Sequence record: PQ306574.1
Length of the DNA: 64,000 nucleotides
Origin: Escherichia phage vB_EcoM_PTE-Eco09
Reading direction: 5' to 3' (one strand)
In this document: positions 1-64,000 of the stretch, piece after piece
Numbering within the stretch: position 1 is the stretch's first letter
How the letters are laid out: every line of letters starts with the position of its first letter
Notes under the pieces: generated by a model
Told to the model about the DNA's origin: nothing
Database searches by the model: none
The model's input: only the letters and a program-made list of their open reading frames with translations
Translations under genes and position numbers: made by a program

Positions 1-498
1 TCATACTGTCTCACCTTCAATAACTCGCGCTTCCTCGTCTTCGATTTCATCCATTAAATCACTAGGAGAACCCATAAAGACGGTCGCATTCTGGATATTA
101 ACTGGTGCGGCTGGGGTATTATCTTTCTTTTTCTCTCCAGCTTGCTCGGTGATTTTCTTCATATCCTTATGGATGTTCAGCAATTCTTTATTGTTGTTGC
201 TCATTTGCTGCATGAGGCCGTTAAATGCTTGTAGGAACCTCGGAGACTCACTATTTTTTGCAAGTTCAAGATAAATCTTTGCGGCGTCCATCATCATCTG
301 ATTCTGAAAATGAATATTCTGACGTGCCTCATTATAATCTCGTTGTAAGTCAATATTACGATCTTCTGGATGACTTTCGACCGGAGTCAAGACGAGCGGA
401 TCATAGCTCACTCGATCTTCTTCCGCGTCGAATGACCCCGGAAGACCTAGACTTTCGAAATTCATTAATTGCTTCATATCTAAGCCTAGATCTGACAT
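1..498 (-). CDS. 16: Terminase small subunit (T4 gp16-like)
   Basis: 165-aa ORF, ATG at 496-498, stop at 1-3; sequence along its length resembles T4 gp16 as recalled (e.g. NIQNATVFMGSP, LMDEI); lies after gp15 as in T4. Confidence 0.85.
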   Translation of the reverse strand: MSDLGLDMKQLMNFESLGLPGSFDAEEDRVSYDPLVLTPVESHPEDRNIDLQRDYNEARQNIHFQNQMMMDAAKIYLELAKNSESPRFLQAFNGLMQQMSNNNKELLNIHKDMKKITEQAGEKKKDNTPAAPVNIQNATVFMGSPSDLMDEIEDEEARVIEGETV

Positions 499-511
499 AA
501 TAAATTACCTC

Positions 512-1345
512 TTAAAATTCTCTTACACTACGTGGACCCGGTGGAGTCGGTGCAACTGGTATTGGAATATCACTAGAATATGATTCTTTGATAGTTCCGT
601 CCCAATCTTCTTGCTCGACGTCACGTTTAACGACCTCGTGATCCACTGATTCAAAATTACCGCTAGGATTCAATTCACGAGAATTGGCATGAAAATCAAG
701 ATAAATCGTTCTGATTTCCCCCTTAACGTCGGTAGCTGGAGGATATATAAACCCGATAAATTCGAACATAATGGTCCACTCAAGACGACGACGAGAAAAC
801 TTATCTTCGCCTACCTGTTCATCTGGAGTAATAGAACTAATTGTGACCTGAATATCTCGATCAATCCATACATCATTACCGTGTAGTTCTTTAATCTTAC
901 AGTTAAAATGAGGCTGGAAGTAAGGAAGAATCTGTTCAATTATTTGAAACATATCATCTTCGTTACGCGTATAAATCCCTAACTCGAAAGTAAACTTATA
1001 TGGTACAGGATTATATTGTGTTACGCTCCTGATTCCATCAGCCGTATATTTTGGTACTGTCTTATTTGCAATATTGGTTTTAAAGTTCTGGGCGTATGTC
1101 ATATCAATCAAAGAAAGACACATACGCGGTAAAATAGTTTCTACCTTTGCTACGTCTTCCTCACTTGAGATATTGTTATATTTGTCCAGACTCATCATGA
1201 ATTTTTCTTTCTTTGCGTAGGTGATAGGAACTTTAATAAACCGCTCACCGTCACTACGCACCCTTTTAATTTGTACGCCGGAGAATAAATTACCCAGCAA
1301 TACAATATACCGTCTAATTGACGAATTATAGTGCCAACCGAACAT
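512..1345 (-). CDS. 15: Tail sheath stabilizer / completion protein (T4 gp15-like)
   Basis: Resembles T4 gp15 from MFGWHYNSS onward (VPITYAKKEKFMM, YNPVPYKF, DFHANSRELNP); the track start at 1375 is TTG, trimmed to ATG 1343-1345 with AAGGGGG RBS. Confidence 0.85.
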   Translation of the reverse strand: MFGWHYNSSIRRYIVLLGNLFSGVQIKRVRSDGERFIKVPITYAKKEKFMMSLDKYNNISSEEDVAKVETILPRMCLSLIDMTYAQNFKTNIANKTVPKYTADGIRSVTQYNPVPYKFTFELGIYTRNEDDMFQIIEQILPYFQPHFNCKIKELHGNDVWIDRDIQVTISSITPDEQVGEDKFSRRRLEWTIMFEFIGFIYPPATDVKGEIRTIYLDFHANSRELNPSGNFESVDHEVVKRDVEQEDWDGTIKESYSSDIPIPVAPTPPGPRSVREF

Positions 1346-1371
1346 TTGACCCCCTTGTTTATGAGTATTTA

Positions 1372-2112
1372 TCAAAAATCGGCGAAAGGTGAACCCTTGC
1401 CATTAATAGGATCAAACGGATCAATAAAATCTTGTCCTTCGCTTCTGAATTGCTTATCTTCTTTGTACTGATCTAAGTTGATATCTGTTAACCCGTCCAG
1501 ATTAGTGATCGGTGCAAGATCCAGATCCGCAAACTCATCAACATTAATTCCCTCATTGTGTTGTAATTCTGGTCGCAATTCCTCACCGCTATACACGAAT
1601 TTCTCTGCAATAATTTTACGCATGGCATTTTTGCCAGCCTGAAAAAACGGCTGATATGGCTCAACGTAATTAATTTCAAATAAATCATTACTCATCGGAA
1701 TATAAATTAAGTCACCTGATTTTGGCTCTTGATCATCTACTTGATGTTTGAATAGGTTGGGGTTAACCGTAAAAGTTAATTCATCATTAGCTTGATACCC
1801 GAAACTAGAGAAGAAATTACCCGCTCCTTCATACCCATCAAATGAGTTAATATACGCCGCAAATTTCCATGCTTTAGTAAATTTGCTTTGAACATCCTCA
1901 CCAAAGATCATATCTGGCTTGACAAATTCACGAGGGATGTAATATAATTCTACACCTCGCATCTGAATAGCTTCGGCGACCATAACGTCGGCTAACGTCT
2001 GAGTATTTGTATATTTGTGAAAGTTCACATAAGGATTAAGAATCTCTGTTTGTCGTGTATTCTCATAATCCTTTTGCGATTCAAGGCGAGCAAAAAGAGT
2101 GTTGTTAAACAT
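1372..2112 (-). CDS. 14: Neck protein (T4 gp14-like)
   Basis: 246-aa ORF, ATG start; size and position between gp13 and gp15 as in T4 gp14. Confidence 0.85.
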
Positions 2113-2148
2113 ATGTTACTCCAAATGGGGGAATACTCCCCCAATAAA

Positions 2149-3081
2149 TCAAATCATGAGGATGCCGAACGGAGGATCTAATAATTCTAGTTCTTGTCGC
2201 AATTTCTCAATGTCGGCGCGTGCTTCTTCAATGATTCGGATACCATCAACAGTGACACCGCCGAGTAATTGCAGACCTTGATGTTTAGCCATGATAGACC
2301 CCCACACCTCCTTAGTGAAAGCGGTTGCCATGTCTTTAACCCAACGGTTATTATATGCGCCCTGCTTGTTCTCACTGATCGGTCCCATGCCAGCAACAAT
2401 CCCGCTTAAACCAGCAGTTGGATTATCATAAACGGCGCTAATCCCGCCAGCGGTAGAACATCCTCCAGCATGAGCATAACCAGCAACCGCGCCGATCATA
2501 TCAGGAACGTCTACATAGCTTTTAACATATAATTCAACAACAATGAGATCACCTTCTCGGAAGTTTCCTGTTATCTTAAGTTGTCCGTTTGCGCTGTTAT
2601 ACCAATAATCTGGCAGCGGATTGAGCATATTTTGCATAGTGGCTCGATAGCTCATAAGCTGTTCGAAATATCCTAGATCACCACCCATTGCATTTGGACC
2701 ATAAAATTTACTACAGCCAGATCCTAAACCGCCATTTACACCCGCTAAACCCAACAGAAAGTCGGTGAACCACGGATAAACGGCAGTACCATCCATCGTA
2801 GCCGCGCTACCTACGTTTGTTCGAATTATTTTAGTTACTGCAAATACACCAGAATCGCTTAAATCAAATACCCCGTGTTGCGCTTGTTCTGCACTAACAC
2901 GAAATACTTTATATCCTTTATTCACACCATCGAAATGATATTCCCCATAGAGTTCTAGTGCTCTCTGAATACAATCGTAAATCTGGTCTTCTGTTACTTC
3001 TACGTTAATTACTGGTGCGCCTAAACGACGCAGAATAGCGTCTTTTAATTCTCTTGGGTTATTGGTTACATATCCTGACAT
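2149..3081 (-). CDS. 13: Neck protein (T4 gp13-like)
   Basis: 310-aa ORF (T4 gp13 is 309 aa); ATG start; synteny wac-13-14. Confidence 0.85.
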
Positions 3082-3090
3082 AATATCACC

Positions 3091-3120
3091 TATAAACGAA
3101 AAAGGGGCTTAACGCCCCTT
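3091..3120 (-). terminator. Hairpin plus U-run after fibritin gene (minus strand)
   Basis: AAGGGGC-TTAAC-GCCCCTT stem-loop; on the minus strand it is followed by TTTCGTTTATA. Confidence 0.5.
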
Positions 3121-3127
3121 TAATTTC

Positions 3128-4897
3128 TTATACCGGAGAAATCCCAAAGAGGAACTCTTTAATTTGTACTGGCTGTGCTACTGCTTCGGCAGATACACCC
3201 TTAATACGGATGTTAATCTGATCGCCCTTTTCAATATTTAGGAAAGCACTGGTAGAATAGCTGATCAATTCGTCTGTGCCGTAATGACCATTTTTCGCTT
3301 CATGTACCATCTGTCCATTTTTGAAAATCGCAACAATGAATGTTGCATTATGTTGAGCTTGTACAGCACAACGGAATACACAACGGAATAAACCTTTGTC
3401 CTGAACGGTAATAACAGATTCACTTTTCACCATTTGACGCGCATTAACTTCTTCCGCCATGTCGTTAAGCGGAATCTGTTTATAAACATCCTGTTCGTCC
3501 AGTTCAACCGTAATATCTGCGGTATTTTTAAATGCTCCAGCAGCATATGCAACTTGCACCCATTCTCCGCGCTTACGCAGATAATGGAAACCGTCATCAG
3601 GTACATCATCTACTTTGTTTCCGTTAGATGTTTGTAGCTCTTTGACGATTTTAATCACGCCTTTCTGAGTAAATGGATCTTCTGAACCATCATCGCCATA
3701 GATATCACTTGATAGTTTAATAACGCCAGCGGTCAAACCTGATTCGCGATCACCTACAATCTGTTCCATGTCCTGTACGCTTGCTTCTAACCGACCCTGA
3801 GTGTTTTCTACAACTTTAATACGTCCGGCTAGAGTATGTCGATCGCTGTCAGTGCCAATCTCATTGGAAAGTCGAACAACTTCACCGCGCAAACCGTCAG
3901 CACCGCTTACACCAACAACCTGTTTAAGATCTAAAAATTCTCGCTCTGTGTTGGTTAATCGATAATCAATGCTTCCGGCCGATTGAGGCGTTCCGATCTT
4001 ATTCTCGACAGCCAGAAGACGAGGACGAATACCGGAATCTACACCATTAACATCATTGTTTAGACGTTCATAATTAGTTCCCAGCGTAGTGACTTTAGTC
4101 CCGATATCAGGGATTGAATCAAACAAAATTGCTTTCTTGACTTCTAGAACTTCGTTTGATAAGTTAGCAATGTTTCTTGCGTTGGTGCGGAGACGAACAT
4201 ACACATTTTCTTGTGTTGCAAGAGACGTGTCGCCGATCTCACTGCGCATTTTGTTAACTTGTTTTGTTAACTCGCCTACGTCAGAATCTTGCCAGTCGTT
4301 TTCAAGCTGAATGATTCGGCGACCGTGGTCATTTAATGCTGCGGTATTCTGAATAACTCGGTATTTGATGCCAGAACCGGAACTGCCAGCATCAGGGGAA
4401 CCATTGATATTAAAGTTAGGATAAGAACCCATTTCTTGTTTGATGAAAGAAATGTCATCATAGATTGTTCTTGTGCTAGGATCGGCAGCGGGGCGATCAC
4501 CAATCTTGATGTTAAGTTCTGATACAGCGTCTACCGTTGTTTGTAGAGTTCTTGCTGTTTCTCCTAAGTTATCTTCGACGGATTCAACTTTTGCGACAGT
4601 CTGGTTAACCACATCAATGATACTTCCGTCAGAAATTACCCCTAAAGTTGTTTTAATATCGTTAACCGCCGTTACAACCTCGTTAACTTTAGCGACGGTT
4701 GATTTTGCGTTTTCGTTTACGCGTGCAACGTTTTCTTGAATTGCAACCGGGGCGCGGTTAAGCGTCCCGTCATTGCCAGTCTGTGTCGTTGCTGCGCTTA
4801 AACATTCGCCATTCTTGATCCAGTTAATACGGTGCTGTCCTTCGCTTGGTACACCGTCAACATGTGGGATCTCGTGGATGTTTAATTGTTCAATCAT
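3128..4897 (-). CDS. wac: Fibritin (whisker antigen control) with extra C-terminal domain
   Basis: N-terminus (HVDGVPSEGQHRINWIKNGE) matches T4 fibritin (LPFVDGPPAEGQSRISWIKNGE); long coiled-coil region; foldon-like GFHYLRKRGEWVQV followed by about 130 extra residues. Confidence 0.8.
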   Translation of the reverse strand: MIEQLNIHEIPHVDGVPSEGQHRINWIKNGECLSAATTQTGNDGTLNRAPVAIQENVARVNENAKSTVAKVNEVVTAVNDIKTTLGVISDGSIIDVVNQTVAKVESVEDNLGETARTLQTTVDAVSELNIKIGDRPAADPSTRTIYDDISFIKQEMGSYPNFNINGSPDAGSSGSGIKYRVIQNTAALNDHGRRIIQLENDWQDSDVGELTKQVNKMRSEIGDTSLATQENVYVRLRTNARNIANLSNEVLEVKKAILFDSIPDIGTKVTTLGTNYERLNNDVNGVDSGIRPRLLAVENKIGTPQSAGSIDYRLTNTEREFLDLKQVVGVSGADGLRGEVVRLSNEIGTDSDRHTLAGRIKVVENTQGRLEASVQDMEQIVGDRESGLTAGVIKLSSDIYGDDGSEDPFTQKGVIKIVKELQTSNGNKVDDVPDDGFHYLRKRGEWVQVAYAAGAFKNTADITVELDEQDVYKQIPLNDMAEEVNARQMVKSESVITVQDKGLFRCVFRCAVQAQHNATFIVAIFKNGQMVHEAKNGHYGTDELISYSTSAFLNIEKGDQINIRIKGVSAEAVAQPVQIKEFLFGISPV

Positions 4898-6297
4898 TAG
4901 CGCACCCTTATGATATAGTTTAATGCCAGACTCTTGACGCGAGTCTCGTTAGCCGTTCTTACGGATCTTCCTGAGTCAAAGTTAACAGTAGTACCCCAAT
5001 CATCACCACCACCGTTTTTATAGTTCGTGCTCCATTGACCGCGCTGTGCAGTAAATGCTCCACCATACCAACCGCGCCAGCGGTCAGCTACAGGGAATTT
5101 ACCAGTAATTCTCTGCATTGCGTCTTCTTGATAAGAACCAAATCGACGACCTGGATCAAGGTTTCTTCCATGATCGCAACCACGAGCAACTAAACCGCGC
5201 ATATCAGGAAGATTAAAATTGTCACCTGAACCACCAAAGGTATAACCAATCGCAGAAAATAATTGCGGATATTGATTTTTATTCAGTGAACGACCATTAC
5301 AGATCAGAAAGTCACCTCGATCGGCATTGAATCCAGAAAGGATAATACCACCAATTGGCATTGCGTGATTCGCTAATTCATTTTTAGTAACAAACTGGTT
5401 GCCGTCTGAGTTAGAACCTTTATAGACGTTTCCGCTTACCGTACCGCCAGTGCTCGGAAGAACCTTAGCATTTGCTGATAGTGCAGCGTTAGCCTCACTT
5501 CCTACGGTGTCTCGTAGTTTAACAATGCCGTATTGAGACGTTGTTGCCTTAGTGCTTGCAAACTTCTTAGCAGAAACAACTACAGTATCATCTGAACCAG
5601 CATTCATCTGTGACTGGCTGGCGATCTTAACAGTACCCGCCTGATTCTCATTGGCGCGAGCATTTGCAAATGCATAAGGGCTAATTGCAAAACCTTCTCG
5701 AATCTGGCCTTGTAAAACCTGCGCATTAGTTGCTAACTGAACTAAACCCTGTGCGCTTTCGGTTGCTGTGTTTTGATCTGGAATTAATCCCGGCACAATC
5801 TGTGCAATGGCAGTGTGCATCTTTTTCGGTGTTACTGCCATTGTGTCATCGCTGCCAATCTTTGCCGCCTCAAGAGAACATATCTTAATAGTCCCCTGAA
5901 CGCTCTCTGACGCCTTTTTAGTGGTGAAGTAATGGTTTAGTGTGTCTGGACCGATTGCCATGTTCTCGTTGCTCTCTTGCAGCGATTCTTCCATCGTGGC
6001 AAATCGGGTAATGCCTTTTACTTCTTTTGTAGCATCTGGACGTGACATTTTAACAGCTAGTGTTTTTGGAGTCACGATCTTATTGTCTACAGTGCCGTCG
6101 TTTACTTCTTCCTGAGTTGCGATTGCAGCGATCCCGGCTGTATCTTCCGTAGCGTCCGGTAATCCATTTACGGCAAAGCCATTAATAGCGGCTAAAGCCG
6201 CTTGTACGTTGGTAATGCTTTGAGGCCAATCATTTACAGGGTTAAACTTGACGTATTGAGCATCGTCTTTTACATGGTTAATAGTATTGTTTGCCAT
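4897..6297 (-). CDS. 12: Short tail fiber protein (T4 gp12-like)
   Basis: 466 aa; N-terminus MANNTINHV...YVKFNP..VQAALAA resembles T4 gp12 MSNNTYQHV..YVKFDP..VQAAIAA. Confidence 0.85.
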   Translation of the reverse strand: MANNTINHVKDDAQYVKFNPVNDWPQSITNVQAALAAINGFAVNGLPDATEDTAGIAAIATQEEVNDGTVDNKIVTPKTLAVKMSRPDATKEVKGITRFATMEESLQESNENMAIGPDTLNHYFTTKKASESVQGTIKICSLEAAKIGSDDTMAVTPKKMHTAIAQIVPGLIPDQNTATESAQGLVQLATNAQVLQGQIREGFAISPYAFANARANENQAGTVKIASQSQMNAGSDDTVVVSAKKFASTKATTSQYGIVKLRDTVGSEANAALSANAKVLPSTGGTVSGNVYKGSNSDGNQFVTKNELANHAMPIGGIILSGFNADRGDFLICNGRSLNKNQYPQLFSAIGYTFGGSGDNFNLPDMRGLVARGCDHGRNLDPGRRFGSYQEDAMQRITGKFPVADRWRGWYGGAFTAQRGQWSTNYKNGGGDDWGTTVNFDSGRSVRTANETRVKSLALNYIIRVR

Positions 6298-6308
6298 TAT
6301 ACATCACC

Positions 6309-6953
6309 TTATGCAATACGTTTGAAATAATATAGGGTAGTTCCAAATTTCTCTTCTGTACCCATTCGAGACCATGAACCATAACCAACACGAGCAGGAG
6401 AATCAACATTTCCTGTGATTGTAATTCCGTACTTGTTAATATCGGTTGGTGGGTGTTCAAGAGAATCGATATAATGAATTTCTAATTGGTCGTTGCTACT
6501 TCCTTTTCTTTTTACTTCTTTGAACATAATGTTTTTATTCATTAGTTCGGTAAATTTTTCCGTTACTTTCTCACATAGAGAAACGCCGGAAGACCCAACA
6601 TCAACAATAAATGGATAACCCAAAACATCAATTAATACTTTGTTTGCGTCTGGATTATGCTGATTGTTAACAGAACCAGAAAATGACAGAGTTTCAATCT
6701 GTCCTGCGGCTTGTGGTGGAGTTGAGTCGGTTGTAACCAACACATCACCAATTCGGATCATTGACAATGAATAAAGGTCATCAATTGCAGATTGAACGTT
6801 GTTTACATAGGAACCTTTTCTTGATTGATCGACATTAACGCCACCAATTGGACGAGAACCACCGATAACAGGATCTTTCGATCCTGGATCGTATGAAATA
6901 AACGCCGCATCGCTGGAAAATACACTAGCTTTTGAACGTGTTTTAGAAATCAT
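6309..6953 (-). CDS. 11: Baseplate wedge protein (T4 gp11-like)
   Basis: 214 aa (T4 gp11 219 aa); position between gp10 and gp12. Confidence 0.8.
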   Translation of the reverse strand: MISKTRSKASVFSSDAAFISYDPGSKDPVIGGSRPIGGVNVDQSRKGSYVNNVQSAIDDLYSLSMIRIGDVLVTTDSTPPQAAGQIETLSFSGSVNNQHNPDANKVLIDVLGYPFIVDVGSSGVSLCEKVTEKFTELMNKNIMFKEVKRKGSSNDQLEIHYIDSLEHPPTDINKYGITITGNVDSPARVGYGSWSRMGTEEKFGTTLYYFKRIA

Positions 6954-6954
6954 A

Positions 6955-8757
6955 TTAACCTACCCTTAGCCAACGATAGACAGTTCTGTATGGAGGAAGA
7001 ATACCCATCATTGATGGATCGGTATTTCCCTGATTAACTTTAACATTATCTTCTCGATATTTGGTAAACGCTGGACCTACTGCATCAGGGTCTACCTGAC
7101 AACCACCGATAATAATATTTCCGTTATCATCTTTTACAAGAACTCGATCGTTGCTCTGTAATTCAGGAATCATATTTTTCTTGATCTGGTATGCAACATC
7201 ACCACCGTTACCACCTGCGGTGTGTGTAGGTTGACCATGTGTATCAAGATCGTTGTTGTTTAGTGCGAAGTTTTGATCGCTTGCGTCAGAAGACCAACCA
7301 GCCAGAAATTCTCCTTCCGCATAACGTACCCATGTACCAATTCCCATATATGTCGCCGGGTTAGCTGGGTTATGCGCGTTTTCATAAATTGTGCCTATAG
7401 GATGGAAAATATCAAAGATGGAATAGATATCCATCACACGACCTGTATAATCTTCCATTGGGCGTTTAGTTGCTTGGCTTGGATTCTGGAAATCGGTATA
7501 TTCAATTCGATTTGTCAGAGTAACTTCATCTTCGTTATTAAGATAGATTTTATCTGCTTTTTCTTTAATACCGCCTACACCGTCCCATTCCATTAATGTT
7601 CCGATATCATTATTAAACCAGCGAATTGTGATAGTGTCTCTGTTATCTAGTGCTTTAGATAATTTAATACCAGTCACCACGCTGTTTTCGTCAAACATTA
7701 ATGAATAATCTTCACCAGATTCCACCCATTGACCGCCAGCAAGTACGCAGGTTTCTTCCGTTTCACCGTCAGCACCTTCACAAATAAAGGAAGGTAAATC
7801 CGCATCACCCGCTTTAATCATTTGTGTGCCGTTGATCAGCAATTCAAATGAATTTGGGTTAATAAGATCTCGCTTACTTACGCCTAATTCAGCATTAGTA
7901 AACTCTTTCTTATTAGCAAGTTCACCGACCCAAACTTCACCAGGGATGGATTCCAAAGTGGTCATTCCTGTTTCATAAACGCGGATTGTATGAGTAATAT
8001 AGCTTGACCGGAAGGATGCGATACCGTCCATATAAGTGATGATTTGAATGGTATCACCCGCCGAACAAGGGAAGCGTAATTTAATGCTTTTACCGTCAAG
8101 AGGAACAATATCACCGTTTTCACCGATTGAACCATAGTTAGAATCATCGGTTAAATCCTTGCCATAATAAAGCAAGTTACCGCGATAATACACTTCAACA
8201 TTTCGAATATTGTAAGTATTGGAACCAAACACATTAGGGAAGTCTGTTTGTCCTTCGGTTGCAATATAAACTTCCTTAGCGACTGTGCTTAAATCGGAAG
8301 TGGTGATAGTATCTACTCGTTTATTTTCGACATATTCCCAACGTCCGGGCGCACAATAAACCAATTCAACATCCATGAAATCTTTATACAACTCACGGTC
8401 GATTGGAGATCCCTTAATGGTATCACCTTGCGCTGGCTTCAACGTTACGTTATGTGCAGCCCATGAGCGCCAAACATCACGAAGTTTAATTGTTTTATTA
8501 TAATCACTCGCGCTTCCTTTAGGCAATTCAACAGAAACAGCGTTGTTCGTTGTATTAATCGCCCATGCATCACCAAAATTTGGTTTTAATACTGGTTGTG
8601 TGTGAGTTTTCCACGCGCCGGATGCATGAGGGATATCACCATCCCCCAGCTTAGTATAAAGTTCAGAAAAGTTGTCATTAATCTTTTGACCGCCTTTTCT
8701 TAGATAATCACCTGTACCGTCATCAACAACGTTACCGATATTAATTAATTGTTTCAT
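6955..8757 (-). CDS. 10: Baseplate wedge protein (T4 gp10-like)
   Basis: 600 aa (T4 gp10 602 aa); synteny. Confidence 0.85.
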   Translation of the reverse strand: MKQLINIGNVVDDGTGDYLRKGGQKINDNFSELYTKLGDGDIPHASGAWKTHTQPVLKPNFGDAWAINTTNNAVSVELPKGSASDYNKTIKLRDVWRSWAAHNVTLKPAQGDTIKGSPIDRELYKDFMDVELVYCAPGRWEYVENKRVDTITTSDLSTVAKEVYIATEGQTDFPNVFGSNTYNIRNVEVYYRGNLLYYGKDLTDDSNYGSIGENGDIVPLDGKSIKLRFPCSAGDTIQIITYMDGIASFRSSYITHTIRVYETGMTTLESIPGEVWVGELANKKEFTNAELGVSKRDLINPNSFELLINGTQMIKAGDADLPSFICEGADGETEETCVLAGGQWVESGEDYSLMFDENSVVTGIKLSKALDNRDTITIRWFNNDIGTLMEWDGVGGIKEKADKIYLNNEDEVTLTNRIEYTDFQNPSQATKRPMEDYTGRVMDIYSIFDIFHPIGTIYENAHNPANPATYMGIGTWVRYAEGEFLAGWSSDASDQNFALNNNDLDTHGQPTHTAGGNGGDVAYQIKKNMIPELQSNDRVLVKDDNGNIIIGGCQVDPDAVGPAFTKYREDNVKVNQGNTDPSMMGILPPYRTVYRWLRVG

Positions 8758-9608
8758 GTAGCAACCCCGATTTTAATAGTGTCTACGGCTTTAACTGCTA
8801 AACGAATATTTTCGCCAGTAGCCTTATACTCTGCATATACTTTATCGCCGGAACCTATGAAATAACGAACCGTGTATAATTCGTCTTCTGTCTTCTGCAA
8901 AACTGCATATTCCGTCGCATAAACTTTTCCGGCTTTAGAATCAATCATCAGTAGCGTTTCACTTGAACGCATTTTTGAACCGGATGTATTGCTAGCGGTA
9001 GTTAATAATTTGATGGAAACGTATTCTGTTTTTGCGGCAATAGCAACGTTTGTTGCTACTCCAGTTACGTTAACTGTTTTATCTAATGGCGTTGTTGTAT
9101 CGGTAAACATACTTTCGATACCCAATCGCCATGTTGCGCGACTACCTTCAACGGCAGTACACCAAACAGTGACTTTTGAAAATGGTTGTGTTATTGTAGC
9201 ATCACCGGAATAACCGCTAATAGAATCACCTGCTTGAGTTCGAATATTGAGCGGTGTCGTCGTTGAAAAGCTACCGTTACTATTTATGAATACAACACCC
9301 TCACCAACCTTTGCTTTAGGTAGAATAGCAATAAGTGCGCCTTGAGTTGTATCGATATCGTGTAGACTCCCAATCTCAACAGCGGACCCAGAGTAGCTTT
9401 GACGTGGATGTTTCTGATAGTATCCGGTTGCATGAATAACCATTCTTCCTACGCCGTGGTCTACGTCTTTAAACCGTTGATCAGCAAATGCGTCATATAT
9501 TGAATCAAAGTTATCGTTAATTTTATTGCCGCCATCATATAAGATATCGCCAGTCGATGGATTGCCGACAGTACCTGTGTCTATTCTTTTCTTTGGAACT
9601 TGTGCCAT
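8754..9608 (-). CDS. 9: Baseplate wedge / long tail fiber socket protein (T4 gp9-like)
   Basis: 284 aa (T4 gp9 288 aa); overlaps gp10 start by 4 nt; synteny. Confidence 0.8.
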   Translation of the reverse strand: MAQVPKKRIDTGTVGNPSTGDILYDGGNKINDNFDSIYDAFADQRFKDVDHGVGRMVIHATGYYQKHPRQSYSGSAVEIGSLHDIDTTQGALIAILPKAKVGEGVVFINSNGSFSTTTPLNIRTQAGDSISGYSGDATITQPFSKVTVWCTAVEGSRATWRLGIESMFTDTTTPLDKTVNVTGVATNVAIAAKTEYVSIKLLTTASNTSGSKMRSSETLLMIDSKAGKVYATEYAVLQKTEDELYTVRYFIGSGDKVYAEYKATGENIRLAVKAVDTIKIGVAT

Positions 9609-9635
9609 TGTTTAATTCCTCATGTTATGATGTAT

Positions 9636-9643
9636 TATTTATA
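9636..9643 (-). promoter_or_regulatory. T4-type late promoter motif TATAAATA upstream of gp9
   Basis: Plus strand reads TATTTATA (reverse complement TATAAATA) about 28 nt upstream of the gp9 ATG, directly after the cassette terminator. Confidence 0.55.
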
Positions 9644-9652
9644 AAATACATA

Positions 9653-9678
9653 CAAAAAAGCCGCCCACAAGGACGGCT
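9653..9678 (-). terminator. Hairpin plus U-run ending the MTase cassette (minus strand)
   Basis: AGCCGCC-CACAA-GGACGGCT stem (one bulge), then TTTTTT on the minus strand. Confidence 0.55.
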
Positions 9679-9683
9679 TATAA

Positions 9684-10523
9684 TTAAATGTCAAACAAAT
9701 CTGAGAGCGTCCCAGACTCGCTTTCCTGTTTCGGTAAGGTAATCTCCTTACTTTCTTCTATTTGTTCGTTAGGACGTGATTTAGGCGCTTCTACGGCTTC
9801 TTTCTCGTAATACCGAACCTCAACCACTTCTGTTAAAACGTTGGTACTATGCCATTCATCGCGATAGATTGATGTATCGATCCCACATCCGGCGTAAGTC
9901 ACCAAACCAGTTTGTTTGCTCCATTTTAGATATTTATTAGACTTCACTGATTCATCATAATAAGGTCTACCGGAATAAGCAAACCCAGCGGAACTAGCAG
10001 GAACAATAAAATAACCTACATCGGCAAACTTCTGGCCTAACGTCATAACCTTAAATTCAAACTCACCGCCAGTATATTCAAATACATCCTTTGTGTCTGT
10101 AGTATTGATTTTACCGAAAGGTGGATTGCTGATCACCACATCGAATTTTTCGTTTGACTCAAATTCGAATACATCGCTGGTGATCCATTCTGCCTCCGGT
10201 AATAGTCGCTTGCCAATCCGCGCAAATTCTGGATTGAGTTCGACGCATACGATCTTTTCTGGCTTACAACGATGTAACATACAAAAAGATAAGCGACCGA
10301 TCCCCGCACAAAGATCTAATACTTTTCCGGTGCAATATGCATCAATGGTAAAATCCCAGGCAAGCCATTCTGGGGTAAAGAATGCACCGGAACCGCCTAG
10401 ACCATCGCCATGATAGTTATTATAGCAAAATTCTTTTTCTTCATATGTCAATGGGCGATCTGAATTAATCAACTCCATCACCCGATCGTGTAATTTTTGT
10501 TCTTGTTTAGAAAGTCGTGCCAT
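9684..10523 (-). CDS. N6-adenine DNA methyltransferase-like protein (gamma-class motif order)
   Basis: FFTP motif, LDLCAGIG SAM-binding motif and VISNPPFG catalytic motif in that order, then a roughly 140-aa C-terminal region; no T4 counterpart at this position. Confidence 0.65.
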   Translation of the reverse strand: MARLSKQEQKLHDRVMELINSDRPLTYEEKEFCYNNYHGDGLGGSGAFFTPEWLAWDFTIDAYCTGKVLDLCAGIGRLSFCMLHRCKPEKIVCVELNPEFARIGKRLLPEAEWITSDVFEFESNEKFDVVISNPPFGKINTTDTKDVFEYTGGEFEFKVMTLGQKFADVGYFIVPASSAGFAYSGRPYYDESVKSNKYLKWSKQTGLVTYAGCGIDTSIYRDEWHSTNVLTEVVEVRYYEKEAVEAPKSRPNEQIEESKEITLPKQESESGTLSDLFDI

Positions 10524-10855
10524 TATTTAACCTTTGCTGTGACGGTAACGCTATGTCCCAAATAAACATGAGACATAAAGAACACAAAGTTTTTAAATTG
10601 CGGATTCTTACGAATCCATCGTTTCAATTTTCGAATGCAAGTTATACGATGGTCATAATTAGAATAACTAAATTCAATACCCTGTTTCATCATCTCGTGC
10701 ATTTCTTCGTATGTGTGCCATTGGTTATCATGTTTACAAAACCAATGAGTACCATAGAGTTTAGGATCTTGTGCACGTAGACCATAGTAATGCTTTTGCA
10801 TTGGGAACTTAGCTTTATTCATTGTGTAATGCAATTTAATATTTACGCGTGCCAT
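10523..10855 (-). CDS. Hypothetical protein (cassette ORF 2, 110 aa)
   Basis: ATG start; its stop shares one nucleotide with the MTase start codon; His/aromatic-rich; no recognisable motif. Confidence 0.45.
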   Translation of the reverse strand: MARVNIKLHYTMNKAKFPMQKHYYGLRAQDPKLYGTHWFCKHDNQWHTYEEMHEMMKQGIEFSYSNYDHRITCIRKLKRWIRKNPQFKNFVFFMSHVYLGHSVTVTAKVK

Positions 10856-11100
10856 TTTCTATTACCCCACATACCGAAAGTTGGATTATACACAAAATAG
10901 ATAGCTTCGTCGATAGTCTTGAATCGTTTAGTGTCATTCATGAAGTTGATACCCTCCCATAGTTCATCGGTGTAATCGGCTAGTGATGAATGAGTATGAT
11001 CGATGATCTCTCCGATCTTTTCACCGTTCGCGATCACATCCCAACCGCAAGGGGATACCTGAATTGCTTCACAATTATCTGTAAATTTACGACGTGCCAT
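10843..11100 (-). CDS. Hypothetical protein (cassette ORF 1, 85 aa)
   Basis: ATG with GGAGGA RBS; first gene after the cassette promoter; no recognisable motif. Confidence 0.5.
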   Translation of the reverse strand: MARRKFTDNCEAIQVSPCGWDVIANGEKIGEIIDHTHSSLADYTDELWEGINFMNDTKRFKTIDEAIYFVYNPTFGMWGNRKWHA

Positions 11101-11129
11101 AATTTATCCTCCGTTGTTTAGATGTGATC

Positions 11130-11158
11130 ATTATACCTTATCAGACAAGATTGTCAAC
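11130..11158 (-). promoter_or_regulatory. Sigma70-like early promoter driving the inserted cassette
   Basis: Minus strand GGTGTTGACA-N17-TATAAT, same context as the plus-strand early promoter modules at 26-61 kb. Confidence 0.6.
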
Positions 11159-11161
11159 ACC

Positions 11162-11194
11162 CAAAATAGAAAAGCCAACTCTCTCGAATTGGCT
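11162..11194 (-). terminator. Hairpin plus U-run after gp8 (minus strand)
   Basis: AGCCAA-N10-TTGGCT stem followed on the minus strand by TTTCTATTTT. Confidence 0.5.
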
Positions 11195-11208
11195 TTTAAA
11201 TCATACAC

Positions 11209-12204
11209 TTAGAACTCAAACAATACAGAAACAAGTTCTGTTTGATCTAATGACCGAACGATAGGTTGTCGGTTTTCCATGTAGATCATTTCGCCTGAGT
11301 GTGGCTCTAAGTCTTGCGGTCGGTACTTATCTTTGACCGCTTTAACGTCTGGATCGCTAGGGCGTGCTTTCTTTTCCAATGGGTTAAGGATAATGCTTAA
11401 CTGACGGAAACCAGTATTACCCACTAACGCGGTAGTTGGGAATTGCGCAGAGTCCATATAAGCCTGAAAACGCAAAGTTACTACTTTCAGCCGATAAAGC
11501 AGATTATAGTCATTATACCAGGTGGTCACATTGTCATAACCCCAACGCGCCGGATCTTGTCGCAGTTCATCGGGGAACGGTACAACAATATGTTCATTGG
11601 TGCAACGGTTGATCGCCGCATCAGGTGGAATTGTGTACAGATATTCCCAACGATATCCATCACCCATATCAATAGAATCGCCCTTTCCTACAGGTGGCGC
11701 AATTGATTCATGGGTAGGTGTCCACTTTCCGCCCAGCTTCAAACACTCTACTTTAGCGTCAATGCTTGAAATAGAGCAGTAACCGCGATCAGGAACATCG
11801 GTTACACGGTAAACCATCCAGCCGCTACCAACATCTGTACGGTTATATGGTGCTGAGTTTACGACAACAATGTCATTGATAAAGAACGTGCGCGGGTTAT
11901 CCTGTCCGGTATCACCCCAATCTTTACGAGGGATAACCGCATCAAGAAGTGATTTGTTAATCTTAACCGCCCCCATCATATGGGTCCACATGTCAACAAC
12001 ACCAGCCGTTGAATCGGTCGGATAAGGTGGGGCAAAGCCCACCTCTTTTTCGTTTTCTGACCACGGCTCCGAACGTCCAAACGTTCCATAAATTGTAATT
12101 TGATTTGCTCCATCGCCTACAGAATTATAGAAGTTCAGAAGTTTTTCTGTTCTGAATTTGCTAGTAATGATTGAGCGATAGATCACACTATTTTCATTAG
12201 CCAT
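11209..12204 (-). CDS. 8: Baseplate wedge protein (T4 gp8-like)
   Basis: 331 aa; ENSVIYRSIITSKFRTEKLLNFYNS and GFAPPYPTDS resemble T4 gp8 DSSVIYRAIVTSKFRTEKMLNFYNS. Confidence 0.9.
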   Translation of the reverse strand: MANENSVIYRSIITSKFRTEKLLNFYNSVGDGANQITIYGTFGRSEPWSENEKEVGFAPPYPTDSTAGVVDMWTHMMGAVKINKSLLDAVIPRKDWGDTGQDNPRTFFINDIVVVNSAPYNRTDVGSGWMVYRVTDVPDRGYCSISSIDAKVECLKLGGKWTPTHESIAPPVGKGDSIDMGDGYRWEYLYTIPPDAAINRCTNEHIVVPFPDELRQDPARWGYDNVTTWYNDYNLLYRLKVVTLRFQAYMDSAQFPTTALVGNTGFRQLSIILNPLEKKARPSDPDVKAVKDKYRPQDLEPHSGEMIYMENRQPIVRSLDQTELVSVLFEF

Positions 12205-15200
12205 TAATTTTCCTCTGTGTCGGATTCTTCGGATCGCGTGGATTCCCTATATTATCCTTCAACCGTTTATCTACAAGTTCACGGAACATAGAGAATGTTA
12301 CCGCCGACTGGTCAAACAGTGGACTCATTGCAAATCTTCGTTCGCTTGCTTTAAGTCCGTGGAACAATTCGCTGTTCTCCTGATCATATTCAGGAGGAAC
12401 CGGAAATTCTTCACCAATTAAAGGTGAAGTCAAATATAATGCTTTTCCGGTAAGCGGGTCTTTCTTAATGTTTCCGTCAACGTCAAGGTCTGCCACCCGA
12501 TCAGGATACACGCTAGGCAATCCGCTGTCAAACTTATAATTTTTCAGAGATTGAATTATAGTCTCGGTGTGCTTCATGCTTAACCCGCTGTTAATGAACA
12601 TTGTAAGCAGGGTAACACCGATAAACCCAAAGCCGACAGGATGAACGAATCGCATTACATCATTTGCATAGCGCGAAACTGGCAATGCACTTTTAATCTT
12701 CATGGTGTATTGGCTTCGTGAGCGGTTGATATAGTCGATTGAACTACTCAACAACTCTTTACCACGTACACCAACAAGGATCATCCCTTCAAACGCTGTT
12801 TTCTCTGATTTGATCACTTGACCTTCTTCGAACCGCCCGATCAGGTTATGAATGGTTACTCGCCAGCGTAGGCGACCACCTTCATATTCCCTTTCAAGAT
12901 ACGTCACGTTAGCCCGTCCGGTTGGAGTATAAATCGTGCGACCTACGATATCCTCGTCAATGTTCGTTGAACTAACAACAATATCATACTCTAGTCCGGC
13001 TTGTGATTCAACCTCAATTTCCACATCTTCATTATAAAGTAACTTAAACAAGAACTTATAAGAAGCCTCCACGCCCTTAGTGGAATAAAAATCTGATTTG
13101 CGGGATTCAAAGAATCTTACTACCGCATCTCGCTTGTTTTTATCTGCATAGATGTTTCGTTTGTTCATCTCTGACCAAAGATACTCATATGCATCTTTCT
13201 CGCGTGGATATTTGTTTTTAATCAGATTTTTTAGTTTATTATAATATGTTCCTGAACCATCGCTTAAGAATTGCAGATAATATTCAGAGAATTTTCTGAA
13301 ATTTTCGTTCTCAAGTAAAAAGCTATCAGGGGTCATCTTATTCAGTAAAGGCCGCAAATCTGGATCTTGCTCTCGATCGTAGTGAACCGGAACCCAGGGA
13401 ACCTCTCGAACCTGATTTTGCAATTCAGCAACAAATGCTACATTTGTAGGTTTCCAATATACACCAACCTGATCACGAACACGATAATTAAATTGATAGA
13501 ATCCTATGATCTCTCCTGTGTTTTTATGGAACATTACACCGGATGCATATTGTTTGAATCCTTCAAATTTAACATTGTTAAGATAACAGGTCACGGTCCC
13601 TTTATCATAAACTTCTCGGTTGACCCTATTTTGGTCAAGAATGCCAGACGTATCAACTTCTTGAGTATAGATAACCTCTGGATAAACAACCAACGGGCGA
13701 TTATCATTTGTGATCCACACACGGACACCGTTTCGACGCATCCATGTATAATCAGCCTCGTTATAATACGCTTGCGGTCCTAACTCCCAAATACGCAAAT
13801 CATCATAACTTGCTCTGAAAGTAGTTTGATGTATTTTCTTATCAGTTAGATAAGTTGGCTCCTGAGAATATTTTACAGCTTCGCCCAATTCATATTTCTC
13901 GGCAGTTTCTGGATCAGGTAAAATGCTTTCGAAGTGATGATTATAATGGCTTATGAACACCTCATCACCATTGGTTGACATATTACTGAACCCATGCTGA
14001 ATGTATTCCCTTTCCTGCGGAGTGTTGCCAAATACTCTCTGAAAAGACAGACCATCACTCCCTATTAAGTATACACCCGCATCATCTGACGGAACAACGT
14101 TTTCTGGTTTAGTTGGATCTTGATAACGCTGTTTAACTTCACCCGTAACAAATACAAGCAATTTACCGTCGATCACATCCATTTTCTGAATGACAGCTTT
14201 ATCATTTCCTGTTACTCGGATAACATCAGGATCGAATATTTTTTCTCCAAACGTAGGCGAACCCTGTACGGTATCAACAGGAGTATTCTTAAGACGAATC
14301 CGGCGAATAACATCTTTAGCACCAACCCACAAATAGTCATCACTACACGCCATAGCTTCGGCGTATTTTGTGGTATCACCTGTTAATCTGGAAAATACAC
14401 CAAAGACCTCAACGTCAAAGCCTAAATCGTTTTCGTCACCGACCTTTGCAAAAGTGATCGTATCATCACTAAATCGAACATCGTCCGCGCTCCATCGAGT
14501 ATCGCTCGCTTGTCGTCCGTAAAAGATTCGGTCATATCCTAAAACGTAAGTAGTGGTTTTAGACTGATAAACGCATGTACGGGAAACCGGATTGCCTACA
14601 CGGTCATTAAAAGCCTTGTATGCTTTCCATGATTGACCTTTATCATTTGACACTTTCACGATCGGCTGGAACCGTTCGAAAAGGTACAAAACACCGTTCA
14701 TTTCCGCTAACATAGTGCGGTTTATATCAGTACAAACTTTTTCTATATGATCCTGTATTTCATGAAAGTTCTCATCAACTACAATGTAGTTTGAGATATT
14801 TGTCATGTTTGCATATTCAGGACTAAAGACAAAATCTTCCTTCATCAATGATGCTTGAATAAGGTCGGTATTAAACTTGACATACTCTCGATTATCGTAT
14901 GTAAATTTTTCCTTTATAAACTCGTTTGCAAGGTTGAACTCTCGCATCATAGAAAAATTATATGCGTTTGTTTTAAATGTCTGAAACTCTTCTGTCTCAA
15001 CCCATTTACTTTGTTCAAATCCTTCTGCGGCTACTGCTACACGAAACTTGTAATAATATTCTGGAAAAAGGTTTTTATCCTCAAACCAGTTTTGTTCGGC
15101 AGTATATCCCAGGTTTACCCAGCTTAACTCATCGACGGGGATGATCTCCCCGTCTCGTGTTCTGGTTTCGGCTAACTCCACAAAATAAAAGAAGTTTTCG

Positions 15201-15283
15201 CCTACGTCATCCCATGTGATATACGCCTGATTAGCAGACAATTTTTCTATTGTCAAGCTAGTTACACTAGGCGCTTTAATCAT
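12197..15283 (-). CDS. 7: Baseplate wedge initiator (T4 gp7-like)
   Basis: 1028 aa (T4 gp7 1032 aa); synteny between gp6 and gp8. Confidence 0.85.
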   Translation of the reverse strand: MIKAPSVTSLTIEKLSANQAYITWDDVGENFFYFVELAETRTRDGEIIPVDELSWVNLGYTAEQNWFEDKNLFPEYYYKFRVAVAAEGFEQSKWVETEEFQTFKTNAYNFSMMREFNLANEFIKEKFTYDNREYVKFNTDLIQASLMKEDFVFSPEYANMTNISNYIVVDENFHEIQDHIEKVCTDINRTMLAEMNGVLYLFERFQPIVKVSNDKGQSWKAYKAFNDRVGNPVSRTCVYQSKTTTYVLGYDRIFYGRQASDTRWSADDVRFSDDTITFAKVGDENDLGFDVEVFGVFSRLTGDTTKYAEAMACSDDYLWVGAKDVIRRIRLKNTPVDTVQGSPTFGEKIFDPDVIRVTGNDKAVIQKMDVIDGKLLVFVTGEVKQRYQDPTKPENVVPSDDAGVYLIGSDGLSFQRVFGNTPQEREYIQHGFSNMSTNGDEVFISHYNHHFESILPDPETAEKYELGEAVKYSQEPTYLTDKKIHQTTFRASYDDLRIWELGPQAYYNEADYTWMRRNGVRVWITNDNRPLVVYPEVIYTQEVDTSGILDQNRVNREVYDKGTVTCYLNNVKFEGFKQYASGVMFHKNTGEIIGFYQFNYRVRDQVGVYWKPTNVAFVAELQNQVREVPWVPVHYDREQDPDLRPLLNKMTPDSFLLENENFRKFSEYYLQFLSDGSGTYYNKLKNLIKNKYPREKDAYEYLWSEMNKRNIYADKNKRDAVVRFFESRKSDFYSTKGVEASYKFLFKLLYNEDVEIEVESQAGLEYDIVVSSTNIDEDIVGRTIYTPTGRANVTYLEREYEGGRLRWRVTIHNLIGRFEEGQVIKSEKTAFEGMILVGVRGKELLSSSIDYINRSRSQYTMKIKSALPVSRYANDVMRFVHPVGFGFIGVTLLTMFINSGLSMKHTETIIQSLKNYKFDSGLPSVYPDRVADLDVDGNIKKDPLTGKALYLTSPLIGEEFPVPPEYDQENSELFHGLKASERRFAMSPLFDQSAVTFSMFRELVDKRLKDNIGNPRDPKNPTQRKING

Positions 15284-17184
15284 TGAGCAATTGCCTCCAG
15301 ACTAATAGTTGTGTACTGAGGACGGAGATCGTTTTCAAACACGATCAAAGAACCGTCTTTAGTAAAGATGTTATCAGCAATCGGTTTAGCTGTCAACTCA
15401 ATATATGAACCAGTAAAGCGATCGCTATTGATATTCAGTTTACCCAGATCCCATGAAATAAGGTCGTCATAATGCTGAACCTCTCCAACCTCAAAGTATA
15501 GGTCCGCCCCGTCAATAACCTCTTTATCAAAATCAGTGCCGGAATAGTGCGGTAAAGCGATTGTAGAATCAACAGGGAAAGGTCCAACCAGCAATTTAGC
15601 TAAACCGGATTCTTTGTTCATTTCTGTACTTACATAATGGATTGGATATTGCTTGTCGTCCTTTTCGAAGTTGAATGAACTAGACTTGATTCCGCTCTTA
15701 TACTGGTTTAAAAACTTGATTCCAGCCATCGGTGCTTTATAGAAGTTGTCGATCTCTCGCACCATCTCGATTTCTGCACTAGAACCTATCACTGATACAT
15801 CAGCTTTGTCAATACGCGCAAGCATTTTAGACTTACTAAAGGTCTGGTTAAAAATTTCCACTTCGTCGGTATAATATGCATCAATCTGATCAATAACCGC
15901 ACCGCGCAACCACTGCTCTGATTCTGACAAGTCGTTGATTGAATAGGAAACTTTAATATTCTGTTTAATATACAGATAGTTAGGGTCAATGATGCTCGGC
16001 GTGATAGGGGCAAGGTTATATTTTGCCAGATAATCCCGCATATCTTCTTTTTGAACGGTTGTCAAGCGCAAGCCAGATTTAGGCTTAACAGCAACAAAAG
16101 CATAACCCGGTTTTTCTCGGTCGGTGAAACATTGTACCGCCTGAACAATACTACCAAAACGGCTAGACACAAAAGCCTCATAGTCGGAAGCAGTCACACA
16201 ACGACGCTGAGATTCACGCATTACCGGAGCAAGTTCACGGATACGTTCGATTGATTCAGGATCACCACCACCATCTGCACCGACATAATCACGATCATTT
16301 GTCGGATTCTCAATAATTTTAACAATAGAGATAGATGCCAATGTATCCGCGTATGTGAAATTGACAGATCCGTTAGCTTCCGCGCCTTTAGTGCTGATAT
16401 ATTCGATAACAATATTAGCACCAGTTGACGGCTTAAGTCCACCAATATAATTTGCTTCCAGTGCACCGCCAGCAGCAGATAAAGTTGATTCACCTTCACC
16501 AAAGAAGATTTCTGTATGACCGTCTACGGTTTCACGCATATAGAAAATATTACTAGCGCCAGTTGCATTAACAATGCTTTCTCGCGTCCAGTCTTTCCAT
16601 TCAGCACCGTCTACCCACAATTTAACCTGAGCGCGGTCAATATCAGGATCGCGGATCAGAATTTGTTTCTTCGGATCAAATAACATTTCTGTACGAACAA
16701 TACGACCTTGTGCGACTTTAAGCATAGGCGTATATAAACCATTTGAACCTAAAACACTCACAACGTCTTCTGTAGTCACAAACGGATAAGACGTCTGGCG
16801 ATCCACACTTGCAATAAATTTAGTTCCTCGTGGGATTCGAATACTTGCCGGATTTCGCGGATGTGTTACGTGCAACATAATTGTAGTCGATGCACTAGTT
16901 TTACTTGCTGGCAAATATCCTAAATCTTGCGCGGCTTGAACAACTGAACTACGCTTAATTGCCGTTCTGATAAAAGATTCATATAGCGCGGCGTTAGCGA
17001 ATTGCTGAATATAAAGGGTATTATATGCGAGCAAGTCCATCAATACGTTAATACCAGCACCATTAAAATCAAAATCTTTAAATTCTTCCTGGTTTCTCAT
17101 CCAGTCTGTTAATGCGCTTTTAATTTCATCAAACGTAGCAGCATTAAAAATATCAGGAATTTGTGTAATCTTTTGCTTTGTCAT
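15280..17184 (-). CDS. 6: Baseplate wedge protein (T4 gp6-like)
   Basis: 634 aa (T4 gp6 660 aa); synteny. Confidence 0.85.
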
Positions 17185-17474
17185 TTTATGAATACCTTCG
17201 GTGATGCCATAGCGACGGTATCGCCACAGCTAATACGATCTGCCATTTGAATTGCTTTCTTTCCGGTAACAAATACTTTCGGGGTACTGGCGACCGTAGT
17301 TCCCCCGTGTGTATCATAAGGCTTTGTTGTTTTTGTATGTGGTGTAATTGGGTCTCCTTCGACTAATACAGGGATACCCTCAACAAATACCTTAGATTGA
17401 GTTGCATTAATTACCGTAGGTGGGTAGTTTCCGTGCCCTGTAGTTTTAGCTTTATCGTAGGATAATCCAGCCAT
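17181..17474 (-). CDS. 5.4: PAAR-repeat baseplate spike tip protein (T4 gp5.4-like)
   Basis: 97 aa, the same length as T4 gp5.4; lies between gp5 and gp6. Confidence 0.75.
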
Positions 17475-18040
17475 TAAACACCCCTATGTACATAATCTCT
17501 TAACTGTTTACTCCACACATCCCAATTTCCAAAAACGGTTTGAGTATAAACTTTCTCTATTGTGTGTTCTGTTACTACCGGAGGCGGATTAGTTTCACCA
17601 GCACCCTCTCGGCTATTGGAACCACCACTATTTCCTTCACCAGAACCGCCAGAAGACTCTGAAACAGATTGGATATAGGTTAGGGTTACTTTATAAGTAT
17701 AAACCTCCTGTAGACGTGTAGGAGCGTTAAAATAATATAGATCTGCGGTAGTTGGATCTGGTAAATCATCAAAACTTCCGGCAGATTTTTTAATTCTATC
17801 TTTCGTTATATATTTAAGAGAATCCGCGCCAAGCGAAAAACTATCCCGATACTCACCAGATATTTTAGTTTCTTCAACGGTAACGCCCTTATTAGGGCGA
17901 TACTCGCTGATCTTAAACTCTTTAATCGTGTATGTGGTATTTGCATCCGGTGGCGTTGCTTTATAAGAGAACACCACCTCAAAGATTTCTCGCTCGCTGA
18001 TATCCTCCAATTTTGAACTCATCGGAAGAATTTCAACCAT
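17474..18040 (-). CDS. Hypothetical protein in the gp5.1 position
   Basis: 188-aa ORF, ATG start, Gly/Ser-rich C-terminal segment; positional analog of T4 5.1. Confidence 0.5.
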
Positions 18041-18048
18041 TAGTTACC

Positions 18049-19848
18049 TCACCCAAGATCAATACGGCTACCATCAATTTTAACTGTACCAGATGCAATA
18101 TCTTTAACGCTTGCACCACAATTACGGGACCAGTCACCATTAACCTGATCTGATTTAGTGCCATTGACTGTCATATTAAAATTACCCTCAACGGTTAAAT
18201 CATAGTTACCTTTAATTGTTTCGGTAGTGTTACCATCGATCATTAATTCAGCATTACCCTTGACGTTAGCCGTCAAATTAGCGTCAAGCTGTGCGATAAC
18301 ATCACCAACAACATGCATGTTAGCAGCACCTTCAACGGTCTGATTAACATTGCCACGAATAAATTCAGTGACGTTACCATCAACGGTTTGCATCACATTA
18401 CCCATATAATAAACTTGCGCGTCACCTTCAACAACAACTTGCAAATTACCCTTGACGTTTACTTTCCGGCCTTGTTTAACGATCAGATAATCATCACCTT
18501 CAATCTTTTCTACCCTCGTTCCGTCCGGTCTGGTTTCTTCAAATGTACCAGAAGGATGTTTACGATGATATCGCTCATGAGAAGGAGTATCATCAATCTC
18601 GATAATATGACCGCTCTCTGACTCGTACACATGGTTATATGGATACCTTGCAGAATACGAACTCTTAGGCTCTTTAAACATGATTCGTGTGTCTTGTGGG
18701 GTAAACGGTGCTTCTGGGTCTTCTTCTGCTCTCTGCGTCTTATAGGCAGCAATACGGGCATTTCTCAAACGTGCTCGCGGATCATCCGAAATTGATTCCT
18801 CTTTCTTTGGAGCAATTACGCCATATGATTCTAAGTTACCAGTTAAAATAATTTTAGAAACACGGCTGGAGCGTCCTGGAGTTTGGTTAGCCCATACCGA
18901 TTGACGTAATCCATCATAGGCTTGTTTCCATTCTTCCGCTAACATCGCAGCAAGACTATTCTTAAATTTACCCAATCCTCCAACACCCATTTGAAACGCC
19001 ATATTTTCTAATGCCATACGACGTGAGGCATTACATTTATTATAGACAGGTGCAATTCGTGGATGTTTGCGCATATCACGACGAGTCTTTTCTATATCGT
19101 CGGCAAATACTTTACTAACTTCTTCGGCGGTAAGTCTTCCGTTTGTAACTTCACGCCCTACCAGCTTAGAAAGTTCATTATTGATAATACCAAGATCACT
19201 GGTTTTCTTATAAATGATCAAATGCCCGATGCCTATTGTCGGATATCCTTCTGAATCAAGATACCATTTCTCGCGATATCCCTCATCGCCCCGCAGCATT
19301 TTTTCTATTGTAAAATCAGGATTATCATCAACCGGAATTTGGTCTAATGGCTCGTCGTCTGGATTTACTGCAACTCCAGTGTTTTCATCTCTAATATAGA
19401 CACTATCAGGTTTTGTTGTTTGTCCGGTTTCTGGGTTAATACCGCCACGAGCAAGAATATTAACATCATTACCAATATAACGAGGATATGCACCAGAAGG
19501 GTCACAAAAACCCTCTGTAGTGAGTGGTTTCTCTGTATATTGTCCGGCAATAGTACCCAGAATAACGCAGTTTAAATAACGTTCATCTAAAGCCAAACCA
19601 AATACCATTGAACCTTCAACAATACCAGTAGGGCTTTGACCTATACCGGAGATCGCCGCGCTTGTAATATCTTGTACTGGCGTAATCCATAATAGATCTT
19701 CGGTTGGAAGACCTTGAATGTCACCGTGTGCGGATAGCGAGGGATGTATACCATGAATCCTAACCTGAACACGCCCCAGCATTAATGGGTCTTCCCTGTT
19801 TTCTACAATTCCGGTAAACCATTTAACGGAGTTATTAAACATTAGCAT
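18049..19848 (-). CDS. 5: Baseplate central spike with lysozyme domain (T4 gp5-like)
   Basis: 599 aa; central lysozyme-like segment (DSEGYPTIGIGHLI) and C-terminal beta-helix repeats (VxGN..). Confidence 0.9.
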   Translation of the reverse strand: MLMFNNSVKWFTGIVENREDPLMLGRVQVRIHGIHPSLSAHGDIQGLPTEDLLWITPVQDITSAAISGIGQSPTGIVEGSMVFGLALDERYLNCVILGTIAGQYTEKPLTTEGFCDPSGAYPRYIGNDVNILARGGINPETGQTTKPDSVYIRDENTGVAVNPDDEPLDQIPVDDNPDFTIEKMLRGDEGYREKWYLDSEGYPTIGIGHLIIYKKTSDLGIINNELSKLVGREVTNGRLTAEEVSKVFADDIEKTRRDMRKHPRIAPVYNKCNASRRMALENMAFQMGVGGLGKFKNSLAAMLAEEWKQAYDGLRQSVWANQTPGRSSRVSKIILTGNLESYGVIAPKKEESISDDPRARLRNARIAAYKTQRAEEDPEAPFTPQDTRIMFKEPKSSYSARYPYNHVYESESGHIIEIDDTPSHERYHRKHPSGTFEETRPDGTRVEKIEGDDYLIVKQGRKVNVKGNLQVVVEGDAQVYYMGNVMQTVDGNVTEFIRGNVNQTVEGAANMHVVGDVIAQLDANLTANVKGNAELMIDGNTTETIKGNYDLTVEGNFNMTVNGTKSDQVNGDWSRNCGASVKDIASGTVKIDGSRIDLG

Positions 19849-19859
19849 AATTAATCACC

Positions 19860-20414
19860 TTACACATCAGCCTTTTCCATTTCTCGAATGAATGCGTTAA
19901 TAAATTGTTTAATTTGTGTAGGATCTATGATCTTGATCTTGCGTCGTTCCTCATTACGGAGGATCGCATCTTCCAGTGTGTCTACTGCCGATAGTGCACC
20001 TTGAAACTGCAAATGACGATGATGAATATCCCCTTTATCATACCAATTGCTTGATCCTTTCGGATATTCGGTAAGATTCCAATACTTGTTTCCGTCAATA
20101 TCAACGTGGTATAATACTTGATTTCCTCCTACATTTGCATATCGCTGTTCGGCTGATTCATATGCTGTCTCTTGATCGGTGATCCAGTCATGGAATGGAT
20201 CGTATACGTCATTAATCATCAGCAAGATCCAGTAAAGTTGTTGGTTTCCGTATACTTCATATGCAACTTGTTCCGGTCGTGGACTACCTTGAATGTAATA
20301 TGTTTGTATGTTATAATCAGAAATTATTGCGTTGAAATATGCGCGGTAATTGCGCACAATGTCAGTAATCATCTTGCCGTTGTATTCAATGGCAGGGAAG
20401 AAAGAAAAGAGCAT
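19860..20414 (-). CDS. 53: Baseplate wedge protein (T4 gp53-like)
   Basis: 184 aa; YYIQGSPRPE..NQQLYWILLMINDVYDP resembles T4 gp53 YYIKGSPRPE..NPQLYWVLLMCNDNYDP. Confidence 0.85.
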   Translation of the reverse strand: MLFSFFPAIEYNGKMITDIVRNYRAYFNAIISDYNIQTYYIQGSPRPEQVAYEVYGNQQLYWILLMINDVYDPFHDWITDQETAYESAEQRYANVGGNQVLYHVDIDGNKYWNLTEYPKGSSNWYDKGDIHHRHLQFQGALSAVDTLEDAILRNEERRKIKIIDPTQIKQFINAFIREMEKADV

Positions 20415-20446
20415 TTTAGCACCCTCAATTGATAAATAGTATTATG

Positions 20447-20454
20447 TATTTATA
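20447..20454 (-). promoter_or_regulatory. T4-type late promoter motif TATAAATA upstream of gp53
   Basis: Plus strand TATTTATA about 33 nt upstream of the gp53 ATG, inside the inverted repeat GCACCCT..AGGGTGC (20419-20465). Confidence 0.55.
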
Positions 20455-20469
20455 ATAAAGGGTGCTAAA

Positions 20470-21165
20470 ATGGACTATCAAAAACAATATGAACGATTAA
20501 TTGAACGCGCAAAGCATAGAACGCTTGAAGGATATAAAGAAAAACATCATATTATTCCTCGTTGTATGGGAGGCGATGATAGTCCAGAAAATATAGTTGA
20601 GTTAACGGGGTCTGAACATTTTGTTGCTCATCAACTTTTAGCAAAAATGCATCCAACACATCACGGAATTGTACATGCGGCGAAAATATTGATGGGGTCT
20701 ACCAACTATAACAATAAACAATTTGAGTGGGTAAGAAAACTTGCGGTTGAGACTTCAAGAAAATTTCATACAGGAAGAAAAAGATCCGAAGAGACTAGAC
20801 GCAGAATATCAGAAGCAACTAAAGGAAAGAGAAAAGGAATTAAATTATCTGAGGAACATCGACAGAAATTATCTGCTTCATTAAAAGGTAGAGTGTTTAC
20901 AGAAGAACATAAAAGAAATATTGCGTCAAGAGAAATTACACAAGAATGGAGAGACAACATCTCTAAAGCGGGTAAGGGTAGAAAGTTGTCACAAGAAAAC
21001 GTAGAGAAATGGAAACGTATTCATAACACGCCAGAAATGAAACAAAAATATAGTGAATTGTCAAAGTCTCGTCCGTATTTCACCTGTCCTCATTGTGGAA
21101 AAACAGCCAATCAGGGAAATTATGTTAGATGGCATGGTGACAACTGCAAGAAGAAGGTGGTATAA
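20470..21165 (+). CDS. HNH homing endonuclease with NUMOD3-like repeats
   Basis: HHIIPRCMGG..N..EL..EH HNH motif, then repeated basic S/T-E-E-x-R-x-K motifs (GRKRSEETRRRISEATKG, KLSEEHRQKLSASLKG); inserted upstream of gp4. Confidence 0.8.
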   Translation: MDYQKQYERLIERAKHRTLEGYKEKHHIIPRCMGGDDSPENIVELTGSEHFVAHQLLAKMHPTHHGIVHAAKILMGSTNYNNKQFEWVRKLAVETSRKFHTGRKRSEETRRRISEATKGKRKGIKLSEEHRQKLSASLKGRVFTEEHKRNIASREITQEWRDNISKAGKGRKLSQENVEKWKRIHNTPEMKQKYSELSKSRPYFTCPHCGKTANQGNYVRWHGDNCKKKVV

Positions 21166-21638
21166 TGGGTAATTGCAACACATATAGGGGTAAATATAGA
21201 CCTGAAAACCCGGAGAAGTATAAAGGCGACCTGAAAAAAATCGTCTACAGGTCAAGTTGGGAATTACATATAATGAAATTTTTAGACCGCAATCCTAGAG
21301 TTGCAAAATGGGGATCTGAGACCGTAGTAATTCCTTATGAGTCATCAACAGACGGAAAAAGACACAGATACTTTATGGATTTTTACGTTAAGTTTGATGA
21401 TGGCAAGGAGCATTTATGGGAAGTTAAACCAGCTAAAGAGACAAGGCCACCGGAAAAGCCAAAAAGAATGACCGCAAAGACAAAGCAACGATATATGCAT
21501 GAAGTGTGGACGTACACAAAAAATACTGAAAAATGGTTAGCTGCCGTGAAATTATGCCAAAAGCATAACATGGAGTTTAAGATCATCACCGAACATGCAT
21601 TAAAGAAAGTGTTTGGCTTTAAAGGGCTTAACAAATAG
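21165..21638 (+). CDS. 4: Head completion protein (gp4-like), PD-(D/E)xK-like motif
   Basis: 157 aa (T4 gp4 about 150 aa); D..E.K motif (MDFYVKF..EHLWEVKP); position before gp2. Confidence 0.55.
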   Translation: MGNCNTYRGKYRPENPEKYKGDLKKIVYRSSWELHIMKFLDRNPRVAKWGSETVVIPYESSTDGKRHRYFMDFYVKFDDGKEHLWEVKPAKETRPPEKPKRMTAKTKQRYMHEVWTYTKNTEKWLAAVKLCQKHNMEFKIITEHALKKVFGFKGLNK

Positions 21639-21649
21639 AGGATAATATT

Positions 21650-22471
21650 ATGAGCGTATTTGAAATAATCACAGAAGACGAAAAGCCGTCTCCCCAAAAA
21701 CGAAAGTCTAAACAGTGGGTCGAATTGGGTGTAGAATTTGCGAAAGCAAAAGCCAAAGGAATGACAGCTAAAGCATTTGCAGATTCTAAGGGAATAGCCT
21801 ATGCGACTTTCACTAAAAGTATGTCTCGTTATGCAAGCGAAATTAAAACAGCAATAGAAGTTGAAAAACTAAAAGGGAAAGGCGCAAAGGGTCTCAATAA
21901 GCAGCAACGCGCAATGATGATGATTAATGATTTTCGTGCGTCTATGCGTGCTGTATCAAAGAGTCGTCCTAAAGAAAAATCACAGGAGTGGTTTATGAAG
22001 ACCATCAAGGATGGTGTAAAAGGTCATCAGGTAGTAAAACCACAAGTGGGACGGATCTATACTTATGCGTATAACCCAAAATATCGGGATTCTTTGCCAT
22101 TCTTTGACCGATACCCCTTGATTATCTGTCTAGGATTTGGTACATCTAAAGCGGGAAACGAGATTATGCTAGGTTTGAACTTGCACTATGCGCCACCTAA
22201 AGCTCGCCAGCAGTTCTTAGAAGCGTTGTTGCGACAATACGCGAGTACACCTACTCTTAGTAATAAAACTCGTTTAAAAATTAAATGGAGTGATGTTAAA
22301 GGTATGAGAGGCGCAGACCACATGATCAAAGCATATTTGCCTGGACACATCCAAACAAAACTGATTGAGATCGCACCAAAAGATTGGAGCACGGTTGTGT
22401 ATCTTCCGACCTACCAGTTTATGAGCAAAGACAAGAAATATGATGCTCGTAAGGTGTGGAAATTGTTTTAA
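21650..22471 (+). CDS. 2: DNA end protector protein (gp2-like)
   Basis: 273 aa (T4 gp2 274 aa); basic N-terminal region; called on size and synteny only. Confidence 0.5.
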   Translation: MSVFEIITEDEKPSPQKRKSKQWVELGVEFAKAKAKGMTAKAFADSKGIAYATFTKSMSRYASEIKTAIEVEKLKGKGAKGLNKQQRAMMMINDFRASMRAVSKSRPKEKSQEWFMKTIKDGVKGHQVVKPQVGRIYTYAYNPKYRDSLPFFDRYPLIICLGFGTSKAGNEIMLGLNLHYAPPKARQQFLEALLRQYASTPTLSNKTRLKIKWSDVKGMRGADHMIKAYLPGHIQTKLIEIAPKDWSTVVYLPTYQFMSKDKKYDARKVWKLF

Positions 22472-22527
22472 TGATTATAAAAATAGCGCCGCTGGTGACG
22501 GCGCTTTAATTTACAGGATATAAAAAT

Positions 22528-23670
22528 ATGACTAAAGAAAGAAAACCTAATTCAGTTCCTAGACCGTTCGGTGTATATCTAGAGAAGGTAAAAGAACATA
22601 TCCCATGTGGTTATGAATGGTATGGTCTAGTCGGAGAATACACCAACGCAAAGGATACTAGATTTAAGTTAAAATGTGATAAAGGACATACGTCAACTAT
22701 ATTTAGTTTAGATACTCTTAGACTGGGTGTAAAATGTCATGAATGCACTGGTCGCTTACGCTGGACCAAAGAAAGAATAGATGATGCATTAAAGACAATA
22801 TGCGGAAAATACACATTGATCGATATTCCTAAAGGATATACAGGTCAAATGACAGAATTACTAATGCATTGTCCTGATTGCAACAAAAACTTTACTAAGA
22901 AATTTATATATCTTTATCAAGGTCATGGTTGTCTCTGCGTTAAGGGTAAACGCTGGAATAGCGAAGAGTTGCTAACAGAGATGAGGAATAACCAAAAAGA
23001 CCACGAAGTCATTGGCTATGTGTCTGATTATAAAGATTTTTATGAAAGAAATATCTTAGTTAAATGCCCTAATGGACATGAATATACTGCATCCGGTCAC
23101 TCGTTTTTAGTTAATGGATCTAGATGTAAACTATGTTCAGGTAAAAACAAGAAGTCAACTGAGCAAGTAGTAAAGGAAATAACAGATAAGGCGATTGATA
23201 AAGGTGATACATTTGTTGATTTTGTTGGCGGTGAGTATAGAGGAATGCTAAAAACAAAATTGGTAATGCGTTGTAGTAGCGGACATGAATTTACGCCAAA
23301 CTTAGGAGACTACGTATCAAAAAATAGCGGTTGCCCTATGTGTAGCAATCATGGATTTAAGAGGAATAAACCTGCATACATTTATGTACAAACTTTATAC
23401 AAAGAAGATGTTGCGGTTGCTATAAAATTTGGTATAACCAACAACAGATTAATAAAAAGAATACAAAACCAATCTTCAAAATCTATATTTCGTCATGAGT
23501 TGACATTTTATAAAAAATACGATAACGGTGATGATGCTCTTTCTATGGAATGTGCAATAAAGAAAAAGTATAAAGGTTTCTATGTTAGTAAAGAAGATAT
23601 GCCCGATGGATATACAGAAACGCTATCCATATCAGAGCTACAAAACGTCATTGATATGATCAATAGTTAA
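22528..23670 (+). CDS. Zinc-ribbon repeat protein with C-terminal GIY-YIG-like (T5orf172-type) domain
   Basis: Four CxxGHE[FY]..G..CxxC repeats; C-terminal KPAYIYVQ..IKFGIT..R..E resembles a GIY-YIG/T5orf172 fold; splits the gp2-gp3 pair. Confidence 0.5.
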   Translation: MTKERKPNSVPRPFGVYLEKVKEHIPCGYEWYGLVGEYTNAKDTRFKLKCDKGHTSTIFSLDTLRLGVKCHECTGRLRWTKERIDDALKTICGKYTLIDIPKGYTGQMTELLMHCPDCNKNFTKKFIYLYQGHGCLCVKGKRWNSEELLTEMRNNQKDHEVIGYVSDYKDFYERNILVKCPNGHEYTASGHSFLVNGSRCKLCSGKNKKSTEQVVKEITDKAIDKGDTFVDFVGGEYRGMLKTKLVMRCSSGHEFTPNLGDYVSKNSGCPMCSNHGFKRNKPAYIYVQTLYKEDVAVAIKFGITNNRLIKRIQNQSSKSIFRHELTFYKKYDNGDDALSMECAIKKKYKGFYVSKEDMPDGYTETLSISELQNVIDMINS

Positions 23671-23674
23671 GATT

Positions 23675-23700
23675 AAGCCCGTCAATGACGGGCTTTTTTT
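23675..23700 (+). terminator. Rho-independent terminator
   Basis: AAGCCCGTCAATGACGGGCTT hairpin followed by TTTTTTT. Confidence 0.6.
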
Positions 23701-23701
23701 A

Positions 23702-23956
23702 TTATAGATCGATAGCATGAGCATAACCATGTAAGAAGTCTTTTAATTCTTCCTTATTGGTAACACGCTGTAAAATCTCTAATGCCTTGTCGCGATCACG
23801 TAATGCACCTGAAAGGGATTTTATTTGATCATCCCTTTCTGCAATCTGCTTAAGCAGATCTGTATTGCATTTAGACAAATAGAGAACTTCACCCCGCAAT
23901 GTTGCTAATTCGTTATCCAGACGATCATAGAGTTTTAACAAAATGTCTTCTGTCAT
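23702..23956 (-). CDS. Hypothetical coiled-coil protein, antisense to the surrounding plus-strand genes
   Basis: 84-aa ORF, ATG with GAGGA RBS; heptad-like Leu pattern; lone minus-strand gene in a plus block. Confidence 0.35.
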   Translation of the reverse strand: MTEDILLKLYDRLDNELATLRGEVLYLSKCNTDLLKQIAERDDQIKSLSGALRDRDKALEILQRVTNKEELKDFLHGYAHAIDL

Positions 23957-24145
23957 AAGAAGTCCTCGTATAGTACCCGTTTTATTTATTACTGTATAAA
24001 AATATAGTTATTGGTTAAAACATAACCAAAACGAAGAAAGATCTTTAGAATAATAAAAATTTGTTTCGGTTAAAAAGTAGTCAGTGCCTACGGCACGTCG
24101 CAAAGCGACAATTGTTAATAAATATTTTCATTTGAGGAATCAGTA

Positions 24146-24736
24146 ATGTCTAATCTCTTTAACTATGCTAACCCTAGCAACTGGCAGATTGCCATTCCAG
24201 ATGGTCAACTAACAAAAGGCTTTACTTTAAACTGTCAAGGTGTTACACTTCCGGCTATAACCATTCCACCGACTAAGCAAGTTGCTGGTCAATATGGTTT
24301 GGCGGTCGCTGATTATCCGTCTAGTCATGTGGAGTTTGACCCGTTGGTAGTCCGGTTTATCGTTGATGAGCATTTGGAAAGCTATCTAAACCTTTACACA
24401 TGGATGCTTTCTATAGTAGACTACAATAACGGTAACTCCACAGCGTGGAAGGATTCAATGCCGGAAGCCGTTCAAGTTCACATGATGGACAACGAACGAC
24501 GTAACATTGTGTGCACTTTTAACTTTTATGGTTGTTGGTGTTCACAATTGGGGGAACTTGAGTTAACATACACCGATGATATGCATGAATCTCTGGTGTG
24601 TACTGCAATTCTTCCCTTTAAAACAATGAGCATTGAACGTGATGGTCAACTGATCGTTCCTCGCCCAGCAATTCAGGCGGCGGATCGTCAGAGGGTGGAA
24701 GGTATTAAAGCTATGCACCCTGCTTTTAGAAAGTAA
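24146..24736 (+). CDS. 3: Tail completion / sheath stabilizer (gp3-like)
   Basis: 196 aa; GAGGA RBS; position between gp2 and gp1 as in the T4 order 4-2-3-1. Confidence 0.5.
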   Translation: MSNLFNYANPSNWQIAIPDGQLTKGFTLNCQGVTLPAITIPPTKQVAGQYGLAVADYPSSHVEFDPLVVRFIVDEHLESYLNLYTWMLSIVDYNNGNSTAWKDSMPEAVQVHMMDNERRNIVCTFNFYGCWCSQLGELELTYTDDMHESLVCTAILPFKTMSIERDGQLIVPRPAIQAADRQRVEGIKAMHPAFRK

Positions 24737-24751
24737 TAAGAGGCTTATATA

Positions 24752-25408
24752 ATGAAATTGATTGCACTTTGTGGTAAAAAGCGAGTAGGAAAAGACACTG
24801 CCGCGTTAATCATTGATGGACATAGTTATCAACTGGCAGCACCGATCAAAGAAATATTGTGCGAATGTCAACCAGACTTAGGTCTGACTTATCTTGACTT
24901 TGACGGGTTAGGGCGTGACAGAGAAGCCGATCTAGGTATTGATACCTATACCGCGCATAAGTGGTTTATTCAGTGTCTGCTTATGCTAGATTCGAAGTAT
25001 GGCGGTAGTTCCTTTACTTGTGATCGTCTGGCTGAGATTTACAAGGTCGTTAATGAGATTGGCGAAAAACATAATAACGTCTGGTCTATTCGTCTCATGT
25101 TAACCACTCTCGGTACTGATATAATGGTTAACTTGATCAATCCGCTTTATTGGTGTAATCTCTTCGTGAATGAGTTTATGAAGCGAAAAAATGAAGAAGG
25201 GTATTTTGTAGTGGTTGATGTGCGTCAGCCTATTGAAATTGCTCTTATGCGTGCTATGGGTGCTAAGGTGTTGCATATTCAGCGTGATACTGGTATTGTA
25301 TCGACTCACTCCACCGAAAAAGGAATTTTGCCTATTGACGGTGAAACCATTATCATAAATAATGGTACATTAGAAGAATTTGAAAGCGCGATTCTCGCGA
25401 ACATTTAA
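24752..25408 (+). CDS. 1: Deoxynucleoside monophosphate kinase (T4 gp1-like)
   Basis: MKLIALCGKKRVGKDT P-loop; LAAPIKE, TTLGTDIMVN, YWCNLF, AMGAKVLHI resemble T4 gp1. Confidence 0.85.
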   Translation: MKLIALCGKKRVGKDTAALIIDGHSYQLAAPIKEILCECQPDLGLTYLDFDGLGRDREADLGIDTYTAHKWFIQCLLMLDSKYGGSSFTCDRLAEIYKVVNEIGEKHNNVWSIRLMLTTLGTDIMVNLINPLYWCNLFVNEFMKRKNEEGYFVVVDVRQPIEIALMRAMGAKVLHIQRDTGIVSTHSTEKGILPIDGETIIINNGTLEEFESAILANI

Positions 25409-25440
25409 TAAAAAGTTATCAACAAATAGGAGATGTGAAT

Positions 25441-25701
25441 ATGTCCAATCAGCATGAACAAATGATTAATGTCCTGAAAGTACGTCTGTTTGACACTCAA
25501 GAAAAGGCCGCATTCTTAGAAGGCCAACTGAAAGATCGTGAGCGTGTATTGATGGAACTGGTACGCATTCTGGGTATTCAGCCAGACGAAAACGGGACTG
25601 TTTCCCTTGATGCTATTGTCGAAGAAGTGAAAGCACTTCTCCCTAAAGACGAAGCAGCGGAAGACGCAGAAGAGGAAGTAGAACTGATCACGGAGGCTTG
25701 A
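25441..25701 (+). CDS. 57A: Tail fiber assembly chaperone (gp57A-like)
   Basis: 86 aa, coiled-coil with acidic C-terminus; the track start is GTG, moved to ATG 25441 with TAGGAGA RBS; position after gp1. Confidence 0.5.
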   Translation: MSNQHEQMINVLKVRLFDTQEKAAFLEGQLKDRERVLMELVRILGIQPDENGTVSLDAIVEEVKALLPKDEAAEDAEEEVELITEA

Positions 25702-25703
25702 TT

Positions 25704-26168
25704 ATGACCCCGTTTAGAGAATCCGTTAAAGGTACATATGCGGCGGTTAAATTCACTGAGGATACACTAGACCGCATTGAAAAATTGCAGGAGTTCTACG
25801 ATCTGCCTAATGCCGTTCCTCGTGATAAACTGCATAGCACTATCTTATATTCTCGTGTCTATGTTCCGTTTATACCAGAAGAAGGTGAAAAGTTTTTAGG
25901 CTCTCTATGCCATCTGAAAGTGTTTGAAACTCAATCCGGTACTAATGCGCTTGTGTTGGCATTTGAAAGCGACTACATGCAATTCAGACACGATATAGGC
26001 ACTGCTTTAGGCGCGACGTGGGATTATCCTGAATATGTACCGCATATCACGCTTTCTTATGATGTTGGTGCGCGTAAATTTGGCACTGACCTAGAGTTCG
26101 ATTTAGAGATTGTCCGATCTCATGAGTATGTCGAAGATCTAGACCTGGAGTGGACGACCAAACTGTAA
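25704..26168 (+). CDS. 57B: 2H phosphoesterase-like protein (57B-like)
   Basis: Two H-x-T/S-x motifs (LHSTILYS and PHITLSY) typical of the 2H/LigT family; position after 57A. Confidence 0.55.
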   Translation: MTPFRESVKGTYAAVKFTEDTLDRIEKLQEFYDLPNAVPRDKLHSTILYSRVYVPFIPEEGEKFLGSLCHLKVFETQSGTNALVLAFESDYMQFRHDIGTALGATWDYPEYVPHITLSYDVGARKFGTDLEFDLEIVRSHEYVEDLDLEWTTKL

Positions 26169-26175
26169 TTCTATG

Positions 26176-26206
26176 CCCCGAAATTTTTTCGGGGTTTTTT
26201 GTTTTT
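26176..26206 (+). terminator. Rho-independent terminator
   Basis: CCCCGAAATTTTTTCGGGG hairpin followed by TTTTTTGTTTTT. Confidence 0.7.
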
Positions 26207-26211
26207 AGGTG

Positions 26212-26240
26212 TTGACAACCATAAACGACTATAGCATAAT
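26212..26240 (+). promoter_or_regulatory. Early promoter module (TTGACA-N17-CATAAT), conserved-leader type
   Basis: GGTGTTGACA, 17-bp spacer, TAGCATAAT, then conserved leader ATCGAAACGAAACAC..AGGAGAATCAAAATG. Confidence 0.65.
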
Positions 26241-26277
26241 GCACATATCGAAACGAAACACACTTAGGAGAATCAAA

Positions 26278-26655
26278 ATGATGATGATGTTTAAAGATAA
26301 ATTCGAATGTCACTACACCCGTAACTTTGACTTAGTATCCCGCTACTACATTCATAAAGAAACTGGCACGCAAGTAGTTCTTGAATCTCACAGCGAAGTA
26401 GGATTCGATTCAACAAAAGTAGCAATTAGTGCTCGCTTCTGGGATAACGGCAAATTTGCTTATATCGCTTGGAACGACGACGAAAATGTAATTACAGTAG
26501 CTTTCGGTGATGACTACTACACTAAAAAGACTTTCGATAGTAAGCCATCAAATGAATACCTGAAAGCGTATGTGCAGCACATGTTCCAACGTGTTCTGAC
26601 CGGAATGGAAATCAATGTCATGAAAGACATTGTAGACGAAGTAAAATTTTCTTAA
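26278..26655 (+). CDS. Hypothetical protein
   Basis: ORF trimmed to the first ATG after the promoter and AGGAGA RBS (the track N-terminus ran through the promoter). Confidence 0.55.
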   Translation: MMMMFKDKFECHYTRNFDLVSRYYIHKETGTQVVLESHSEVGFDSTKVAISARFWDNGKFAYIAWNDDENVITVAFGDDYYTKKTFDSKPSNEYLKAYVQHMFQRVLTGMEINVMKDIVDEVKFS

Positions 26656-26661
26656 AAACAG

Positions 26662-26690
26662 TTGACAACATGAAACGGGGGTAGTAAGAT
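26662..26690 (+). promoter_or_regulatory. Early promoter module with stem-loop over the -10 box
   Basis: TTGACA-N17-TAAGAT; inverted repeat GGGGGTA/TACCCCC (26677-26696) spans spacer and -10. Confidence 0.6.
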
Positions 26691-26721
26691 ACCCCCACAA
26701 ACAAACGAAAGGAGAATCAAG

Positions 26722-26880
26722 ATGAAATTTATCGGTAAAACTTTTATGTTCGTAGCTGGTACTCTGTTTACTGCAACTCTGTTAGCTGGTGGCTTAGATA
26801 TCTTTACTGCATTTGAAACTTTCGGGTATACTGTAGCATCGGGTGCTCTCTTCGGATTGGGTTTAGCGATTAGCAAATAA
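26722..26880 (+). CDS. Small hydrophobic protein (52 aa)
   Basis: ATG after AAGGAGA RBS; MKFIGKTFMFVAGTLFTATLLAGGLDIFT..; not in the ORF track (under 60 aa). Confidence 0.5.
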   Translation: MKFIGKTFMFVAGTLFTATLLAGGLDIFTAFETFGYTVASGALFGLGLAISK

Positions 26881-26889
26881 GGTGATAAT

Positions 26890-27084
26890 ATGGAATTGGA
26901 TATGGTTAAAGCAAAATTTATGGGTAAGGATAAGAGCGGTAAAACATTTGTTATTAATAGAACATTGTTTCGCTCTGACCTTAAGTGGGTAACACAACAA
27001 TTTGCGGAAGTCAACGAGGCAGTTGTGACATGCTTCGTTGATGATAAAAAAGTTTTTGAAATTGATCGTCGTGGGGGTGTCTAA
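26890..27084 (+). CDS. Hypothetical protein (64 aa)
   Basis: ATG with AAGGTGA RBS. Confidence 0.5.
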   Translation: MELDMVKAKFMGKDKSGKTFVINRTLFRSDLKWVTQQFAEVNEAVVTCFVDDKKVFEIDRRGGV

Positions 27085-27281
27085 TGATCACTAAACTGTT
27101 TAGCAATACTTTGTTTCTGATTGCATTTGTTTTCTTTCTGTGTCTGATGATCGGTGTTGTTACAGTAGGTAGCTATTCCGGTGTTACCTTAGATGATTTT
27201 TGCCAACTTGTTTTAGTCTCGTTTATACCTAGTATTCTGCTCGCTTTATGTGGTGCTTTCAGATGGCTCTGTGATCTATGA
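27084..27281 (+). CDS. Small membrane protein (65 aa)
   Basis: Hydrophobic N-terminal stretch, GGGGGTG RBS. Confidence 0.5.
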   Translation: MITKLFSNTLFLIAFVFFLCLMIGVVTVGSYSGVTLDDFCQLVLVSFIPSILLALCGAFRWLCDL

Positions 27282-27384
27282 ATGAACAGGAACGAATGAT
27301 GTTGATAGGTGGACCGGAGTTCACTAAATTTGATGCAATTCTTATTGCGTTGGGTTTTCTTATGATCTGTTGTATGGTGGCGCT

Positions 27385-27609
27385 ATGAGTAGCATAAAAT
27401 ATTTTGCTTTCTTGTGTTTTATGATGTTCTTTACATTCTTAGCATGTGTTTTCTTTACATGGCTTGCTCATGTTGATAATGCAACCGGACCGTTTTACTT
27501 CTTCTGTGTGTTGTCTGTGTTGACTGGTGCTCTTGTTACGTGGATGATTCGAGATTGTTACGTAATGTATAAGTTTGAAAAGACTCGACCGAAATGGGGC
27601 AAACGATGA
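27385..27609 (+). CDS. Small membrane protein (74 aa)
   Basis: ATG with GGTGG RBS (the track start at 27370 is TTG); two hydrophobic segments. Confidence 0.45.
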   Translation: MSSIKYFAFLCFMMFFTFLACVFFTWLAHVDNATGPFYFFCVLSVLTGALVTWMIRDCYVMYKFEKTRPKWGKR

Positions 27610-27788
27610 AATTATTTGCGTGGCTAATTATTTTAAATGTAATTGTTAAGACCGTTCTCGCTGGTTTACTGATGATACATAGCACGAAACCAGAAGAAGC
27701 ATTAACGTATTTTGTTGCTTATGTGCTGGGATTCTTGCTTACTGCGTGGATGTGTGATGAATATCGAAGAATTGAGGTAAAACCATGA
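27606..27788 (+). CDS. Small membrane protein (60 aa)
   Basis: ATGA start/stop overlap with the upstream ORF; hydrophobic. Confidence 0.45.
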   Translation: MKLFAWLIILNVIVKTVLAGLLMIHSTKPEEALTYFVAYVLGFLLTAWMCDEYRRIEVKP

Positions 27789-28003
27789 AAATGACTTTTT
27801 ATATCTTAGCAAGTATCATGCTTGTGATCTCTTCTGCACTATTTGCATTTCTTACCGTTTGGGGGATCTGTACTGATGCGAAGCCGTGGGATATCGTAGA
27901 AAATACGGTTATGTTCATTATCAGTGTCATGTGTCTTTTTGATGCGTTTAACTCTATCAAGGAAGAAGATCAAAAACGTCGCGAGAGAAAGCGATATAAA
28001 TAA
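27785..28003 (+). CDS. Small membrane protein (72 aa)
   Basis: GAGGTAA RBS; hydrophobic core and basic C-terminus (KRRERKRYK). Confidence 0.5.
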   Translation: MKMTFYILASIMLVISSALFAFLTVWGICTDAKPWDIVENTVMFIISVMCLFDAFNSIKEEDQKRRERKRYK

Positions 28004-28152
28004 TAGTGAACTAAAGACAGCGCGGTTAGAATGATTTGGACGTCACCTAGCCGCATTTATTACAGCGTATGGGGTGACCCGGTACGCTAAAGCATTCACT
28101 TGCTAGGCCGCTAGCAGGTTGGAGACAAGGAAGATTCGCTACCTTCCCTATA
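28004..28152 (+). ncRNA. Candidate structured non-coding RNA
   Basis: About 150 nt with no ORF on either strand and several inverted repeats (GTCACC/GGTGAC, CTAGGCCGCTAG, GGAAG..CTTCC), ending at the terminator at 28153. Confidence 0.25.
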
Positions 28153-28178
28153 AGCCACTCTTCGGAGTGGCTTTTTTA
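28153..28178 (+). terminator. Rho-independent terminator
   Basis: AGCCACTCTTCGGAGTGGCT hairpin followed by TTTTTT. Confidence 0.65.
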
Positions 28179-28204
28179 TTGCCTAAAATTTTTTAAAAAA
28201 GTTG

Positions 28205-28233
28205 TTGACACCAGATCACGCCTATAGCATAAT
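28205..28233 (+). promoter_or_regulatory. Early promoter module (TTGACA-N17-CATAAT), conserved-leader type
   Basis: GTTGTTGACA..TAGCATAAT..ATCGAAACGAAACAC leader. Confidence 0.65.
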
Positions 28234-28279
28234 ACACCCATCGAAACGAAACACACTTTCTTAAACGGAGAATCAAATT

Positions 28280-28465
28280 ATGGCACGTCGCATCACTAAA
28301 GCACTGAAAGCAGTAAGCAAAGAAAACGTAGTAGCTATTCTGGTCATCTGGGGTTATAACGAAGAATCCGCTAAACAGAAAGTTGAAGCAGGGTTTGAAC
28401 TGGCGGTAAAAGCAATGCCGAATGATGACTCTGTAGGACTGGCAAACTATATTGCATATTTCTGA
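28280..28465 (+). CDS. Hypothetical protein (61 aa)
   Basis: ATG after the promoter and ACGGAGAA RBS. Confidence 0.5.
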   Translation: MARRITKALKAVSKENVVAILVIWGYNEESAKQKVEAGFELAVKAMPNDDSVGLANYIAYF

Positions 28466-28473
28466 TAAAAGTG

Positions 28474-28502
28474 TTGACAGGGGAGGATAACTCCCCTACA
28501 AT
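28474..28502 (+). promoter_or_regulatory. Early promoter module with spacer stem-loop
   Basis: TTGACA-N17-TACAAT; spacer palindrome GGGGAGGATAACTCCCC. Confidence 0.55.
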
Positions 28503-28531
28503 ACAACCATCAACGAAACGGGAGGACCAAA

Positions 28532-28759
28532 ATGATTAACTTTAAAGACGCAGCAAAAGAAATTATCGACTTTGAGCGTGAAATGTTTGAGATGGAACCG
28601 CAGATGGGTAAAATGGAACTGGCTAACCAGATCTGGGCTACTAGACTGAATCCGGCTGATCGCTTAGAGATCATGAACATTGTAGGAGCAAGCGACATGA
28701 AAGGTAGTGCTATGGCTAAACTCCGTAAATGCACCGCATACATTGCAGAACAACTTTAA
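28532..28759 (+). CDS. Hypothetical protein (75 aa)
   Basis: ATG with GGGAGGA RBS. Confidence 0.5.
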   Translation: MINFKDAAKEIIDFEREMFEMEPQMGKMELANQIWATRLNPADRLEIMNIVGASDMKGSAMAKLRKCTAYIAEQL

Positions 28760-28771
28760 TTGGAGGGTGTT

Positions 28772-28960
28772 ATGGGAGAGAAACCATTAACGCAACTGAG
28801 AGTACGCTATTATCAGATCTTAGCATTGCTTAACGCTGAGGGCGTAGATCCATCGGACCGCGAGGCTGTAAAAGCGTGCTTATCTGATACGGTACAGCCA
28901 AAACAAAATTATGCTTGCTATATGTACTTTCAAAATCGTTTGAATAGTGTTAAGTGTTGA
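28772..28960 (+). CDS. Hypothetical protein (62 aa)
   Basis: ATG with GGAGGG RBS (the track start is TTG). Confidence 0.45.
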   Translation: MGEKPLTQLRVRYYQILALLNAEGVDPSDREAVKACLSDTVQPKQNYACYMYFQNRLNSVKC

Positions 28961-28969
28961 GGTGATACT

Positions 28970-29158
28970 ATGGAAGACCAAATTGAACAATTACGCGAAT
29001 CCGCTAAAGAGCATGGTATGAGCGAAGCGTTTGTAGAATGGTTTATCTCTAAAAAGGTTGATTCCTGCGGGTGCTTTAACTTCCTTACTATGTCCATTAT
29101 GTGGGAAGGTTGGAAAGGTGCTGTAGAAACTGCTCTAGAAATTATGAAAAAAGACTAA
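28970..29158 (+). CDS. Hypothetical protein (62 aa)
   Basis: ATG with GAGGTGA RBS. Confidence 0.5.
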   Translation: MEDQIEQLRESAKEHGMSEAFVEWFISKKVDSCGCFNFLTMSIMWEGWKGAVETALEIMKKD

Positions 29159-29166
29159 AAAAGTTG

Positions 29167-29195
29167 TTGACACGCGAGAGGGTGTATAGCATAAT
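29167..29195 (+). promoter_or_regulatory. Early promoter module (TTGACA-N17-CATAAT), conserved-leader type
   Basis: AGTTGTTGACA..TAGCATAAT..ATCGAAACGAAACAC. Confidence 0.65.
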
Positions 29196-29237
29196 ACACC
29201 CATCGAAACGAAACACGAACTACTAAGGAGTATCAAA

Positions 29238-29564
29238 ATGAAACCAGTATCTGTTAAAGTTATCTTCTCTGAATCTTCTGTATTCGCTAACGCAAACGAA
29301 GTATTCCACTTCGAAGACTTCGAGCGTAAAGCACAGGACGCGGCAGCAAAAGCCTATGAAAGCGAATATGACAAAACTCAAATCGAGGTTACTTTCGAAA
29401 ACGGCACTACTTACGCTTGCCGCCTTGACCTGGGTGATCGTCTGTCTGGCTTCCGTCACCATGTAGAGAAGACAATCGCTTTCTCTAAAACCGAAAAAGG
29501 AAAACACTACTTTTCTGTTTTCGGTACTGAAAATCTGGATTTCTTGAAAACTGTTTCTTTCTAA
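29238..29564 (+). CDS. Hypothetical protein (108 aa)
   Basis: ATG after the promoter and AAGGAG RBS. Confidence 0.55.
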   Translation: MKPVSVKVIFSESSVFANANEVFHFEDFERKAQDAAAKAYESEYDKTQIEVTFENGTTYACRLDLGDRLSGFRHHVEKTIAFSKTEKGKHYFSVFGTENLDFLKTVSF

Positions 29565-29572
29565 GGTATATT

Positions 29573-29755
29573 ATGAAAAAGATTAATTGGTTAGCGAACA
29601 TAGGCGCGGTCTGCGCCTTTAACATCCTCGGATGGATAATGTTACATTTTGATGAGCGAGTTTCAAAATGTGAGGGTGTATTGATTCTCGGATCTGCTAG
29701 CATATTCATTATGCTGTATGCAATTGCTGTTGACTTAAGCCGCGATGGTTGTTAA
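29573..29755 (+). CDS. Small membrane protein (60 aa)
   Basis: TAAGGT RBS; two hydrophobic segments. Confidence 0.5.
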   Translation: MKKINWLANIGAVCAFNILGWIMLHFDERVSKCEGVLILGSASIFIMLYAIAVDLSRDGC

Positions 29756-29808
29756 TATGACGCTCAAGAATATGTTTTTTTAACTTCGTAGGTGCTTCCA
29801 TTCTTTCA

Positions 29809-29955
29809 ATGCTATATCTTGTGATTGTATGGATGGGCGACTATGAATTAACTAACGATGAAAATTTGACAGTGTTTACTGTCTTGACGATGATCATTTA
29901 CACTGTCTTTCTTGTCTTGGATTTTATTGTGTTTCTTTACAAAACGGTGACTTGA
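29809..29955 (+). CDS. Possible small hydrophobic protein (48 aa)
   Basis: ATG ORF filling the gap between neighbours; weak RBS. Confidence 0.3.
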   Translation: MLYLVIVWMGDYELTNDENLTVFTVLTMIIYTVFLVLDFIVFLYKTVT

Positions 29956-30152
29956 TGACGATTAGTAAAAATGATATTGGTTTTGTTGCGGGTATCGCTA
30001 GCGTCTTTACTGTTGTTATTTTGCTAATGCTTTTACCCGGTGTATTCTCTGACCAGATTGAATTGTATGTAGCTTTTATCTGTTGCATTTATACTTGGTT
30101 TGCAATGTTTGTGATTAGTCTAATTATGCAATTCGTCGTTAACAAATTTTAG
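29955..30152 (+). CDS. Small membrane protein (65 aa)
   Basis: ATG with ACGGTGA RBS (the track start is TTG). Confidence 0.45.
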   Translation: MTISKNDIGFVAGIASVFTVVILLMLLPGVFSDQIELYVAFICCIYTWFAMFVISLIMQFVVNKF

Positions 30153-30173
30153 ATTTAATGTGAGGATTATATT

Positions 30174-30494
30174 ATGAGCAAACTGTTTGAAACTCCGCGT
30201 GAAATTCTAATTGATAAGCTGAAAGAACGTGGTTTTAAAATCAAAGATGCAACCAAATACAGCCGAATTGATGAAATTAAGTTGCATTCTCTTGATGAAC
30301 TGGTAGAATATGTTGCGGCGGTTGCTGATCCGCAGTTTGATGTGATTGTAGGTGACGTTGAATATCTCGATAATGTATATTCATTCTTCACTTATGGTAA
30401 AATTGTGTCTGTGAAAATTTCATTCTGTGAAAATGTGGAGGTGCTTGCTAGTGAACCAGAAAAACCAACTGACAACGGTCCTTCGGCAGCGTAA
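30174..30494 (+). CDS. Hypothetical protein (106 aa)
   Basis: ATG with TGAGGATTATATT leader. Confidence 0.55.
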   Translation: MSKLFETPREILIDKLKERGFKIKDATKYSRIDEIKLHSLDELVEYVAAVADPQFDVIVGDVEYLDNVYSFFTYGKIVSVKISFCENVEVLASEPEKPTDNGPSAA

Positions 30495-30765
30495 CAAGGA
30501 AGACCGTCTGATTTATGCGCTGGCGGTTATCCTTGAAAAAGAATTACCGGATCTTGAGGTAGTTTTTACTGACCGACCAGTAGGCCAACGTTACGGCGGA
30601 TATGATAGCCTAGTTTATCCATCATATAGCCTTGAAATGTGGGTAGAAGATTTTAAAAACTTGGCCGATACATCTAAACCGCTTTATTTGTGGGATGTTG
30701 AGTATAATTGCGATCCTAACTGGCCTGGCATTAATGTTTATGCGTCTATGACTTTAAAGGTGTGA
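30451..30765 (+). CDS. Hypothetical protein (about 104 aa)
   Basis: GTG start with GGAGGTG RBS; overlaps the upstream ORF by 44 nt; start uncertain. Confidence 0.4.
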   Translation: MNQKNQLTTVLRQRNKEDRLIYALAVILEKELPDLEVVFTDRPVGQRYGGYDSLVYPSYSLEMWVEDFKNLADTSKPLYLWDVEYNCDPNWPGINVYASMTLKV

Positions 30766-30767
30766 TA

Positions 30768-30926
30768 ATGGTTGAACAAATGTTAACTTCAATGGTAATG
30801 GCTTTCTGTATGGTTGTTGTTATGATTGCAATGATCCCTAAAGAGAGAATGAATCTTCTTGTAGCTGTCTGTATGGGCGTTGTTTGTGGATGGTTTGGGA
30901 TCGCGCTAGAAGAAGCTCTGCGTTGA
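30768..30926 (+). CDS. Small membrane protein (52 aa)
   Basis: ATG with AAAGGTG RBS; MVEQMLTSMVMAFCMVVVMIAMIP..; not in the ORF track. Confidence 0.45.
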   Translation: MVEQMLTSMVMAFCMVVVMIAMIPKERMNLLVAVCMGVVCGWFGIALEEALR

Positions 30927-30934
30927 TTAACAAA

Positions 30935-30970
30935 GCGGGTAGTACATTCCACTACCCGCACTAATTTATC
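30935..30970 (+). terminator. Hairpin (possible terminator or RNA stability element)
   Basis: GCGGGTAGT-ACATTCC-ACTACCCGC 9-bp stem; weak U-run. Confidence 0.35.
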
Positions 30971-30987
30971 TCGCTGGAGGGCTTTCT

Positions 30988-31176
30988 ATGGCGTTTTGTC
31001 TATGGTTGCTTATAGTATGCTTTGTAATGGGTTTATGCTTCTATACTGGCGTATTCTGTTTTGTCGCCTGGATAGACGGCGGTTTCTCTAATATCATTTT
31101 GCTTGCCGGATCAATTGCCTCGTTTCTGTTGATATGGCTTTTTTCTTATTTGTTTGGTGAATGGGATTTATTATGA
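30988..31176 (+). CDS. Small membrane protein (62 aa)
   Basis: TGGAGGG RBS; hydrophobic. Confidence 0.5.
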   Translation: MAFCLWLLIVCFVMGLCFYTGVFCFVAWIDGGFSNIILLAGSIASFLLIWLFSYLFGEWDLL

Positions 31177-31352
31177 ACAAATATATGTTTTGGGCGACCC
31201 TTGCCTATGTTGTGATTGCGGTAGTATGGGGATTCTGTGTTATTGTCGCTTCTCTGATCTGGTGGGAATCACTTGGCGCGGGTTGTCTTATTAGCGGCGC
31301 ATCATGTCTTATCACTGGCGTGATTGTTGGTTTTCTTGTGTCGGAGGATTGA
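31173..31352 (+). CDS. Small membrane protein (59 aa)
   Basis: ATGA overlap with the upstream ORF; hydrophobic. Confidence 0.45.
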   Translation: MNKYMFWATLAYVVIAVVWGFCVIVASLIWWESLGAGCLISGASCLITGVIVGFLVSED

Positions 31353-31354
31353 CA

Positions 31355-31570
31355 ATGGTTTTCTTCGGTCTTATTATAATGGTGCTTAATGTCATTTGTG
31401 GCGTTGCTATGTTAGCTATGGCCTTTACTGTTCCTATGTCTGTTGACAGCGCCGCGTCAGTAGGTGTGTTGGGAATTGTAAACCTGTTTACTGCCATAGC
31501 ATGTTGGATCACCGGACGCGATGAGGTAATGTATTACTTTTATAAACGTAAACAGAGAAAAGGAAAATAA
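31355..31570 (+). CDS. Small membrane protein (71 aa)
   Basis: ATG with GGAGGA RBS; hydrophobic. Confidence 0.5.
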   Translation: MVFFGLIIMVLNVICGVAMLAMAFTVPMSVDSAASVGVLGIVNLFTAIACWITGRDEVMYYFYKRKQRKGK

Positions 31571-31571
31571 T

Positions 31572-31763
31572 ATGAAATTTGCATTTGGTTTTACCGTGAT
31601 GTTGATTATTGCTCTGAGTATGTGTACCGGAATGCTTGTCTTTGGCTTAACAAACGGATTTAGCATTTATAATAATCCGTGGGTTGATTGTGGAATGGTT
31701 GTCGTTAATGCTATCCTTATTGGTGCTAATACAAGAACTCTATGCAGGATCGCCGGAATCTAA
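31572..31763 (+). CDS. Small membrane protein (63 aa)
   Basis: ATG; hydrophobic; directly upstream of the endolysin. Confidence 0.5.
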   Translation: MKFAFGFTVMLIIALSMCTGMLVFGLTNGFSIYNNPWVDCGMVVVNAILIGANTRTLCRIAGI

Positions 31764-31791
31764 ATATTATCACTCACAAAGGGGGTGAATA

Positions 31792-32181
31792 ATGTTTAAA
31801 TTATCTCAAAGAAGCAAAGATCGGCTTGTTGGTGTACATCCAGACCTGGTAAAAGTCGTTCATCGTGCGTTAGAACTGACTCCGGTCGATTTTGGTATTA
31901 CGGAAGGTGTGCGTAGTCTAGAAACGCAAAAGAAATATGTTGCGGAAGGTAAATCTAAGACTATGAAATCTCGTCATCTTCACGGTTTCGCGGTTGATGT
32001 TGTAGCGTATCCGAAAGATAAAGATACATGGAACATGAAATATTACCGCATGATCGCTGATGCGTTTAAACAAGCTGGTCGAGAATTGGGTGTTCCTGTT
32101 ATCTGCGGTGTTGATTGGGTTACTTTTAAAGACGGACCGCATATGGAACTCGATAAAAAGGTATATCCAGACCCGGTATAA
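31792..32181 (+). CDS. Endolysin, L-alanyl-D-glutamate peptidase (M15 family, T5 Lys-like)
   Basis: RALELTPVDFGITEGVRS, SRHLHGFAVD, AFKQAGRELGV, GPHMELD resemble T5 endolysin as recalled; H-x6-D and H zinc ligands. Confidence 0.8.
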   Translation: MFKLSQRSKDRLVGVHPDLVKVVHRALELTPVDFGITEGVRSLETQKKYVAEGKSKTMKSRHLHGFAVDVVAYPKDKDTWNMKYYRMIADAFKQAGRELGVPVICGVDWVTFKDGPHMELDKKVYPDPV

Positions 32182-32190
32182 CTAAAATAA

Positions 32191-32213
32191 AGCCAGCTTA
32201 GTCTCTGGCTTTG
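32191..32213 (+). terminator. Hairpin after the endolysin (weak terminator)
   Basis: AGCCAG-CTTAGTCT-CTGGCT stem; short U-run. Confidence 0.35.
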
Positions 32214-32226
32214 TGAGGATTATAAA

Positions 32227-32802
32227 ATGGCTTTTAAATATTGGGATGAATCCCTACAAAACGAGATAAAACTTAGATATGCTCATATAGAGGGTATCTT
32301 ATATTATAGAGTCGATAGTAAAGCTATCAAAGGACGACCATTAGGGAGTAGATATAAACACGGCGATTTAGTTAAAGTCAGAACAAATAAAGATGGTCAT
32401 CTTAGATTTTGGCATAGTAGAGATGACGGTCTTCCTAGAGTTCATCTATTCGTGCATAGGGTTGTTTGGTTTCTAGAACATGGGACGCAAGTTAGATTAA
32501 TTGATCATATTGACGGTAATCCTGCGAATAACAATCCTCCAAATCTTAGGGAGGCAACCGACGCGCAAAATCAACATAATAGAAAGAAGAAGTCTAAAAA
32601 GTTTTCTAGTGTGTATAAGGGTGTTAGTAAGTGTAACAGGAAGGATTTGCGTAAGAAATGGAGAGCTAGTATAATGGTCAACCTACAAAGACATGTTCTT
32701 GGACAATATGACACAGAAATCGAAGCTGCAATCGCTTATGATAATGCAGCTAGGAAATTTTATGGAGAATATGCTCTATTGAATTTCCCAGATCCAAAAT
32801 GA
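32227..32802 (+). CDS. HNH homing endonuclease with AP2 DNA-binding domain
   Basis: HIDGNPANNNPPNLREATDAQNQHN HNH motif plus AP2-like YKGVS..WRASI..YDTEIEAAIAYDNAARKFYGE. Confidence 0.75.
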   Translation: MAFKYWDESLQNEIKLRYAHIEGILYYRVDSKAIKGRPLGSRYKHGDLVKVRTNKDGHLRFWHSRDDGLPRVHLFVHRVVWFLEHGTQVRLIDHIDGNPANNNPPNLREATDAQNQHNRKKKSKKFSSVYKGVSKCNRKDLRKKWRASIMVNLQRHVLGQYDTEIEAAIAYDNAARKFYGEYALLNFPDPK

Positions 32803-32864
32803 AATATTAACCATCAACGGGGAGACAATCTAAGGATCTCTCCCCGTTCACTGGAGACTTGACA

Positions 32865-33350
32865 ATGAATATTGATGTAAAATTAGAAAGTAAAGATTTG
32901 ATTTATGCTGCGTGTGTTTCTGCCGTAGATGGCATCATAGAACGCCGTAAGCGACGCAATTTTGCTGATGACCTAGATTCCATTGTCTCAATCAATTTAG
33001 GCCGTCAGACAGGGCATACAGACGCTACAATCAAGTTATATGACCATTATACGAGAAAAGGCTATAGTGTCTTTATCGTTTCAACGACGCGGGAACATGC
33101 CAAAACGATCCGAGATCGCGGTCGCGGTGAAAATGTAAATATTTCAAATGTAGATTGTACGTCGATCCGAACTTTCCTGAATCCGATCACATGGCGAGGT
33201 CGTAGTCTTGACAAAACAATTTTTATCCTAGATACTACCATGCGCGGATTTACTGACAGCGTATTGCAGTTTTTAGAATTGAATCGACTTAGTGTTGGGA
33301 TGGGTAATGTAGAAGACCAACCTATTTTCATTGGCTTAGGTATCAACTAA
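32865..33350 (+). CDS. Hypothetical protein (161 aa)
   Basis: ATG with CTGGAGA RBS (the track start is TTG). Confidence 0.5.
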   Translation: MNIDVKLESKDLIYAACVSAVDGIIERRKRRNFADDLDSIVSINLGRQTGHTDATIKLYDHYTRKGYSVFIVSTTREHAKTIRDRGRGENVNISNVDCTSIRTFLNPITWRGRSLDKTIFILDTTMRGFTDSVLQFLELNRLSVGMGNVEDQPIFIGLGIN

Positions 33351-33475
33351 TGAAAAATAAAGATAGCGTAGCTCGTCGATTTCGTGCTACAATTAAAAAG
33401 AATCGTAAAGTCCAACCTGATAAACTCTATGGTGTTTTGGTTGGTAAAATTAATGACGAACGTCCTGATCTATAA
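33350..33475 (+). CDS. Possible small basic protein (41 aa)
   Basis: ATG overlapping the upstream stop; MKNKDSVARRFRATIKKNRK..; speculative. Confidence 0.25.
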   Translation: MKNKDSVARRFRATIKKNRKVQPDKLYGVLVGKINDERPDL

Positions 33476-33485
33476 GAGGTGATTT

Positions 33486-33902
33486 ATGGAATTTAAAGCA
33501 ATTCAAATCATGAAAGGTGAGCATAAAGGTACTATTATCGGTGGACATTTCGCGCCTATGATTCTGGTATCCGAACCGAAAGCCCTGATCGGCGCTAAAG
33601 TAATTGTTAGTAAAACTTTCGCAGAAGACCATGTGATCACCGCAGAAGACGTCGATTCGCTGGCACTGCACACAACTAGCTTCCGTCCGGTGATTGTAGA
33701 TAATGGTGCTCCGGTTGTCGAAGGTGGTCAGCATTTGAATGTTAACGTATTGTTACGAGAAATGTTGCTGGACGCTGTTGAACATCCTGAGAAGTACCCG
33801 CAGCTTACAATTCGCGTTTCTGGTTACGCAGTGCGCTTCAATAGTCTGACTCCAGACCAGCAGCGTGACGTTATCGCTCGTACCTTTACCGAATCTCTCT
33901 AA
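33486..33902 (+). CDS. grcA: Autonomous glycyl radical cofactor (GrcA/YfiD-like)
   Basis: C-terminal [49 protein letters not shown] is near-identical to E. coli GrcA as recalled. Confidence 0.85.
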
Positions 33903-33912
33903 TTTTTCATCA

Positions 33913-33946
33913 AGCCAATCCGAAAAGGGTTGGCTTTTTCTTTTTA
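33913..33946 (+). terminator. Rho-independent terminator
   Basis: AGCCAATCCGAAAAGGGTTGGCT hairpin followed by TTTTTCTTTTT. Confidence 0.65.
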
Positions 33947-33988
33947 TGATGTTATGATGTAATCTCTTAATCAATTGAGGGTTTAATT

Positions 33989-34687
33989 ATGCATACAATG
34001 GTTAAAATGGTCTTCGGATCTCACTTATACGGCCTTGATACTGAAAACTCCGATAAAGATTATCGTGGTATCTTTGTTCCGACTGCGAAAGAAATTATCT
34101 TAGGATCGATGAAAGAACACTATGATCAAAGCACTAGCGGTCAAGGGATCAAGAACACCAAAGACGACATTGACGTTAATATGTTCAGTCTAAAACGGTT
34201 TATCAATCTGGCATGTAAAGGCGATATCGGCGCTATTGACATGGTGCACGCTCCTAGTAACATGTTGATTGAATCCTCCAGAGAATGGGAATACATCCGA
34301 ACACATCGCGATAAATTCTATCATGTTGGGATGTGTGGTTTGTCTGGTTATCTCAAAAAGCAGGTAGCAAAATCTGAAAAGTATTTCAGTAACTGGAAAG
34401 ATCTTTCTCATGCTCTGCGTGTTGGTTATCAGCTACTTGAAATCTATCAGACAGGTGATTTACAATTCCCGCTCGCGCGACGTTCTTCTATTTTAGCGTG
34501 TAAGTTAGGAGAAAGAACCTTTGATAATGTGCGGGAAGAATTGAAAGATCTCTACGAGCGTGTTAAACTCGCTCGTGAAGAGGCAAAGAAAAACGGTATG
34601 CCGGAAGAACCAGATGTTGACTTTTGGAAAGATCTATTAGAATATATTCATCTGACAGTTGTTCTGGAACACTATACCCGTGGTTAG
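33989..34687 (+). CDS. Pol-beta-superfamily nucleotidyltransferase-like protein
   Basis: N-terminal GSHLYGLDTENSDKDYRGIF matches the GS-x(9-11)-DxD nucleotidyltransferase signature; helical C-terminal half. Confidence 0.55.
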   Translation: MHTMVKMVFGSHLYGLDTENSDKDYRGIFVPTAKEIILGSMKEHYDQSTSGQGIKNTKDDIDVNMFSLKRFINLACKGDIGAIDMVHAPSNMLIESSREWEYIRTHRDKFYHVGMCGLSGYLKKQVAKSEKYFSNWKDLSHALRVGYQLLEIYQTGDLQFPLARRSSILACKLGERTFDNVREELKDLYERVKLAREEAKKNGMPEEPDVDFWKDLLEYIHLTVVLEHYTRG

Positions 34688-34708
34688 TTAATATAGGAGA
34701 TTAAGAAA

Positions 34709-34903
34709 ATGAAAGTTTATACCAATAGTAATAAAGGACAAGATATTACGCCCGGAAAGATGTATGATTTTACCCCGACACGAGACGACGAAAATCCACC
34801 GACAATCGGTTACATCAAAGATGATATAGGTTATCGTATTACGATCCTTCTTGATGGTGGATGTTCTCATCTTCGCGGTGATCGTTGGGAGTTAGTACCA
34901 TGA
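34709..34903 (+). CDS. Small paralog family member A (64 aa)
   Basis: TAGGAGA RBS; motif IGYIKDDIGYRITILLDGGCSHLRGDRWEL shared with the next two ORFs. Confidence 0.5.
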   Translation: MKVYTNSNKGQDITPGKMYDFTPTRDDENPPTIGYIKDDIGYRITILLDGGCSHLRGDRWELVP

Positions 34904-35145
34904 TGTATGTGATGACACCTTATAGTAACCGCAGGTATATTACACCAAATACACTGTATGAATATACACCACATGAAAGATTTGCGAATAGTGGTTATAT
35001 CCGTGATGATAAGGGACACCAGATTTTTATTTGTCTTAAAAATTGTGCACACTTAGACGGTCGAACATGGACACTAATCGAAGAACCAAAACAACCTGAG
35101 AATAAAGGTCTTTGGAACGCAATTAAAAAAATCTTGAAAAAGTAG
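34900..35145 (+). CDS. Small paralog family member B (81 aa)
   Basis: ATGA overlap; GYIRDDKGHQIFICLKNCAHLDGRTWTL. Confidence 0.5.
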   Translation: MMYVMTPYSNRRYITPNTLYEYTPHERFANSGYIRDDKGHQIFICLKNCAHLDGRTWTLIEEPKQPENKGLWNAIKKILKK

Positions 35146-35173
35146 TTGACACAACAAAACGGGGGTAGTAATA
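35146..35173 (+). promoter_or_regulatory. Early promoter module with stem-loop over the -10 box
   Basis: TTGACA-N16-TAATAT; inverted repeat GGGGGTA/TACCCCC (35161-35180). Confidence 0.55.
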
Positions 35174-35202
35174 TACCCCCATCGAAACAAAGGAGTATTA
35201 AA

Positions 35203-35538
35203 ATGAGTATTAAAGAAGTGTTTGTTTATACCGACTATGACGGGTGCGCCTATCTCACTGCTGGAAAACTTTACCGTTGTGAGATTATTCATGGTACGCT
35301 AGGTCGAATTATGTGCGATCCTATTACAAAATTGTGGAAAAATAATCCTAGTGAGCGAGAAACTCTTATTAACCTAGATCCAGACGGTTGTTCACATTTG
35401 GACTATAGAAAATGGCATATCGTGACACATGATGCTTATGGTATTCATCTTGCTACTAAAGAATTAACTATAGAGAAATTCAAGTTTAAAGAAATCCCGT
35501 TTGTATACTGGCTTCGCAATTTGTTTAAGAAAGGATAA
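35203..35538 (+). CDS. Small paralog family member C (111 aa)
   Basis: ATG after the promoter and AAGGAG RBS; DPDGCSHLDYRKWHIV motif. Confidence 0.5.
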   Translation: MSIKEVFVYTDYDGCAYLTAGKLYRCEIIHGTLGRIMCDPITKLWKNNPSERETLINLDPDGCSHLDYRKWHIVTHDAYGIHLATKELTIEKFKFKEIPFVYWLRNLFKKG

Positions 35539-35542
35539 TAAA

Positions 35543-35965
35543 ATGGAAACAATTAACGTACATGTTCGCCGTAGTAAGCTGCGTAGATTCTTCGAAACCG
35601 AAATGCGCAAAACCAATGCGCAGATCAAAGAAAAGTGCTTGAATGATGGTTATGGTGAGTATATTTTCATTCGCTTTAGTCCGCATATGATCGACCGTCT
35701 AACCGATCGTCATATCGATGAACATAAGACAATGGAACTATTCAATAAGATAGAAACTCGTTTGCCGGAGATCTTCGACTTCCTGAAAATGGAAGACCGA
35801 CCTAATCGATTAGAAATTACTGACGGTAACATGTGGATCGGGATGACAGTAGACCTAATTGAAGACGGTAAGCCATATCACGGTCTATGCTGCCGAATGA
35901 TTATAGAGAATCCAAAACGACTGGCGGGTAAAATGTCGGCTGTTGTTTTGAAAGTTGACCAATAA
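35543..35965 (+). CDS. Hypothetical protein (140 aa)
   Basis: ATG with AGAAAGGA RBS. Confidence 0.5.
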   Translation: METINVHVRRSKLRRFFETEMRKTNAQIKEKCLNDGYGEYIFIRFSPHMIDRLTDRHIDEHKTMELFNKIETRLPEIFDFLKMEDRPNRLEITDGNMWIGMTVDLIEDGKPYHGLCCRMIIENPKRLAGKMSAVVLKVDQ

Positions 35966-36050
35966 TGGAGATTGGTTAAAATAATGCTTGACTTTCTGGT
36001 GATATGGCTATATTATGGAATCAGAAAGTTAAGCCAAACAGGAGAAATTA

Positions 36051-36641
36051 ATGTTAAAAGTTCTAAAAGCGATAGTATTGAGTCTGTCACTAGCCGTTGG
36101 TGCTACACACGCATCGACTAGCGCACCGATCAAAAAAGCGCCGATAGACAACTTTACAGCACACCAACTAGATAATTTACATTTCGCCTATCAATACGGC
36201 GAACAATTCGAGAAAAGCGGTAAGTTGAAAAAGGACCATCCGAATATTCGCTATAACGGAAAGGGTTTAGGTCACATCCTGGCGGGTATCGCATGGCAAG
36301 AATCAAGCGCGGGTGCAAACTTAGCACCAAAGAAAAATCATCATGCTTATGGATTATTTCAAAATTACCTTAAAACGGTGAAAGCGAAAAATGCAAAGCG
36401 CGGTGTTAAAATGAGTGATCGCCAGACTATCAACTTTATCATGAATCGCGAGGTTTCTGCATTCTACGCGATGGATGAGTTAGCATACTGGCTGGATGTT
36501 CGAAACGGTAATATCCGACTCGCGCTAGCTTCTTACAATGCTGGATGGAACTATAAAGCCGGATTAGGTTATGCTGATGACGTACTAAAAAAGGCTAACC
36601 ATCTAAAGAGTAAAGGCATTCTTAAGACTAAACGCTATTGA
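36051..36641 (+). CDS. Secreted lytic transglycosylase (SLT domain) with signal peptide
   Basis: N-terminal signal peptide (MLKVLKAIVLSLSLAVGATHA); SLT motifs GIAWQESS, YGLFQ, YNAG. Confidence 0.65.
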   Translation: MLKVLKAIVLSLSLAVGATHASTSAPIKKAPIDNFTAHQLDNLHFAYQYGEQFEKSGKLKKDHPNIRYNGKGLGHILAGIAWQESSAGANLAPKKNHHAYGLFQNYLKTVKAKNAKRGVKMSDRQTINFIMNREVSAFYAMDELAYWLDVRNGNIRLALASYNAGWNYKAGLGYADDVLKKANHLKSKGILKTKRY

Positions 36642-36648
36642 GGAATAT

Positions 36649-37008
36649 ATGAAAAAGTTGACAATAGTTGCTATGATTGCTATGATGTTCTCGGCTGGTG
36701 CGCTTGCTAGTAATGAGCGCCCTTATCCAAAGTTCGAATACAAAGGATTTGAGATCAACAAAAAGATCATTAAAACCTTCTGTGATGATGATAACATGTG
36801 TAGCGATTTTATCGCACTTGAACTTGACGAGGCATACAAACAAGGTCGAGACGAAAAACGAAAAAATCGAGCGTGGGATCTGAGTATTGCCAGCTTTGCT
36901 AAAACAAAACGTAACCTGTGTGATACTGCCCCTGATAAGCAATTATGCTTTGCTTATCGCGACACACTGTTAAGCCGTTTTATGGCTGGGTTGTCTTCCC
37001 GTGACTAA
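36649..37008 (+). CDS. Secreted Cys-containing protein of unknown function
   Basis: Signal peptide (MKKLTIVAMIAMMFSAGALA); four Cys; 8 nt after the SLT gene. Confidence 0.5.
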   Translation: MKKLTIVAMIAMMFSAGALASNERPYPKFEYKGFEINKKIIKTFCDDDNMCSDFIALELDEAYKQGRDEKRKNRAWDLSIASFAKTKRNLCDTAPDKQLCFAYRDTLLSRFMAGLSSRD

Positions 37009-37023
37009 TTAGAGGTTTATAAT

Positions 37024-37479
37024 ATGATTATTGATACTGTAAAGGGCGATCTCATCGCCCTGTTTAAACAAGGAAACGGTCATTTAATTCATGGTTGTAA
37101 TTGTTTTCATACTATGGGCGCTGGTATTGCTGCGGATATCGCGAAAGAGTTCCCGCAAGCGTTAGAGATTGACAAGCAAACTTCTCGCGGTAAGGTAGAA
37201 AAGTTGGGTGGGTTTAGTGTCTGGACGCATCAAGTTAATGGTTATAACTGGTGCGTGGTGAATCTCTATACCCAATTCCGACCGGGTCCAAATGCTGAAT
37301 ATGGTGCTATCCTGAAAGGATTTGAGACTCTCAATGATGTTTTTGAAGGTGCTATACAGCCTTTCTATATCCCTAAAATCGGTTGCGGTATCGGTGGCCT
37401 TGAGTGGGAATGTGTAGAAGAAATCATTAATATTGCTACTCCAGACATTAACATTGTGGTGGTGGAATATGACAAATAA
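37024..37479 (+). CDS. Macro-domain-like protein (possible ADP-ribose binding/hydrolase)
   Basis: HGCNCFHTMGAGIAADI and IPKIGCGIGGL resemble the two glycine-rich macro-domain motifs. Confidence 0.45.
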   Translation: MIIDTVKGDLIALFKQGNGHLIHGCNCFHTMGAGIAADIAKEFPQALEIDKQTSRGKVEKLGGFSVWTHQVNGYNWCVVNLYTQFRPGPNAEYGAILKGFETLNDVFEGAIQPFYIPKIGCGIGGLEWECVEEIINIATPDINIVVVEYDK

Positions 37480-37663
37480 AAATGACCTCTATTCCGGTTA
37501 TTGGGTGAAACGTCAGTCTGTGGAAAACGTAACTTGTTTTCGTTGTTTCACCGAATACAATATAAAAACCGCTCCTGTTAGTGTTCCAAAGACAGACGGG
37601 TATTATATTAAAGAACCGCATTGCCCTAAATGTAAATGTCGATTATATTGGAGTCATCTATGA
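37469..37663 (+). CDS. Small zinc-ribbon-like protein (64 aa)
   Basis: CFRC..CPKCKC cysteine pairs; GGTGGTGG RBS. Confidence 0.4.
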   Translation: MTNKNDLYSGYWVKRQSVENVTCFRCFTEYNIKTAPVSVPKTDGYYIKEPHCPKCKCRLYWSHL

Positions 37664-37878
37664 AGAAGCCTAATACCGCTCACATGAAGGAAAACTGCCG
37701 ATGTGTTAGATGTGGTTGGCCTATTGTCTTCACTTGCTGTAACGACGATATGCAGCGTTTACCGTGGGGAATGTGGGATTGGTGGATGTATTGTAGCAAT
37801 AAAGGATGCATCCACCACGAAGGCGAAGGAGTATTTCAGGAAACGCCTGATTGGGTGGAGGTGATAGAAAATGCTTGA
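37660..37878 (+). CDS. Small Cys/Trp-rich protein (72 aa)
   Basis: CRCVRCGW..CCNDD..C..C; TTGGAG RBS. Confidence 0.4.
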   Translation: MKKPNTAHMKENCRCVRCGWPIVFTCCNDDMQRLPWGMWDWWMYCSNKGCIHHEGEGVFQETPDWVEVIENA

Positions 37879-38164
37879 GACTACCATTAACCTTGTTATG
37901 TGGACTTTCAATTTCGTTATTGTTATTATGGCGGGTATTGAGATTGTCAAGCAATATCTGTTACAATCCAGAAATAAACATGTTGTAATTGATATGGACT
38001 CTCAAGGAAATAAGCTGATCCGGTTAGAAGATGGTCGGGAATATTGGGTAGGTTATCCAAAGACACTACGCGGATTTATCTTTGCTATGGGGGTTTGCTT
38101 CTTTTTCCTTTGTATCTGGACTTATATCGGTTTAGGCCTTGTTGGATTTTTGGAGATTAATTAA
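37871..38164 (+). CDS. Small membrane protein (97 aa)
   Basis: Two hydrophobic segments; overlaps neighbours by a few nt. Confidence 0.5.
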   Translation: MLETTINLVMWTFNFVIVIMAGIEIVKQYLLQSRNKHVVIDMDSQGNKLIRLEDGREYWVGYPKTLRGFIFAMGVCFFFLCIWTYIGLGLVGFLEIN

Positions 38165-38760
38165 TGGCGCAATTATATTTCTACTATGCATCTATGAACG
38201 CTGGCAAATCAACTTCTCTGTTACAAAGTGCTTATAACTATACCGAACGTGATATGCGAGTATTAATTCTTAAGCCAGCGATTGATAATCGAGATTCAGA
38301 AAGTGAAGTTGTTTCCCGAATTGGTCTAAGTGCTCCAGCGATCACCTTCACTAAATCGGATGATCTTTTCGATTTGGTTTATCGTGAATCATTAGGTAAG
38401 CGTAGACCGGATCGCTGGCGTCCTGATGCTGTATTTGTAGATGAAGCCCAATTTATGACTAAAGAGCATGTTTTAGGCTTGTGTGCGCTTGTTGATGATG
38501 CAAATATCCCTGTACTGTGCTATGGCCTTCGCACCGACTTTCAGGGCAATCTATTTGAAGGATCTGCGGCATTAATGGCATTTGCTGATAAACTGGTCGA
38601 AATGAAGGGTATTTGTCATTGTGGCAAGAAAGCAACAATGGTCCTTCGTGTAGATAAAGAGGGTAATGTTATTCGCGATGGTGCTCAAATAGAAGTTGGT
38701 GCAGAGGATAAATATGTCTCTGTGTGCCGTAAACATTTTATTGACGGTACTACCAAATAA
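38164..38760 (+). CDS. tk: Thymidine kinase
   Basis: YASMNAGKSTSLLQ P-loop, VFVDEAQF, YGLRTDFQGNLFEGS, CHCGKKA resemble T4 Tk. Confidence 0.9.
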   Translation: MAQLYFYYASMNAGKSTSLLQSAYNYTERDMRVLILKPAIDNRDSESEVVSRIGLSAPAITFTKSDDLFDLVYRESLGKRRPDRWRPDAVFVDEAQFMTKEHVLGLCALVDDANIPVLCYGLRTDFQGNLFEGSAALMAFADKLVEMKGICHCGKKATMVLRVDKEGNVIRDGAQIEVGAEDKYVSVCRKHFIDGTTK

Positions 38761-38779
38761 GAGTTAATCATAAATAAAG

Positions 38780-38819
38780 CCCCAGATTATAAATATAACT
38801 GAATATTTTTAATCTGGGG
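38780..38819 (+). promoter_or_regulatory. Long hairpin carrying a TATAAATA late-promoter motif in its loop
   Basis: CCCCAGATT..(22-nt loop containing TATAAATA at 38788-38795)..AATCTGGGG, about 33 nt upstream of the ATG at 38829. Confidence 0.35.
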
Positions 38820-38828
38820 GAATGACTT

Positions 38829-39131
38829 ATGTCATTTATTCGTAAAACTCTAACAGCGGCAATATGCTTGACTGCGGTCGGAAGTGTCAGTGCTGATCAA
38901 TATGATCCAACTGGTGACTTTACTGATTATTTCGACGGTGCAATGATAGTATATGTAAACAAAATATCTCCTTCCATTGAAACCAGCCAGAAATTTCATG
39001 CCCATATTATGAAGATGTATGCTCGTAGTAAATGTATGGATTCTAAGCAGTGTTTTATTATGGGGGAATATGCCGCACAACAGTTTGTTATGTTGCATAA
39101 TATGGAGAATCGAGAACATGAAATTCAGTGA
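38829..39131 (+). CDS. Secreted protein of unknown function (100 aa)
   Basis: Signal peptide MSFIRKTLTAAICLTAVGSVSA; GGGGGAA RBS. Confidence 0.5.
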   Translation: MSFIRKTLTAAICLTAVGSVSADQYDPTGDFTDYFDGAMIVYVNKISPSIETSQKFHAHIMKMYARSKCMDSKQCFIMGEYAAQQFVMLHNMENREHEIQ

Positions 39132-39516
39132 TTTTCGAAAGACGTCCGAAGATGGGAAAGCTAATAAAGTTGACCGCTTTATCGGTGAATGTCTGATGAG
39201 TGTTACTTATATGCATTCTGCGCATTTTGGAGTAACTGGTCCTGGATCTTATGCAAAACATAAGGCTCTAGAAGAGTTCTATCTTGAAATGCAAGAATTG
39301 GTTGATGATTTCACTGAAACCAATATTGGGATCACTGGTCGTTATCAGCCAACGTTGGTCGTCCGCAAGGAGATGAGCGAAATTGCCTATTTGCAAGAGT
39401 TAACGCAAATGGCTAGTGAGATTTATAATGATGTTGATAGCTCGTTACAGAGCGTTTTAGACGATATCAAAGCTCTATGCTTTAAAACAATTTATAAACT
39501 CACTCGATTGGCTTAA
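39118..39516 (+). CDS. Hypothetical protein (132 aa)
   Basis: First ATG with a weak RBS in a long track ORF; start uncertain. Confidence 0.45.
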   Translation: MKFSDFRKTSEDGKANKVDRFIGECLMSVTYMHSAHFGVTGPGSYAKHKALEEFYLEMQELVDDFTETNIGITGRYQPTLVVRKEMSEIAYLQELTQMASEIYNDVDSSLQSVLDDIKALCFKTIYKLTRLA

Positions 39517-39750
39517 TGTTAGTCACATTGGGATACATACCAGAAGTAAAAGAATACTAGCATCAACACAACTATTTGTCTTCCTCATACTTTCGCGTGT
39601 TCAATTACTGCCGAATCGGAAGACCCGTCTAAGACGAGGAAGGGTTATCATTGGAAAGGGATGGTGAATTGGTTACTATGTTTAACTAGTTTAGCAAAGG
39701 TCGATTCAAACACTACTATACAAATGGACGTGAATAAAATATAATCAAAA

Positions 39751-39780
39751 AGCCATCCGAAAGGGTGGCTTTTTCGTTTT
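39751..39780 (+). terminator. Rho-independent terminator
   Basis: AGCCATCCGAAAGGGTGGCT hairpin followed by TTTTTCGTTTT. Confidence 0.65.
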
Positions 39781-39786
39781 TAGGTG

Positions 39787-39815
39787 TTGACAACCGGAAT
39801 AGGGTATAGCATAAT
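39787..39815 (+). promoter_or_regulatory. Early promoter module (TTGACA-N17-CATAAT)
   Basis: GGTGTTGACA..TAGCATAAT. Confidence 0.65.
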
Positions 39816-39844
39816 GCACACATTGACAACAAAGGAGAATCAAA

Positions 39845-40054
39845 ATGATTAATCCAGTAGCCGCAGCACTTGCTTCCGAAGAAACTTTGAAGTATATGGT
39901 AGAACATGCAGCAAAGAAAGGAGAAATTGTTACTGCCGATGAGATCGTAGAAACCATGCTCCGCGATCCGAAGGGTAACACTGCAAAGTTTTTCGGTGAT
40001 CATCTTAAGCTGGCTTACAAAACAATTATGGAGACCGTGAAGAATGCAAAATGA
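39845..40054 (+). CDS. Hypothetical protein (69 aa)
   Basis: AAGGAGAATCAAAATG leader. Confidence 0.55.
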   Translation: MINPVAAALASEETLKYMVEHAAKKGEIVTADEIVETMLRDPKGNTAKFFGDHLKLAYKTIMETVKNAK

Positions 40055-40382
40055 TGTGATTGAAATTATTATGAATCAATACCGAAACCGGATTTGGTCT
40101 GGACGTATCAAAGAAGAAAAGGCAAAACGGATCATCGAAAAATATGCTGAAAAGACTAAGCAAGCGCCAACGGCTAACAGAGTTATGATTCTTAAATGTC
40201 TGGTGCTTTCCGGTGACGATATGCCTATTGATGCAGAGACAGCCACCGATTTTCATAAGACCTATCGCCAGTGTGATGTAATTTTTACTTCTGGCTTCGG
40301 TAGTTATGACTCTATTATGTGGAATTTAATGCACCTTGACTCAACGATCTGGGATGTGCTTTCAGAGGAGGGTTACAAATGA
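40044..40382 (+). CDS. Hypothetical protein (112 aa)
   Basis: ATG overlapping the upstream ORF end. Confidence 0.5.
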   Translation: MQNDVIEIIMNQYRNRIWSGRIKEEKAKRIIEKYAEKTKQAPTANRVMILKCLVLSGDDMPIDAETATDFHKTYRQCDVIFTSGFGSYDSIMWNLMHLDSTIWDVLSEEGYK

Positions 40383-40729
40383 ACATTGACATTCAACGAC
40401 TAATTGATCATCTTCATGCGGGAATACCTTATCATGGCGACGTTACCCGCGATATTCTTGATGTGTTGGAATATACCCAGCAAGTGATCAACGAAAAGCA
40501 AGCATTAGAATCACGGATCGACGAGGCAATAGGAAACATTGCAACCGAAGATGAATTAGATAATCACTTTGGACCTGTTCTTGATGCTCTTATGGCTGCG
40601 CGTGATACCAAACTGAAACAGGATAAACAAGAATTTATCCTTGATGGTTTAGCTCGTTATCACAATGCAATCGATATTATGAATAACCAGCATGATTATG
40701 CTATTAGTGTTTTGCGAGGTCTGGCATGA
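40379..40729 (+). CDS. Hypothetical protein (116 aa)
   Basis: GAGGAGGG RBS; ATGA overlap. Confidence 0.5.
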   Translation: MNIDIQRLIDHLHAGIPYHGDVTRDILDVLEYTQQVINEKQALESRIDEAIGNIATEDELDNHFGPVLDALMAARDTKLKQDKQEFILDGLARYHNAIDIMNNQHDYAISVLRGLA

Positions 40730-41010
40730 AAGACACAAACGAATTTAACGGTATTCAGGTAAGCCCGAATTTTATTGTTCCATCACTGGTGACTAAGCTG
40801 AATGGTCATATGGTCGCTTTGTCTTCCACACCGCCAGAATCAGGAAAGTTTATTACTATCGTAGTTTATGCGGGGCAAATTTTCTCTCATGATTGCTGCA
40901 TGAAAAATGGTCAGTTGATGGTTGCAAATTATGACTACGGCGACCTTGAATGGGAAGTTTTAGGTCTGGCTAAAGGTGCTGAAATTCTGGGCTACATTCG
41001 ATTAGTTTAA
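40726..41010 (+). CDS. Hypothetical protein (94 aa)
   Basis: GCGAGGT RBS; ATGA overlap. Confidence 0.5.
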   Translation: MKDTNEFNGIQVSPNFIVPSLVTKLNGHMVALSSTPPESGKFITIVVYAGQIFSHDCCMKNGQLMVANYDYGDLEWEVLGLAKGAEILGYIRLV

Positions 41011-41028
41011 AATTTTTCTTAGAAAGTG

Positions 41029-41057
41029 TTGACAGCGTTCCGGTGTTATTGCATAAT
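41029..41057 (+). promoter_or_regulatory. Early promoter module (TTGACA-N17-CATAAT), conserved-leader type
   Basis: AGTGTTGACA..TTGCATAAT..ATCGAAACGAGATAC..AGGAGAATCAAAATG. Confidence 0.65.
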
Positions 41058-41097
41058 ACACACATCGAAACGAGATACACTTTCTAGGAGAATCAAA

Positions 41098-41319
41098 ATG
41101 GCAACTGTTAAAATTATCAAATCTTCCGCTGGTTTCGGTTTCATGCGTGGCGCTAAGTACCCGATGATTATTGAAAACGTTGCCATCGAAGATGGTATGG
41201 CTAAAGTAACCAGCCGTCAATTGTTCGAAGCTGGTGTTAAAACCGCTGAATCATGGGCGCTTCGCTATCCTAACAAAACATGGTCTTTCTTCCTGGATGG
41301 TGAAGCAGAGGTCATCTAA
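41098..41319 (+). CDS. Hypothetical protein (73 aa)
   Basis: ATG after the promoter and AGGAGA RBS. Confidence 0.55.
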   Translation: MATVKIIKSSAGFGFMRGAKYPMIIENVAIEDGMAKVTSRQLFEAGVKTAESWALRYPNKTWSFFLDGEAEVI

Positions 41320-41337
41320 GTAATATTATCAATCAAT

Positions 41338-41360
41338 GCCCCTTAATTGGGGCTTTTCTT
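41338..41360 (+). terminator. Rho-independent terminator
   Basis: GCCCCTTAATTGGGGC hairpin followed by TTTTCTT. Confidence 0.6.
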
Positions 41361-41373
41361 GTGAGGAAATTTT

Positions 41374-42150
41374 ATGGCAATATCTTCTGGATGGGTAGGA
41401 TCATCTGCGGTGTCCGAGACTGGTCAACGGTGGATGAGCGCCGCAATGCAAGCTGTACGCTTAGGTCGTCCGGCGTATATGTCGGCAATGGTCGGACGCT
41501 CTAAAGAGATTCATTATAGCATTGGTGCTAGTAACTCTTACAATAAAGACACTCTTATTAACTGGATGAAAGCACAAGGATCTACTCCTGTAGTAATTAC
41601 TATCACGGGTGATATTGTTTCCCAATCTACTGGAGTTCCTTGTCTTGACTTCCCTAGCTCGTTAACAAACGAATATGTAACATTGATCATTAACTCCGGT
41701 GTGACTGTCTACGGACGTGGGGGTAATGGTGGTAGTAACGCTGCTGGCGCTGCTGGTGGAAACGCAATCAATAACGCTATCGGTACACGTCTACGAATTA
41801 CAAATAACGGTGCTATCGCTGGTGGCGGCGGTGGCGGCGGTGGCGGTAACAGGGGTAAACTATCATTTGGTGGTGGCGGTGGTCGCCCATTCGGTGCTGC
41901 CGGGTCTTCCTCTAATATGGGTTCTGGTGCAACCGCTGGCTCCATTTCCGCTCCGGGTAAAGGATCTGTTGGTTCGGGGTCTCTTAGTGCATATACAGGC
42001 GGTGCGGGCGGTAACGTTGGTGCTGCTGGAGGAAGATGTAATACTCATGGGAACTGTACAGAATATAACGGTGGTGCTGCTGGTAAAGCCGTTACTGGTA
42101 ATGCTCCACGCTGGGATAAAGTAGGCACGATCTACGGCGATCGCGTGTAA
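41374..42150 (+). CDS. Glycine-rich receptor-binding adhesin-like protein (T2/T6-type gp38-like), orphan
   Basis: N-terminal GWVGSSAVSETGQRWMSAAMQAVRLG..ITITGDIV resembles the gp37-binding domain of T2-type gp38 as recalled; C-terminal poly-Gly motifs (GGGGGGGGGN, FGGGGGRPFGAAG) alternating with variable segments. Confidence 0.55.
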   Translation: MAISSGWVGSSAVSETGQRWMSAAMQAVRLGRPAYMSAMVGRSKEIHYSIGASNSYNKDTLINWMKAQGSTPVVITITGDIVSQSTGVPCLDFPSSLTNEYVTLIINSGVTVYGRGGNGGSNAAGAAGGNAINNAIGTRLRITNNGAIAGGGGGGGGGNRGKLSFGGGGGRPFGAAGSSSNMGSGATAGSISAPGKGSVGSGSLSAYTGGAGGNVGAAGGRCNTHGNCTEYNGGAAGKAVTGNAPRWDKVGTIYGDRV

Positions 42151-42157
42151 TTTTATG

Positions 42158-42190
42158 GGCTATCCTTCGGGATAGCCTTTTTTTGTTTTT
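42158..42190 (+). terminator. Rho-independent terminator
   Basis: GGCTATCCTTCGGGATAGCC hairpin followed by TTTTTTTGTTTTT. Confidence 0.7.
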
Positions 42191-42195
42191 GGGTG

Positions 42196-42223
42196 TTGAC
42201 AAAGATAATCACAATGCTATAAT
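42196..42223 (+). promoter_or_regulatory. Early promoter module (TTGACA-N16-TATAAT)
   Basis: GGGTGTTGACA..GCTATAAT. Confidence 0.65.
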
Positions 42224-42252
42224 GCACGCATACCAACTAAGGAGAATCAAAG

Positions 42253-42543
42253 ATGACCACTGAACAATTAATCAAGCATACCCGAAACATCATCTGGGAT
42301 CTGTCTGGAGATAAAGAGGAACAAGCTGAACGCATTTTGGCTAAACTCTATAAGCGCCGTGACCGTGGAGTATCAGCAAAGAAAGTAGAAACTTTCAAAG
42401 AATTGTCTTTCATCGAAGCTAAAAAGGATGGATTAATTTATCAGTTGACAGATGGTTATTGGTGCTATGATAATACTCGCTATGACACCGCGACCGATGC
42501 ATTAAAAGCATGTAATGACCATCTTCGCAAAACTACAATTTGA
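42253..42543 (+). CDS. Hypothetical protein (96 aa)
   Basis: AAGGAGAATCAAAGATG leader. Confidence 0.55.
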   Translation: MTTEQLIKHTRNIIWDLSGDKEEQAERILAKLYKRRDRGVSAKKVETFKELSFIEAKKDGLIYQLTDGYWCYDNTRYDTATDALKACNDHLRKTTI

Positions 42544-42553
42544 GGATTATATT

Positions 42554-42751
42554 ATGAAGGTTAAAACATTGGCTGATATGGATGAGATCGAGACTCAAGT
42601 ACATGCGGCGCTAGTCGGTTATGAGTTCGGGCGATTCCTTAATAAGTTCCATGATTATAAATGCTTAAATTGTGGTGCTCATAACGTAATTGGTGCTTGC
42701 TGTATTAATCCGGTTATAGTACCATATAAAAGAAATGAAACAGAAGAGTGA
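42554..42751 (+). CDS. Small Cys-containing protein (65 aa)
   Basis: TGAGGATTATATTATG leader; CLNCGAHNVIGACC. Confidence 0.5.
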   Translation: MKVKTLADMDEIETQVHAALVGYEFGRFLNKFHDYKCLNCGAHNVIGACCINPVIVPYKRNETEE

Positions 42752-42761
42752 GGAATATAGA

Positions 42762-43196
42762 ATGAAAAAGTTGATGGCGACCTTTCATGATATGCGAGAT
42801 CTACCAGGTTTAGCACATGTCGATTTTCCTGTTACTATGGAAGTGTCGGAATATGACGGTTATCATGATATTCTGTTTATTAAAAACACTGAGTTTATCC
42901 GCTTAGGCGCTAAACCTGCTGTGCTATACCCAGAAGGAAACCGGACAGCGGTCAGAAAAACAAATTCTGTTAAATTGGCATTTAGTTCAGATGTTGGCTT
43001 GGAACCCGCTTTCGGATATACTCCGGTCGAGATCACAAAATCGAATACTTCTTTCGTGAAAGTTGGAGAGAAAACGCATATTTCAACTATGCCGAACGGT
43101 GCACAATATCTATGGTCCGATTTCTGCCAGCGTTATGAGCGTTTATCATGGGCTACCCGCTTATGGTGTGTTGAGTATAAGGAGATCACAAAATGA
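42762..43196 (+). CDS. Hypothetical protein (144 aa)
   Basis: GAGGAA RBS. Confidence 0.5.
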   Translation: MKKLMATFHDMRDLPGLAHVDFPVTMEVSEYDGYHDILFIKNTEFIRLGAKPAVLYPEGNRTAVRKTNSVKLAFSSDVGLEPAFGYTPVEITKSNTSFVKVGEKTHISTMPNGAQYLWSDFCQRYERLSWATRLWCVEYKEITK

Positions 43197-43447
43197 TCAC
43201 CGGATATATTCCATATTCAACGACAAAACACATTATCGGATTCGAAGACATAGAAAAGTCTTGCTTTCCTCTCAAGGTTGAAGTAGACTTTATTACAGCG
43301 AACGGGTGGGCTTATATTACCGTAGAAGAAATGAAGCGAGTGGGGTGGGAAAACTGCATACACCTACCGCATCTTATCCTAGATGTTCGCGCTGGTGAAA
43401 TTGATATTGCTGGAAAGATCTATGGAGATAATGTAAATGAAAATTGA
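43193..43447 (+). CDS. Hypothetical protein (84 aa)
   Basis: AAGGAGA RBS; ATGA overlap. Confidence 0.5.
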   Translation: MITGYIPYSTTKHIIGFEDIEKSCFPLKVEVDFITANGWAYITVEEMKRVGWENCIHLPHLILDVRAGEIDIAGKIYGDNVNEN

Positions 43448-43694
43448 AATTATTGACCGTGCTGGGTATACTTTCATGGAAAAAGTTAAACTTCCTATCA
43501 TTGTTGAAGGTCGCCCCTTATGTCAAGGATTCATGATAAAGACCAGAGAACTACGAAATGCGGGTGTTCCTGTTGAATCATGTTTCAGTGATGATTATGA
43601 ATGGTGTTTCAGTGGTTTACGTGCACATAAAGTAAAAGAAGCACGAAAAGCATCATGGTTTACTCGCTTGAATAACTGGTTGAGGAAACTGTGA
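43437..43694 (+). CDS. Hypothetical protein (85 aa)
   Basis: TGGAGATA RBS; N-terminal AGYTF motif shared with the next ORF. Confidence 0.5.
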   Translation: MKIEIIDRAGYTFMEKVKLPIIVEGRPLCQGFMIKTRELRNAGVPVESCFSDDYEWCFSGLRAHKVKEARKASWFTRLNNWLRKL

Positions 43695-44032
43695 TGTGTG
43701 AAATGAAAAAGTATATGATTCTAAGTGATTCAGGATACACCTTCTTACAAGGTATTGATAGTGACTCGCGTCCTATTGTATATGGCAAGGAACATCCGAC
43801 CATTCCTGGGATCATTCTTGTTACGACAACATCACTTCGTAGAGTGTCAGAAAGTCCATACCTACAAAACGTAAAGCAGGACCGAGAATGGGCTTTCGAG
43901 TTAGGTAAAGACCTTGTTGAATGGGTAAACTGTGAAGACAAGAACCAACGAAATCATGAAGGGAAGATTTCACGAATTGTACTGAGAGGAAAACTTGATG
44001 AAATCAAAAACAGGATTCTACAATCAATGTAA
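43694..44032 (+). CDS. Hypothetical protein (112 aa)
   Basis: ATG (the track start is GTG); SGYTF motif. Confidence 0.5.
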   Translation: MCEMKKYMILSDSGYTFLQGIDSDSRPIVYGKEHPTIPGIILVTTTSLRRVSESPYLQNVKQDREWAFELGKDLVEWVNCEDKNQRNHEGKISRIVLRGKLDEIKNRILQSM

Positions 44033-44252
44033 CAGGGTATTCATTGTCCTGCTGGATTCGGAAAACTATCCAGAACTCTCTAAAACGCGTTTTCCGTGCG
44101 TTGTTGAAGCACGCAAGGCATATGCACCAGATAAACAGTTTATAGTGTTAGCGAGCGAAATAGAGCGGTTAGGGGCGATTCCTAAACATGATGAATATGT
44201 GTTTTGTAAGGCGTTCTCTGTGCCTCATTTTGGTGTAGAGTTAATTCACTAA
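43998..44252 (+). CDS. Hypothetical protein (84 aa)
   Basis: ATG with GAGAGGA RBS (the track start is TTG). Confidence 0.45.
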   Translation: MKSKTGFYNQCNRVFIVLLDSENYPELSKTRFPCVVEARKAYAPDKQFIVLASEIERLGAIPKHDEYVFCKAFSVPHFGVELIH

Positions 44253-44268
44253 AATCATAAAAAAGTTG

Positions 44269-44297
44269 TTGACAGGGGATCGGTGATCCCCTATACT
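44269..44297 (+). promoter_or_regulatory. Early promoter module with spacer stem-loop
   Basis: TTGACA-N17-TATACT; spacer palindrome GGGGATCGGTGATCCCC; conserved leader ATCAAAACGAAACAC. Confidence 0.6.
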
Positions 44298-44339
44298 ACA
44301 CACATCAAAACGAAACACACTTTCTTAAGGAGAATCAAA

Positions 44340-44618
44340 ATGAGCAACCTGTCTTTCGCTAAAGTAGAAATTTCTAAAACTCGCGGTGGCTTTAAAATCA
44401 AAACTTCCAACATCACTTCCTGTCGTGGTTGCGTCCGGTTTGCGTTCGACTTGGCAGCGAAGCTGGGTATTAAAACCTTTACCGTTGAGAGCGGATCTAC
44501 CTGGACCACTCTGATTGTTACTGCCGCTTGGATCAATGGCGAGTATGTAGAAAAAGCATACTTTGACATTTTCTATGACTACGAAGAAAAATGCTTTTAT
44601 GCACTGCAAGACATGTAA
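44340..44618 (+). CDS. Hypothetical protein (92 aa)
   Basis: ATG after the promoter and AAGGAGAATCAAAATG leader. Confidence 0.55.
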   Translation: MSNLSFAKVEISKTRGGFKIKTSNITSCRGCVRFAFDLAAKLGIKTFTVESGSTWTTLIVTAAWINGEYVEKAYFDIFYDYEEKCFYALQDM

Positions 44619-44628
44619 GGAGGACAAT

Positions 44629-44937
44629 TTGACAACACAAGATATTGTTAATGTACTTTATATCTGGATTACTGGTGCAATGATCTCGTATCTAGTATTC
44701 TGCTTGTATGCCAGATTCGACAAGGACACCAAAGAGGTCGATACAGGAGCATATGCCATTTGTTCTATTGTATGGCCTTTAACGTGGGTAGTTGTGATCA
44801 TCGCTTACTCATACAAACTTCTTAAATGGCTTGGACTATCGATCGCGGGGAAACCGGAAGCGAAGCCGCGCACGCATAAAGGATTTACTCCAAAACAAGA
44901 AGACGACGGTCGATATAAACCGGAAGAAGATTTTTAA
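44629..44937 (+). CDS. Membrane protein (about 102 aa), TTG start
   Basis: AGGAGGA RBS 5 nt before TTG; two hydrophobic segments; start uncertain. Confidence 0.4.
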   Translation: MTTQDIVNVLYIWITGAMISYLVFCLYARFDKDTKEVDTGAYAICSIVWPLTWVVVIIAYSYKLLKWLGLSIAGKPEAKPRTHKGFTPKQEDDGRYKPEEDF

Positions 44938-44943
44938 AAACTG

Positions 44944-44972
44944 TTGACATGAAAATGCGGTTATCATATAAT
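44944..44972 (+). promoter_or_regulatory. Early promoter module with stem-loop over the -10 box
   Basis: TTGACA-N17-TATAAT; inverted repeat GCGGTTA/TAACCGC (44957-44978) encloses the -10. Confidence 0.6.
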
Positions 44973-45006
44973 AACCGCATCAAATGAACGATGTGAGGAT
45001 TATATT

Positions 45007-45315
45007 ATGTTTATCTCTTCTGCTACTCCAGTTAAAGTTTACGGCGAAACTGTGTATCTTCCGGCTGGCTATCGCTATGTTATCGTTGACCGTCACGGTG
45101 TAGTGTATGCTTTTAAAGGCCGTCCGGTTGAGATTGATTCTGAATACGGTACATGGGGATATAAAGCCGCATACATGGATATTCCTGATTTGGGAGTACG
45201 TTTAGGAAGATTTGATAATGATGTTAAACCATGCTTGATTAAGTATGCATCCTATGGTAAAACTGTTAAACCAAATAGCGTCGGCTGGATTGATAACGGC
45301 GTTAACGTGAAATAA
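45007..45315 (+). CDS. Hypothetical protein (102 aa)
   Basis: TGAGGATTATATTATG leader. Confidence 0.55.
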   Translation: MFISSATPVKVYGETVYLPAGYRYVIVDRHGVVYAFKGRPVEIDSEYGTWGYKAAYMDIPDLGVRLGRFDNDVKPCLIKYASYGKTVKPNSVGWIDNGVNVK

Positions 45316-45329
45316 TGTGAGGTGAATTT

Positions 45330-45623
45330 ATGCTGTCTACTCGTAAAATGGTTGTTGGTGTCGCTGAAAATGCTTTAGAAATCGCTGATGAGGCTTTGAC
45401 CGTAGCTTATGTTCGACGTGAAGAATTGCTATTGAAACACGCGGATCTATTGGTTGAACGGAAAGAGACTATGAAAGCTGGTAAAAGCACGCTCGCGATT
45501 GCCATTAAACTATCTGATAGTGAAGATGAGATCGTGGAGATCCACACTAAGATCAAGGAAGTAGAAAAATACTCTGAAATGCTGCGACATAATCTTGATG
45601 AATTAGGGGTAAATCATGGCTAA
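45330..45623 (+). CDS. Hypothetical protein (97 aa)
   Basis: TGAGGTGA RBS. Confidence 0.5.
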   Translation: MLSTRKMVVGVAENALEIADEALTVAYVRREELLLKHADLLVERKETMKAGKSTLAIAIKLSDSEDEIVEIHTKIKEVEKYSEMLRHNLDELGVNHG

Positions 45624-45837
45624 GTTACGATCTGGGCGAGTTTTAACGCTGGCTGAACTGAAAGAAAAAGGTTTAGACCCTGATTCTGTAGGTATTAGAC
45701 CTATTAATTACATTCTGTTTCTAGAGGGTAAACTCTTTACTAATGCTCATCCAGCATTAAATGCACCACATTTTTATAAGTGTAATGACTTTAACGGTTA
45801 TATCGTTCCAGAATATTTCTTAGAATTTGATGATTAG
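45616..45837 (+). CDS. Hypothetical protein (73 aa)
   Basis: AGGGGTAAA RBS. Confidence 0.5.
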   Translation: MAKLRSGRVLTLAELKEKGLDPDSVGIRPINYILFLEGKLFTNAHPALNAPHFYKCNDFNGYIVPEYFLEFDD

Positions 45838-46123
45838 TATAAAACACTCACCGACCGGAAAGGGGTCGGTGATCTTCAATGATGATAAACCGTTAATCTT
45901 AATTCGAAATGGTGACTGGACATTACATGATACCCGTGTTACTATCCATTCACCGCCTAAAGAGATTCAACGGGAATTGGTTAGGATCGCCCTAACCGAT
46001 AAGCATAAAGAGGCGGTAGGCTATTCTCTTTTGAAGTTGGGTGTTGACTTTCCTTTCGAGTATACGCTAACATTCAGAGAGCAGTCAGTGAAGCTAACAG
46101 AGATTCTATTCTCTGAGATATGA
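45830..46123 (+). CDS. Hypothetical protein (97 aa)
   Basis: ATG (the track start is TTG); weak RBS. Confidence 0.45.
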   Translation: MISIKHSPTGKGSVIFNDDKPLILIRNGDWTLHDTRVTIHSPPKEIQRELVRIALTDKHKEAVGYSLLKLGVDFPFEYTLTFREQSVKLTEILFSEI

Positions 46124-46133
46124 GGATTATATA

Positions 46134-46565
46134 ATGGTTTATCCAACCCCTAGTAAGATTTACATTGACGATACTCATTTTCTTGTTGAAATTATGGGTA
46201 TCAAGTTTAGTGGTAATGTTAAAATTGTAGAATGGGAATTGCACGGTCAATCTGTAACCGATCATGACCATTATATCCCTTTCGGTGGCGATGATAACTT
46301 TGTTTCATTCGACCATGAAGGTTACATGAACTTTGAGCAAGACGATGTACCTTTGTATCTGGCAATGATGGATATTCCTACTAAAACAGAATATACAGAG
46401 GGTGATTGCGATTGTTGCGGATACTACAGCGTAACAGATATTAAGCTGCTATCCGGTAAAGAACTTTACAAAGAGGATCATTTCGGAAACTGCAATTTTC
46501 CGTGTGATTGGCAAGAATTTTTCGAACTGGTAGAGATTGAGCGAACTTATGTGAGGAAGGGATAA
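46134..46565 (+). CDS. Hypothetical Cys-rich protein (143 aa)
   Basis: TGAGGATTATATAATG leader; CDCCGYY and CNFPCDW motifs. Confidence 0.5.
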   Translation: MVYPTPSKIYIDDTHFLVEIMGIKFSGNVKIVEWELHGQSVTDHDHYIPFGGDDNFVSFDHEGYMNFEQDDVPLYLAMMDIPTKTEYTEGDCDCCGYYSVTDIKLLSGKELYKEDHFGNCNFPCDWQEFFELVEIERTYVRKG

Positions 46566-47377
46566 TGAAGAAAGCATTAGGTTTAATTCCCTATACTGGC
46601 AATAAGGAAAAGTTATTGCCGGGTGTTAGTAAGTATTTCCCTAAGCACTATAACCGCTTTGTTGATGCCTTTTGTGGCGGCTTGAGCGTGTCTCTGTACG
46701 TAGAAGGGGATGTGCTGGCTAATGACTATGATCACCGCTTAATTGAAGCGTACAAAGCGATTGACGAGTGTCCTGATCCGGTTTCTACGATCAAGCGGAT
46801 TATTGCCGAGAATGATTTGTCTCGTGATGATAAAGATGCTTACATGGCATTCCGTAAGAAGTATAATGAGAATCCAGATCCGCTATCTCTGTTTGTTCTG
46901 ATTCAGCACAGTTTTAGCAACATTAACCGTCATAACAGGAAGGGCGAATTTAATGCTAATTTTGGTCGCCGGACTTTTAACGAAAACGCGGTAGAGCGTG
47001 TCCTGAATTTTAAGGAAGAAAACAAAGACGGTCGAATCAGTTTTACGTCTGGTCGTTATGACGAGATCGAGATCTTGCCAGGTGATTTCGTTTATTTGGA
47101 CCCGCCGTACCTTATCACTTCTGCGGAATATAATAAGTTCTGGAGTGACGAGGAAGAGATTAAATTCTATCAGTGGGTAGAATCTATTATGGCGCGTGGT
47201 TTTCAGTTTGGTATAAGTAATGTCACGCATCATAAGGGAAAGGCAAATGATCATCTTCTTGACTTTATCAAGCGGAATGATTTAAACTGCGTCTTGTTGA
47301 ATAAGACCTATTGCCTAGATCGTTCAGGTGGCAAGTCTTCTGATACGCAAGAAGTTTATGTAACTAACGTAGATTGA
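46565..47377 (+). CDS. dam: DNA adenine methyltransferase (T4 Dam-like)
   Basis: YTGNK, FVDAFCGGLSVSL, LAND, DPPYLITSAEYNKFWSDEEE resemble T4 Dam. Confidence 0.9.
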   Translation: MKKALGLIPYTGNKEKLLPGVSKYFPKHYNRFVDAFCGGLSVSLYVEGDVLANDYDHRLIEAYKAIDECPDPVSTIKRIIAENDLSRDDKDAYMAFRKKYNENPDPLSLFVLIQHSFSNINRHNRKGEFNANFGRRTFNENAVERVLNFKEENKDGRISFTSGRYDEIEILPGDFVYLDPPYLITSAEYNKFWSDEEEIKFYQWVESIMARGFQFGISNVTHHKGKANDHLLDFIKRNDLNCVLLNKTYCLDRSGGKSSDTQEVYVTNVD

Positions 47378-47385
47378 GGTATAAC

Positions 47386-47667
47386 ATGGTAGAAATTTTT
47401 GGTTTTGAAGGTTACAACTGTAAGTATTGCCAGAATGCAAAGCGCCTTTGTGAAGCGCGTAAGATCCCTTACATCTACATTCCGGTTAATGATGGTGTGG
47501 ACGAAAACGGTCGCCCGGTAAAGATTGATTCTATCATTGCCGATATTCAGGATCGCGCAGGGGTAGAAGTTATTGCCACCATGCCGCAGATTTTCTATGA
47601 TGGTGATTATATCGGTGGCTTTGATGAGTTCCGATCCTTTGTAGTCAAAAACAAGATTAATGGTTAA
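47386..47667 (+). CDS. nrdC: Thioredoxin/glutaredoxin (T4 NrdC-like)
   Basis: CKYCQNAKRL, TMPQIF, IGGFDEF resemble T4 NrdC CVYCDNAKRL, TMPQVF, IGGFDQL; the track start is TTG, moved to ATG. Confidence 0.8.
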   Translation: MVEIFGFEGYNCKYCQNAKRLCEARKIPYIYIPVNDGVDENGRPVKIDSIIADIQDRAGVEVIATMPQIFYDGDYIGGFDEFRSFVVKNKING

Positions 47668-47691
47668 ATACCTTCTTTGGAGGGTGAATTT

Positions 47692-48165
47692 ATGTTACTG
47701 ACTGCTAAGAGTGCTAAAGAGTACAAACAAGAACTATTCGAAAAACAGGGGGGCATTTGCCCCCTTTGTCAATTGCCACTTTTTGAGGATATGAGCAAAA
47801 ACCATCTTGACCACGACCACGATCTAGATGGGAAAGGGCAAGGCCGCGTAAGGGGATTGCTTCATTCGTGTTGCAACCGCCTAGAAGGATCGTTGACCGG
47901 AGACTTTAAACGGTTTGGTGTTGGTGCTTTAGGTGCTGATTTCGTTGTTTGGGCTACAAACTATGTTAATTACATCAAAGGAGACTACACCAACAATCAT
48001 TTACATCCTCAATATGCTGTTGATAAAGTAAAACGATTTTCACGCTTGACACGCGCGGAGATGGTTGATATTATGGACGCAGAAGGTTTCGATTACTGCG
48101 ACGCTGATACAAGAGAAGAGATCACGAAGAAGTATAAGAAACAATTTATACAAAGATTAAGATAG
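47692..48165 (+). CDS. 49: Endonuclease VII, Holliday junction resolvase (T4 gp49-like)
   Basis: MLLTAK.., HLDHDHDLDGKGQGRVRGLL, NYIKGDYTNNHLHP resemble T4 endo VII. Confidence 0.85.
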   Translation: MLLTAKSAKEYKQELFEKQGGICPLCQLPLFEDMSKNHLDHDHDLDGKGQGRVRGLLHSCCNRLEGSLTGDFKRFGVGALGADFVVWATNYVNYIKGDYTNNHLHPQYAVDKVKRFSRLTRAEMVDIMDAEGFDYCDADTREEITKKYKKQFIQRLR

Positions 48166-48168
48166 TAG

Positions 48169-48197
48169 TTGACAATAAGAAATGGGAGTAGTAAAAT
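48169..48197 (+). promoter_or_regulatory. Early promoter module with stem-loop over the -10 box
   Basis: TTGACA-N17-TAAAAT; inverted repeat GGGAGTA/TACTCCC (48184-48203). Confidence 0.6.
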
Positions 48198-48228
48198 ACT
48201 CCCATCTAATCAAGAAGGAGAATCAACA

Positions 48229-48501
48229 ATGCGTAAGATGTTTAAATCCGGTGTTGCCTATGTTTTTAAATCTGAGCAAGCACATAAAGACTTCTTAGAT
48301 GATGAATACGAAGGGGTGAAAGATACCTACGAAGTCATCAAGAATGGGTTTACTGTTCTTAAAGTGTCACCTGTTGGTTATGTAAGTGAAATCTCGGTTG
48401 ATGGGAAAACATACACCGCTAAAGACTTTGATCCGCGTTGGGAATTTATGCTGCTTCCGTGTGAGCGCATTCTGTTCCGTGCTGTTCAATTAGTGAAATG
48501 A
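48229..48501 (+). CDS. Modular family protein, short form (90 aa)
   Basis: AAGGAGAATCAACAATG leader; a K/E..GF.VLKV.. module also present in the next two ORFs. Confidence 0.5.
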   Translation: MRKMFKSGVAYVFKSEQAHKDFLDDEYEGVKDTYEVIKNGFTVLKVSPVGYVSEISVDGKTYTAKDFDPRWEFMLLPCERILFRAVQLVK

Positions 48502-48515
48502 TAGAGGATTATATT

Positions 48516-49082
48516 ATGGTACAGAAAACGTATAAATTGTATCCGGCTAAGTCTTCAAATGATGCTGTTTTTGAACGAGGTCGTTATTACACTTTCCGTA
48601 ATGCTGAGTCCGCAGAGGAATTTGTTAAACGCTACCAACAACATAACAAGTTCCTGTATGGTGTGCTTCACAGGGGCTTTAAAGTTCTTACGGTTAATGT
48701 TATGGGTAAAGTGTATTTGGTAGAAACTCATGATTATGAGGGTGCGTCAATCATGATTGATGCAAGCGAGCGCAAATACTTTAAACGCATCACTAAAAAG
48801 CAGTTTGAAGAAATGAAACCAGTTAAGAAAGAAGAATCTCTGGAAGATCTGATTAACTTGTTTGGTAAAGTTCGCTCTATCTCCTTTGCGATTGAAGATG
48901 ACATTACCGACAATAAAATCTTTATCAAGAACGCGGAAGACCTGAAAGAGTTCCTTATTGAAAATAGATCTCGGCTGGAAACCTTTCTTGAAAGTGAAAT
49001 TATTCGACATGATACCTACGCTAAATTCAGCGCCGATAAAGTAGCTGAACTGAAAGAGATCCAAAAGTCATTTAACGCTTGA
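48516..49082 (+). CDS. Modular family protein (188 aa)
   Basis: AGAGGATTATATTATG leader; shares NERKYFKRI(T/S)K and a C-terminal LFG..xxLKxFLI module with 49139..50317. Confidence 0.5.
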   Translation: MVQKTYKLYPAKSSNDAVFERGRYYTFRNAESAEEFVKRYQQHNKFLYGVLHRGFKVLTVNVMGKVYLVETHDYEGASIMIDASERKYFKRITKKQFEEMKPVKKEESLEDLINLFGKVRSISFAIEDDITDNKIFIKNAEDLKEFLIENRSRLETFLESEIIRHDTYAKFSADKVAELKEIQKSFNA

Positions 49083-49107
49083 CATGATGAAACGGGAGTA
49101 GTAAGAT
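49079..49107 (+). promoter_or_regulatory. Early promoter module with stem-loop over the -10 box
   Basis: TTGACA-N17-TAAGAT; inverted repeat GGGAGTA/TACTCCC; the -35 overlaps the upstream stop codon. Confidence 0.6.
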
Positions 49108-49138
49108 ACTCCCGTCTAAACAACGAGAGGATTATATT

Positions 49139-50317
49139 ATGGCTAAATTCTTTGAAGGTCATTACTATGCATTCCGTGAAGGCGGTAAAGATGAGTTTCT
49201 AGACTTTTCTCGCTATTCAATTATTCTGACCGATGCTTCGCGCCGTGGTCATATTCGGGTTGCTGAAATCGTAGAAAAGGGCTTTAAAGTATTAGAAAAA
49301 GATGACCACGGTCATGTTATTACTATTGAAGCTGGAGATGTAGTTTATTCCGCTGAGGATATCGTTTATTATTGGTCTACTATGATTATGCACAATGAGC
49401 GCAAATACTTTAAACGTATCTCAAAAGAGGCATACGAAGCGATGAACAAGAAAGAGGATGCAATGCCGACTTACTTTGAAAAAGGTAAATGTTATTCGTT
49501 TACCCCAGAAGGTTTGCAAGAATTTAAGCGATTCTGGGGAGAGCATGACCCAGAGCACAAAGAAGCCATGAAACTTGTTGATTTTGTCGAATATGGCTTT
49601 TTAGTTGAAGAAGAATTGCACGGATCAGCTACCATGATCACCGCGAAAGGTGAAACCGTCAAGGCGGACCGTTTTTGTGACCAATGGAATTGCTTGTTTG
49701 ACGGTAGCGAATTTGAATACTTCGCGGAAATCACGAAACAACAATTTCATTCTATGCAAGCGGATGGTCAGAGATTTAAAGTAGGTGAACGCTACAAACC
49801 AAATCAGCATAATTTGCCATATTGGTTTACCGCTGAAACTGTATCAAGTCATGTTGTTGAAATTGTTCAAAAGCTGGGACAAGGATTTAAGGTAACTAAA
49901 GTAGATGATTATGGAAGTGTTGACGCGGTTGAAATTGATGGTGTAGAATATACACCGAAATCTTTCGGTCTTTGCTGGTATCACTTGATCAGCAATGATG
50001 AACGTTATAACTTTGTTGAACTGCCATCTGAACCGGAAGAAGCACTAGAAGATCATGATCATCTGTCTGAACTGGTTAAGCTGTTTGGTGATCTGCCGGA
50101 TGGTGTAGGCGTGGCGGTAATGGGTGAAGGTGCTGTTATCCGAAACCTGAAAGACTTTAAAAAGTTCTTGATTGACATGCTGCCTAAACTTGATGATAAT
50201 CTAGATACAGATATTCAGAATCGCAAAGAAATTGTTAAAGAGACTGAAAAAGAGATCGAAGAGATTCGAGCAATTCGCCAGAAGGTGAAAGCAGTAAAGA
50301 AAAAAGTTAGTGCTTGA
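49139..50317 (+). CDS. Modular family protein, long form (392 aa)
   Basis: AGAGGATTATATTATG leader; internal repeats of the module seen in the two preceding ORFs. Confidence 0.55.
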   Translation: MAKFFEGHYYAFREGGKDEFLDFSRYSIILTDASRRGHIRVAEIVEKGFKVLEKDDHGHVITIEAGDVVYSAEDIVYYWSTMIMHNERKYFKRISKEAYEAMNKKEDAMPTYFEKGKCYSFTPEGLQEFKRFWGEHDPEHKEAMKLVDFVEYGFLVEEELHGSATMITAKGETVKADRFCDQWNCLFDGSEFEYFAEITKQQFHSMQADGQRFKVGERYKPNQHNLPYWFTAETVSSHVVEIVQKLGQGFKVTKVDDYGSVDAVEIDGVEYTPKSFGLCWYHLISNDERYNFVELPSEPEEALEDHDHLSELVKLFGDLPDGVGVAVMGEGAVIRNLKDFKKFLIDMLPKLDDNLDTDIQNRKEIVKETEKEIEEIRAIRQKVKAVKKKVSA

Positions 50318-50341
50318 CATGCGAAGGGAGTATGCTATAAT
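50314..50341 (+). promoter_or_regulatory. Early promoter module with stem-loop over the -10 box
   Basis: TTGACA-N16-TATAAT; inverted repeat GGGAGTA/TACTCCC (50326-50347). Confidence 0.6.
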
Positions 50342-50371
50342 ACTCCCACTTAACAACGAGAGGATTATATT

Positions 50372-50866
50372 ATGTGGGTACAAGATGTTTGGTATACTGT
50401 AACTAAAGAAAACCTTGACGCATTCAGCGACCAATCTTGCGCTAATAGCTCAATTGCTGGTATACTTACTGATGTGTTTGGTGGTGTAGATAAAATTCGT
50501 TTTAAAGTTGTTGTTAGTTCGCTGGGTCAGGTGAAAGATCTTTACACCGAAGATAAAGACCTTGATCTTGAACTTCGTCTTCGTATTGATAATGCAAGTC
50601 TAGGTTATTGGTTTGAAGATAACGAATATGAATACTTCACGCCAGCAATTAAAGTTTTTGCGACTAAACTGGAAGCTGTACTGAATCTCCGACCAATTAA
50701 TGTTGACGGATACATTATCAAAAATATTCAGGATTGGGAGTTGTATCTAGATCAGGTTATCCGAAATAGTAAGCAGGAAGCCGCTAATAAGAAGCGACAA
50801 GAGATTAAACAGCTTAAAGCTGAACTAGAAGCTAAAGAAAAAGAATTAGCAGAACTGGTAAAATAA
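50372..50866 (+). CDS. Hypothetical protein with C-terminal coiled coil (164 aa)
   Basis: AGAGGATTATATTATG leader; KKRQEIKQLKAELEAKEKELAELVK. Confidence 0.55.
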   Translation: MWVQDVWYTVTKENLDAFSDQSCANSSIAGILTDVFGGVDKIRFKVVVSSLGQVKDLYTEDKDLDLELRLRIDNASLGYWFEDNEYEYFTPAIKVFATKLEAVLNLRPINVDGYIIKNIQDWELYLDQVIRNSKQEAANKKRQEIKQLKAELEAKEKELAELVK

Positions 50867-50875
50867 CTATCAACG

Positions 50876-50898
50876 AGCGGGAGAAATCCCGCTTTTTC
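50876..50898 (+). terminator. Rho-independent terminator
   Basis: AGCGGGAGAAATCCCGCT hairpin followed by TTTTT. Confidence 0.6.
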
Positions 50899-50910
50899 AT
50901 AGGTGATACA

Positions 50911-52773
50911 ATGGAAAAACTAATCAAAGACATTACAGAGATCGCAACGGGTAAAGAAAACGAAGTAAGCAAAGAGAACGCGAACAAAGACGCGCGAACA
51001 TTCCCGACACGTCGAGATCTGATTGCTGGCGCTGTGTCTAAACAGATTGCTAAAACCGTGTTACCTGAGCACATCTATAAAGCGCATGTAGACGGTGATA
51101 TTCATTATCATGATATGGATTATGCACCAGCTATGCCGTTTACTAACTGCTGTCTTGTTAATCTCAAAGACATGTTAGAGAATGGTTTTAAATTGGGTAG
51201 CGCACAAATCGAAAGTCCGAAATCAATCGGCGTTGCTTGTGCTGTAACCGCTCAAATTATCGCACAGGTGGCAAGTCATCAATATGGCGGGACCACAATT
51301 GCAAACATCGATCAGGTTTTAGCGCCATACGTTGAGAAAACATATCATAAACACCTTGCTGATGCCGAAACCTACGGAATCAAAGCTGATACTCTCTATG
51401 CACAAGAGAAGACAGAAAAAGAAACTTTAGACGGGTATCAAGCGTTGGAATATGAAATCAACACTTTGTTCTCCACCAACGGTCAAACGCCTTTTGTGAC
51501 TTTAACCTTTGGTATGGGTACTAGCTGGGAAGAAAAACTGATTCAGAAAGCGATCCTGAACGTTCGAACTAAAGGTTTAGGTAAAGATGGTATCACTCCG
51601 GTGTTTCCTAAGCTGGTGATGTTCTTAGAAGAAGGATTAAACCTTAAACCGGAAGATCCGAACTACGACATTAAGCAACTTGCATTGGAATGTTCGAGTA
51701 AGCGTCTTTACCCTGATTATATCTCTGCGAAGAATAACCGTAGCATCACTGGATCTAGTGTTCCGGTTAGCCCGATGGGTTGTCGTAGCTTCCTGGGTGT
51801 GTGGCATAATGAGAAAGGCGAAGAAGTATTAGACGGACGTAATAACTTAGGTGTTGTGACTCTGAATCTTCCGCGTATTGCCCTTATTGCCGCGCGTCGT
51901 GCTGGTAAAGCGTCTGTAATGCGCAGAATTGAGCTATTCGAACAAGAGCTAGCTAATCGTATGCCTATTTGTTTTGATGCGCTCATGAGTCGCGTAGACG
52001 CTTTAAAAGGCGCTAAAGCCAATGTTGCTCCTGTACTATATACCGAAGGTGCATTTTTCCGTATTCATCAAAACGATGAAATTTTGGAAGTGTTGAAAGA
52101 TGGTCGCGCTAGTATCTCTCTTGGATATATTGGTTTACATGAGGTATTGAGCGTCCTGTTTGATGTTCATCCGTTTGATTCGGAAGATGCGCAGCGATAC
52201 GGTAAACATATTCTTAAGATCTTGCGTCATTATACTGAAAAATGGAAGGACGAAACCGGACTTGGGTTTAGTCTTTACGGTACTCCAGCCGAGAGCCTTT
52301 GCTATCGATTTAATCGACTGGACCGAGAGCAATTTGGTATTGTTAAGGGTGCTACCGATAAAGACTGGTACACCAACTCATTCCACCTTGACGTAGACCG
52401 GAAAGTCACTCCATTTGAGAAAATTGACTTTGAGAAAGATTATCACTGGCTGGCGTCCGGTGGCATGATCTCTTATGTTGAGTTCCCAGACATGAAAAAC
52501 AACCTGAAAGGTCTTGAAACTGTAGTAGACTATGCAATGGATAAATTGCACTACTTCGGTGTTAATACTCCTTCTGATGTATGTCATGTATGCGGATCTA
52601 CTAAGGAAATGAGAGCGACCGAGTCTGGTTTTGTTTGTCCTGATTGCGGTAATGACAATCTGGAAAAGATGAATGTTATCCGTCGCGTTAGTGGATATCT
52701 TGGATCTGTTGATCTGCGTCCATTCAACCACGGGAAACACTCCGAGATGGTAAACCGCGTTAAGCACATGTAA
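50911..52773 (+). CDS. nrdD: Anaerobic ribonucleoside-triphosphate reductase
   Basis: 620 aa; long stretches resemble T4 NrdD (NANKDARTFPTRRDL, PFTNCCLVNLKDMLENGFKLGSAQIE, C-terminal glycyl-radical RRVSGYLG); no intron. Confidence 0.9.
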   Translation: MEKLIKDITEIATGKENEVSKENANKDARTFPTRRDLIAGAVSKQIAKTVLPEHIYKAHVDGDIHYHDMDYAPAMPFTNCCLVNLKDMLENGFKLGSAQIESPKSIGVACAVTAQIIAQVASHQYGGTTIANIDQVLAPYVEKTYHKHLADAETYGIKADTLYAQEKTEKETLDGYQALEYEINTLFSTNGQTPFVTLTFGMGTSWEEKLIQKAILNVRTKGLGKDGITPVFPKLVMFLEEGLNLKPEDPNYDIKQLALECSSKRLYPDYISAKNNRSITGSSVPVSPMGCRSFLGVWHNEKGEEVLDGRNNLGVVTLNLPRIALIAARRAGKASVMRRIELFEQELANRMPICFDALMSRVDALKGAKANVAPVLYTEGAFFRIHQNDEILEVLKDGRASISLGYIGLHEVLSVLFDVHPFDSEDAQRYGKHILKILRHYTEKWKDETGLGFSLYGTPAESLCYRFNRLDREQFGIVKGATDKDWYTNSFHLDVDRKVTPFEKIDFEKDYHWLASGGMISYVEFPDMKNNLKGLETVVDYAMDKLHYFGVNTPSDVCHVCGSTKEMRATESGFVCPDCGNDNLEKMNVIRRVSGYLGSVDLRPFNHGKHSEMVNRVKHM

Positions 52774-52778
52774 ATTTC

Positions 52779-52810
52779 AGCCGATCCGAAAGGGTCGGCT
52801 TTTTCGTTTT
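52779..52810 (+). terminator. Rho-independent terminator
   Basis: AGCCGATCCGAAAGGGTCGGCT hairpin followed by TTTTTCGTTTT. Confidence 0.7.
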
Positions 52811-52816
52811 GGGGTG

Positions 52817-52844
52817 TTGACAACATGATTAGCTAATGTATAAT
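52817..52844 (+). promoter_or_regulatory. Early promoter module (TTGACA-N16-TATAAT)
   Basis: GGGGTGTTGACA..TGTATAAT. Confidence 0.65.
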
Positions 52845-52873
52845 GCTCACATCGAAAACAACGAGAGGACAAC

Positions 52874-53413
52874 ATGATGATGTTTTGTGTACTGAACAAA
52901 GAAGTTAAACTTCGTAAACTGGAAATTGGCGATGGTGTTGTTGTTAAAATGCACGCTAGCACATTGACTAGTTTTAATTTAAAGGAAAGTTTTTTTATTA
53001 GAGGAACGGTGGTTAATATCTGCTGGAGTCAAGGCGAAGGAATCCGTAGCTTTTGCGTAATTGACGATGATAATAACCTGTATGTGATTCGCTATCATAA
53101 TAATTCTGTATTGGTCTATACCGACAATTCACGAGAATTGTATACTCTTGAATTTGTTAAGCGTACTGATTGCGATCGATTTGTTCGTGCTTATGAAGAA
53201 GATGGCTGTTTTGCGACTGAAACAGAAACAAATGAATATGTTCCTATGGAAGTAGGGGCAGAAATTAAACACAAGATCACGGATCGTATTTTTAAGGTTG
53301 TGGCGGTTGCTCATACTCAATTTGTAGCGCAAGCGCCGGATGAAGAATTTATTATCTACAATATTGGTAATGCAAGTTCTCATTTTCATAATGTACTATA
53401 TCGCGACCTTTGA
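52874..53413 (+). CDS. Hypothetical protein (179 aa)
   Basis: ATG after the promoter; GAGAGGA RBS. Confidence 0.55.
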   Translation: MMMFCVLNKEVKLRKLEIGDGVVVKMHASTLTSFNLKESFFIRGTVVNICWSQGEGIRSFCVIDDDNNLYVIRYHNNSVLVYTDNSRELYTLEFVKRTDCDRFVRAYEEDGCFATETETNEYVPMEVGAEIKHKITDRIFKVVAVAHTQFVAQAPDEEFIIYNIGNASSHFHNVLYRDL

Positions 53414-53430
53414 TAATGTGTGAGGTGAAT

Positions 53431-53958
53431 ATGAAATCATTAAACCGTAAGCGTAAAGCACAACGACACAAAGAACGAGCTAAAAAGATTGCTATTGAAC
53501 TTGTAGAGCGAGAAGATAACTATTTGTCTACGGGTCGTTTGTATACATTCCATGCATTGATTGATGGTAAGCCAGTGTTGCATAATCATGATTGCTTAGC
53601 ACTGTTTCACGAGATCGAACCAATCCATCGTGAATGGGATGACAACAAAGCAAAAGGACAATATTTCCTTACTTGTTCGTGTGGTCATGCTGGATGTGCT
53701 GGATATTGGGAACCTGTTACGATCCGTGAGAAAACTGATACTATTCAATGGGTCGCCAGTACCCGCGATGGTTATGATAAAGGGGTTGATGGTACTGGTG
53801 ATAACGTAGTTTACTTTAATCGTGATTGGTATTGTATGGCGCGATGTATGATCCTGTTTTATCTTGACTCGATGCCGTATGAATATTTCAGTTTCCAGAA
53901 CGGGTCCGAAATGACAGGGAAGGAATGGTCTGAATACATTCGAAAAAATTTAAAATAA
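53431..53958 (+). CDS. Hypothetical protein (175 aa)
   Basis: ATG with GAGGTGA RBS (the track start is TTG); basic N-terminus; CSCGHAGCAGYW. Confidence 0.5.
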   Translation: MKSLNRKRKAQRHKERAKKIAIELVEREDNYLSTGRLYTFHALIDGKPVLHNHDCLALFHEIEPIHREWDDNKAKGQYFLTCSCGHAGCAGYWEPVTIREKTDTIQWVASTRDGYDKGVDGTGDNVVYFNRDWYCMARCMILFYLDSMPYEYFSFQNGSEMTGKEWSEYIRKNLK

Positions 53959-53962
53959 ATGC

Positions 53963-53991
53963 TTGACGGGGATCGCGAGATCCCCTATACT
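53963..53991 (+). promoter_or_regulatory. Early promoter module with spacer stem-loop
   Basis: TTGACG-N17-TATACT; spacer palindrome GGGGATCGCGAGATCCCC. Confidence 0.55.
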
Positions 53992-54033
53992 ATATTCATC
54001 AAGACGAGATACAACTTTACAGGAGAATCAAAT

Positions 54034-54186
54034 ATGTGGACTTTACTGATTTGGGAAACTGAAAACGCACAAGTAGAAATCCGTGAATACGAATACCTAA
54101 GCCCAGCTTATCTATTAGCATCTCGCGGTGGTTACTATAAAGCGCAGATTGTAAACGAGTTCGGGGTAATTGAATATGAGTTCTGA
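54034..54186 (+). CDS. Small protein (50 aa)
   Basis: ATG after the promoter and CAGGAGAATCAAATATG leader. Confidence 0.45.
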   Translation: MWTLLIWETENAQVEIREYEYLSPAYLLASRGGYYKAQIVNEFGVIEYEF

Positions 54187-54679
54187 TACATACGGCAAGC
54201 TACGCTATGCCGATATTAAAGATTGTGATATGGTGAACGGTGAGGGAGTGAGAGTCTCCCTTTACGTTACCGGATGTTCACACGCATGTGATGGTTGCTT
54301 TAATGCTAGCCTACTCAATCCTAAGAACGGGGAACCATTCACCGATGATACAATGGGATTGATTCTGGATCTGCTTAGACCTGATTTTATTCAGGGGCTA
54401 ACATTCTTAGGTGGCGATCCATTGTATAAACGCAATTTAAAGGGTGTACAGCGGATCATCGATGAAGTAAAATCATGGATGCCAAATAAAGATATTTGGC
54501 TATGGTCTGGTTATACCCTTGACCAATTGAATGATGAGCAAAGAAAAATTGTAGAATCAGTTGACATGTTCATCGATGGGCGTTATATTAAAGATATGCC
54601 AACGAAGAAGCCGTGGCGGGGGTCTGACAATCAAGTACAATACAAGATTGTTAATAGTATTCCAGTGAAAATTATTTGA
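54176..54679 (+). CDS. nrdG: Anaerobic ribonucleotide reductase activating protein (radical SAM)
   Basis: YVTGCSHACDGCFN CxxxCxxC cluster; 167 aa; adjacent to nrdD. Confidence 0.8.
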   Translation: MSSDTYGKLRYADIKDCDMVNGEGVRVSLYVTGCSHACDGCFNASLLNPKNGEPFTDDTMGLILDLLRPDFIQGLTFLGGDPLYKRNLKGVQRIIDEVKSWMPNKDIWLWSGYTLDQLNDEQRKIVESVDMFIDGRYIKDMPTKKPWRGSDNQVQYKIVNSIPVKII

Positions 54680-54689
54680 GGTGATTATT

Positions 54690-55217
54690 ATGGAATGGGA
54701 AGTTGGTAAAACTTACAAGATTGAATGCGAAGCGTCGAAAGCCGAACTGACTAAATTTTCGTCGTCTATTAACAGATGTATTGTTGACTTGTTGGCTGGT
54801 CGCCCGTTTAGGGTAGAAGACCTTGACGATGATGGTGATGTTAGAGAAATTACTATTATTGGTAGTAATTTCGACTCTATGACGTTAAAAGAATCCCCTA
54901 TTGGCTGTTCCGGTGTGTGGTTTTGGTCGGGTGAGCGTCGTTTCTTTACCGAAGTTACTATTGAACCTAAGATTCCAGAATCGGAAGAAAAAGAAGAAGA
55001 CCTAACTTTAGAACGTCTGGGTCTGCTTATGGAAGCCTACGACATTCAGTTGATCGATAAGATGGGGTTACATAATAGCATTGCCAAAATTACTACCATA
55101 GAAGGTATTAAGAGCGTACTGGATGGTATGCCTAGCCGGATCGGTGCTATCCGCGAATACAAGCAAACGCGCGACCGTATGATCCAATTAGAATCACGTA
55201 TCAAAAATGAGAGATGA
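54690..55217 (+). CDS. Repeat-module family protein 1 (WEVGKTY module)
   Basis: MEWEVGKTYK..WFWSGERRFFTEV; GAGGTGA RBS. Confidence 0.5.
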   Translation: MEWEVGKTYKIECEASKAELTKFSSSINRCIVDLLAGRPFRVEDLDDDGDVREITIIGSNFDSMTLKESPIGCSGVWFWSGERRFFTEVTIEPKIPESEEKEEDLTLERLGLLMEAYDIQLIDKMGLHNSIAKITTIEGIKSVLDGMPSRIGAIREYKQTRDRMIQLESRIKNER

Positions 55218-55221
55218 TATT

Positions 55222-55707
55222 ATGAAATGGGAAGAAGGGAAGACATATAAGTTGGTTGGTGAGGACGAAAAGCGCATTTTGCGTGATTGTTGGCGTTACG
55301 AACAAAAACCTAATATTGATGGTGTGTTTACATATCTAGATAAACCATTTACTGTCGCTACGGTAGACCGTTGGGGTAATGTACGTTCAATCTATAATCA
55401 CGAAGGGGATTATATTAGTTCTATCGATGTTGGTGATAATATATGGTTTTCCGATGGCGACCGAGCGTGCTTCAAAGAAGTTTTATTGCCTGGTCATGAA
55501 TATGATCTAATAGACCTTCTCAAATTGGCGATGGATAATTATAAAATTCGCTTTGAATGCAAATCACATGCGGCTATCGGTGCTAATGCCTTGCGTCATA
55601 TCTCCAGTTTTGAAGAGTTGAAAGATTTTCTTGACAAAATGCCGGAAAGAGTGCAAGCTATACAGGAAGCAGAGAAAGCATTAAACGAACTTGATAAAAT
55701 CGGTTAA
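55222..55707 (+). CDS. Repeat-module family protein 2
   Basis: MKWEEGKTYK..WFSDGDRACFKEV; C-terminal helical tail similar to protein 1. Confidence 0.5.
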   Translation: MKWEEGKTYKLVGEDEKRILRDCWRYEQKPNIDGVFTYLDKPFTVATVDRWGNVRSIYNHEGDYISSIDVGDNIWFSDGDRACFKEVLLPGHEYDLIDLLKLAMDNYKIRFECKSHAAIGANALRHISSFEELKDFLDKMPERVQAIQEAEKALNELDKIG

Positions 55708-55719
55708 GGGGAATATATT

Positions 55720-56286
55720 ATGAAATGGGAAATTGGTAAAACTTACACCTGGAAAGATGAAAACGCTAAAACTGAGTTTATTACTAACGGAGAAGGTGTT
55801 CTTTCTCCACTTAACAGCGATATTAGTGCAGCTATTGGTGACAAGCCATTTACCATCATCGAGATCGATGGTAACGGTTGGATTGATGCAATAGAGCTAG
55901 ACGGTGTTTATCATACGGCGAAAACTGCTACAGGAAAAGACATTTGGACTGCAACATATTTCTTTAGTCCATTCGATCGAAAATTCTTTCGTGAAGTTGA
56001 AGAAGTTCCCCAGAAATGGGAAGTTGGTAAAACTTATACTTGGAAAGATGCGAATGCTATGACCGACTTCTGTCATTATGCTGAAAACGTATCTAATCTT
56101 AATTATGTTATTGCACGAGCAATAAATTATAGACCTTTTACTGTTAAAAATGTTCGTCCATGTGGGCAAATTGATGTAATTGAAATTGATGGTAAAGACC
56201 ATACTCTAATGAGCGCAACCGAAGATAGAGACCATAAGGAACTAGCTGGTTTATTGATTCTGATAGAAAATTCTTTCGTGAAGTAG
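55720..56286 (+). CDS. Repeat-module family protein 3 (two tandem modules; second module frameshifted at its end)
   Basis: MKWEIGKTYTWKDENA..FDRKFFREVEEV then KWEVGKTYTWKDANA..; the reading frame loses the module end about 56235-56250. Confidence 0.45.
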   Translation: MKWEIGKTYTWKDENAKTEFITNGEGVLSPLNSDISAAIGDKPFTIIEIDGNGWIDAIELDGVYHTAKTATGKDIWTATYFFSPFDRKFFREVEEVPQKWEVGKTYTWKDANAMTDFCHYAENVSNLNYVIARAINYRPFTVKNVRPCGQIDVIEIDGKDHTLMSATEDRDHKELAGLLILIENSFVK

Positions 56287-56291
56287 AAGAA

Positions 56292-56543
56292 TTGGAAGTT
56301 ATAACCACTGATTCTAAGATCGTTGGACAGTTGAAACGTCTGTTTAGTAGTCGTTACGGCCTGACAATGGTTAAATTTGGCGAAGCAAATGAAGGTAAAA
56401 CCTTTGAACGTTTCGATGATTTCATTGCGGCACTTGACAAGATGGATGAAATCATGCAAGATCGCCAGAAGATTAAAGACCTTCAAGAAGACATTAAACG
56501 TCGTGAAGTTGAATTTTTGATTGGTAAAGAGCGAGGTTGGTAA
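56292..56543 (+). pseudogene. Frame-shifted continuation of repeat-module protein 3 (probable disrupted gene segment)
   Basis: In the -1 frame from 56238 the DNA encodes GTSWFIDSDRKFFREVEEL.., homologous to the module end and continuing to 56543; there is no ATG start (the track start is TTG). Confidence 0.4.
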
Positions 56544-56544
56544 T

Positions 56545-57021
56545 ATGTTTGTTGTTGGTATGACCTATCAGTGGAAAAACGAACAAGCGCGTAAAGCATT
56601 TGCAACCAGTGATGCGAATCGTGTGATCTCCGAGTTTATCGGGGACCGTGCGTTTAAAGTCTTAGCTATTGATTCATCTAGTATACCTGAGTATGTTTCT
56701 GTGATTGAAATCGATGGTAAGGCTTACCAGTGTCCAGACAATGAAAAGGTTTATCTTTATGCTTGTAATTGGTTTTCGCCTACAGAAGATCAATATTTTA
56801 AAGTGGTATCAGCAGAGCTATCATCCGAAGCAATGATGCAACAATTCTTCAATAACTACGAAGTTTCTGTGCGTCGCTATGGCGAAGAAGAAGTGTTTAA
56901 AATCGATGATTACAATCAGTTTAAACGAGTATTCGCCACTAAGTTACAGCGTGACTTTGAACGTGACCAACGGATCAAGGAACTGGAAGAAGAACTAGAA
57001 AGATTAAAGGCTGAGAAATGA
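56545..57021 (+). CDS. Repeat-module family protein 4
   Basis: MFVVGMTYQWKNEQA..WFSPTEDQYFKVV; CGAGGTTGG RBS. Confidence 0.5.
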   Translation: MFVVGMTYQWKNEQARKAFATSDANRVISEFIGDRAFKVLAIDSSSIPEYVSVIEIDGKAYQCPDNEKVYLYACNWFSPTEDQYFKVVSAELSSEAMMQQFFNNYEVSVRRYGEEEVFKIDDYNQFKRVFATKLQRDFERDQRIKELEEELERLKAEK

Positions 57022-57287
57022 TCGAGATATACGGTATACCGAAAGAGGCTTATCATTGTTATGGTTGTATTAGTGCAATGAAGCTACTGGATGATCTGGG
57101 TATTCCGTATACACTTAAACCAGTATTCAAGCAGGTCGGGGTTGACATTATTCCCGACCGTGATATGATTGAAGAACTGGCGGGGAGGCTAAACTCAAAG
57201 AGCCTCCGGTTTGTATACCCCCAGATATTCATTGACAACGAGCACATTGGAGGCTATAAAGAACTGAGGGCGATTTATGATTATTGA
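57018..57287 (+). CDS. nrdH: Glutaredoxin-like protein (NrdH-like)
   Basis: CYGC redox motif near the N-terminus; IGGYKEL near the C-terminus; ATGA overlap with the upstream gene. Confidence 0.6.
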   Translation: MIEIYGIPKEAYHCYGCISAMKLLDDLGIPYTLKPVFKQVGVDIIPDRDMIEELAGRLNSKSLRFVYPQIFIDNEHIGGYKELRAIYDY

Positions 57288-57435
57288 GAATTTAGTTTCG
57301 GTGTTCATTATTGCTTTATTTGCTATAATGGCTTTACCGTTGAAGAAGTGTAAACACTGTAACGGAACAGGATTGCGTGGTGATGGGTGTTGCGCTCATT
57401 GTCACGGATCTGGTAAAGTAAGTATCATTAAGTAA
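57277..57435 (+). CDS. Small membrane-anchored DnaJ-type zinc-finger protein (52 aa)
   Basis: Hydrophobic N-terminus then CKHCNGTG..CAHCHGSG (two CxxCxGxG motifs); overlaps the nrdH stop; not in the ORF track. Confidence 0.4.
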   Translation: MIIENLVSVFIIALFAIMALPLKKCKHCNGTGLRGDGCCAHCHGSGKVSIIK

Positions 57436-57456
57436 TTCTTGAGTGAGGAATATATT

Positions 57457-57744
57457 ATGTTAGTACACAATGCAATCGCACACATGGTTTATTCTCGATT
57501 TGGGCGCATGGAAGAAATCAATATTACCGACGCGGATTTAGATCTGATGCAAGTCGAAGGCCAGACATATCTGAAAAATAACGGCGTGAATATCGGTAAA
57601 GCGCGTGTGCGTGAATTGTTGGTTGAATATATTCTCTCTGAATTTGGCATTAGTGCTTTCGGTGTGAAAGAGATTGCACCTAAGCGCGAAATTTCTGATA
57701 AAATGATCAAGAAATGCCAGAAAGCACGACGTAAGGGTTTCTAA
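57457..57744 (+). CDS. Hypothetical protein (95 aa)
   Basis: GTGAGGAATATATTATG leader. Confidence 0.5.
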   Translation: MLVHNAIAHMVYSRFGRMEEINITDADLDLMQVEGQTYLKNNGVNIGKARVRELLVEYILSEFGISAFGVKEIAPKREISDKMIKKCQKARRKGF

Positions 57745-59213
57745 TGAAGATTGAAACATTAATCGCATTGCCAGCGGCGGGGAAAACTGATGCTATACTT
57801 TCCCACGTCCTAGAGACAAAAGAAAAAGCGGTTATTGCTTCGCCATCTCGTGTTTTAAGTGAACAATCTTACAATAAGTTTAAAAGAATGGGCGGTCGTG
57901 CTGTCTTGATTGATAGCACAAGACTAAGAAGCCTTAAGACAGTGCAAGCGTCGATAATGCAATCAGTTAAAGACGGTGCTGATGTGATATTCATTACACA
58001 TACAGCGTTATCTAATATGGAACGTTCAAAAATGTTTGGTGATTATGCTCTTTACATTGATGAAGTTCCTCAACTGGTTGAATTTAATGAGTATCCGTTT
58101 AAGTCTAATCTTGAACTTATCACGAAGCATTGCGAACCAATCGCCGACGAATCGGAATGCCTACAGAACTTAGTTCTAAAAGACTCTGAGAAGGCCGCTA
58201 TCAAAGAAAAGATAGAAAGTGCGAAGGATGGTACTGATATGATCGATTCTTCTCTTAGAGGGCTTTATGAGGCGTTATTAGAGAAGAAAATCAACGTTAT
58301 GGTAAAACATAACGAAGGACACCGGAAGAATGGGTCGAAAATTGTTTTCTTGAACGATAACAAACACGGTACGTGGGGAGACTTTAAAAAGGTTACGATA
58401 GCATGTGCAAATCTCTTTGATACATATAGTGGGAAGTATCTACGATACTATGCAAATTGCGATTTTGTTCCGAGTGCGCTAGAATCCAGACTATATTTCA
58501 AAGAGTATAAAAATACAGATAGAGTTAATATCATCCTTATGACGGACTCTGAACGATGGTCGCGTCACCAGTCAGAAACAAACAATACCTTTGAACGTCT
58601 TGTTGATATGGTTAAAAATGAATGTGGCGATGACTTCATTTATACCGTGAATCGGGACCGAGAAGCGTGTACAAATGGTATTGGTGAGCGGATACCTTAC
58701 GGATCTTATGGTCTTAACTCTTACATTCATCATAAAAATGTTGCTGTGATGTTCAGCTTTAACCCTCAACGATGGGAGATTGATATTTTAAAAGGTCTTG
58801 CTAATAGTTGTGATCTCCCGACAAATGAGTTTTTGAAAGCGCGTCATGTGTCTGATTATCTGGAACCAGCATTTCAATTATGTTTGCGTTGTAACCTGAG
58901 AGACAACGAGAGCAAGGAGAATGTTAATCTATATGTTCCTGATTGGGCGTTGGTGGATTATCTAAAAACGTTTCTACCTAATGCCAATGTAATAACAGAC
59001 CGAATGATTCCGCTAGAATGTGGTGAGCGTAAAGGGCGAAAATCATTTAAAAAGATGTTCGACTTTAACGAGCAAGAGAATGCAAGATTTAACGGATTTA
59101 AGTACCGCATGAAGAAAAAAGGAAAAACTCTTGATCCGTCTGACGGTGAATCAGTAGAGATGGTTAGAGTGTGGATAACTAAGCAAAGAAAGTATAATGG
59201 TAATGGGGAATAG
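57744..59213 (+). CDS. P-loop NTPase (helicase/translocase-like) of unknown function
   Basis: Walker A-like ALPAAGKTDA, then VIASPSRVL and Walker B-like YIDEVPQ; 489 aa. Confidence 0.5.
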   Translation: MKIETLIALPAAGKTDAILSHVLETKEKAVIASPSRVLSEQSYNKFKRMGGRAVLIDSTRLRSLKTVQASIMQSVKDGADVIFITHTALSNMERSKMFGDYALYIDEVPQLVEFNEYPFKSNLELITKHCEPIADESECLQNLVLKDSEKAAIKEKIESAKDGTDMIDSSLRGLYEALLEKKINVMVKHNEGHRKNGSKIVFLNDNKHGTWGDFKKVTIACANLFDTYSGKYLRYYANCDFVPSALESRLYFKEYKNTDRVNIILMTDSERWSRHQSETNNTFERLVDMVKNECGDDFIYTVNRDREACTNGIGERIPYGSYGLNSYIHHKNVAVMFSFNPQRWEIDILKGLANSCDLPTNEFLKARHVSDYLEPAFQLCLRCNLRDNESKENVNLYVPDWALVDYLKTFLPNANVITDRMIPLECGERKGRKSFKKMFDFNEQENARFNGFKYRMKKKGKTLDPSDGESVEMVRVWITKQRKYNGNGE

Positions 59214-59253
59214 CCCGAAAGGGTTATTTCCTAAATAATAGCGAGGGTGCGAA

Positions 59254-59787
59254 GTGTCTGATTATGTAAACAATAAAGAGCTTTACGAAGAAATTTGCCG
59301 TTGGAAACAACGAATTGCAGCAGAAGGTCGGCAAGTTCCAATGAGCGATCAAATCGGCCTAGCAATTATGCAAATCTCTAAAAATCTATCACGTCGTTTT
59401 AACTTTTCTGGTTATAGTCAAACATGGCGCGAAGAAATGATCGACGACGGAATCGAAGCGGCGGTCAAGGGTTTGATTAATTTTGACGAGACAAAGTATA
59501 AAAATCCTCATGCTTACATCACGCAAGCGTGCTTTAATGCTTTTGTACAGCGCATTAAAAAAGAGAGAACAGCGACAGCCGCAAAATACAAATATTTTGT
59601 GCATCATGTATATGACGAACGCGACGCTGATATGTGCCAGATTGCTGATGAGGCATTCATACAGGACATTTACGATAAAATCAACAACTACGAGGAATCG
59701 GTCAATAAACCGAAAGCGCCAAAGGTTGAAGATGTATTGGCCGAGGAATTGCCTAGCTTGGACCAATTTTATGAGATTGAAAATTAA
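59254..59787 (+). CDS. 55: Late-transcription sigma factor (T4 gp55-like)
   Basis: YVNNKEL, GLAIM.I...[39 protein letters not shown] resemble T4 gp55; GTG start after GAGGGTG. Confidence 0.9.
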
Positions 59788-60004
59788 CATTTCCCGTTTG
59801 CTGGAAGAAGCAGAGTTTGAAACTGACCTTGTGCCGTATTTCGCCAAATTATTTTTGAGAGATTGCGGCGTTCCGGTGATTATCGATCCGTGCAATATCA
59901 AATCACCGGATCTTGAGGTCTTTACGGGTACAATCTCACATAGCTATAATGTATCAGAAGATGAATTTTCTTTAATAATTGATTATATCCCAGAGGTAAA
60001 ATAA
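59771..60004 (+). CDS. Hypothetical protein (77 aa)
   Basis: ATG ORF overlapping the gp55 end by 17 nt; start uncertain. Confidence 0.4.
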
Positions 60005-60005
60005 T

Positions 60006-60293
60006 ATGACTTGCAATGAACAGCATGACCAGATTGCAGTGAATGAAGTAGACAAAGTACAAGCAGAACTAGAGGCTAAAGCCGCTAAGAAAGCGGAAAA
60101 GATCTTGCGTAAGAACTCGCGAGAGATTGCACGCCTTAAGCGGTGGGCTGAACAAGCTATCATCGATGATAACCGTGATGCGTATATCTACGCTATCGGA
60201 AAGTTACGTGATATCTACAAACAGCCACACACGCCAGAACTGCTTTCTGCTATGTGGATTAGTACACGGCAAACGGTATTAAGTATGCTGTAA
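60006..60293 (+). CDS. Hypothetical protein (95 aa)
   Basis: CAGAGGTAAA RBS; Lys/Ala-rich coiled-coil N-terminus. Confidence 0.5.
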   Translation: MTCNEQHDQIAVNEVDKVQAELEAKAAKKAEKILRKNSREIARLKRWAEQAIIDDNRDAYIYAIGKLRDIYKQPHTPELLSAMWISTRQTVLSML

Positions 60294-60315
60294 TGGCTTT
60301 ATAAGGGAGACTCTG

Positions 60316-60340
60316 AAAGGGGTTTCCCTTTTTATTTTTC
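60316..60340 (+). terminator. Hairpin plus U-run
   Basis: AAGGGG-TTT-CCCTTT followed by TTTATTTTTC. Confidence 0.4.
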
Positions 60341-60383
60341 TGTGATATAGTGAGAGCATCGAAAACGAAGAGAGGAAGAGACT

Positions 60384-61409
60384 ATGAAAATTTTGCTTTT
60401 AGGTGATCTGCATACTGGTATCGGTGGCGATGATCCGTGGGTGCATGAGTATATTCTTGATACCATCAAGAAGGCGGTTGAATACTCCAAAGAGCATAAT
60501 ATTAAGACATGGATTCAAACAGGGGATTGGTTTGATTGCCGAAAAGCAATTACCCATGAAACCATGAAATTTAACCGTACTAAGGTCATCCCATTACTGG
60601 AAGAGGCTGGAATTACTTGTTATATCACGGTCGGGAACCATGATATGTTTAAACGAAACAAGATCCAGCCTAACGCACCGCGTGAAGTGTTAAGCCAGTA
60701 TGATTGCATTAAGGTTATCGATAAACCGGAAACAGTTACCTTTGATGGTGTATCATTTGATCTGTTCCCGTGGTTTTGTGATGACAATAAATCAGAGATT
60801 TTAGAGTTTATTCAAAACTCATTCAGCGAATATTGTGTAGGCCATTGGGAATTGTCCGGTTACTATTTCTATAAAGGGCTAAAATCCGAAGGTTATAGCG
60901 CGGACTTCCTCAAGAAATACCGTGAAGTGTTTTCCGGTCATTTTCATACTATCAGCGATGGCGGTAATGTAACGTATATCGGTACACCATACACACTAAC
61001 GGCGGGTGACGAAAACGATCCGCGTGGGTTTTGGGTATTCGATACCGATACACACAAAAAAGAGTTTATCCAGAATGACAAAACTTATCATGTGCGTATC
61101 ACTTACCCGTCAGATGATAAAATCGATGTAGAACGCTTTAAGGGGCTTAGTGTGCGTCTTATTGCAACGGTTGCTGATAATGGGTTAACTAAGTTAGAAA
61201 GCGCGTTAGAGGCCGTTGTACACAAGCTAAAAGTGGTCCATAAACTGGAGAGTAGCGCATCACAGGAGACAGGTGTTATTGAAGTTAAAAGCACTATTCA
61301 GATGGTATATGAATATCTGGAAGAACAAAACCTAGAACCGGAAGAACTTGCGGCGGTCAAGCGTATTTCTGATGAACTTTTAGCCGAGGTAAATAGCGCA
61401 AAAAGTTAG
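60384..61409 (+). CDS. 47: Recombination endonuclease subunit (Mre11-like, T4 gp47-like)
   Basis: MKILLLGDLH, TWIQTGDWFDCRKAITHETM, VGNHD, CVGHWELSGYYFYKG, SGHFHT, GTPYTLTAGDENDPRGFWVFD resemble T4 gp47. Confidence 0.9.
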   Translation: MKILLLGDLHTGIGGDDPWVHEYILDTIKKAVEYSKEHNIKTWIQTGDWFDCRKAITHETMKFNRTKVIPLLEEAGITCYITVGNHDMFKRNKIQPNAPREVLSQYDCIKVIDKPETVTFDGVSFDLFPWFCDDNKSEILEFIQNSFSEYCVGHWELSGYYFYKGLKSEGYSADFLKKYREVFSGHFHTISDGGNVTYIGTPYTLTAGDENDPRGFWVFDTDTHKKEFIQNDKTYHVRITYPSDDKIDVERFKGLSVRLIATVADNGLTKLESALEAVVHKLKVVHKLESSASQETGVIEVKSTIQMVYEYLEEQNLEPEELAAVKRISDELLAEVNSAKS

Positions 61410-61438
61410 TTGACGCGGGGAGAAATCCCCGTTATACT
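61410..61438 (+). promoter_or_regulatory. Early promoter module with spacer stem-loop
   Basis: TTGACG-N17-TATACT; spacer palindrome CGGGGAGAAATCCCCG. Confidence 0.55.
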
Positions 61439-61463
61439 CTCTAAAAATTGATTGGAGGTTGTT

Positions 61464-61715
61464 ATGATTACTAATGCATTGAAAGAAATCAACGAAGGTT
61501 TATCGAAATTCACTAAGATCCATGTATTTGAGGTTGTGCGAGATGGTCAGTATATGCTATCATTTCGATCTAACTATGGTTTGTGGACTCATGACGAAAT
61601 CCCATTTGATCGTGAAAATATCACCAAAGAGGGGCTAACAAACATCGTATCCCGTAAGGTTGCTGATATTACCCAGAATGTTATTGCGCGTGGATCTATG
61701 GGGTCTGTACGATGA
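61464..61715 (+). CDS. Hypothetical protein (83 aa)
   Basis: ATG with TTGGAGG RBS. Confidence 0.5.
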   Translation: MITNALKEINEGLSKFTKIHVFEVVRDGQYMLSFRSNYGLWTHDEIPFDRENITKEGLTNIVSRKVADITQNVIARGSMGSVR

Positions 61716-62029
61716 AAACACTTGCACAAAAGGTAATGGAATTTAATGAGGCATTGCCTATGTTTGCTCGACGTAAGGGGATCTCCGTTGATGTATGGTA
61801 TTCCAAAGAGCATGAAGAAGTTCGGATGATGGTCGAAAAGCGACTCACTGATACTACCGTTAAGTGTAAGTTTCGCTCTATTCCTCGCGCGGAAATAGAA
61901 TTTGATGAAAGCTATTACTTTACGCTGCGTCATGTACTGAAACAAGCAGTGGATGAACTTTTAGAAGACCTGAAACAATATGAGATTGAACGAGGAACAT
62001 ATTATGAATACGACTATGGTCGCGGCTGA
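61712..62029 (+). CDS. Hypothetical protein (105 aa)
   Basis: ATGA overlap with the upstream ORF. Confidence 0.5.
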   Translation: MKTLAQKVMEFNEALPMFARRKGISVDVWYSKEHEEVRMMVEKRLTDTTVKCKFRSIPRAEIEFDESYYFTLRHVLKQAVDELLEDLKQYEIERGTYYEYDYGRG

Positions 62030-62576
62030 TTCTGATTTGTTGGTAATGGAACATTTTATTAAATTGGTGCACACATACACACTAAAACAATCACATTGCA
62101 AGAATCCGATCTATGGCTATCTGAAAGCGAGTATTGCTAAAATGTGGGGTCAGCCAGTGGTTAAGATGTGGTATGATGACGGTTATCGTCGTTACCTTAA
62201 AGTGATTCATCCACAGGATTTGATGGTAACTATGGACATTGGCGACTTTGTAAAAGACAAAGTAGAATCCATTATTAAGAGTGTGGTTGGTGAATATAAT
62301 CCGATTGTATATGGTGCTTTCGTACAGTGGAAACAATCCAGCAAGTATTATTTTCCGAATACTCCATTGACGTTAACAGGTTGGATCTCTGTCATGCATA
62401 GTGGGGTATTCCTGGAAGCGTCAGAGACAATGTATAAAGGGTATATTCTCCCGCATCGACTGGTGAAATGTGATTACCGCTTGACTGTAGGTGAATTTCG
62501 CGATATTCTGGAACAGCAAGCGGAAGACCTGCAAGGTGAAATTGAAGAATTTTTAGAGGAACATAAACTAAAATGA
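62004..62576 (+). CDS. Hypothetical protein (190 aa)
   Basis: ATG with GAGGAA RBS; overlaps the upstream ORF by 26 nt. Confidence 0.5.
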   Translation: MNTTMVAADSDLLVMEHFIKLVHTYTLKQSHCKNPIYGYLKASIAKMWGQPVVKMWYDDGYRRYLKVIHPQDLMVTMDIGDFVKDKVESIIKSVVGEYNPIVYGAFVQWKQSSKYYFPNTPLTLTGWISVMHSGVFLEASETMYKGYILPHRLVKCDYRLTVGEFRDILEQQAEDLQGEIEEFLEEHKLK

Positions 62577-62836
62577 TTCTATCGATGACCTACCTTAGAC
62601 ACAGGGTTATAGAAGGTCTTCGCGAATATCTGGCATTGAATAAAGGGATTTATGTTGATCCCTTTATGACATATGATCCTGCGACACTGGATTATGTGAT
62701 CATGTTGCCAGATCGCAGAGACACATTAGTTAAAGTGAAGGCGGCAAGTGTTTACAACATTGATGAAGATGTGTTAGCATTTAATATTATGGAATGTGTG
62801 ATTGCGGAGTGGATTAATGGCAAAGTTAAATTTTAA
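62573..62836 (+). CDS. Hypothetical protein (87 aa)
   Basis: ATGA overlap. Confidence 0.5.
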   Translation: MILSMTYLRHRVIEGLREYLALNKGIYVDPFMTYDPATLDYVIMLPDRRDTLVKVKAASVYNIDEDVLAFNIMECVIAEWINGKVKF

Positions 62837-64000
62837 AACCTTGCGCTATCAAAATATAATGAGCGTGGGTGCTGAACCTGTAGAGATTCAGCTAGACGGA
62901 TTCAAAAAGACACTAATCACTGGTGTTAACGGTGCTGGTAAATCAACAATGATCGAGGCGCTTTGCTTTGTGTTGTTCGGTAAACCGTTTCGTAGTATCA
63001 AGAAAGGCCAATTGATTAACAGCGTCAACAAAAAGAAACTGTTAGTCGAAGTCTGGTTTGAACTGGACGGGAAAGAGTTTTATATCAAACGTGGTCAAAA
63101 ACCGGAAGTATTCGAAGTGCATCGCGACGGTCAAAAGATCGACGAGAGCGCAAGCACCAAAGACTTTCAGGAATATTTTGAAGGTATCATAGGAATGAAC
63201 CTAGCCAGCTTTAAACAGATCGTTGTTTTAGGCACTGCTGGTTATGTTCCGTTTATGAGTCTTCCGGCAGCGGGTCGCCGTAAACTGGTCGAGGATTTGC
63301 TTGATATTGCTACGCTAGGCGAAATGGATAAACTGAATAAAGCGTATGTGCGCGAGATTACCCAGAATATCCAAATGCAGGAAATGAAAGCTAATCACGT
63401 TCAGCAACAAATCAACACTCATAAAAAGTACATAGAAGACGCTAGCAAGGCGAGTGCCGAGAATCTACAGCGTTTGCAGAATATGTACGAGAAAGAAGTA
63501 GAATCAGCTAAAGCGTTTAAAGCCGAAGAAACGCGCTTGACCGATGAGCTATTGGCTGTTGTTATGCCGGAAGATCCTAGCGCAGCATTGGCTAAAATTA
63601 ATACTGCTATCGCACAGATTGGTGCGCAGATCCAGAACTTTGACCGTGTTATCCATATGCACGAGAAAGGCGGGATCTGTCCTACGTGCACACAACCGAT
63701 CATTCAGGGTAATGATCAGGCTGTACGCGAACAAAAAGCACAAGCCGAACATAAACTGTCTCTTATTGACGAGAAACGCGTAGAATACGCAGAGAAAGCC
63801 AATTCTTTCCAGACAGCACAAACTAAGGTCTTGGAAATTAAACGCGCTATAGAGTCACAGAGAGCGAATTTAACGGCATCTGTAGGTCGGGCTAAACAGA
63901 TCCAGAAAGCAATTCAGGAATTACAAAAAGAAAGGGTTGACAATTCCGAAGAACTTGCTAAACTGGAACACGAACTGGTAGAGATTACTAATGAAAAATC
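62817..64000 (+). CDS. 46: Recombination endonuclease ATPase subunit (Rad50-like, T4 gp46-like), 5' partial
   Basis: MAKLNFKTLRYQNIMSVGAEPVEIQLDGFKKTLITGVNGAGKSTMIEALCFVLFGKPFR resembles the T4 gp46 N-terminus; the ORF runs off the window end. Confidence 0.9.
   Translation, partial: MAKLNFKTLRYQNIMSVGAEPVEIQLDGFKKTLITGVNGAGKSTMIEALCFVLFGKPFRSIKKGQLINSVNKKKLLVEVWFELDGKEFYIKRGQKPEVFEVHRDGQKIDESASTKDFQEYFEGIIGMNLASFKQIVVLGTAGYVPFMSLPAAGRRKLVEDLLDIATLGEMDKLNKAYVREITQNIQMQEMKANHVQQQINTHKKYIEDASKASAENLQRLQNMYEKEVESAKAFKAEETRLTDELLAVVMPEDPSAALAKINTAIAQIGAQIQNFDRVIHMHEKGGICPTCTQPIIQGNDQAVREQKAQAEHKLSLIDEKRVEYAEKANSFQTAQTKVLEIKRAIESQRANLTASVGRAKQIQKAIQELQKERVDNSEELAKLEHELVEITNEK

Follow-up and report, generated by a model that had tools for sequence, protein, structure and literature searches.

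Between the stop codon of rI.-1 (39514-39516) and the next start codon, an ATG at 39845, lies a gap of 270 bp (39517-39786) that most curated Krischvirus records leave unannotated. What is this segment? A preliminary description had left three options: a small RNA, a replication or recombination site, or the remnant of a lost gene. A stretch of 501 bases around the gap matches 58 phage records, all of them Krischvirus (RB49-like T4-type coliphages), including RB49, JSE, GEC-3S, Phi1 and ECD7, mostly at 96-99.8% identity. The window, i.e. the whole stretch of 64,000 nucleotides analysed, is Krischvirus DNA.

Locally, the gene order is vs, a phosphatase gene, three small ORFs, tk, rI, rI.-1 and the gap; then come four small ORFs, a further small ORF and a gp38-like adhesin gene. 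The rI.-1 product is recognised by Pfam DUF5856 (E 3e-21) and PHROG 858 (E 1e-43). In the matched records, the gap is bounded by rI.-1 on one side and by a small ORF on the other, ahead of which a terminator and an early promoter are annotated. As the preliminary description stated, the gap holds no credible ORF: only a 27-aa ORF (39661-39744, plus strand) and antisense ORFs overlapping the next gene were found. Further downstream, the window carries a 258-aa ORF with long poly-glycine runs (41374-42150). Its GEC-3S counterpart is annotated as “tail fiber protein; host specificity”, i.e. a gp38-like adhesin, with annotated terminators on either side and a promoter directly after the downstream one.

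We consider it highly probable (roughly 0.93) that the gap is the pseudogene scar of a gene of about 2.15 kb, encoding a 715-aa Ig-domain Hoc-like protein, followed by the gene's own terminator. The gap is a case of ordinary gene decay, and not a new RNA or DNA element. The features of the locus are as follows.

39118-39516, plus strand: rI.-1, the intact upstream neighbour, a DUF5856 gene annotated as “starvation-inducible transcriptional regulator”.
39517-39536, plus strand: former spacer and ribosome-binding region of the lost gene, ATTGGGATAC here and AAGGGGGA(A)TAC in intact genomes.
39537-39539, plus strand: dead start codon, ATA here and ATG in intact genes.
39540-39680, plus strand: 5' coding remnant, gene nt 4 to about 147, from alignment, tblastn and translation.
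39667-39680, plus strand: deletion junction 1, AATTGGTTACTATG, from overlapping blast segments and the parent sequences.
39681-39698 (39667-39706 with both junction repeats), plus strand: internal remnant, gene nt 1857-1895, codons ~619-632.
39699-39706, plus strand: deletion junction 2, GGTCGATT, a perfect 8-nt direct repeat (Brandy gene nt 1888-1895 and 2110-2117).
39707-39737, plus strand: 3' coding remnant, which with junction 2 gives the last 12 codons, GRFKHYYTNGRE, and the TAA stop at 39735-39737.
39747-39781, plus strand: intrinsic terminator of the lost gene, AAAAAGCCATCC-GAAA-GGGTGGCTTTTT and then CGTTTTT.
39787-39815, plus strand: early sigma-70-type promoter, just outside the gap, TTGACA, 17 nt, CATAAT (11/12 consensus positions).

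The fragments were defined by pairwise blastn against Brandy, G2248 and SSG23, and by tblastn of the intact protein against the whole window. In the blastn comparison, window positions 39490-39680 correspond to gene nt −47 to 147 (76-84% identity to the intact alleles), 39667-39706 to gene nt 1857-1895 (95% identity over 40 nt to Brandy and SSG23), and 39699-39798 to the stretch from gene nt 2110 past the stop codon and across the terminator (99-100% identity to Brandy and G2248). Over the whole window, tblastn returned exactly three pieces. The first, aa 6-41, lies at 39550-39657 (E 1e-11, 72% identity); the second, aa 619-632, lies at 39666-39707 and contains an internal stop; the third, aa 704-715, lies at 39699-39734, is identical at 12/12 residues and is followed by TAA. 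What survives is about 145 nt of the 5' end, an internal island of about 40 nt and the last 39 nt, and about 1.9 kb of the 2.15-kb gene are missing. The alignment with related genomes, which the preliminary description had proposed as a check, resolves the gap into three collinear pieces of a gene for a 715-aa protein, which other Krischviruses possess in intact form at this position. The last of its three options is thus the one that stood.

The surviving coding parts carry several lesions. The ATA at the start position is common to all 14 scar-bearing genomes aligned, Phi1 included. An extra A at 39553/39554 causes a +1 frameshift and leads to a TAG at 39558-39560 (codon 8); in the shifted frame the 5' remnant reads TSINTTICLPHTFACSITAESEDPSKTRKGYHWK, versus TSINTTIWLPHTFACSIAAESDDPTKPKKGYVWK in G2248. 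The codon for Trp15, a residue invariant in 15 intact homologues, is TGT in the window. The internal remnant reads ELVTMFN*FSKGRF, with GAG changed to TAG at 39687-39689, and this site is still GAG in ECD7, JEP8, MIZ4 and G2494. The most variable part of the scar is the former spacer, with a nucleotide diversity (pi) of 0.08. At 39729-39731, in the 3' remnant, JEP8 reads ...NGLE* versus ...NGRE*, and NGLE is the ending of other intact alleles (three of the homologue set). To judge from these sequences, this suggests that allele exchange by recombination may have occurred even within the dead remnant, or in its ancestor.

An intact 2.1-kb gene was found right after rI.-1 in six records: Brandy, G2248, SSG23, SFHK24, UPWr_E1 and JK32. 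It has 712-716 codons, starts 21-22 nt past the rI.-1 stop and ends just before the same terminator and promoter; in the relatives that match the gap only partly, the match lies beneath a large “hypothetical protein”. Across the 58 records, the gene is intact in 6, carries the Phi1-type deletion in 2 (one phage) and is reduced to the window-type scar in 50. Among 50,697 phage records, it was found only in Krischvirus. Public data contain 15 clusters of intact homologues (706-718 aa, 58-97% identity), which indicates that the gene is maintained elsewhere.

In a divergent relative, a 59%-identical homologue occupies the same regB...vs...tk-rI-rI.-1 context, which argues that presence of the gene is the ancestral state. 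In that genome the gene is followed by a C5 DNA methylase gene (PF00145) and, a few genes on, by a homologue of Dmd (antitoxin), instead of the small ORFs of the window; the region downstream is thus hyperplastic. A search of IMG/VR for rI.-1 loci yielded only ECD7 and 55-58% relatives from other genera. About 40 nt ahead of the dead start codon, and still inside the 3' end of rI.-1, the sequence TATAAAC (39493-39499) matches 7/8 positions of the T4 late-promoter motif TATAAATA and is identical in the intact-gene genomes. On this motif match, it might be a late promoter of the lost gene.

The two deletions that separate the fragments end on short repeats. Junction 1 fits imperfect direct repeats of about 14 nt in Brandy, AAGTTGATTACCATG at gene nt ~134-147 and AATTGTTACTATG at 1857-1869, and about 1.7 kb are absent. 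The homology at this junction is only imperfect in the surviving alleles. At junction 2, 222 nt are absent. Phi1 carries a single, different deletion, between copies of the 10-nt GGAAGACCCG (gene nt 84-93 and 1941-1950). All three junctions (two in the window, one in Phi1) thus have a direct repeat of 8-14 nt at both parental positions, with one copy kept. Deletion between short direct repeats is a classic outcome of slippage or illegitimate recombination in T4, as in the classic rII deletions. The present case resembles those deletions in that the junctions lie on repeats at both parental sites and the deleted gene is non-essential and located in a hyperplastic region. It differs from them in that the mechanism here is inferred from the sequences, and in that junction 1 is imperfect in the available alleles.

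Compared with the window scar, the Phi1 scar has retained a shorter 5' part and a 3' part that is longer by about 200 nt. The part of the segment 3' of 39627, about half of it, is absent from Phi1, and other sequence stands in its place. Further deletion cannot turn either scar into the other; the deletions were thus independent events. The two scars share the ATA start and the +1 frameshift, which suggests that point mutations inactivated the gene before it was eroded along separate paths; alternatively, the shared lesions could be explained by recombination among scar-bearing phages. A search of metagenome and viral contigs with a 19-nt dead-start pattern, which is too short for collections of that size (83 loci, all chance matches except the known ECD7), returned no full-length dead intermediate and no further scar type.

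The comparison also bears on the annotation of Phi1. The predicted product of its ORF084.1 (NC_009821.1, 47400-47528), MKGKDLYLQYSCNGYWAIVHQRTMTIETGYGRFKHYYTNGRE, corresponds in frame to the last 42 residues encoded by the lost gene. Arbiol et al. 2010 count ORFan 84.1 among the phi1-unique genes (PMC2839356). By its sequence, it is instead a pseudogene fragment of the 715-aa Hoc-like gene.

The scar ends at a terminator, which the preliminary description had placed at 39751-39780. The terminator is real and slightly wider: the terminator scan gave a 12-bp stem (39747-39758 / 39763-39774), a GAAA loop and a tail rich in T that extends to about 39781. It is identical in the intact-gene genomes and is annotated as a terminator in GEC-3S, G2494 and Makalu; presumably it now ends the tk-rI-rI.-1 transcript. 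The promoter module noted downstream proved equally real, and it is predicted to drive the ORF at 39845-40054. Terminator and promoter together match a published type of cassette, the PeSL (promoter-early plus stem-loop), i.e. an intergenic, stable stem-loop terminator with a sigma-70 consensus early promoter, located ahead of a small ORF and repeated in hyperplastic regions (PMC2839356). In reporter assays, terminator and promoter activity was found for other PeSLs, namely 211/210, 206/205 and 193/192 (PMC2839356).

Segment 39747-39815 has this architecture, with its 12-bp stem and T tail, its 11/12 promoter and its position ahead of a small ORF whose function is unknown. Like the PeSL cassettes of RB49 and Phi1 (PMC2839356), the hairpin (39747-39774) and the TTGACA-17-CATAAT promoter recur in the window, with partial copies at 26195-26245, 42179-42202 and 52784-52824; the copy at 26212-26241 shares the exact TTGACAAC...TATAGCATAATG promoter. 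The usual PeSL stem has the form GGGG...CCCC (PMC2839356), whereas here it is GCCATCC/GGGTGGC.

The small ORF downstream varies in length among phages. RB49p084, the RB49 homologue of ORF 39845-40054, is annotated as shorter (165 nt vs 210 nt), the alignment shows a 1-nt insertion in RB49 near window position 39998, and the PHB13 version has 216 nt. These differences are either sequencing errors or a real frameshift polymorphism.

Exchange between PeSLs is the ORF-shuffling route proposed for this genus (PMC2839356), and we considered PeSL-PeSL excision as the route of loss. It was rejected: the breakpoints lie inside the coding sequence and no PeSL lies upstream of the gene. Unlike in PeSL shuffling, the gene was here lost without PeSL-PeSL recombination.

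The locus could also be read in the opposite direction, with the gap as the original state and the 2.1-kb gene inserted in phages of the Brandy, G2248 and SSG23 type, e.g. as a mobile ORF cassette. The region is indeed hyperplastic, with PeSL-flanked ORFs that are shuffled (PMC2839356), and the intact-gene phages are in the minority (6/58 records). However, a site that had never held the gene would show neither a 40-nt island of internal gene sequence nor 36 recognisable N-terminal codons with a frameshift and stops, and the direction of change is thus loss, not gain. In addition, the C-terminal part of the gene that survives in Phi1 is a different and larger one. The intact genomes have no PeSL between rI.-1 and the gene, only a spacer of 21-22 nt, and the ends of the intact gene are not a duplicated target sequence. 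The divergent relative has its 59% homologue at the same position. We therefore give insertion a negligible probability.

If the segment is the remnant of a gene, is it still under constraint? The window was aligned with 12 relatives carrying the same scar. Nucleotide diversity in the scar (39517-39746) was 0.033, against 0.024 and 0.045 at the third codon positions of rI.-1 and of the downstream ORF, respectively, and 0.005-0.011 at their first and second codon positions. In the terminator hairpin it was 0.009, about 3.5 times below the scar. Moreover, 1-nt indels occur within the scar in the same alignment. With a diversity close to the synonymous-site rate, and with indels, the scar evolves at roughly the neutral pace, constraint being limited to the hairpin. 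The segment thus combines relaxed constraint, disabling lesions and homology to a gene at the orthologous position, which are the marks of a pseudogene remnant.

These values also bear on the possibility of a small regulatory RNA. Such an RNA could have a promoter of its own or arise by processing of the rI.-1 mRNA 3' end; the inverted repeats would serve as its stems and the hairpin at 39747-39774 as its terminator. A strong Rho-independent terminator is present at the 3' end, and the segment is 96-99% identical across about 50 genomes. This identity merely reflects the close kinship of the genomes, and the variation that does occur follows the synonymous-site rate of the neighbouring genes, 1-nt indels being tolerated. 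Regarding structure, the fold of 39517-39746 had −45.5 kcal/mol versus −44.3 for shuffles (z −0.29), no better than expected. With the terminator added, z was −1.71, which is accounted for by the hairpin.

The Rfam/Infernal scan proposed in the preliminary description gave no family at the gathering score in the whole window. A permissive Rfam search (E up to 10, 39300-40000) returned only sub-threshold hits aligned to the terminator hairpin, the best being Phe_leader (25.6 bits versus a threshold of 55 bits) and RNAI (23.3 bits). ARAGORN found no tRNA or tmRNA in the whole window, in agreement with the earlier view that the segment is not a tRNA.

The preliminary description had singled out “extended inverted repeats”. 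Its motifs are present, namely GTCTTCCTC at 39578-39586, GGAAGAC at 39618-39624, GAGGAAG at 39636-39642 and the palindrome CGTCTAAGACG at 39626-39636. The 5' coding remnant holds GTCTTCCTC, GGAAGAC, GTCTAAGAC and GAGGAAG. Their pairing is at chance level, and the arms are not conserved among relatives. Without the terminator, 2 perfect 7-nt inverted repeats were counted versus a mean of 1.85 in dinucleotide shuffles, and the longest perfect one has 7 nt (shuffle mean, 7.2). The G-T-C start of the GTCTTCC arm needs T39581, a base that is G in 12/13 other aligned genomes, so that among these the arm is present only here and in Makalu_001; the GAGGAAG arm is missing from the intact alleles. This leaves the replication or recombination site unsupported, and it also tells against the small RNA. 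In addition, Phi1 has other sequence in half of the segment, and the sole promoter-like site within it (39717-39745) would give just the hairpin. Taken together, we see a slim chance for the small RNA. The searchable literature contained nothing relevant on Krischvirus transcriptomics.

A coding role for what is left is also hardly credible. In this case, a micro-protein would be made from the 27-aa ORF at 39661-39744 (MVNWLLCLTSLAKVDSNTTIQMDVNKI), which does exist and runs across the deletion junctions, or from one of the short ORFs annotated over the scar. Automatic annotation of GoldenSnicker placed a 44-aa plus-strand and a 35-aa minus-strand ORF here, and FL37 has the same 35-aa minus-strand ORF. 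However, the 27-aa ORF lacks proper Shine-Dalgarno spacing, is missing from Phi1 and, in JEP8, ends early at a stop codon. An ATG at 39533-39535 is required for the 44-aa ORF; an A-to-G change at 39535 creates it in GoldenSnicker, whereas the window has ATA. The minus-strand ORF runs over the terminator and the promoter, and nothing is annotated here in most curated records. We rejected the micro-ORF reading, given that the ORFs are not kept in JEP8 or Phi1; the short CDSs of FL37 and GoldenSnicker are very probably spurious.

Then, we asked what the decayed gene encoded. The intact protein gave a weak Pfam Ig_3 hit, a match to PHROG 1149 “Hoc-like head decoration” (E 3e-9, aa 512-698) and, at E 0.023, a weak match to residues 283-361 of T4 Hoc (5vf3_Z), in its C-terminal part. 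Its AlphaFold model (mean pLDDT 73.8) is a chain of beta-sandwich domains over aa 1-605, with a poorly modelled C-terminal helix-and-strand domain (pLDDT <50). In Foldseek, the model matched multi-Ig proteins (contactins, sidekicks) with E down to 6e-18. The protein thus has about six tandem Ig-like domains, a feature of the Hoc family recovered here by AlphaFold and Foldseek, and a C-terminal domain matching the Hoc-like PHROG. Like Hoc, it has tandem Ig-like domains and then a C-terminal domain with the C..WV.DE motif of T4 and Phi1 Hoc. Unlike Hoc, the homologues are about twice as long (715 aa vs 376-404 aa) and lie at the rI.-1 locus, not between gene 24 and inh; the canonical Phi1 hoc is found elsewhere, between 24.3 and inh. 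Apart from the shared ..WV.DE.. motif, BLASTP against Phi1 Hoc was not significant (E 0.18). On the predicted model and profile matches, the lost gene would have encoded a Hoc-like multi-Ig protein, the assignment being weak at the C-terminal domain, the putative counterpart of the capsid-binding domain 4 of Hoc. The product was probably a dispensable decoration protein of the virion surface.

Taken together, the data fit the following course of decay. The ancestor of this RB49-like Krischvirus would have carried the gene of about 2.15 kb directly downstream of rI.-1. It would have been inactivated first, by the change of its start ATG to ATA and by the +1 frameshift; that these two lesions probably came first is suggested by Phi1, which has both. 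Two internal deletions of about 1.7 kb and 222 nt, each between short direct repeats, would have followed, through replication slippage or illegitimate recombination, while the gene's own terminator and the adjacent early promoter (the PeSL cassette) would have been kept. The remnant is now probably an inert 3' untranslated tail of about 230 nt on the rI.-1 message, ending at the retained terminator. Most likely, 39517-39746 has no current role, and in the segment only the PeSL cassette looks functional.

A pseudogene remnant formed by short-repeat deletions beside a known PeSL is a well-known kind of thing, although the present example has apparently gone unnoticed. Its value lies mainly in annotation, and it opens no new biological question. 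It accounts for a 270-bp stretch left blank in about 50 Krischvirus genomes on deposit, marks as very probably spurious the short CDSs that some pipelines have called on it, and corrects the entry for Phi1 ORFan 84.1, published as phi1-unique. The locus also offers a clean natural case in which a gene in a T4-type hyperplastic region was eroded stepwise at short direct repeats, without PeSL-PeSL exchange.

Moreover, the scar draws attention to a Hoc-like multi-Ig protein of 715 aa, so far uncharacterised, that a minority of Krischviruses encode. This protein of 706-718 aa, distinct from canonical hoc, may be a candidate second capsid decoration protein. The gene is dead in 52/58 sequenced records. 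It is conceivable, but in our view rather unlikely, that this Hoc-like multi-Ig accessory gene was lost within one genus at least twice independently, as the different breakpoints of the window-type and Phi1-type scars would suggest, and through selection, not neutral decay. If true, selection would act, in the niches of these isolates, against a second Ig-domain protein on the surface, e.g. for its cost in genome packaging or adsorption, and the few intact-gene phages would use the protein for a specific environment, e.g. in mucus adherence.

Follow-up and report, generated by a model that had tools for sequence, protein, structure and literature searches.

Displaced gene 38 of a Krischvirus coliphage encodes a long-tail-fiber adhesin whose receptor-binding block is exchanged within the gene

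The window analyzed here, a stretch of 64,000 nt, is part of a Krischvirus genome, that is, of an RB49/Phi1/JSE-like "pseudo-T-even" phage. It contains gene 38 (41374-42150, + strand), and we hold with high confidence that this gene encodes the single-copy adhesin of a Krischvirus coliphage, which caps the long tail fibers, is located at a fixed but displaced address, and is both mutated and swapped within the gene. In this explanation, the identity, fold, single copy, address, and breakpoints come from the present analysis, the virion role and host-range mutations were taken from the literature, and expression is inferred. Both the gene and its unusual address are real but already known, and the finding is an ordinary one.

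Results

Gene 38 encodes a full-length gp38 adhesin

The open reading frame (ORF) starts with ATG, encodes 258 amino acids followed by a stop codon, and is preceded by the ribosome-binding site GAGG (41363-41366), 7 nt 5' of the start codon. An earlier note, made from the sequence alone, had described a 258-aa ORF with a gp37-attachment N-terminus and a glycine-rich C-terminus, and both features were found. The share of glycine is 9% for aa 1-110 versus 32% for aa 111-258, with glycine runs at G150-158 and G166-170. The N-terminus matches the Pfam family PF21721 (Gp38_N; aa 1-40, E=3.9e-18, 65.6 bits, profile positions 1-40 of 40), and the remainder matches PF05268 (GP38; aa 45-258, E=1.6e-72, 244.4 bits, profile positions 1-218 of 218). 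Both matches pass the curated cut-off, which is 25 bits for either family, and cover the whole profile; with these E-values, the likeness to gp38 is far above chance. Further matches were to PHROG 2056, "tail fiber protein; host specificity" (E=1e-98), to the gp38 of Salmonella phage S16 (PDB 6F45_D), which aligned along the whole protein (1e-49), and to the receptor-binding domain of PP01 gp38 (PDB 9V85; 1.5e-34).

An AlphaFold model built on 43 homologs had a pLDDT of 92.3 and a pTM of 0.84, and its comparison with 6F45_D resulted in TM scores of 0.81/0.84 and an rmsd of 2.8 Å across the whole chain. When the PDB was searched with this model, significant scores were obtained for gp38 structures only, and the next matches had E values above 3. 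Profile search and structure prediction thus agree on the gp38-type adhesin that had been proposed. Taken together with the identity to gene 38 of RB49, Phi1, and JSE (95-97% at the nucleotide and 95-98% at the protein level), these data establish that 41374-42150 encodes a full-length long-tail-fiber tip adhesin, or receptor-recognizing protein, of the T2/T6/S16 gp38 type. Two further ORFs overlap gene 38, a Pro-rich one on the minus strand (41709-41945) and one on the plus strand (41717-42124); both were rejected as frame artifacts of the GGN-rich coding sequence.

As defined by the authors of the S16 structure, the gp38 family is marked by a bundle of three helices at the N-terminus, with tryptophans at the helix apices, by a beta-helix in the center, and by a polyglycine-II sandwich in which glycine-rich motifs (GRMs) alternate with hypervariable loops. 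All of these family-defining features were found in the gene 38 protein. Its N-terminal domain (aa 1-40; 41374-41493, + strand) forms three short helices in the model (residues 8-16, 21-27, and 36-39), preceded by W7, W20, and Y35. The role of this domain in gp37 attachment is taken from the S16 structure description, in which the apex Trp residues of the helices insert into gp37 pockets. The third apex residue is Trp in S16 gp38 but Tyr35 in the window protein; at this position, Trp is present in 23 of the 43 homologs, whereas all Krischvirus-type N-termini have Tyr. A simple pattern, which does not give an exact motif count, detected 7 glycine-rich runs, and S16 has 10 GRMs. Column entropy among the homologs peaks between the glycine-rich runs and is highest at aa 181-210 and 221-230. 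S16 gp38 (6F45 chain D) and PP01 gp38 (9V85) have the same three-part architecture (~41% identity, TM 0.76-0.88), but their loop sequences, and presumably their receptors, differ from those of the window protein. In addition, the genes of S16 and PP01 directly follow gene 37, whereas gene 38 of the window is ~100 kb away from it, on the early strand.

Gene 38 is displaced throughout the genus

The 24-kb stretch around gene 38 is 97-98% identical to records of the RB49 group. The neighbors of the gene, an ORF080 homolog on the 5' side and an ORF078 homolog on the 3' side, are the same in Phi1, RB49, JEP8, GEC-3S, and JK32, and RB49, Phi1, and JSE share with the window the address, neighbors, and flanking hairpin and promoter elements. 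This address lies within the rI/tk to dam/nrdC/49 stretch, a region on the early strand. Its description as hyperplastic was fair, as Arbiol et al. 2010 placed the Phi1 ORFan 84.1, located 1.6 kb 5', in such a region. All 72 matching records carry gene 38 at one and the same address, and neither presence/absence nor positional polymorphism was seen among them. The Krischvirus records contain one gp38 locus each, by DNA search as well as by tblastn, which was run over 50,697 phage records. With one place per genome, an additional gp38 gene, or the leftover of one behind gene 37, was rejected for the Krischvirus relatives.

In Phi1, genes 34-37 occupy 145-154.6 kb, whereas gene 38 is located at 45 kb. 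The gene order is 37-ORF252-t, where t encodes the holin and ORF252, in the usual slot of gene 38, has 79 codons for a protein without similarity to gp38 and without a Pfam family. The 37-38-t synteny, which is typical of the gp38 family but does not strictly define it, is therefore absent from Phi1. The Phi1 gp37 bears a Peptidase_S74 intramolecular chaperone domain (aa 872-931), as do S16-type fibers. The earlier note would have counted it as a refutation if the gene proved to be the only gp38 copy, brought behind gp37 by a rearrangement; this applies in part, as it is the only copy in the relatives, but the slot after gene 37 is taken by the 79-aa ORF. The claim that the gene is not next to a tail-fiber gene held up. 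No homologs of gp35, gp36, or gp37 are present within the 64-kb window, and its sole fiber genes are gene 12 (4897-6297, - strand) and wac (3128-4897, - strand), both at a distance of ~35 kb and on the opposite strand; genes 34-37 are ~100 kb off in the relatives. Judging from these relatives, which are 95-98% identical, the window phage would likewise carry a single gene 38 and a gp37 partner.

The displacement of RB49 gene 38 from the other tail-fiber genes was stated by Trojet et al. 2011, citing Desplats 2002. This genus-wide Krischvirus arrangement is already known, having been described as early as 2002. In the GenBank record of Phi1, the gene is named "gp38 distal long tail fiber adhesin".

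Flanking elements and expression

The terminators and the early promoter that had been reported around gene 38 are all present. A 5-bp GC hairpin with a 6-nt loop, GCCCC-TTAATT-GGGGC (41338-41353), followed by TTTTCTT, forms a terminator- or attenuator-like element (41338-41360, + strand). It lies directly 5' of the ribosome-binding site and has no promoter after it, is invariant in RB49, Phi1, JEP8, GEC-3S, and JK32, and is annotated as a terminator in GEC-3S. The nearest promoter-like site 5' of the gene is TTGACA-N17-CATAAT (41029-41057, + strand), a sigma-70-type early promoter with 11/12 matching positions that is annotated as a promoter in GEC-3S. It precedes the ORF080 homolog (41098-41319, + strand; 73 aa, unknown function, no Pfam match), which is situated between the promoter and gene 38. 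On the 3' side, a 9-bp hairpin (42157-42178) with a T-run to 42190 is followed by the perfect (12/12) promoter TTGACA-N16-TATAAT (42196-42223), which serves the next ORF downstream of gene 38. By the definition of Arbiol 2010, this composite (42157-42223, + strand) is of the PeSL type, and it is conserved in the relatives. The flanking hairpins and promoters are nearly invariant in five relatives, and the GEC-3S record annotates them as terminators and promoters. As to structured RNA near gene 38, no Rfam match was obtained at E <= 0.1, and the fold of the gene 38 leader was not better than that of shuffled sequences (z = -0.37).

The nearest late-promoter motif on the 5' side, TATAAATA at 38788-38795 (+ strand), is located 34 nt before the start of rI (38829) and 2.6 kb 5' of gene 38. 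It corresponds to Pl:48756, the sole late promoter predicted in RB49 near gene 38 on the strand of this gene. As had been claimed, there is no such motif close upstream: neither TATAAATA nor the core ATAAATA occurs on the + strand from 38795 to gene 38. However, the window shows no enrichment of TATAAATA, with 4 occurrences versus 6.4 expected, so that its absence near the gene is weak evidence by itself. A search of 38600-41374 for a hidden late promoter, using the exact motif, the ATAAATA core, and one-mismatch variants, retrieved only the rI cluster (38707, 38769, and 38788) and TATGAATA at 40678, which is not credible as a late promoter because its mismatch falls in the conserved core. A strong 12-bp terminator-like hairpin at 39747 separates the rI late promoter from gene 38.

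Gene 38 is without a promoter of its own and is probably co-transcribed with the ORF080 homolog. The arrangement of these elements makes it most likely that transcripts start at the sigma-70-type promoter (41029) and pass the weak hairpin (41338), possibly with a late contribution by read-through from the late promoter of rI (38788). The hairpin could also block early read-through into gene 38. In RB49, neither MotA nor middle promoters were found by Nolan et al. 2006, and this phage is not on their list of those with an AsiA orthologue, which in our opinion makes prolonged sigma-70 transcription plausible. A literature search for transcript or virion-proteome data on Krischvirus or RB49-like phages returned nothing relevant. 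A speculative proposal, to which we give a rather low probability, is that the Krischvirus adhesin has been uncoupled from the late tail-fiber operon. It would then be governed by a sigma-70 early promoter and attenuation at the conserved 5-bp hairpin, not by a gp55 late promoter, following an ancestral relocation into the PeSL-rich region via PeSL mini-circles. If true, a virion receptor-binding protein would be on an early-type program in a phage reportedly lacking MotA and the middle mode.

The receptor-binding block is exchanged within the gene

In many relatives, the flanks are 95-99% identical to the window, whereas gene 38 is only 80-90% identical. The divergence was placed by comparison with GEC-3S and JEP8, using sliding identity and a list of the mismatches. 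In these comparisons, the flanks, both hairpin/promoter modules, and codons 1-105 are 97-100% identical, whereas dense differences, including two indels, are confined to ~41695-42108 (codons 108-245), a block with ~60-79% nucleotide identity to the GEC-3S/JEP8 type. The synonymous divergence pS was 0.57-0.62 in codons 108-245 as compared to 0.03-0.04 in codons 1-100, and pN was far below pS throughout the gene. The jump of pS from 0.03 to ~0.6 indicates that the block is a recombinational replacement and not the product of locally accelerated evolution, and it rules out fast divergence by selection alone as the origin of the variable C-terminus. The GEC-3S/JEP8-type gp38 thus has the address, flanks, and N-terminal 105 residues of the window, but another receptor-binding allele over codons 108-245, with two indels and a pS of ~0.6. 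Mismatches, pS, entropy, and mosaicism consequently delimit an exchangeable receptor-binding block of glycine-rich motifs and hypervariable loops (aa 108-245; 41695-42108, + strand).

Mosaicism in both directions was observed among 120 database homologs. Some have a window-type N-terminus (at least 96% identity) and a C-terminus with only 62-75% identity, whereas others are only 47-67% identical in the N-terminus but 83-91% in the C-terminus. Two homologs, P0014 and P0025, in which the C-terminal domain is closer to the window than the N-terminus, were traced to their contigs. Both genes are in the canonical place, directly after a gene for a Peptidase_S74-bearing gp37. In the P0014 locus (L007), gp38 is followed by the holin t, and one of the two contigs reads 34-35-36-37-38-t-asiA...motA, which is the T-even layout. 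Between the window and these loci, only gene 38 aligns (53-100% identity in 60-nt bins), and no flanks are shared.

The earlier note had suggested that a receptor-binding cassette embedded among shuffling promoter modules might be a route to host-range exchange. Host-range exchange at this locus does occur, but the breakpoints (~41695 and ~42108) are intragenic and the flanking modules remain 97-100% identical. The sequence patterns indicate that host-range exchange at the gene 38 locus is real, that it goes by homologous recombination inside the gene, and that it is independent of the address of the gene and of the flanking promoter modules. The swap of codons 108-245 is an instance of a process that is already known, in which the receptor-binding domain is exchanged inside the gene; intragenic homologous recombination as the means of gp38 host-range exchange was described by Tetart 1998 and Trojet 2011.

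Alternative explanations

The earlier note had called the gene an orphan, and it could conceivably be a surplus or decaying relative of the gp38 gene, such as a specificity module kept in reserve in the accessory region, and not the virion adhesin. The small ORFs of unknown function around it, its position on the early strand, and the lack of a nearby late promoter are in line with this idea. However, none of the Krischvirus genomes examined has any other gp38 homolog, gene 38 is full length, its product has two intact terminal domains and a confident fold, pN is much below pS throughout, and RB49 mutants selected for an altered host range were changed in gp38 only. Since the sole gp38 of the genus is hit by host-range mutations, it is a functional adhesin and not an orphan extra copy, and we regard the latter as extremely improbable. 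Equally improbable, in our view, is that the protein is an assembly chaperone of the T4 gp38 type, absent from the virion, as is implied by the product name "distal long tail fiber assembly catalyst" in the RB49, JSE, and GEC-3S records. This name was inherited from T4, whose gp38 is, according to the S16 authors, very different in sequence and role and is set apart by that description. The gene 38 protein matches the adhesin family and the solved adhesin structures from end to end, adhesins account for all of its significant matches, and the Phi1 gp37 has an intramolecular chaperone domain of its own.

Slightly more weight, although still very little, can be given to the exchange of the entire gene as a mobile cassette, by recombination at flanking PeSL modules, as the source of host-range exchange. 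A canonical PeSL lies directly 3' of the gene (42157-42223), with a promoter (41029) and a hairpin (41338) on the 5' side. At a distance of 1.6 kb, indels are associated with a PeSL (ORF084.1 in Phi1 and an ORF of 712 aa in JK32), Arbiol et al. 2010 documented mini-circles mediated by PeSLs in both RB49 and Phi1, and the ancestral relocation of gene 38 might have gone by such a route. The PeSL and ORFan cassettes of RB49 and Phi1 described by these authors are in the same type of hyperplastic region, but gene 38 is not an ORFan and is, in all probability, an essential virion gene, and it has no PeSL directly on its 5' side. There, the hairpin at 41338-41360 has no promoter and is therefore not a PeSL, and no hairpin precedes the promoter at 41029, so that the composite of stem-loop and sigma-70 promoter is found on the 3' side only and not on both sides. 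Moreover, none of the 72 records showed a polymorphism in presence or position, and no breakpoints were seen in the flanking elements; the divergent block (41695-42108) is intragenic, whereas the identity remains at 97-100% in the hairpins, in the promoters, and across codons 1-105. With respect to the T-even-type loci, the similarity is restricted to gene 38, where it is patchy (53-100%), and does not extend to the flanks.

Discussion

Proposed mechanism and host-range residues

The mechanism that we favor for the displaced, single-copy adhesin is based on homology to the S16 complex and on RB49 genetics. By homology to S16, the C-terminal intramolecular chaperone of gp37 would cleave itself off before gp38 docks, and one gp38 monomer would then cap the tip of the gp37 trimer via its N-terminal three-helix bundle (aa 1-40). 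The central beta-helix would bear the polyglycine-II sandwich (~aa 111-245), and the distal hypervariable loops would touch the receptor, which in relatives of RB49 is one of certain O antigens or a protein of the outer membrane, for example, OmpA. Specificity is altered by two routes, namely, by point mutations in the loops and by homologous recombination that swaps codons ~108-245. This recombination extends to other phages of the T-even type, whose gene 38 is in the canonical place.

Golomidova et al. 2022 treated RB49 gp38 as the long tail fiber's receptor-binding protein. RB49 mutants that grow on the resistant host E. coli F17 carry E230K, either alone or together with Y231S, and these changes in gp38 are the sole differences of the mutants from the wild type. 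The window protein differs from RB49 gp38 at H225 and C228, adjacent to the host-range positions E230 and Y231. Both residues are in the most variable loop (aa 221-230), which has a mean entropy of 2.4 bits. C228 (TGT, 42055-42057) is unique among the 43 aligned homologs, 33 of which have Gly at this position, and His225 (codon at 42046-42048) is uncommon among the homologs. C228 and H225 could represent a specificity variant or a sequencing error. The window protein further differs by D80 and D256, which are N and A, respectively, in the four relatives directly compared.

In RB49-like phages, which serve in phage-therapy cocktails, host range is determined by gene 38, and its product should therefore be labeled as a receptor-recognizing adhesin and not as "assembly catalyst", "tail assembly", or "hypothetical". 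Beyond the correct annotation of the gene, the finding is of little importance. It does offer a clean example of how the receptor-binding half of gp38 is exchanged within the gene, even between phages that differ in the address of gene 38.

Additional observations on the neighborhood and on public records

Several other features were noted. In a number of public records, the adhesin is named "assembly catalyst", "tail assembly", or "hypothetical protein". The annotated coding sequence of JEP8 gene 38 (L003:4001-4780) has an internal start, at 4073 and not at 4001, by which the attachment domain is lost. A T-even-type phage contig (Logan SRR13646885) has a second ORF of 167 aa directly after gene 38 (L006:6844-7347); it contains the Gp38_N domain only (Pfam, 5.7e-21), with a different C-terminus, and may be a tandem alternative adhesin.

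A PeSL-type site at 39517-39844, with a hairpin (39747-39774) and a promoter (39787-39815), lies between rI.-1 and the ORF084 homolog and is an indel hotspot in the relatives. Phi1 has ORF084.1 at this site (L001:6238-6366), where its identity to the window dips to 78-85%, and Krischvirus JK32 has an ORF for a 712-aa protein of unknown function (L008:1228-3366) with a sub-threshold Ig_3 match only. The left part of the window contains late structural genes on the - strand (3128-6297 and 6955-17184), including those for fibritin, gene 12, gp10, and gp7. Fibritin has a Fibritin_C domain, and the short tail fiber encoded by gene 12 has a Collar domain and weak similarity to the gp34 repeats; the baseplate genes are ~35 kb from gene 38, on the other strand.

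The ORF080 homolog (41098-41319) shows weak paralogy to the ORF at 43437-43694 (31% over 58 aa), which in turn matches the ORF at 43703-44032, and the ORF at 42762-43196 matches that at 43995-44252. These similarities suggest that several of the small ORFs in this hyperplastic region belong to a family of small proteins that has been duplicated. Finally, identity at 44774-44974 is 68-73% to Phi1 and JEP8, yet 99% to GEC-3S at 44774, which marks a local mosaic patch inside a 124-aa ORF (44563-44937).

Follow-up and report, generated by a model that had tools for sequence, protein, structure and literature searches.

Is the run of small genes between gp49 and nrdD of an RB49-type phage a single gene family, and was that family built by the promoter modules that lie among its members? 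Small early genes of unknown function make up roughly a third of T4-type genomes. For three consecutive genes of this run, an original prediction had proposed modular paralogs of increasing length, each with its own stem-loop promoter module and produced by module-mediated duplication and domain shuffling. The DNA analyzed here (the window) is a stretch of 64,000 nucleotides from Escherichia phage vB_EcoM_PTE-Eco09 (PQ306574.1), a Krischvirus (RB49-type) T4-like coliphage.

The three genes are real relatives of ancient divergence and belong to a known family of small early proteins of phages, GoF/Frd.2; the promoter/stem-loop cassettes that drive them are PeSLs (promoter-early stem-loops), which have also been described before. 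The finding is mostly ordinary, in that both elements are of known kinds, and what is new is a set of added members and a tandem-domain architecture; the family is larger and more modular than the annotation says. Taken as a whole, the best explanation, in which the interval between gp49 and nrdD is a hyperplastic region of an RB49-type coliphage carrying an array of this family, merits good confidence. Current concepts are left unchanged by it, and two published ones are extended.

A repeated domain in four consecutive genes

The first cluster is described with two units: D, a domain of about 90 amino acids (aa) common to g90, g188, and g392, and C, a C-terminal module common to g188 and g392.

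48229..48501, + strand: g90, 90 aa, RB49p060 orthologue; single D without C tail; D profile E value of 6.5e-26; dN/dS of 0.16
48516..49082, + strand: g188, 188 aa, RB49p059 orthologue; 16-aa N-terminal extension, D (aa 17 to 100), then C module
49139..50317, + strand: g392, 392 aa, RB49p058 "frd.2" orthologue; three tandem D, then C module
49139-49453, + strand: g392 D1, aa 1 to 105
49454-49762, + strand: g392 D2, aa 106 to 208
49763-50038, + strand: g392 D3, aa 209 to 300
50039-50314, + strand: g392 C module with coiled-coil tail, aa 301 to 392
50372..50866, + strand: g164, 164 aa, RB49p057 orthologue; divergent D (aa 1 to 90) and coiled-coil tail
50875..50899, + strand: canonical intrinsic terminator, GCGGGAGAAATCCCGC followed by TTTTT (fold z of −4.5), which ends the four-gene block just before nrdD

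The open reading frames of the three predicted genes are exact in their coordinates, and the motifs claimed for them are present. The first two genes share the core G..Y.F......F...Y.V...GF.VL.V, and the last two share (S/N)ERKYFKRI(T/S)K together with the tail LFG...(I/L)(K/R)N..D.K.FLI. In BLASTP, the relationship goes beyond chance for g188 and g392 (E value of 7e-7) and for g90 and g392 (9e-5), and the C tails of g188 and g392 alone align with an E value of 2e-5. A hidden Markov model (HMM) whose training set excluded g392 and its orthologues retrieved three separate D domains in g392, at residues 3 to 96 (E value of 4.7e-15), 113 to 200 (6.2e-12), and 212 to 295 (1.5e-14), which bears out the internal duplications proposed for this protein. 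The same HMM, which contains no T4 sequences either, scores g90, g188, g392 (three domains), and g164 at 1e-7 to 1e-41. The architectures are D for g90, D-C for g188, D-D-D-C for g392, and, with a putative C, D-C for g164.

With g164 the block has a fourth member, identified by the D profile (E value of 1.4e-7 to 2.2e-7) and by phrog_3710, which is common to g164 and g392; the length of the genes thus does not increase along the family as had been supposed. The tail of g164 shows no significant homology to the C-module profile (E value of 0.07 to 0.4), and that of T4 GoF is likewise not significantly linked.

The resemblance might in principle be a low-complexity or compositional coincidence among unrelated ORFans, given that pairwise identities are low and that neither Pfam (E ≤ 1) nor NCBIfam (E ≤ 0.01) gave a match, with Complex1_LYR, FF, and L23 appearing only as sub-threshold noise. 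This reading is refuted, and its probability is practically nil: the independent profile reaches E values of 1e-15 per domain, a search of 1.84 billion representatives yielded 74 proteins, mostly of phage size, that form a coherent set, and the confident AF2 fold described below retrieves other family members from BFVD. Long cellular repeat proteins (P0063, P0065, P0079, and others) were discarded as beta-hairpin noise, as only 20 to 30 profile positions match, and RepX/TubZ, which the D profile matched among PDB sequences (E value of 0.006 over 75 residues), was considered spurious, being without fold support and far below family scores. Nearly all matches in word-indexed homologue searches are Krischvirus relatives; tblastn with g392 or the distant single-D relative P0086 retrieved only the 58 Krischvirus records, and a related-locus search with g392 as the query retrieved only 3 loci.

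The promoter modules are PeSLs

Three modules punctuate the block, as follows.

48169..48228, + strand: PeSL 1, after the gp49 stop; −35 TTGACA at 48169-48174, stem-loop GGGAGTA/TACTCCC at 48184-48203 overlapping the −10, −10 TAAAAT at 48192-48197, Shine-Dalgarno AAGGAG at 48215-48220; 11/12 consensus; z of −3.1
49079..49138, + strand: PeSL 2; −35 TTGACA at 49079-49084, stem-loop at 49094-49113, −10 TAAGAT at 49102-49107, Shine-Dalgarno GAGAGG; 10/12 consensus; z of −3.3
50314..50371, + strand: PeSL 3; −35 TTGACA at 50314-50319, stem-loop at 50326-50347, −10 TATAAT at 50336-50341, Shine-Dalgarno GAGAGG; 12/12 consensus; z of −2.4

Stem-loop modules do occur at 48169, 49079, and 50314, but they precede g90, g392, and g164 and not, as had been claimed, each of the first three genes. 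None stands before g188, which starts 14 nt past the g90 stop with only a Shine-Dalgarno sequence in between, and because g188 has no promoter of its own, it is likely co-transcribed with g90. Both g188 and g392 end with a TGA that falls within the −35 TTGACA of the module that follows (PeSL 2 and PeSL 3, respectively). The module pattern is matched three times, against an expectation of zero from shuffles. All three modules display sigma-70-like boxes at a spacing of 16 to 18 nt and a stem-loop between or overlapping the boxes, in an intergenic position with a stop codon on the 5′ side and a Shine-Dalgarno/ATG on the 3′ side. Their hairpins have GC-rich stems of 8 to 9 bp that overlap the −10 box (fold z of −2.4 to −3.3), and sequence inspection revealed no U-run 3′ of the hairpins at these three sites.

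PeSLs were described in RB49 itself in 2010, and promoter and terminator/attenuator activity was shown for other PeSLs (Arbiol et al. 2010, PMC2839356). The published cassettes of RB49/phi1 (PMC2839356; Comeau et al. 2014, PMC4122927) come from the same phage species as the one studied here and likewise combine a sigma-70 promoter and a stem-loop with a stop codon and Shine-Dalgarno/ATG inside the cassette, in a hyperplastic location. Nothing essential differs, except that the cassette here consists of two genes of one family and not of a single ORFan; the particular locus is not named in the text of PMC2839356 that was searched.

The block would comprise three transcription units (g90 with g188, g392, and g164), each beginning at a PeSL, a promoter of sigma-70 consensus type in which the hairpin is formed by the spacer together with the −10 region. 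Transcription is predicted to start 3′ of the hairpin, so that the hairpin would be present only in read-through RNA from upstream, which fits the published attenuator/terminator role. Judged from their consensus promoters (10 to 12 of 12 positions upstream of g90, g392, and g164), the genes are predicted to be early.

A second array beyond nrdD-nrdG

Four further members are found at 54690-57021, downstream of nrdD/nrdG.

54690..55217, + strand: RB49p051 orthologue, D-C; D profile E value of 1.3e-32
55207..55707, + strand: RB49p050 orthologue, D-C with an alternative D allele
55720..56543, + strand: RB49p049 orthologue, D-D-C, 274 aa in RB49 and FL20
56545..57021, + strand: RB49p048 orthologue, D-C; D profile E value of 3.7e-24

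The D-D-C gene appears to be broken in this phage sequence by a 1-nt deletion at ∼56236 into two open reading frames (55720-56286 and 56292-56543). With this frameshifted gene (55720-56543) left aside, dN/dS lies between 0.09 and 0.44 across the seven genes tested, which shows that the genes are real. The phage type carries a total of nine family genes, of which eight stand in the two arrays on either side of nrdD-nrdG, and twelve D domains; as this count covers about 86% of RB49, the recently defined GoF/Frd.2/MotB.1 family can reach nine or more genes and twelve or more domains per phage.

Ancient duplication and continuing recombination

In one alternative, which follows the original prediction, the paralogs would be young copies made by module recombination, each having received its module along with it. 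In agreement with this, PeSL 1 and PeSL 2 are 72% identical over 78 nt, the GGGAGTA/TACTCCC stem is common to all three modules, and recombination between PeSLs does occur at this locus (as detailed below). However, identity among the paralogs is only 16 to 52%, the D units within the first block are only 22 to 39% identical to each other, and the gene arrangement is kept in 56 of the 58 Krischvirus genomes, so that the duplications are ancient and not recent. Self-comparison of the region bears out repeats that are detectable at the protein level only: the DNA itself repeats only in the PeSLs, around the Shine-Dalgarno sequences and starts, and in short patches, of which the longest extends over 50 nt of ERKYFKRI with 78% identity. 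Moreover, the stem is also present at three other RB49 sites, which indicates a dispersed PeSL subtype and no local copy. As no module lies inside g392 or before g188, neither the gene duplications nor the triplication within g392 can be attributed to the modules. A recent, module-driven origin is thus largely refuted and very improbable; what stands of it is that the modules are active in recombination.

The origin of the family is better explained by local tandem duplications, long past, that involved both genes and the D unit; each D is most similar to neighboring D units. Homologous recombination continues to remodel the family along two routes. By the first, crossovers between PeSLs insert or excise whole cassettes. 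Phage KFS-EC lacks exactly 910 bp, containing g90 and g188, between the PeSLs at 48169 and 49079; this length equals the spacing of PeSL 1 and PeSL 2, and a single hybrid (chimeric) PeSL is kept at the junction. This is PeSL-mediated cassette loss or gain as in PMC2839356, and a further natural example resembling the ORFan192 case of that study, where one chimeric PeSL was also left.

By the second route, crossovers between repeated D-coding segments alter how many D copies a gene has and exchange D alleles, whereas the C tails stay constant. Phage E26 has D-C where the second cluster has the D-D-C gene, and in relatives the orthologues of g164 and RB49p050 combine exchanged D alleles with a constant C tail, with FL20 carrying a divergent D allele in its g164 orthologue. 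The proposed domain shuffling is thereby seen among relatives, and comparison of related genomes retrieved all three kinds of variant (absence of the cassette, D copy number, and D allele). The recent changes in D copy number fall inside repeated coding sequence and outside the modules. The beta-barrel domain thus acts as a duplicable and swappable unit, and two recombination substrates, the PeSL cassettes and the repeated coding sequence, create natural variants within a single genus. The cassette-less KFS-EC, the D-C and D-D-C forms, and the alternative D alleles on one C tail provide material for functional study.

A minor feature of the coding sequence is a stretch of 20 nt over ERKYFKR that is identical between g188 and g392. 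It could be a small gene-conversion tract, but this was set aside because coincidence of synonymous codons is sufficient (roughly a p value of 0.02, by a rough estimate).

The D domain as a predicted SH3/LSm-like barrel of the GoF family

An AF2 model of g188, computed from a 32-sequence alignment headed by g188, has a pLDDT above 90 over D, with five strands (24-27, 55-60, 66-70, 77-81, and 89-92) and two helices inserted after strand 1; g392 modeled without an alignment reached a pLDDT of 40.6 and was unusable. The predicted fold fits a bent five-stranded antiparallel beta-sheet of the SH3/LSm-like type, the nearest solved structures are FeoA-type domains, and a BFVD search matched, at E ≤ 1e-3, the GoF protein of phage VR7 as well as many proteins from T4-like phages. 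By this model, D is an SH3/LSm-like small beta-barrel and C is an alpha/beta plus coiled-coil module. In searches for Hfq and Sm/LSm proteins proper, neither Sm1/Sm2 motifs nor a match to the LSM or FeoA families of Pfam were found, and the D profile retrieved no Sm or Hfq chain from PDB. Unlike Hfq, Sm/LSm, and FeoA-type barrels, most D domains are acidic, and the modeled D contains the two inserted helices. The pI is 4.3 to 5.0 in 8 of the 11 D domains of the window, the others being g188b-D2 (5.9), g90 (6.6), and the basic D of g188 (9.4).

The HMM built without T4 or g392 sequences matches T4 GoF (E value of 6e-16), Frd.2 (6e-8), and MotB.1 (9e-5), and the PHROG goF families 8944 and 13003 match as well. 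The T4 proteins (Kim et al. 2025, PMC12152347) have the same N-terminal five-stranded beta-barrel domain of about 90 aa, followed by an acidic or flexible linker and a C-terminal domain, and are also encoded in non-core regions, by early genes as is predicted for those here. The linker and variable C-terminal domain are found in g188, g392, g164, and the second-cluster proteins, g90 being tail-less. In contrast to the nine genes and twelve D domains of this phage type, T4 has three dispersed single-domain genes; PMC12152347 mentions neither tandem D-D-D-C and D-D-C proteins nor a tail-less D. Krischvirus lies outside Tevenvirinae, and neither goF nor motB.1 occupies the T4-syntenic site in this phage type. 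With identities of only 16 to 28% to their T4 namesakes Frd.2 and GoF, the labels "frd.2" and "goF" express family-level relationship and not orthology. The RefSeq label of both RB49p059 and RB49p058 is "goF mRNA metabolism modulator."

Possible functions

Judged from their sequences, the proteins are probably non-essential early host-takeover proteins, in which the D barrel would serve as a ligand-binding module and the coiled-coil tail as an oligomerization module. Because most D domains are acidic, protein targets are favored for most copies, although with slightly less than even confidence.

By analogy with T4 GoF(D25Y), direct RNA binding or mRNA stabilization is possible but rather unlikely, and the best candidate for it is the basic D of g188. 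The same doubtful standing applies to the broader proposal that D domains are true LSm-like RNA binders that stabilize or remodel early/middle mRNAs of the phage. One member of the family is GoF: rho defects are suppressed by its D25Y and G84R mutants, and D25Y also lengthens the half-life of gene 41 mRNA, whereas wild-type GoF and MotB.1 showed no such effect (PMC12152347). The suppressor site G84 aligns with the natural basic residue (K/R) of the ERKYF/ERRFF motif in g188, g392-D1, and the second-cluster D units; D25 falls in an indel-rich loop and could not be placed on the paralogs by alignment. Another RB49 family member, Dc2, is located directly upstream of gene 41. Besides the behavior of the wild-type proteins, the acidity of most D domains, the missing Sm1/Sm2 signature and LSM match, and the nearest fold, FeoA, being a protein-interaction SH3-like domain, argue against this proposal.

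A diversifying adaptor or anti-host family, in which variable D domains recognize host proteins (possibly defense or RNA-decay factors), constant C modules oligomerize or anchor, and an arms race keeps the diversity, appears comparably tentative. Within the genus, D is much more divergent than C in g164, g178, g166a, and g166b (minimum identity of 44 to 58% for D versus 63 to 94% for C), and whole D alleles are swapped; the genes, predicted to be early, belong to a hyperplastic region, T4 can dispense with its own, and the predicted fold is an acidic SH3-like barrel. However, dN/dS remains below 0.45 throughout, with no direct sign of positive selection, and the D domains of g90, g188, and g392 are well conserved (at least 76% identity).

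A more far-reaching and improbable proposal is that tandem-D proteins form covalently linked multi-barrel assemblies, such as a D-D-D-C coiled-coil dimer with six LSm/SH3-like barrels (a pseudo-hexamer), and that the arrays on both sides of the genes for anaerobic ribonucleotide reductase form a diversifying toolkit, with swappable D domains directed against host RNA-decay or defense factors and constant C modules for assembly. If this is true, T4-like phages would possess a host-takeover system of a new kind, modular and driven by recombination. For the T4 family, no confident homomultimer models were obtained (PMC12152347).

Domain architecture of the gene cluster

The segment from 47600 to 51000 of the window is matched by 58 Krischvirus genomes (RB49-type, Straboviridae), with 99.9% identity in Escherichia phage kaaroe and 97.6% in RB49. 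On the upstream side, the annotated neighbors are dam, nrdC, and the endonuclease VII gene (gene 49); on the downstream side, nrdD. The original prediction described three paralogs of increasing length, but the next ORF, g164, also belongs to the family, and the apparent increase is an accident of where that description stopped. The genes of this cluster (cluster 1) are as follows.

Cluster 1 genes, with D for the repeated domain and C for the C-terminal module
g90, 48229-48501, 90 aa, D; orthologue of RB49p060
g188, 48516-49082, 188 aa, D-C; orthologue of RB49p059 (RefSeq name "goF mRNA metabolism modulator")
g392, 49139-50317, 392 aa, D-D-D-C; orthologue of RB49p058 (GenBank gene name frd.2)
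g164, 50372-50866, 164 aa; fourth ORF in the row, orthologue of RB49p057

The sequence motifs quoted in support of the paralogy are present in the ORFs, and similarity among the genes is above chance (BLASTP E values of 7e-7 for g188-g392, 9e-5 for g90-g392, and 5e-5 for the tail region of g188-g392). Compared alone, the C tails of g188 and g392 are 28% identical across 58 residues (E 2e-5). Internal duplication in g392 was confirmed with a profile built without g392, its orthologues, or any T4 protein, which detected three separate domains, as follows.

D copies of g392 detected with the independent profile
D1, residues 3-96, E 4.7e-15
D2, residues 113-200, E 6.2e-12
D3, residues 212-295, E 1.5e-14

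The unit comprises about 90 amino acids plus a short helix (I-T/S-K..F/Y..M) acting as a linker. In g164, D occupies residues 1 to 90 (E 2e-7 after one profile iteration and 1.4e-7 with the independent profile). This protein and g392 have phrog_3710 in common, and its gene shares with g392 D2 a 31-nt DNA patch (84%) over F(D/E).(S/N)E(F/Y)EYF. Self-comparison of the DNA did reveal repeats, but apart from the promoter modules and the Shine-Dalgarno/start regions these are short patches of at most 50 nt (78%, over ERKYFKRI). Judged from these comparisons, the paralogy is old and detectable at the protein level only.

Relationship to T4 GoF and fold of the D domain

A D profile built without T4 sequences retrieves T4 GoF (141 aa; E 6e-16), Frd.2 (E 6e-8), and MotB.1 (E 9e-5). 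These form a family of T4 early proteins in which a flexible linker connects a five-stranded LSm/SH3-like barrel at the N terminus to C-terminal domains that vary; the closest solved structures are FeoA-type SH3-like domains (Kim et al. 2025, PMC12152347). With 16 to 28% identity to the T4 proteins, the names "frd.2" and "goF" apply here at the family level only.

The AF2 model of g188 was computed from an alignment of 32 rows (window paralogs plus database relatives) and reaches a pLDDT of >90 at residues 20 to 100. It presents strands at residues 24-27, 55-60, 66-70, 77-81, and 89-92, with two helices following strand 1, and its C module ends in a long helix (pLDDT up to 81). A fold search of BFVD retrieved 51 viral proteins (E <= 1e-3); among them are GoF of phage VR7 and representatives from T4-like phages that infect Aeromonas, Acinetobacter, Serratia, Proteus, Pectobacterium, Edwardsiella, Erwinia, and Cronobacter. 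Foldseek against the PDB gave nothing significant, with SH3/KOW-type barrels ranked top, and Pfam and NCBIfam hold no model for the D family. A HMMER scan of 1.84 billion representatives identified 74 proteins at E <= 1e-3, mostly of 80 to 270 aa. About a dozen of them have two or three D copies, showing that tandem D domains are also found outside Krischvirus.

Further family members in RB49-type phages

The D profile also matches four consecutive genes (cluster 2) located between nrdG and nrdH, so that the family lies on both sides of the anaerobic ribonucleotide reductase genes.

Cluster 2 genes
54690-55217, D-C
55207-55707, D-C
55720-56543, D-D-C
56545-57021, D-C

The 274-aa D-D-C gene is split into ORFs of 188 and 83 aa by a 1-nt deletion at ~56236, within an A-run (CCATAAAGG -> CCATAAGG, relative to RB49 and FL20); FL20 is 99.7% identical around this region. 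Either the frameshift is genuine or the deletion reflects an error in sequencing.

RB49 contains nine family genes with twelve D domains in the ~86% of its genome scanned, and neither goF nor motB.1 was found at the T4-syntenic site. The ninth member is Dc2 (RB49p021; 211 aa; L013 11993-12628, outside the window), which matches with an E value of 1.5e-8 and has ECD7 Dc2 as a structural hit in BFVD. Dc2 is immediately followed by gene 41, and T4 GoF(D25Y) affects the mRNA of that gene; the adjacency may be coincidental. Weak matches (E 0.005 to 0.04 in a 400-ORF search) to the small ORFs at 30159-30491, 26209-26652, and 44253-44615 could be very divergent members or noise.

PeSL promoter modules

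The modules at 48169, 49079, and 50314 are, by their sequence, PeSLs (promoter-early stem-loops), first found in RB49 and phi1 (Arbiol et al. 2010, PMC2839356). A PeSL combines a sigma-70 consensus promoter with a stem-loop that can overlap the -35 and -10 boxes or fall between them, and is bordered by the upstream stop codon at the 5' edge and the Shine-Dalgarno/ATG at the 3' edge. Each genome carries about 50, mostly in hyperplastic regions; for some, activity as promoter and as terminator has been demonstrated (PMC2839356).

PeSLs of cluster 1, with hexamer matches to the consensus
PeSL1, 48169, 11/12
PeSL2, 49079, 10/12
PeSL3, 50314, 12/12

All three have GGGAGTA/TACTCCC stems of 8 to 9 bp that overlap the -10 box. 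The proposal that a module precedes each gene holds for g90 and g392, and also for g164, but not for g188, which starts 14 nt past the g90 stop with a Shine-Dalgarno only and must therefore be co-transcribed with g90. The predicted start site lies immediately 3' of each hairpin; the hairpin would thus be absent from the PeSL's own transcript and present only in read-through RNA from upstream. This fits an attenuator role, though the hairpins carry no U-run. A canonical terminator is found 3' of g164 (50875-50899).

The TGA stops of g188 and g392 fall inside the -35 TTGACA of the next PeSL (49080-49084 and 50315-50319), which packs coding and regulatory signals together extremely tightly. The same GGGAGTA...TACTCCC stem occurs in hyperplastic regions at L015 16967, 44213, and 44720 (RB49 ~131.5, 158.7, and 159.2 kb), indicating that this PeSL subtype is scattered through the genome and is not a local copy. 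Right after nrdD, 52779-52844 contains a strong intrinsic terminator (AGCCGATCCGAAAGGGTCGGCT plus a T-run) and, 17 nt further on, a sigma-70 promoter that matches the consensus at 12/12 positions (TTGACA, 16 nt, TATAAT).

Origin of the copies and recombination in relatives

In cluster 1, identity is 39% between g188 D and g392 D1, 30% between g90 and D1, and 31% between D1 and D2. In cluster 2, the two units of the D-D-C gene share 52% and the remaining units 30 to 36%; g164 is closer to cluster 2. Because D units resemble their own neighbors most, the pattern is best described as local tandem duplication. With its D closest to D1 and its tail homologous, g188 looks like g392 without D2 and D3.

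Module-mediated shuffling, as originally predicted, is supported in part: relatives show cassette and D changes, but the modules do not account for the duplications that created g90, g188, and g392. These duplications are ancient; no PeSL occurs within g392 or ahead of g188, and the four-gene order is unbroken in 56 of the 58 genomes. KFS-EC matches the region over only 1942 nt, versus 2851, and between gene 49 and nrdD it encodes no more than the orthologues of g392 and g164. The missing 910 bp equal the PeSL1-PeSL2 spacing, and the junction aligns with gene 49 on the left and g392 on the right of a single hybrid PeSL, an event of the same kind as the ORFan192 case documented by Arbiol et al. 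(PMC2839356).

In cluster 2, the place of the 274-aa D-D-C gene of RB49, KFS-EC, and FL20 is taken in E26 by a 178-aa D-C gene. Within the D-D-C gene, the two repeats that encode D have a common 47-nt start (89%) and 31-nt end (97%), which would be ideal for unequal crossover. Metagenomic proteins include D1-C and D2-C forms and a chimera of two adjacent genes. Orthologues of p050 (the cluster 2 gene named after RB49p050) and of g164 carry highly divergent D alleles on nearly identical C tails.

Cluster 2 of KFS-EC (L008 291-755) has three genes instead of four, the p051 orthologue being absent. Its first remaining gene begins with MEWEAGK, as p051 does, and not MKLEAGK, which points to a crossover joining adjacent paralogs at their similar 5' ends. 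The g164 orthologue of FL20, JK32, and Brandy contains ~300 nt that megablast cannot align because of their divergence (50395-50700; L006 2373-2867). Inspection, confined to FL20, identified the stretch as the D domain, with a C tail that is nearly identical; on the sequence comparison, this amounts to a whole-domain allele replacement. The window is mosaic relative to database phages, as the two clusters differ in their nearest relative: cluster 1 (47600-51000) is 99.8 to 99.9% identical to kaaroe, and cluster 2 (54500-57300) is 99.7% identical to FL20, with the kaaroe alignment covering only 91%. RB49 likewise aligns over 91% and has a different D allele, which makes the D domain of the p050 orthologue the probable divergent stretch in kaaroe.

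Both components are of known kinds: PeSLs have been described in the same phage species and the protein family in T4, and RefSeq labels two of the genes here goF-like. Family membership of g90, g164, the four cluster 2 genes, and Dc2, the tandem-D architectures, the two arrays flanking nrdD-nrdG, and the natural KFS-EC, E26, and FL20 variants were not found in the available literature. The novelty consists of added members and an architectural variant, and its significance is modest.

Selection and possible function

The dN/dS values of seven genes, tested with 5 to 8 Krischvirus orthologues and leaving out the frameshifted D-D-C gene, range from 0.09 to 0.44, indicating purifying selection on all seven. 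In T4, gene 41 mRNA is stabilized by the GoF(D25Y) mutant only, and G84R is a second rho-suppressor mutation in GoF (PMC12152347). G84 aligns with the basic residue of the conserved ERKYF/ERRFF/DRKFF, a motif flagged in the original prediction.

Eight of the 11 D domains of the window have a pI of 4.3 to 5.0, the exceptions being g188b-D2 (5.9), g90 (6.6), and the D of g188 (9.4). The acidity of most D copies and the FeoA-like fold slightly favor protein binding over general RNA binding for the majority of copies, with g188 as the best candidate RNA binder. The long terminal helix in the model suggests that the C module may serve in oligomerization.
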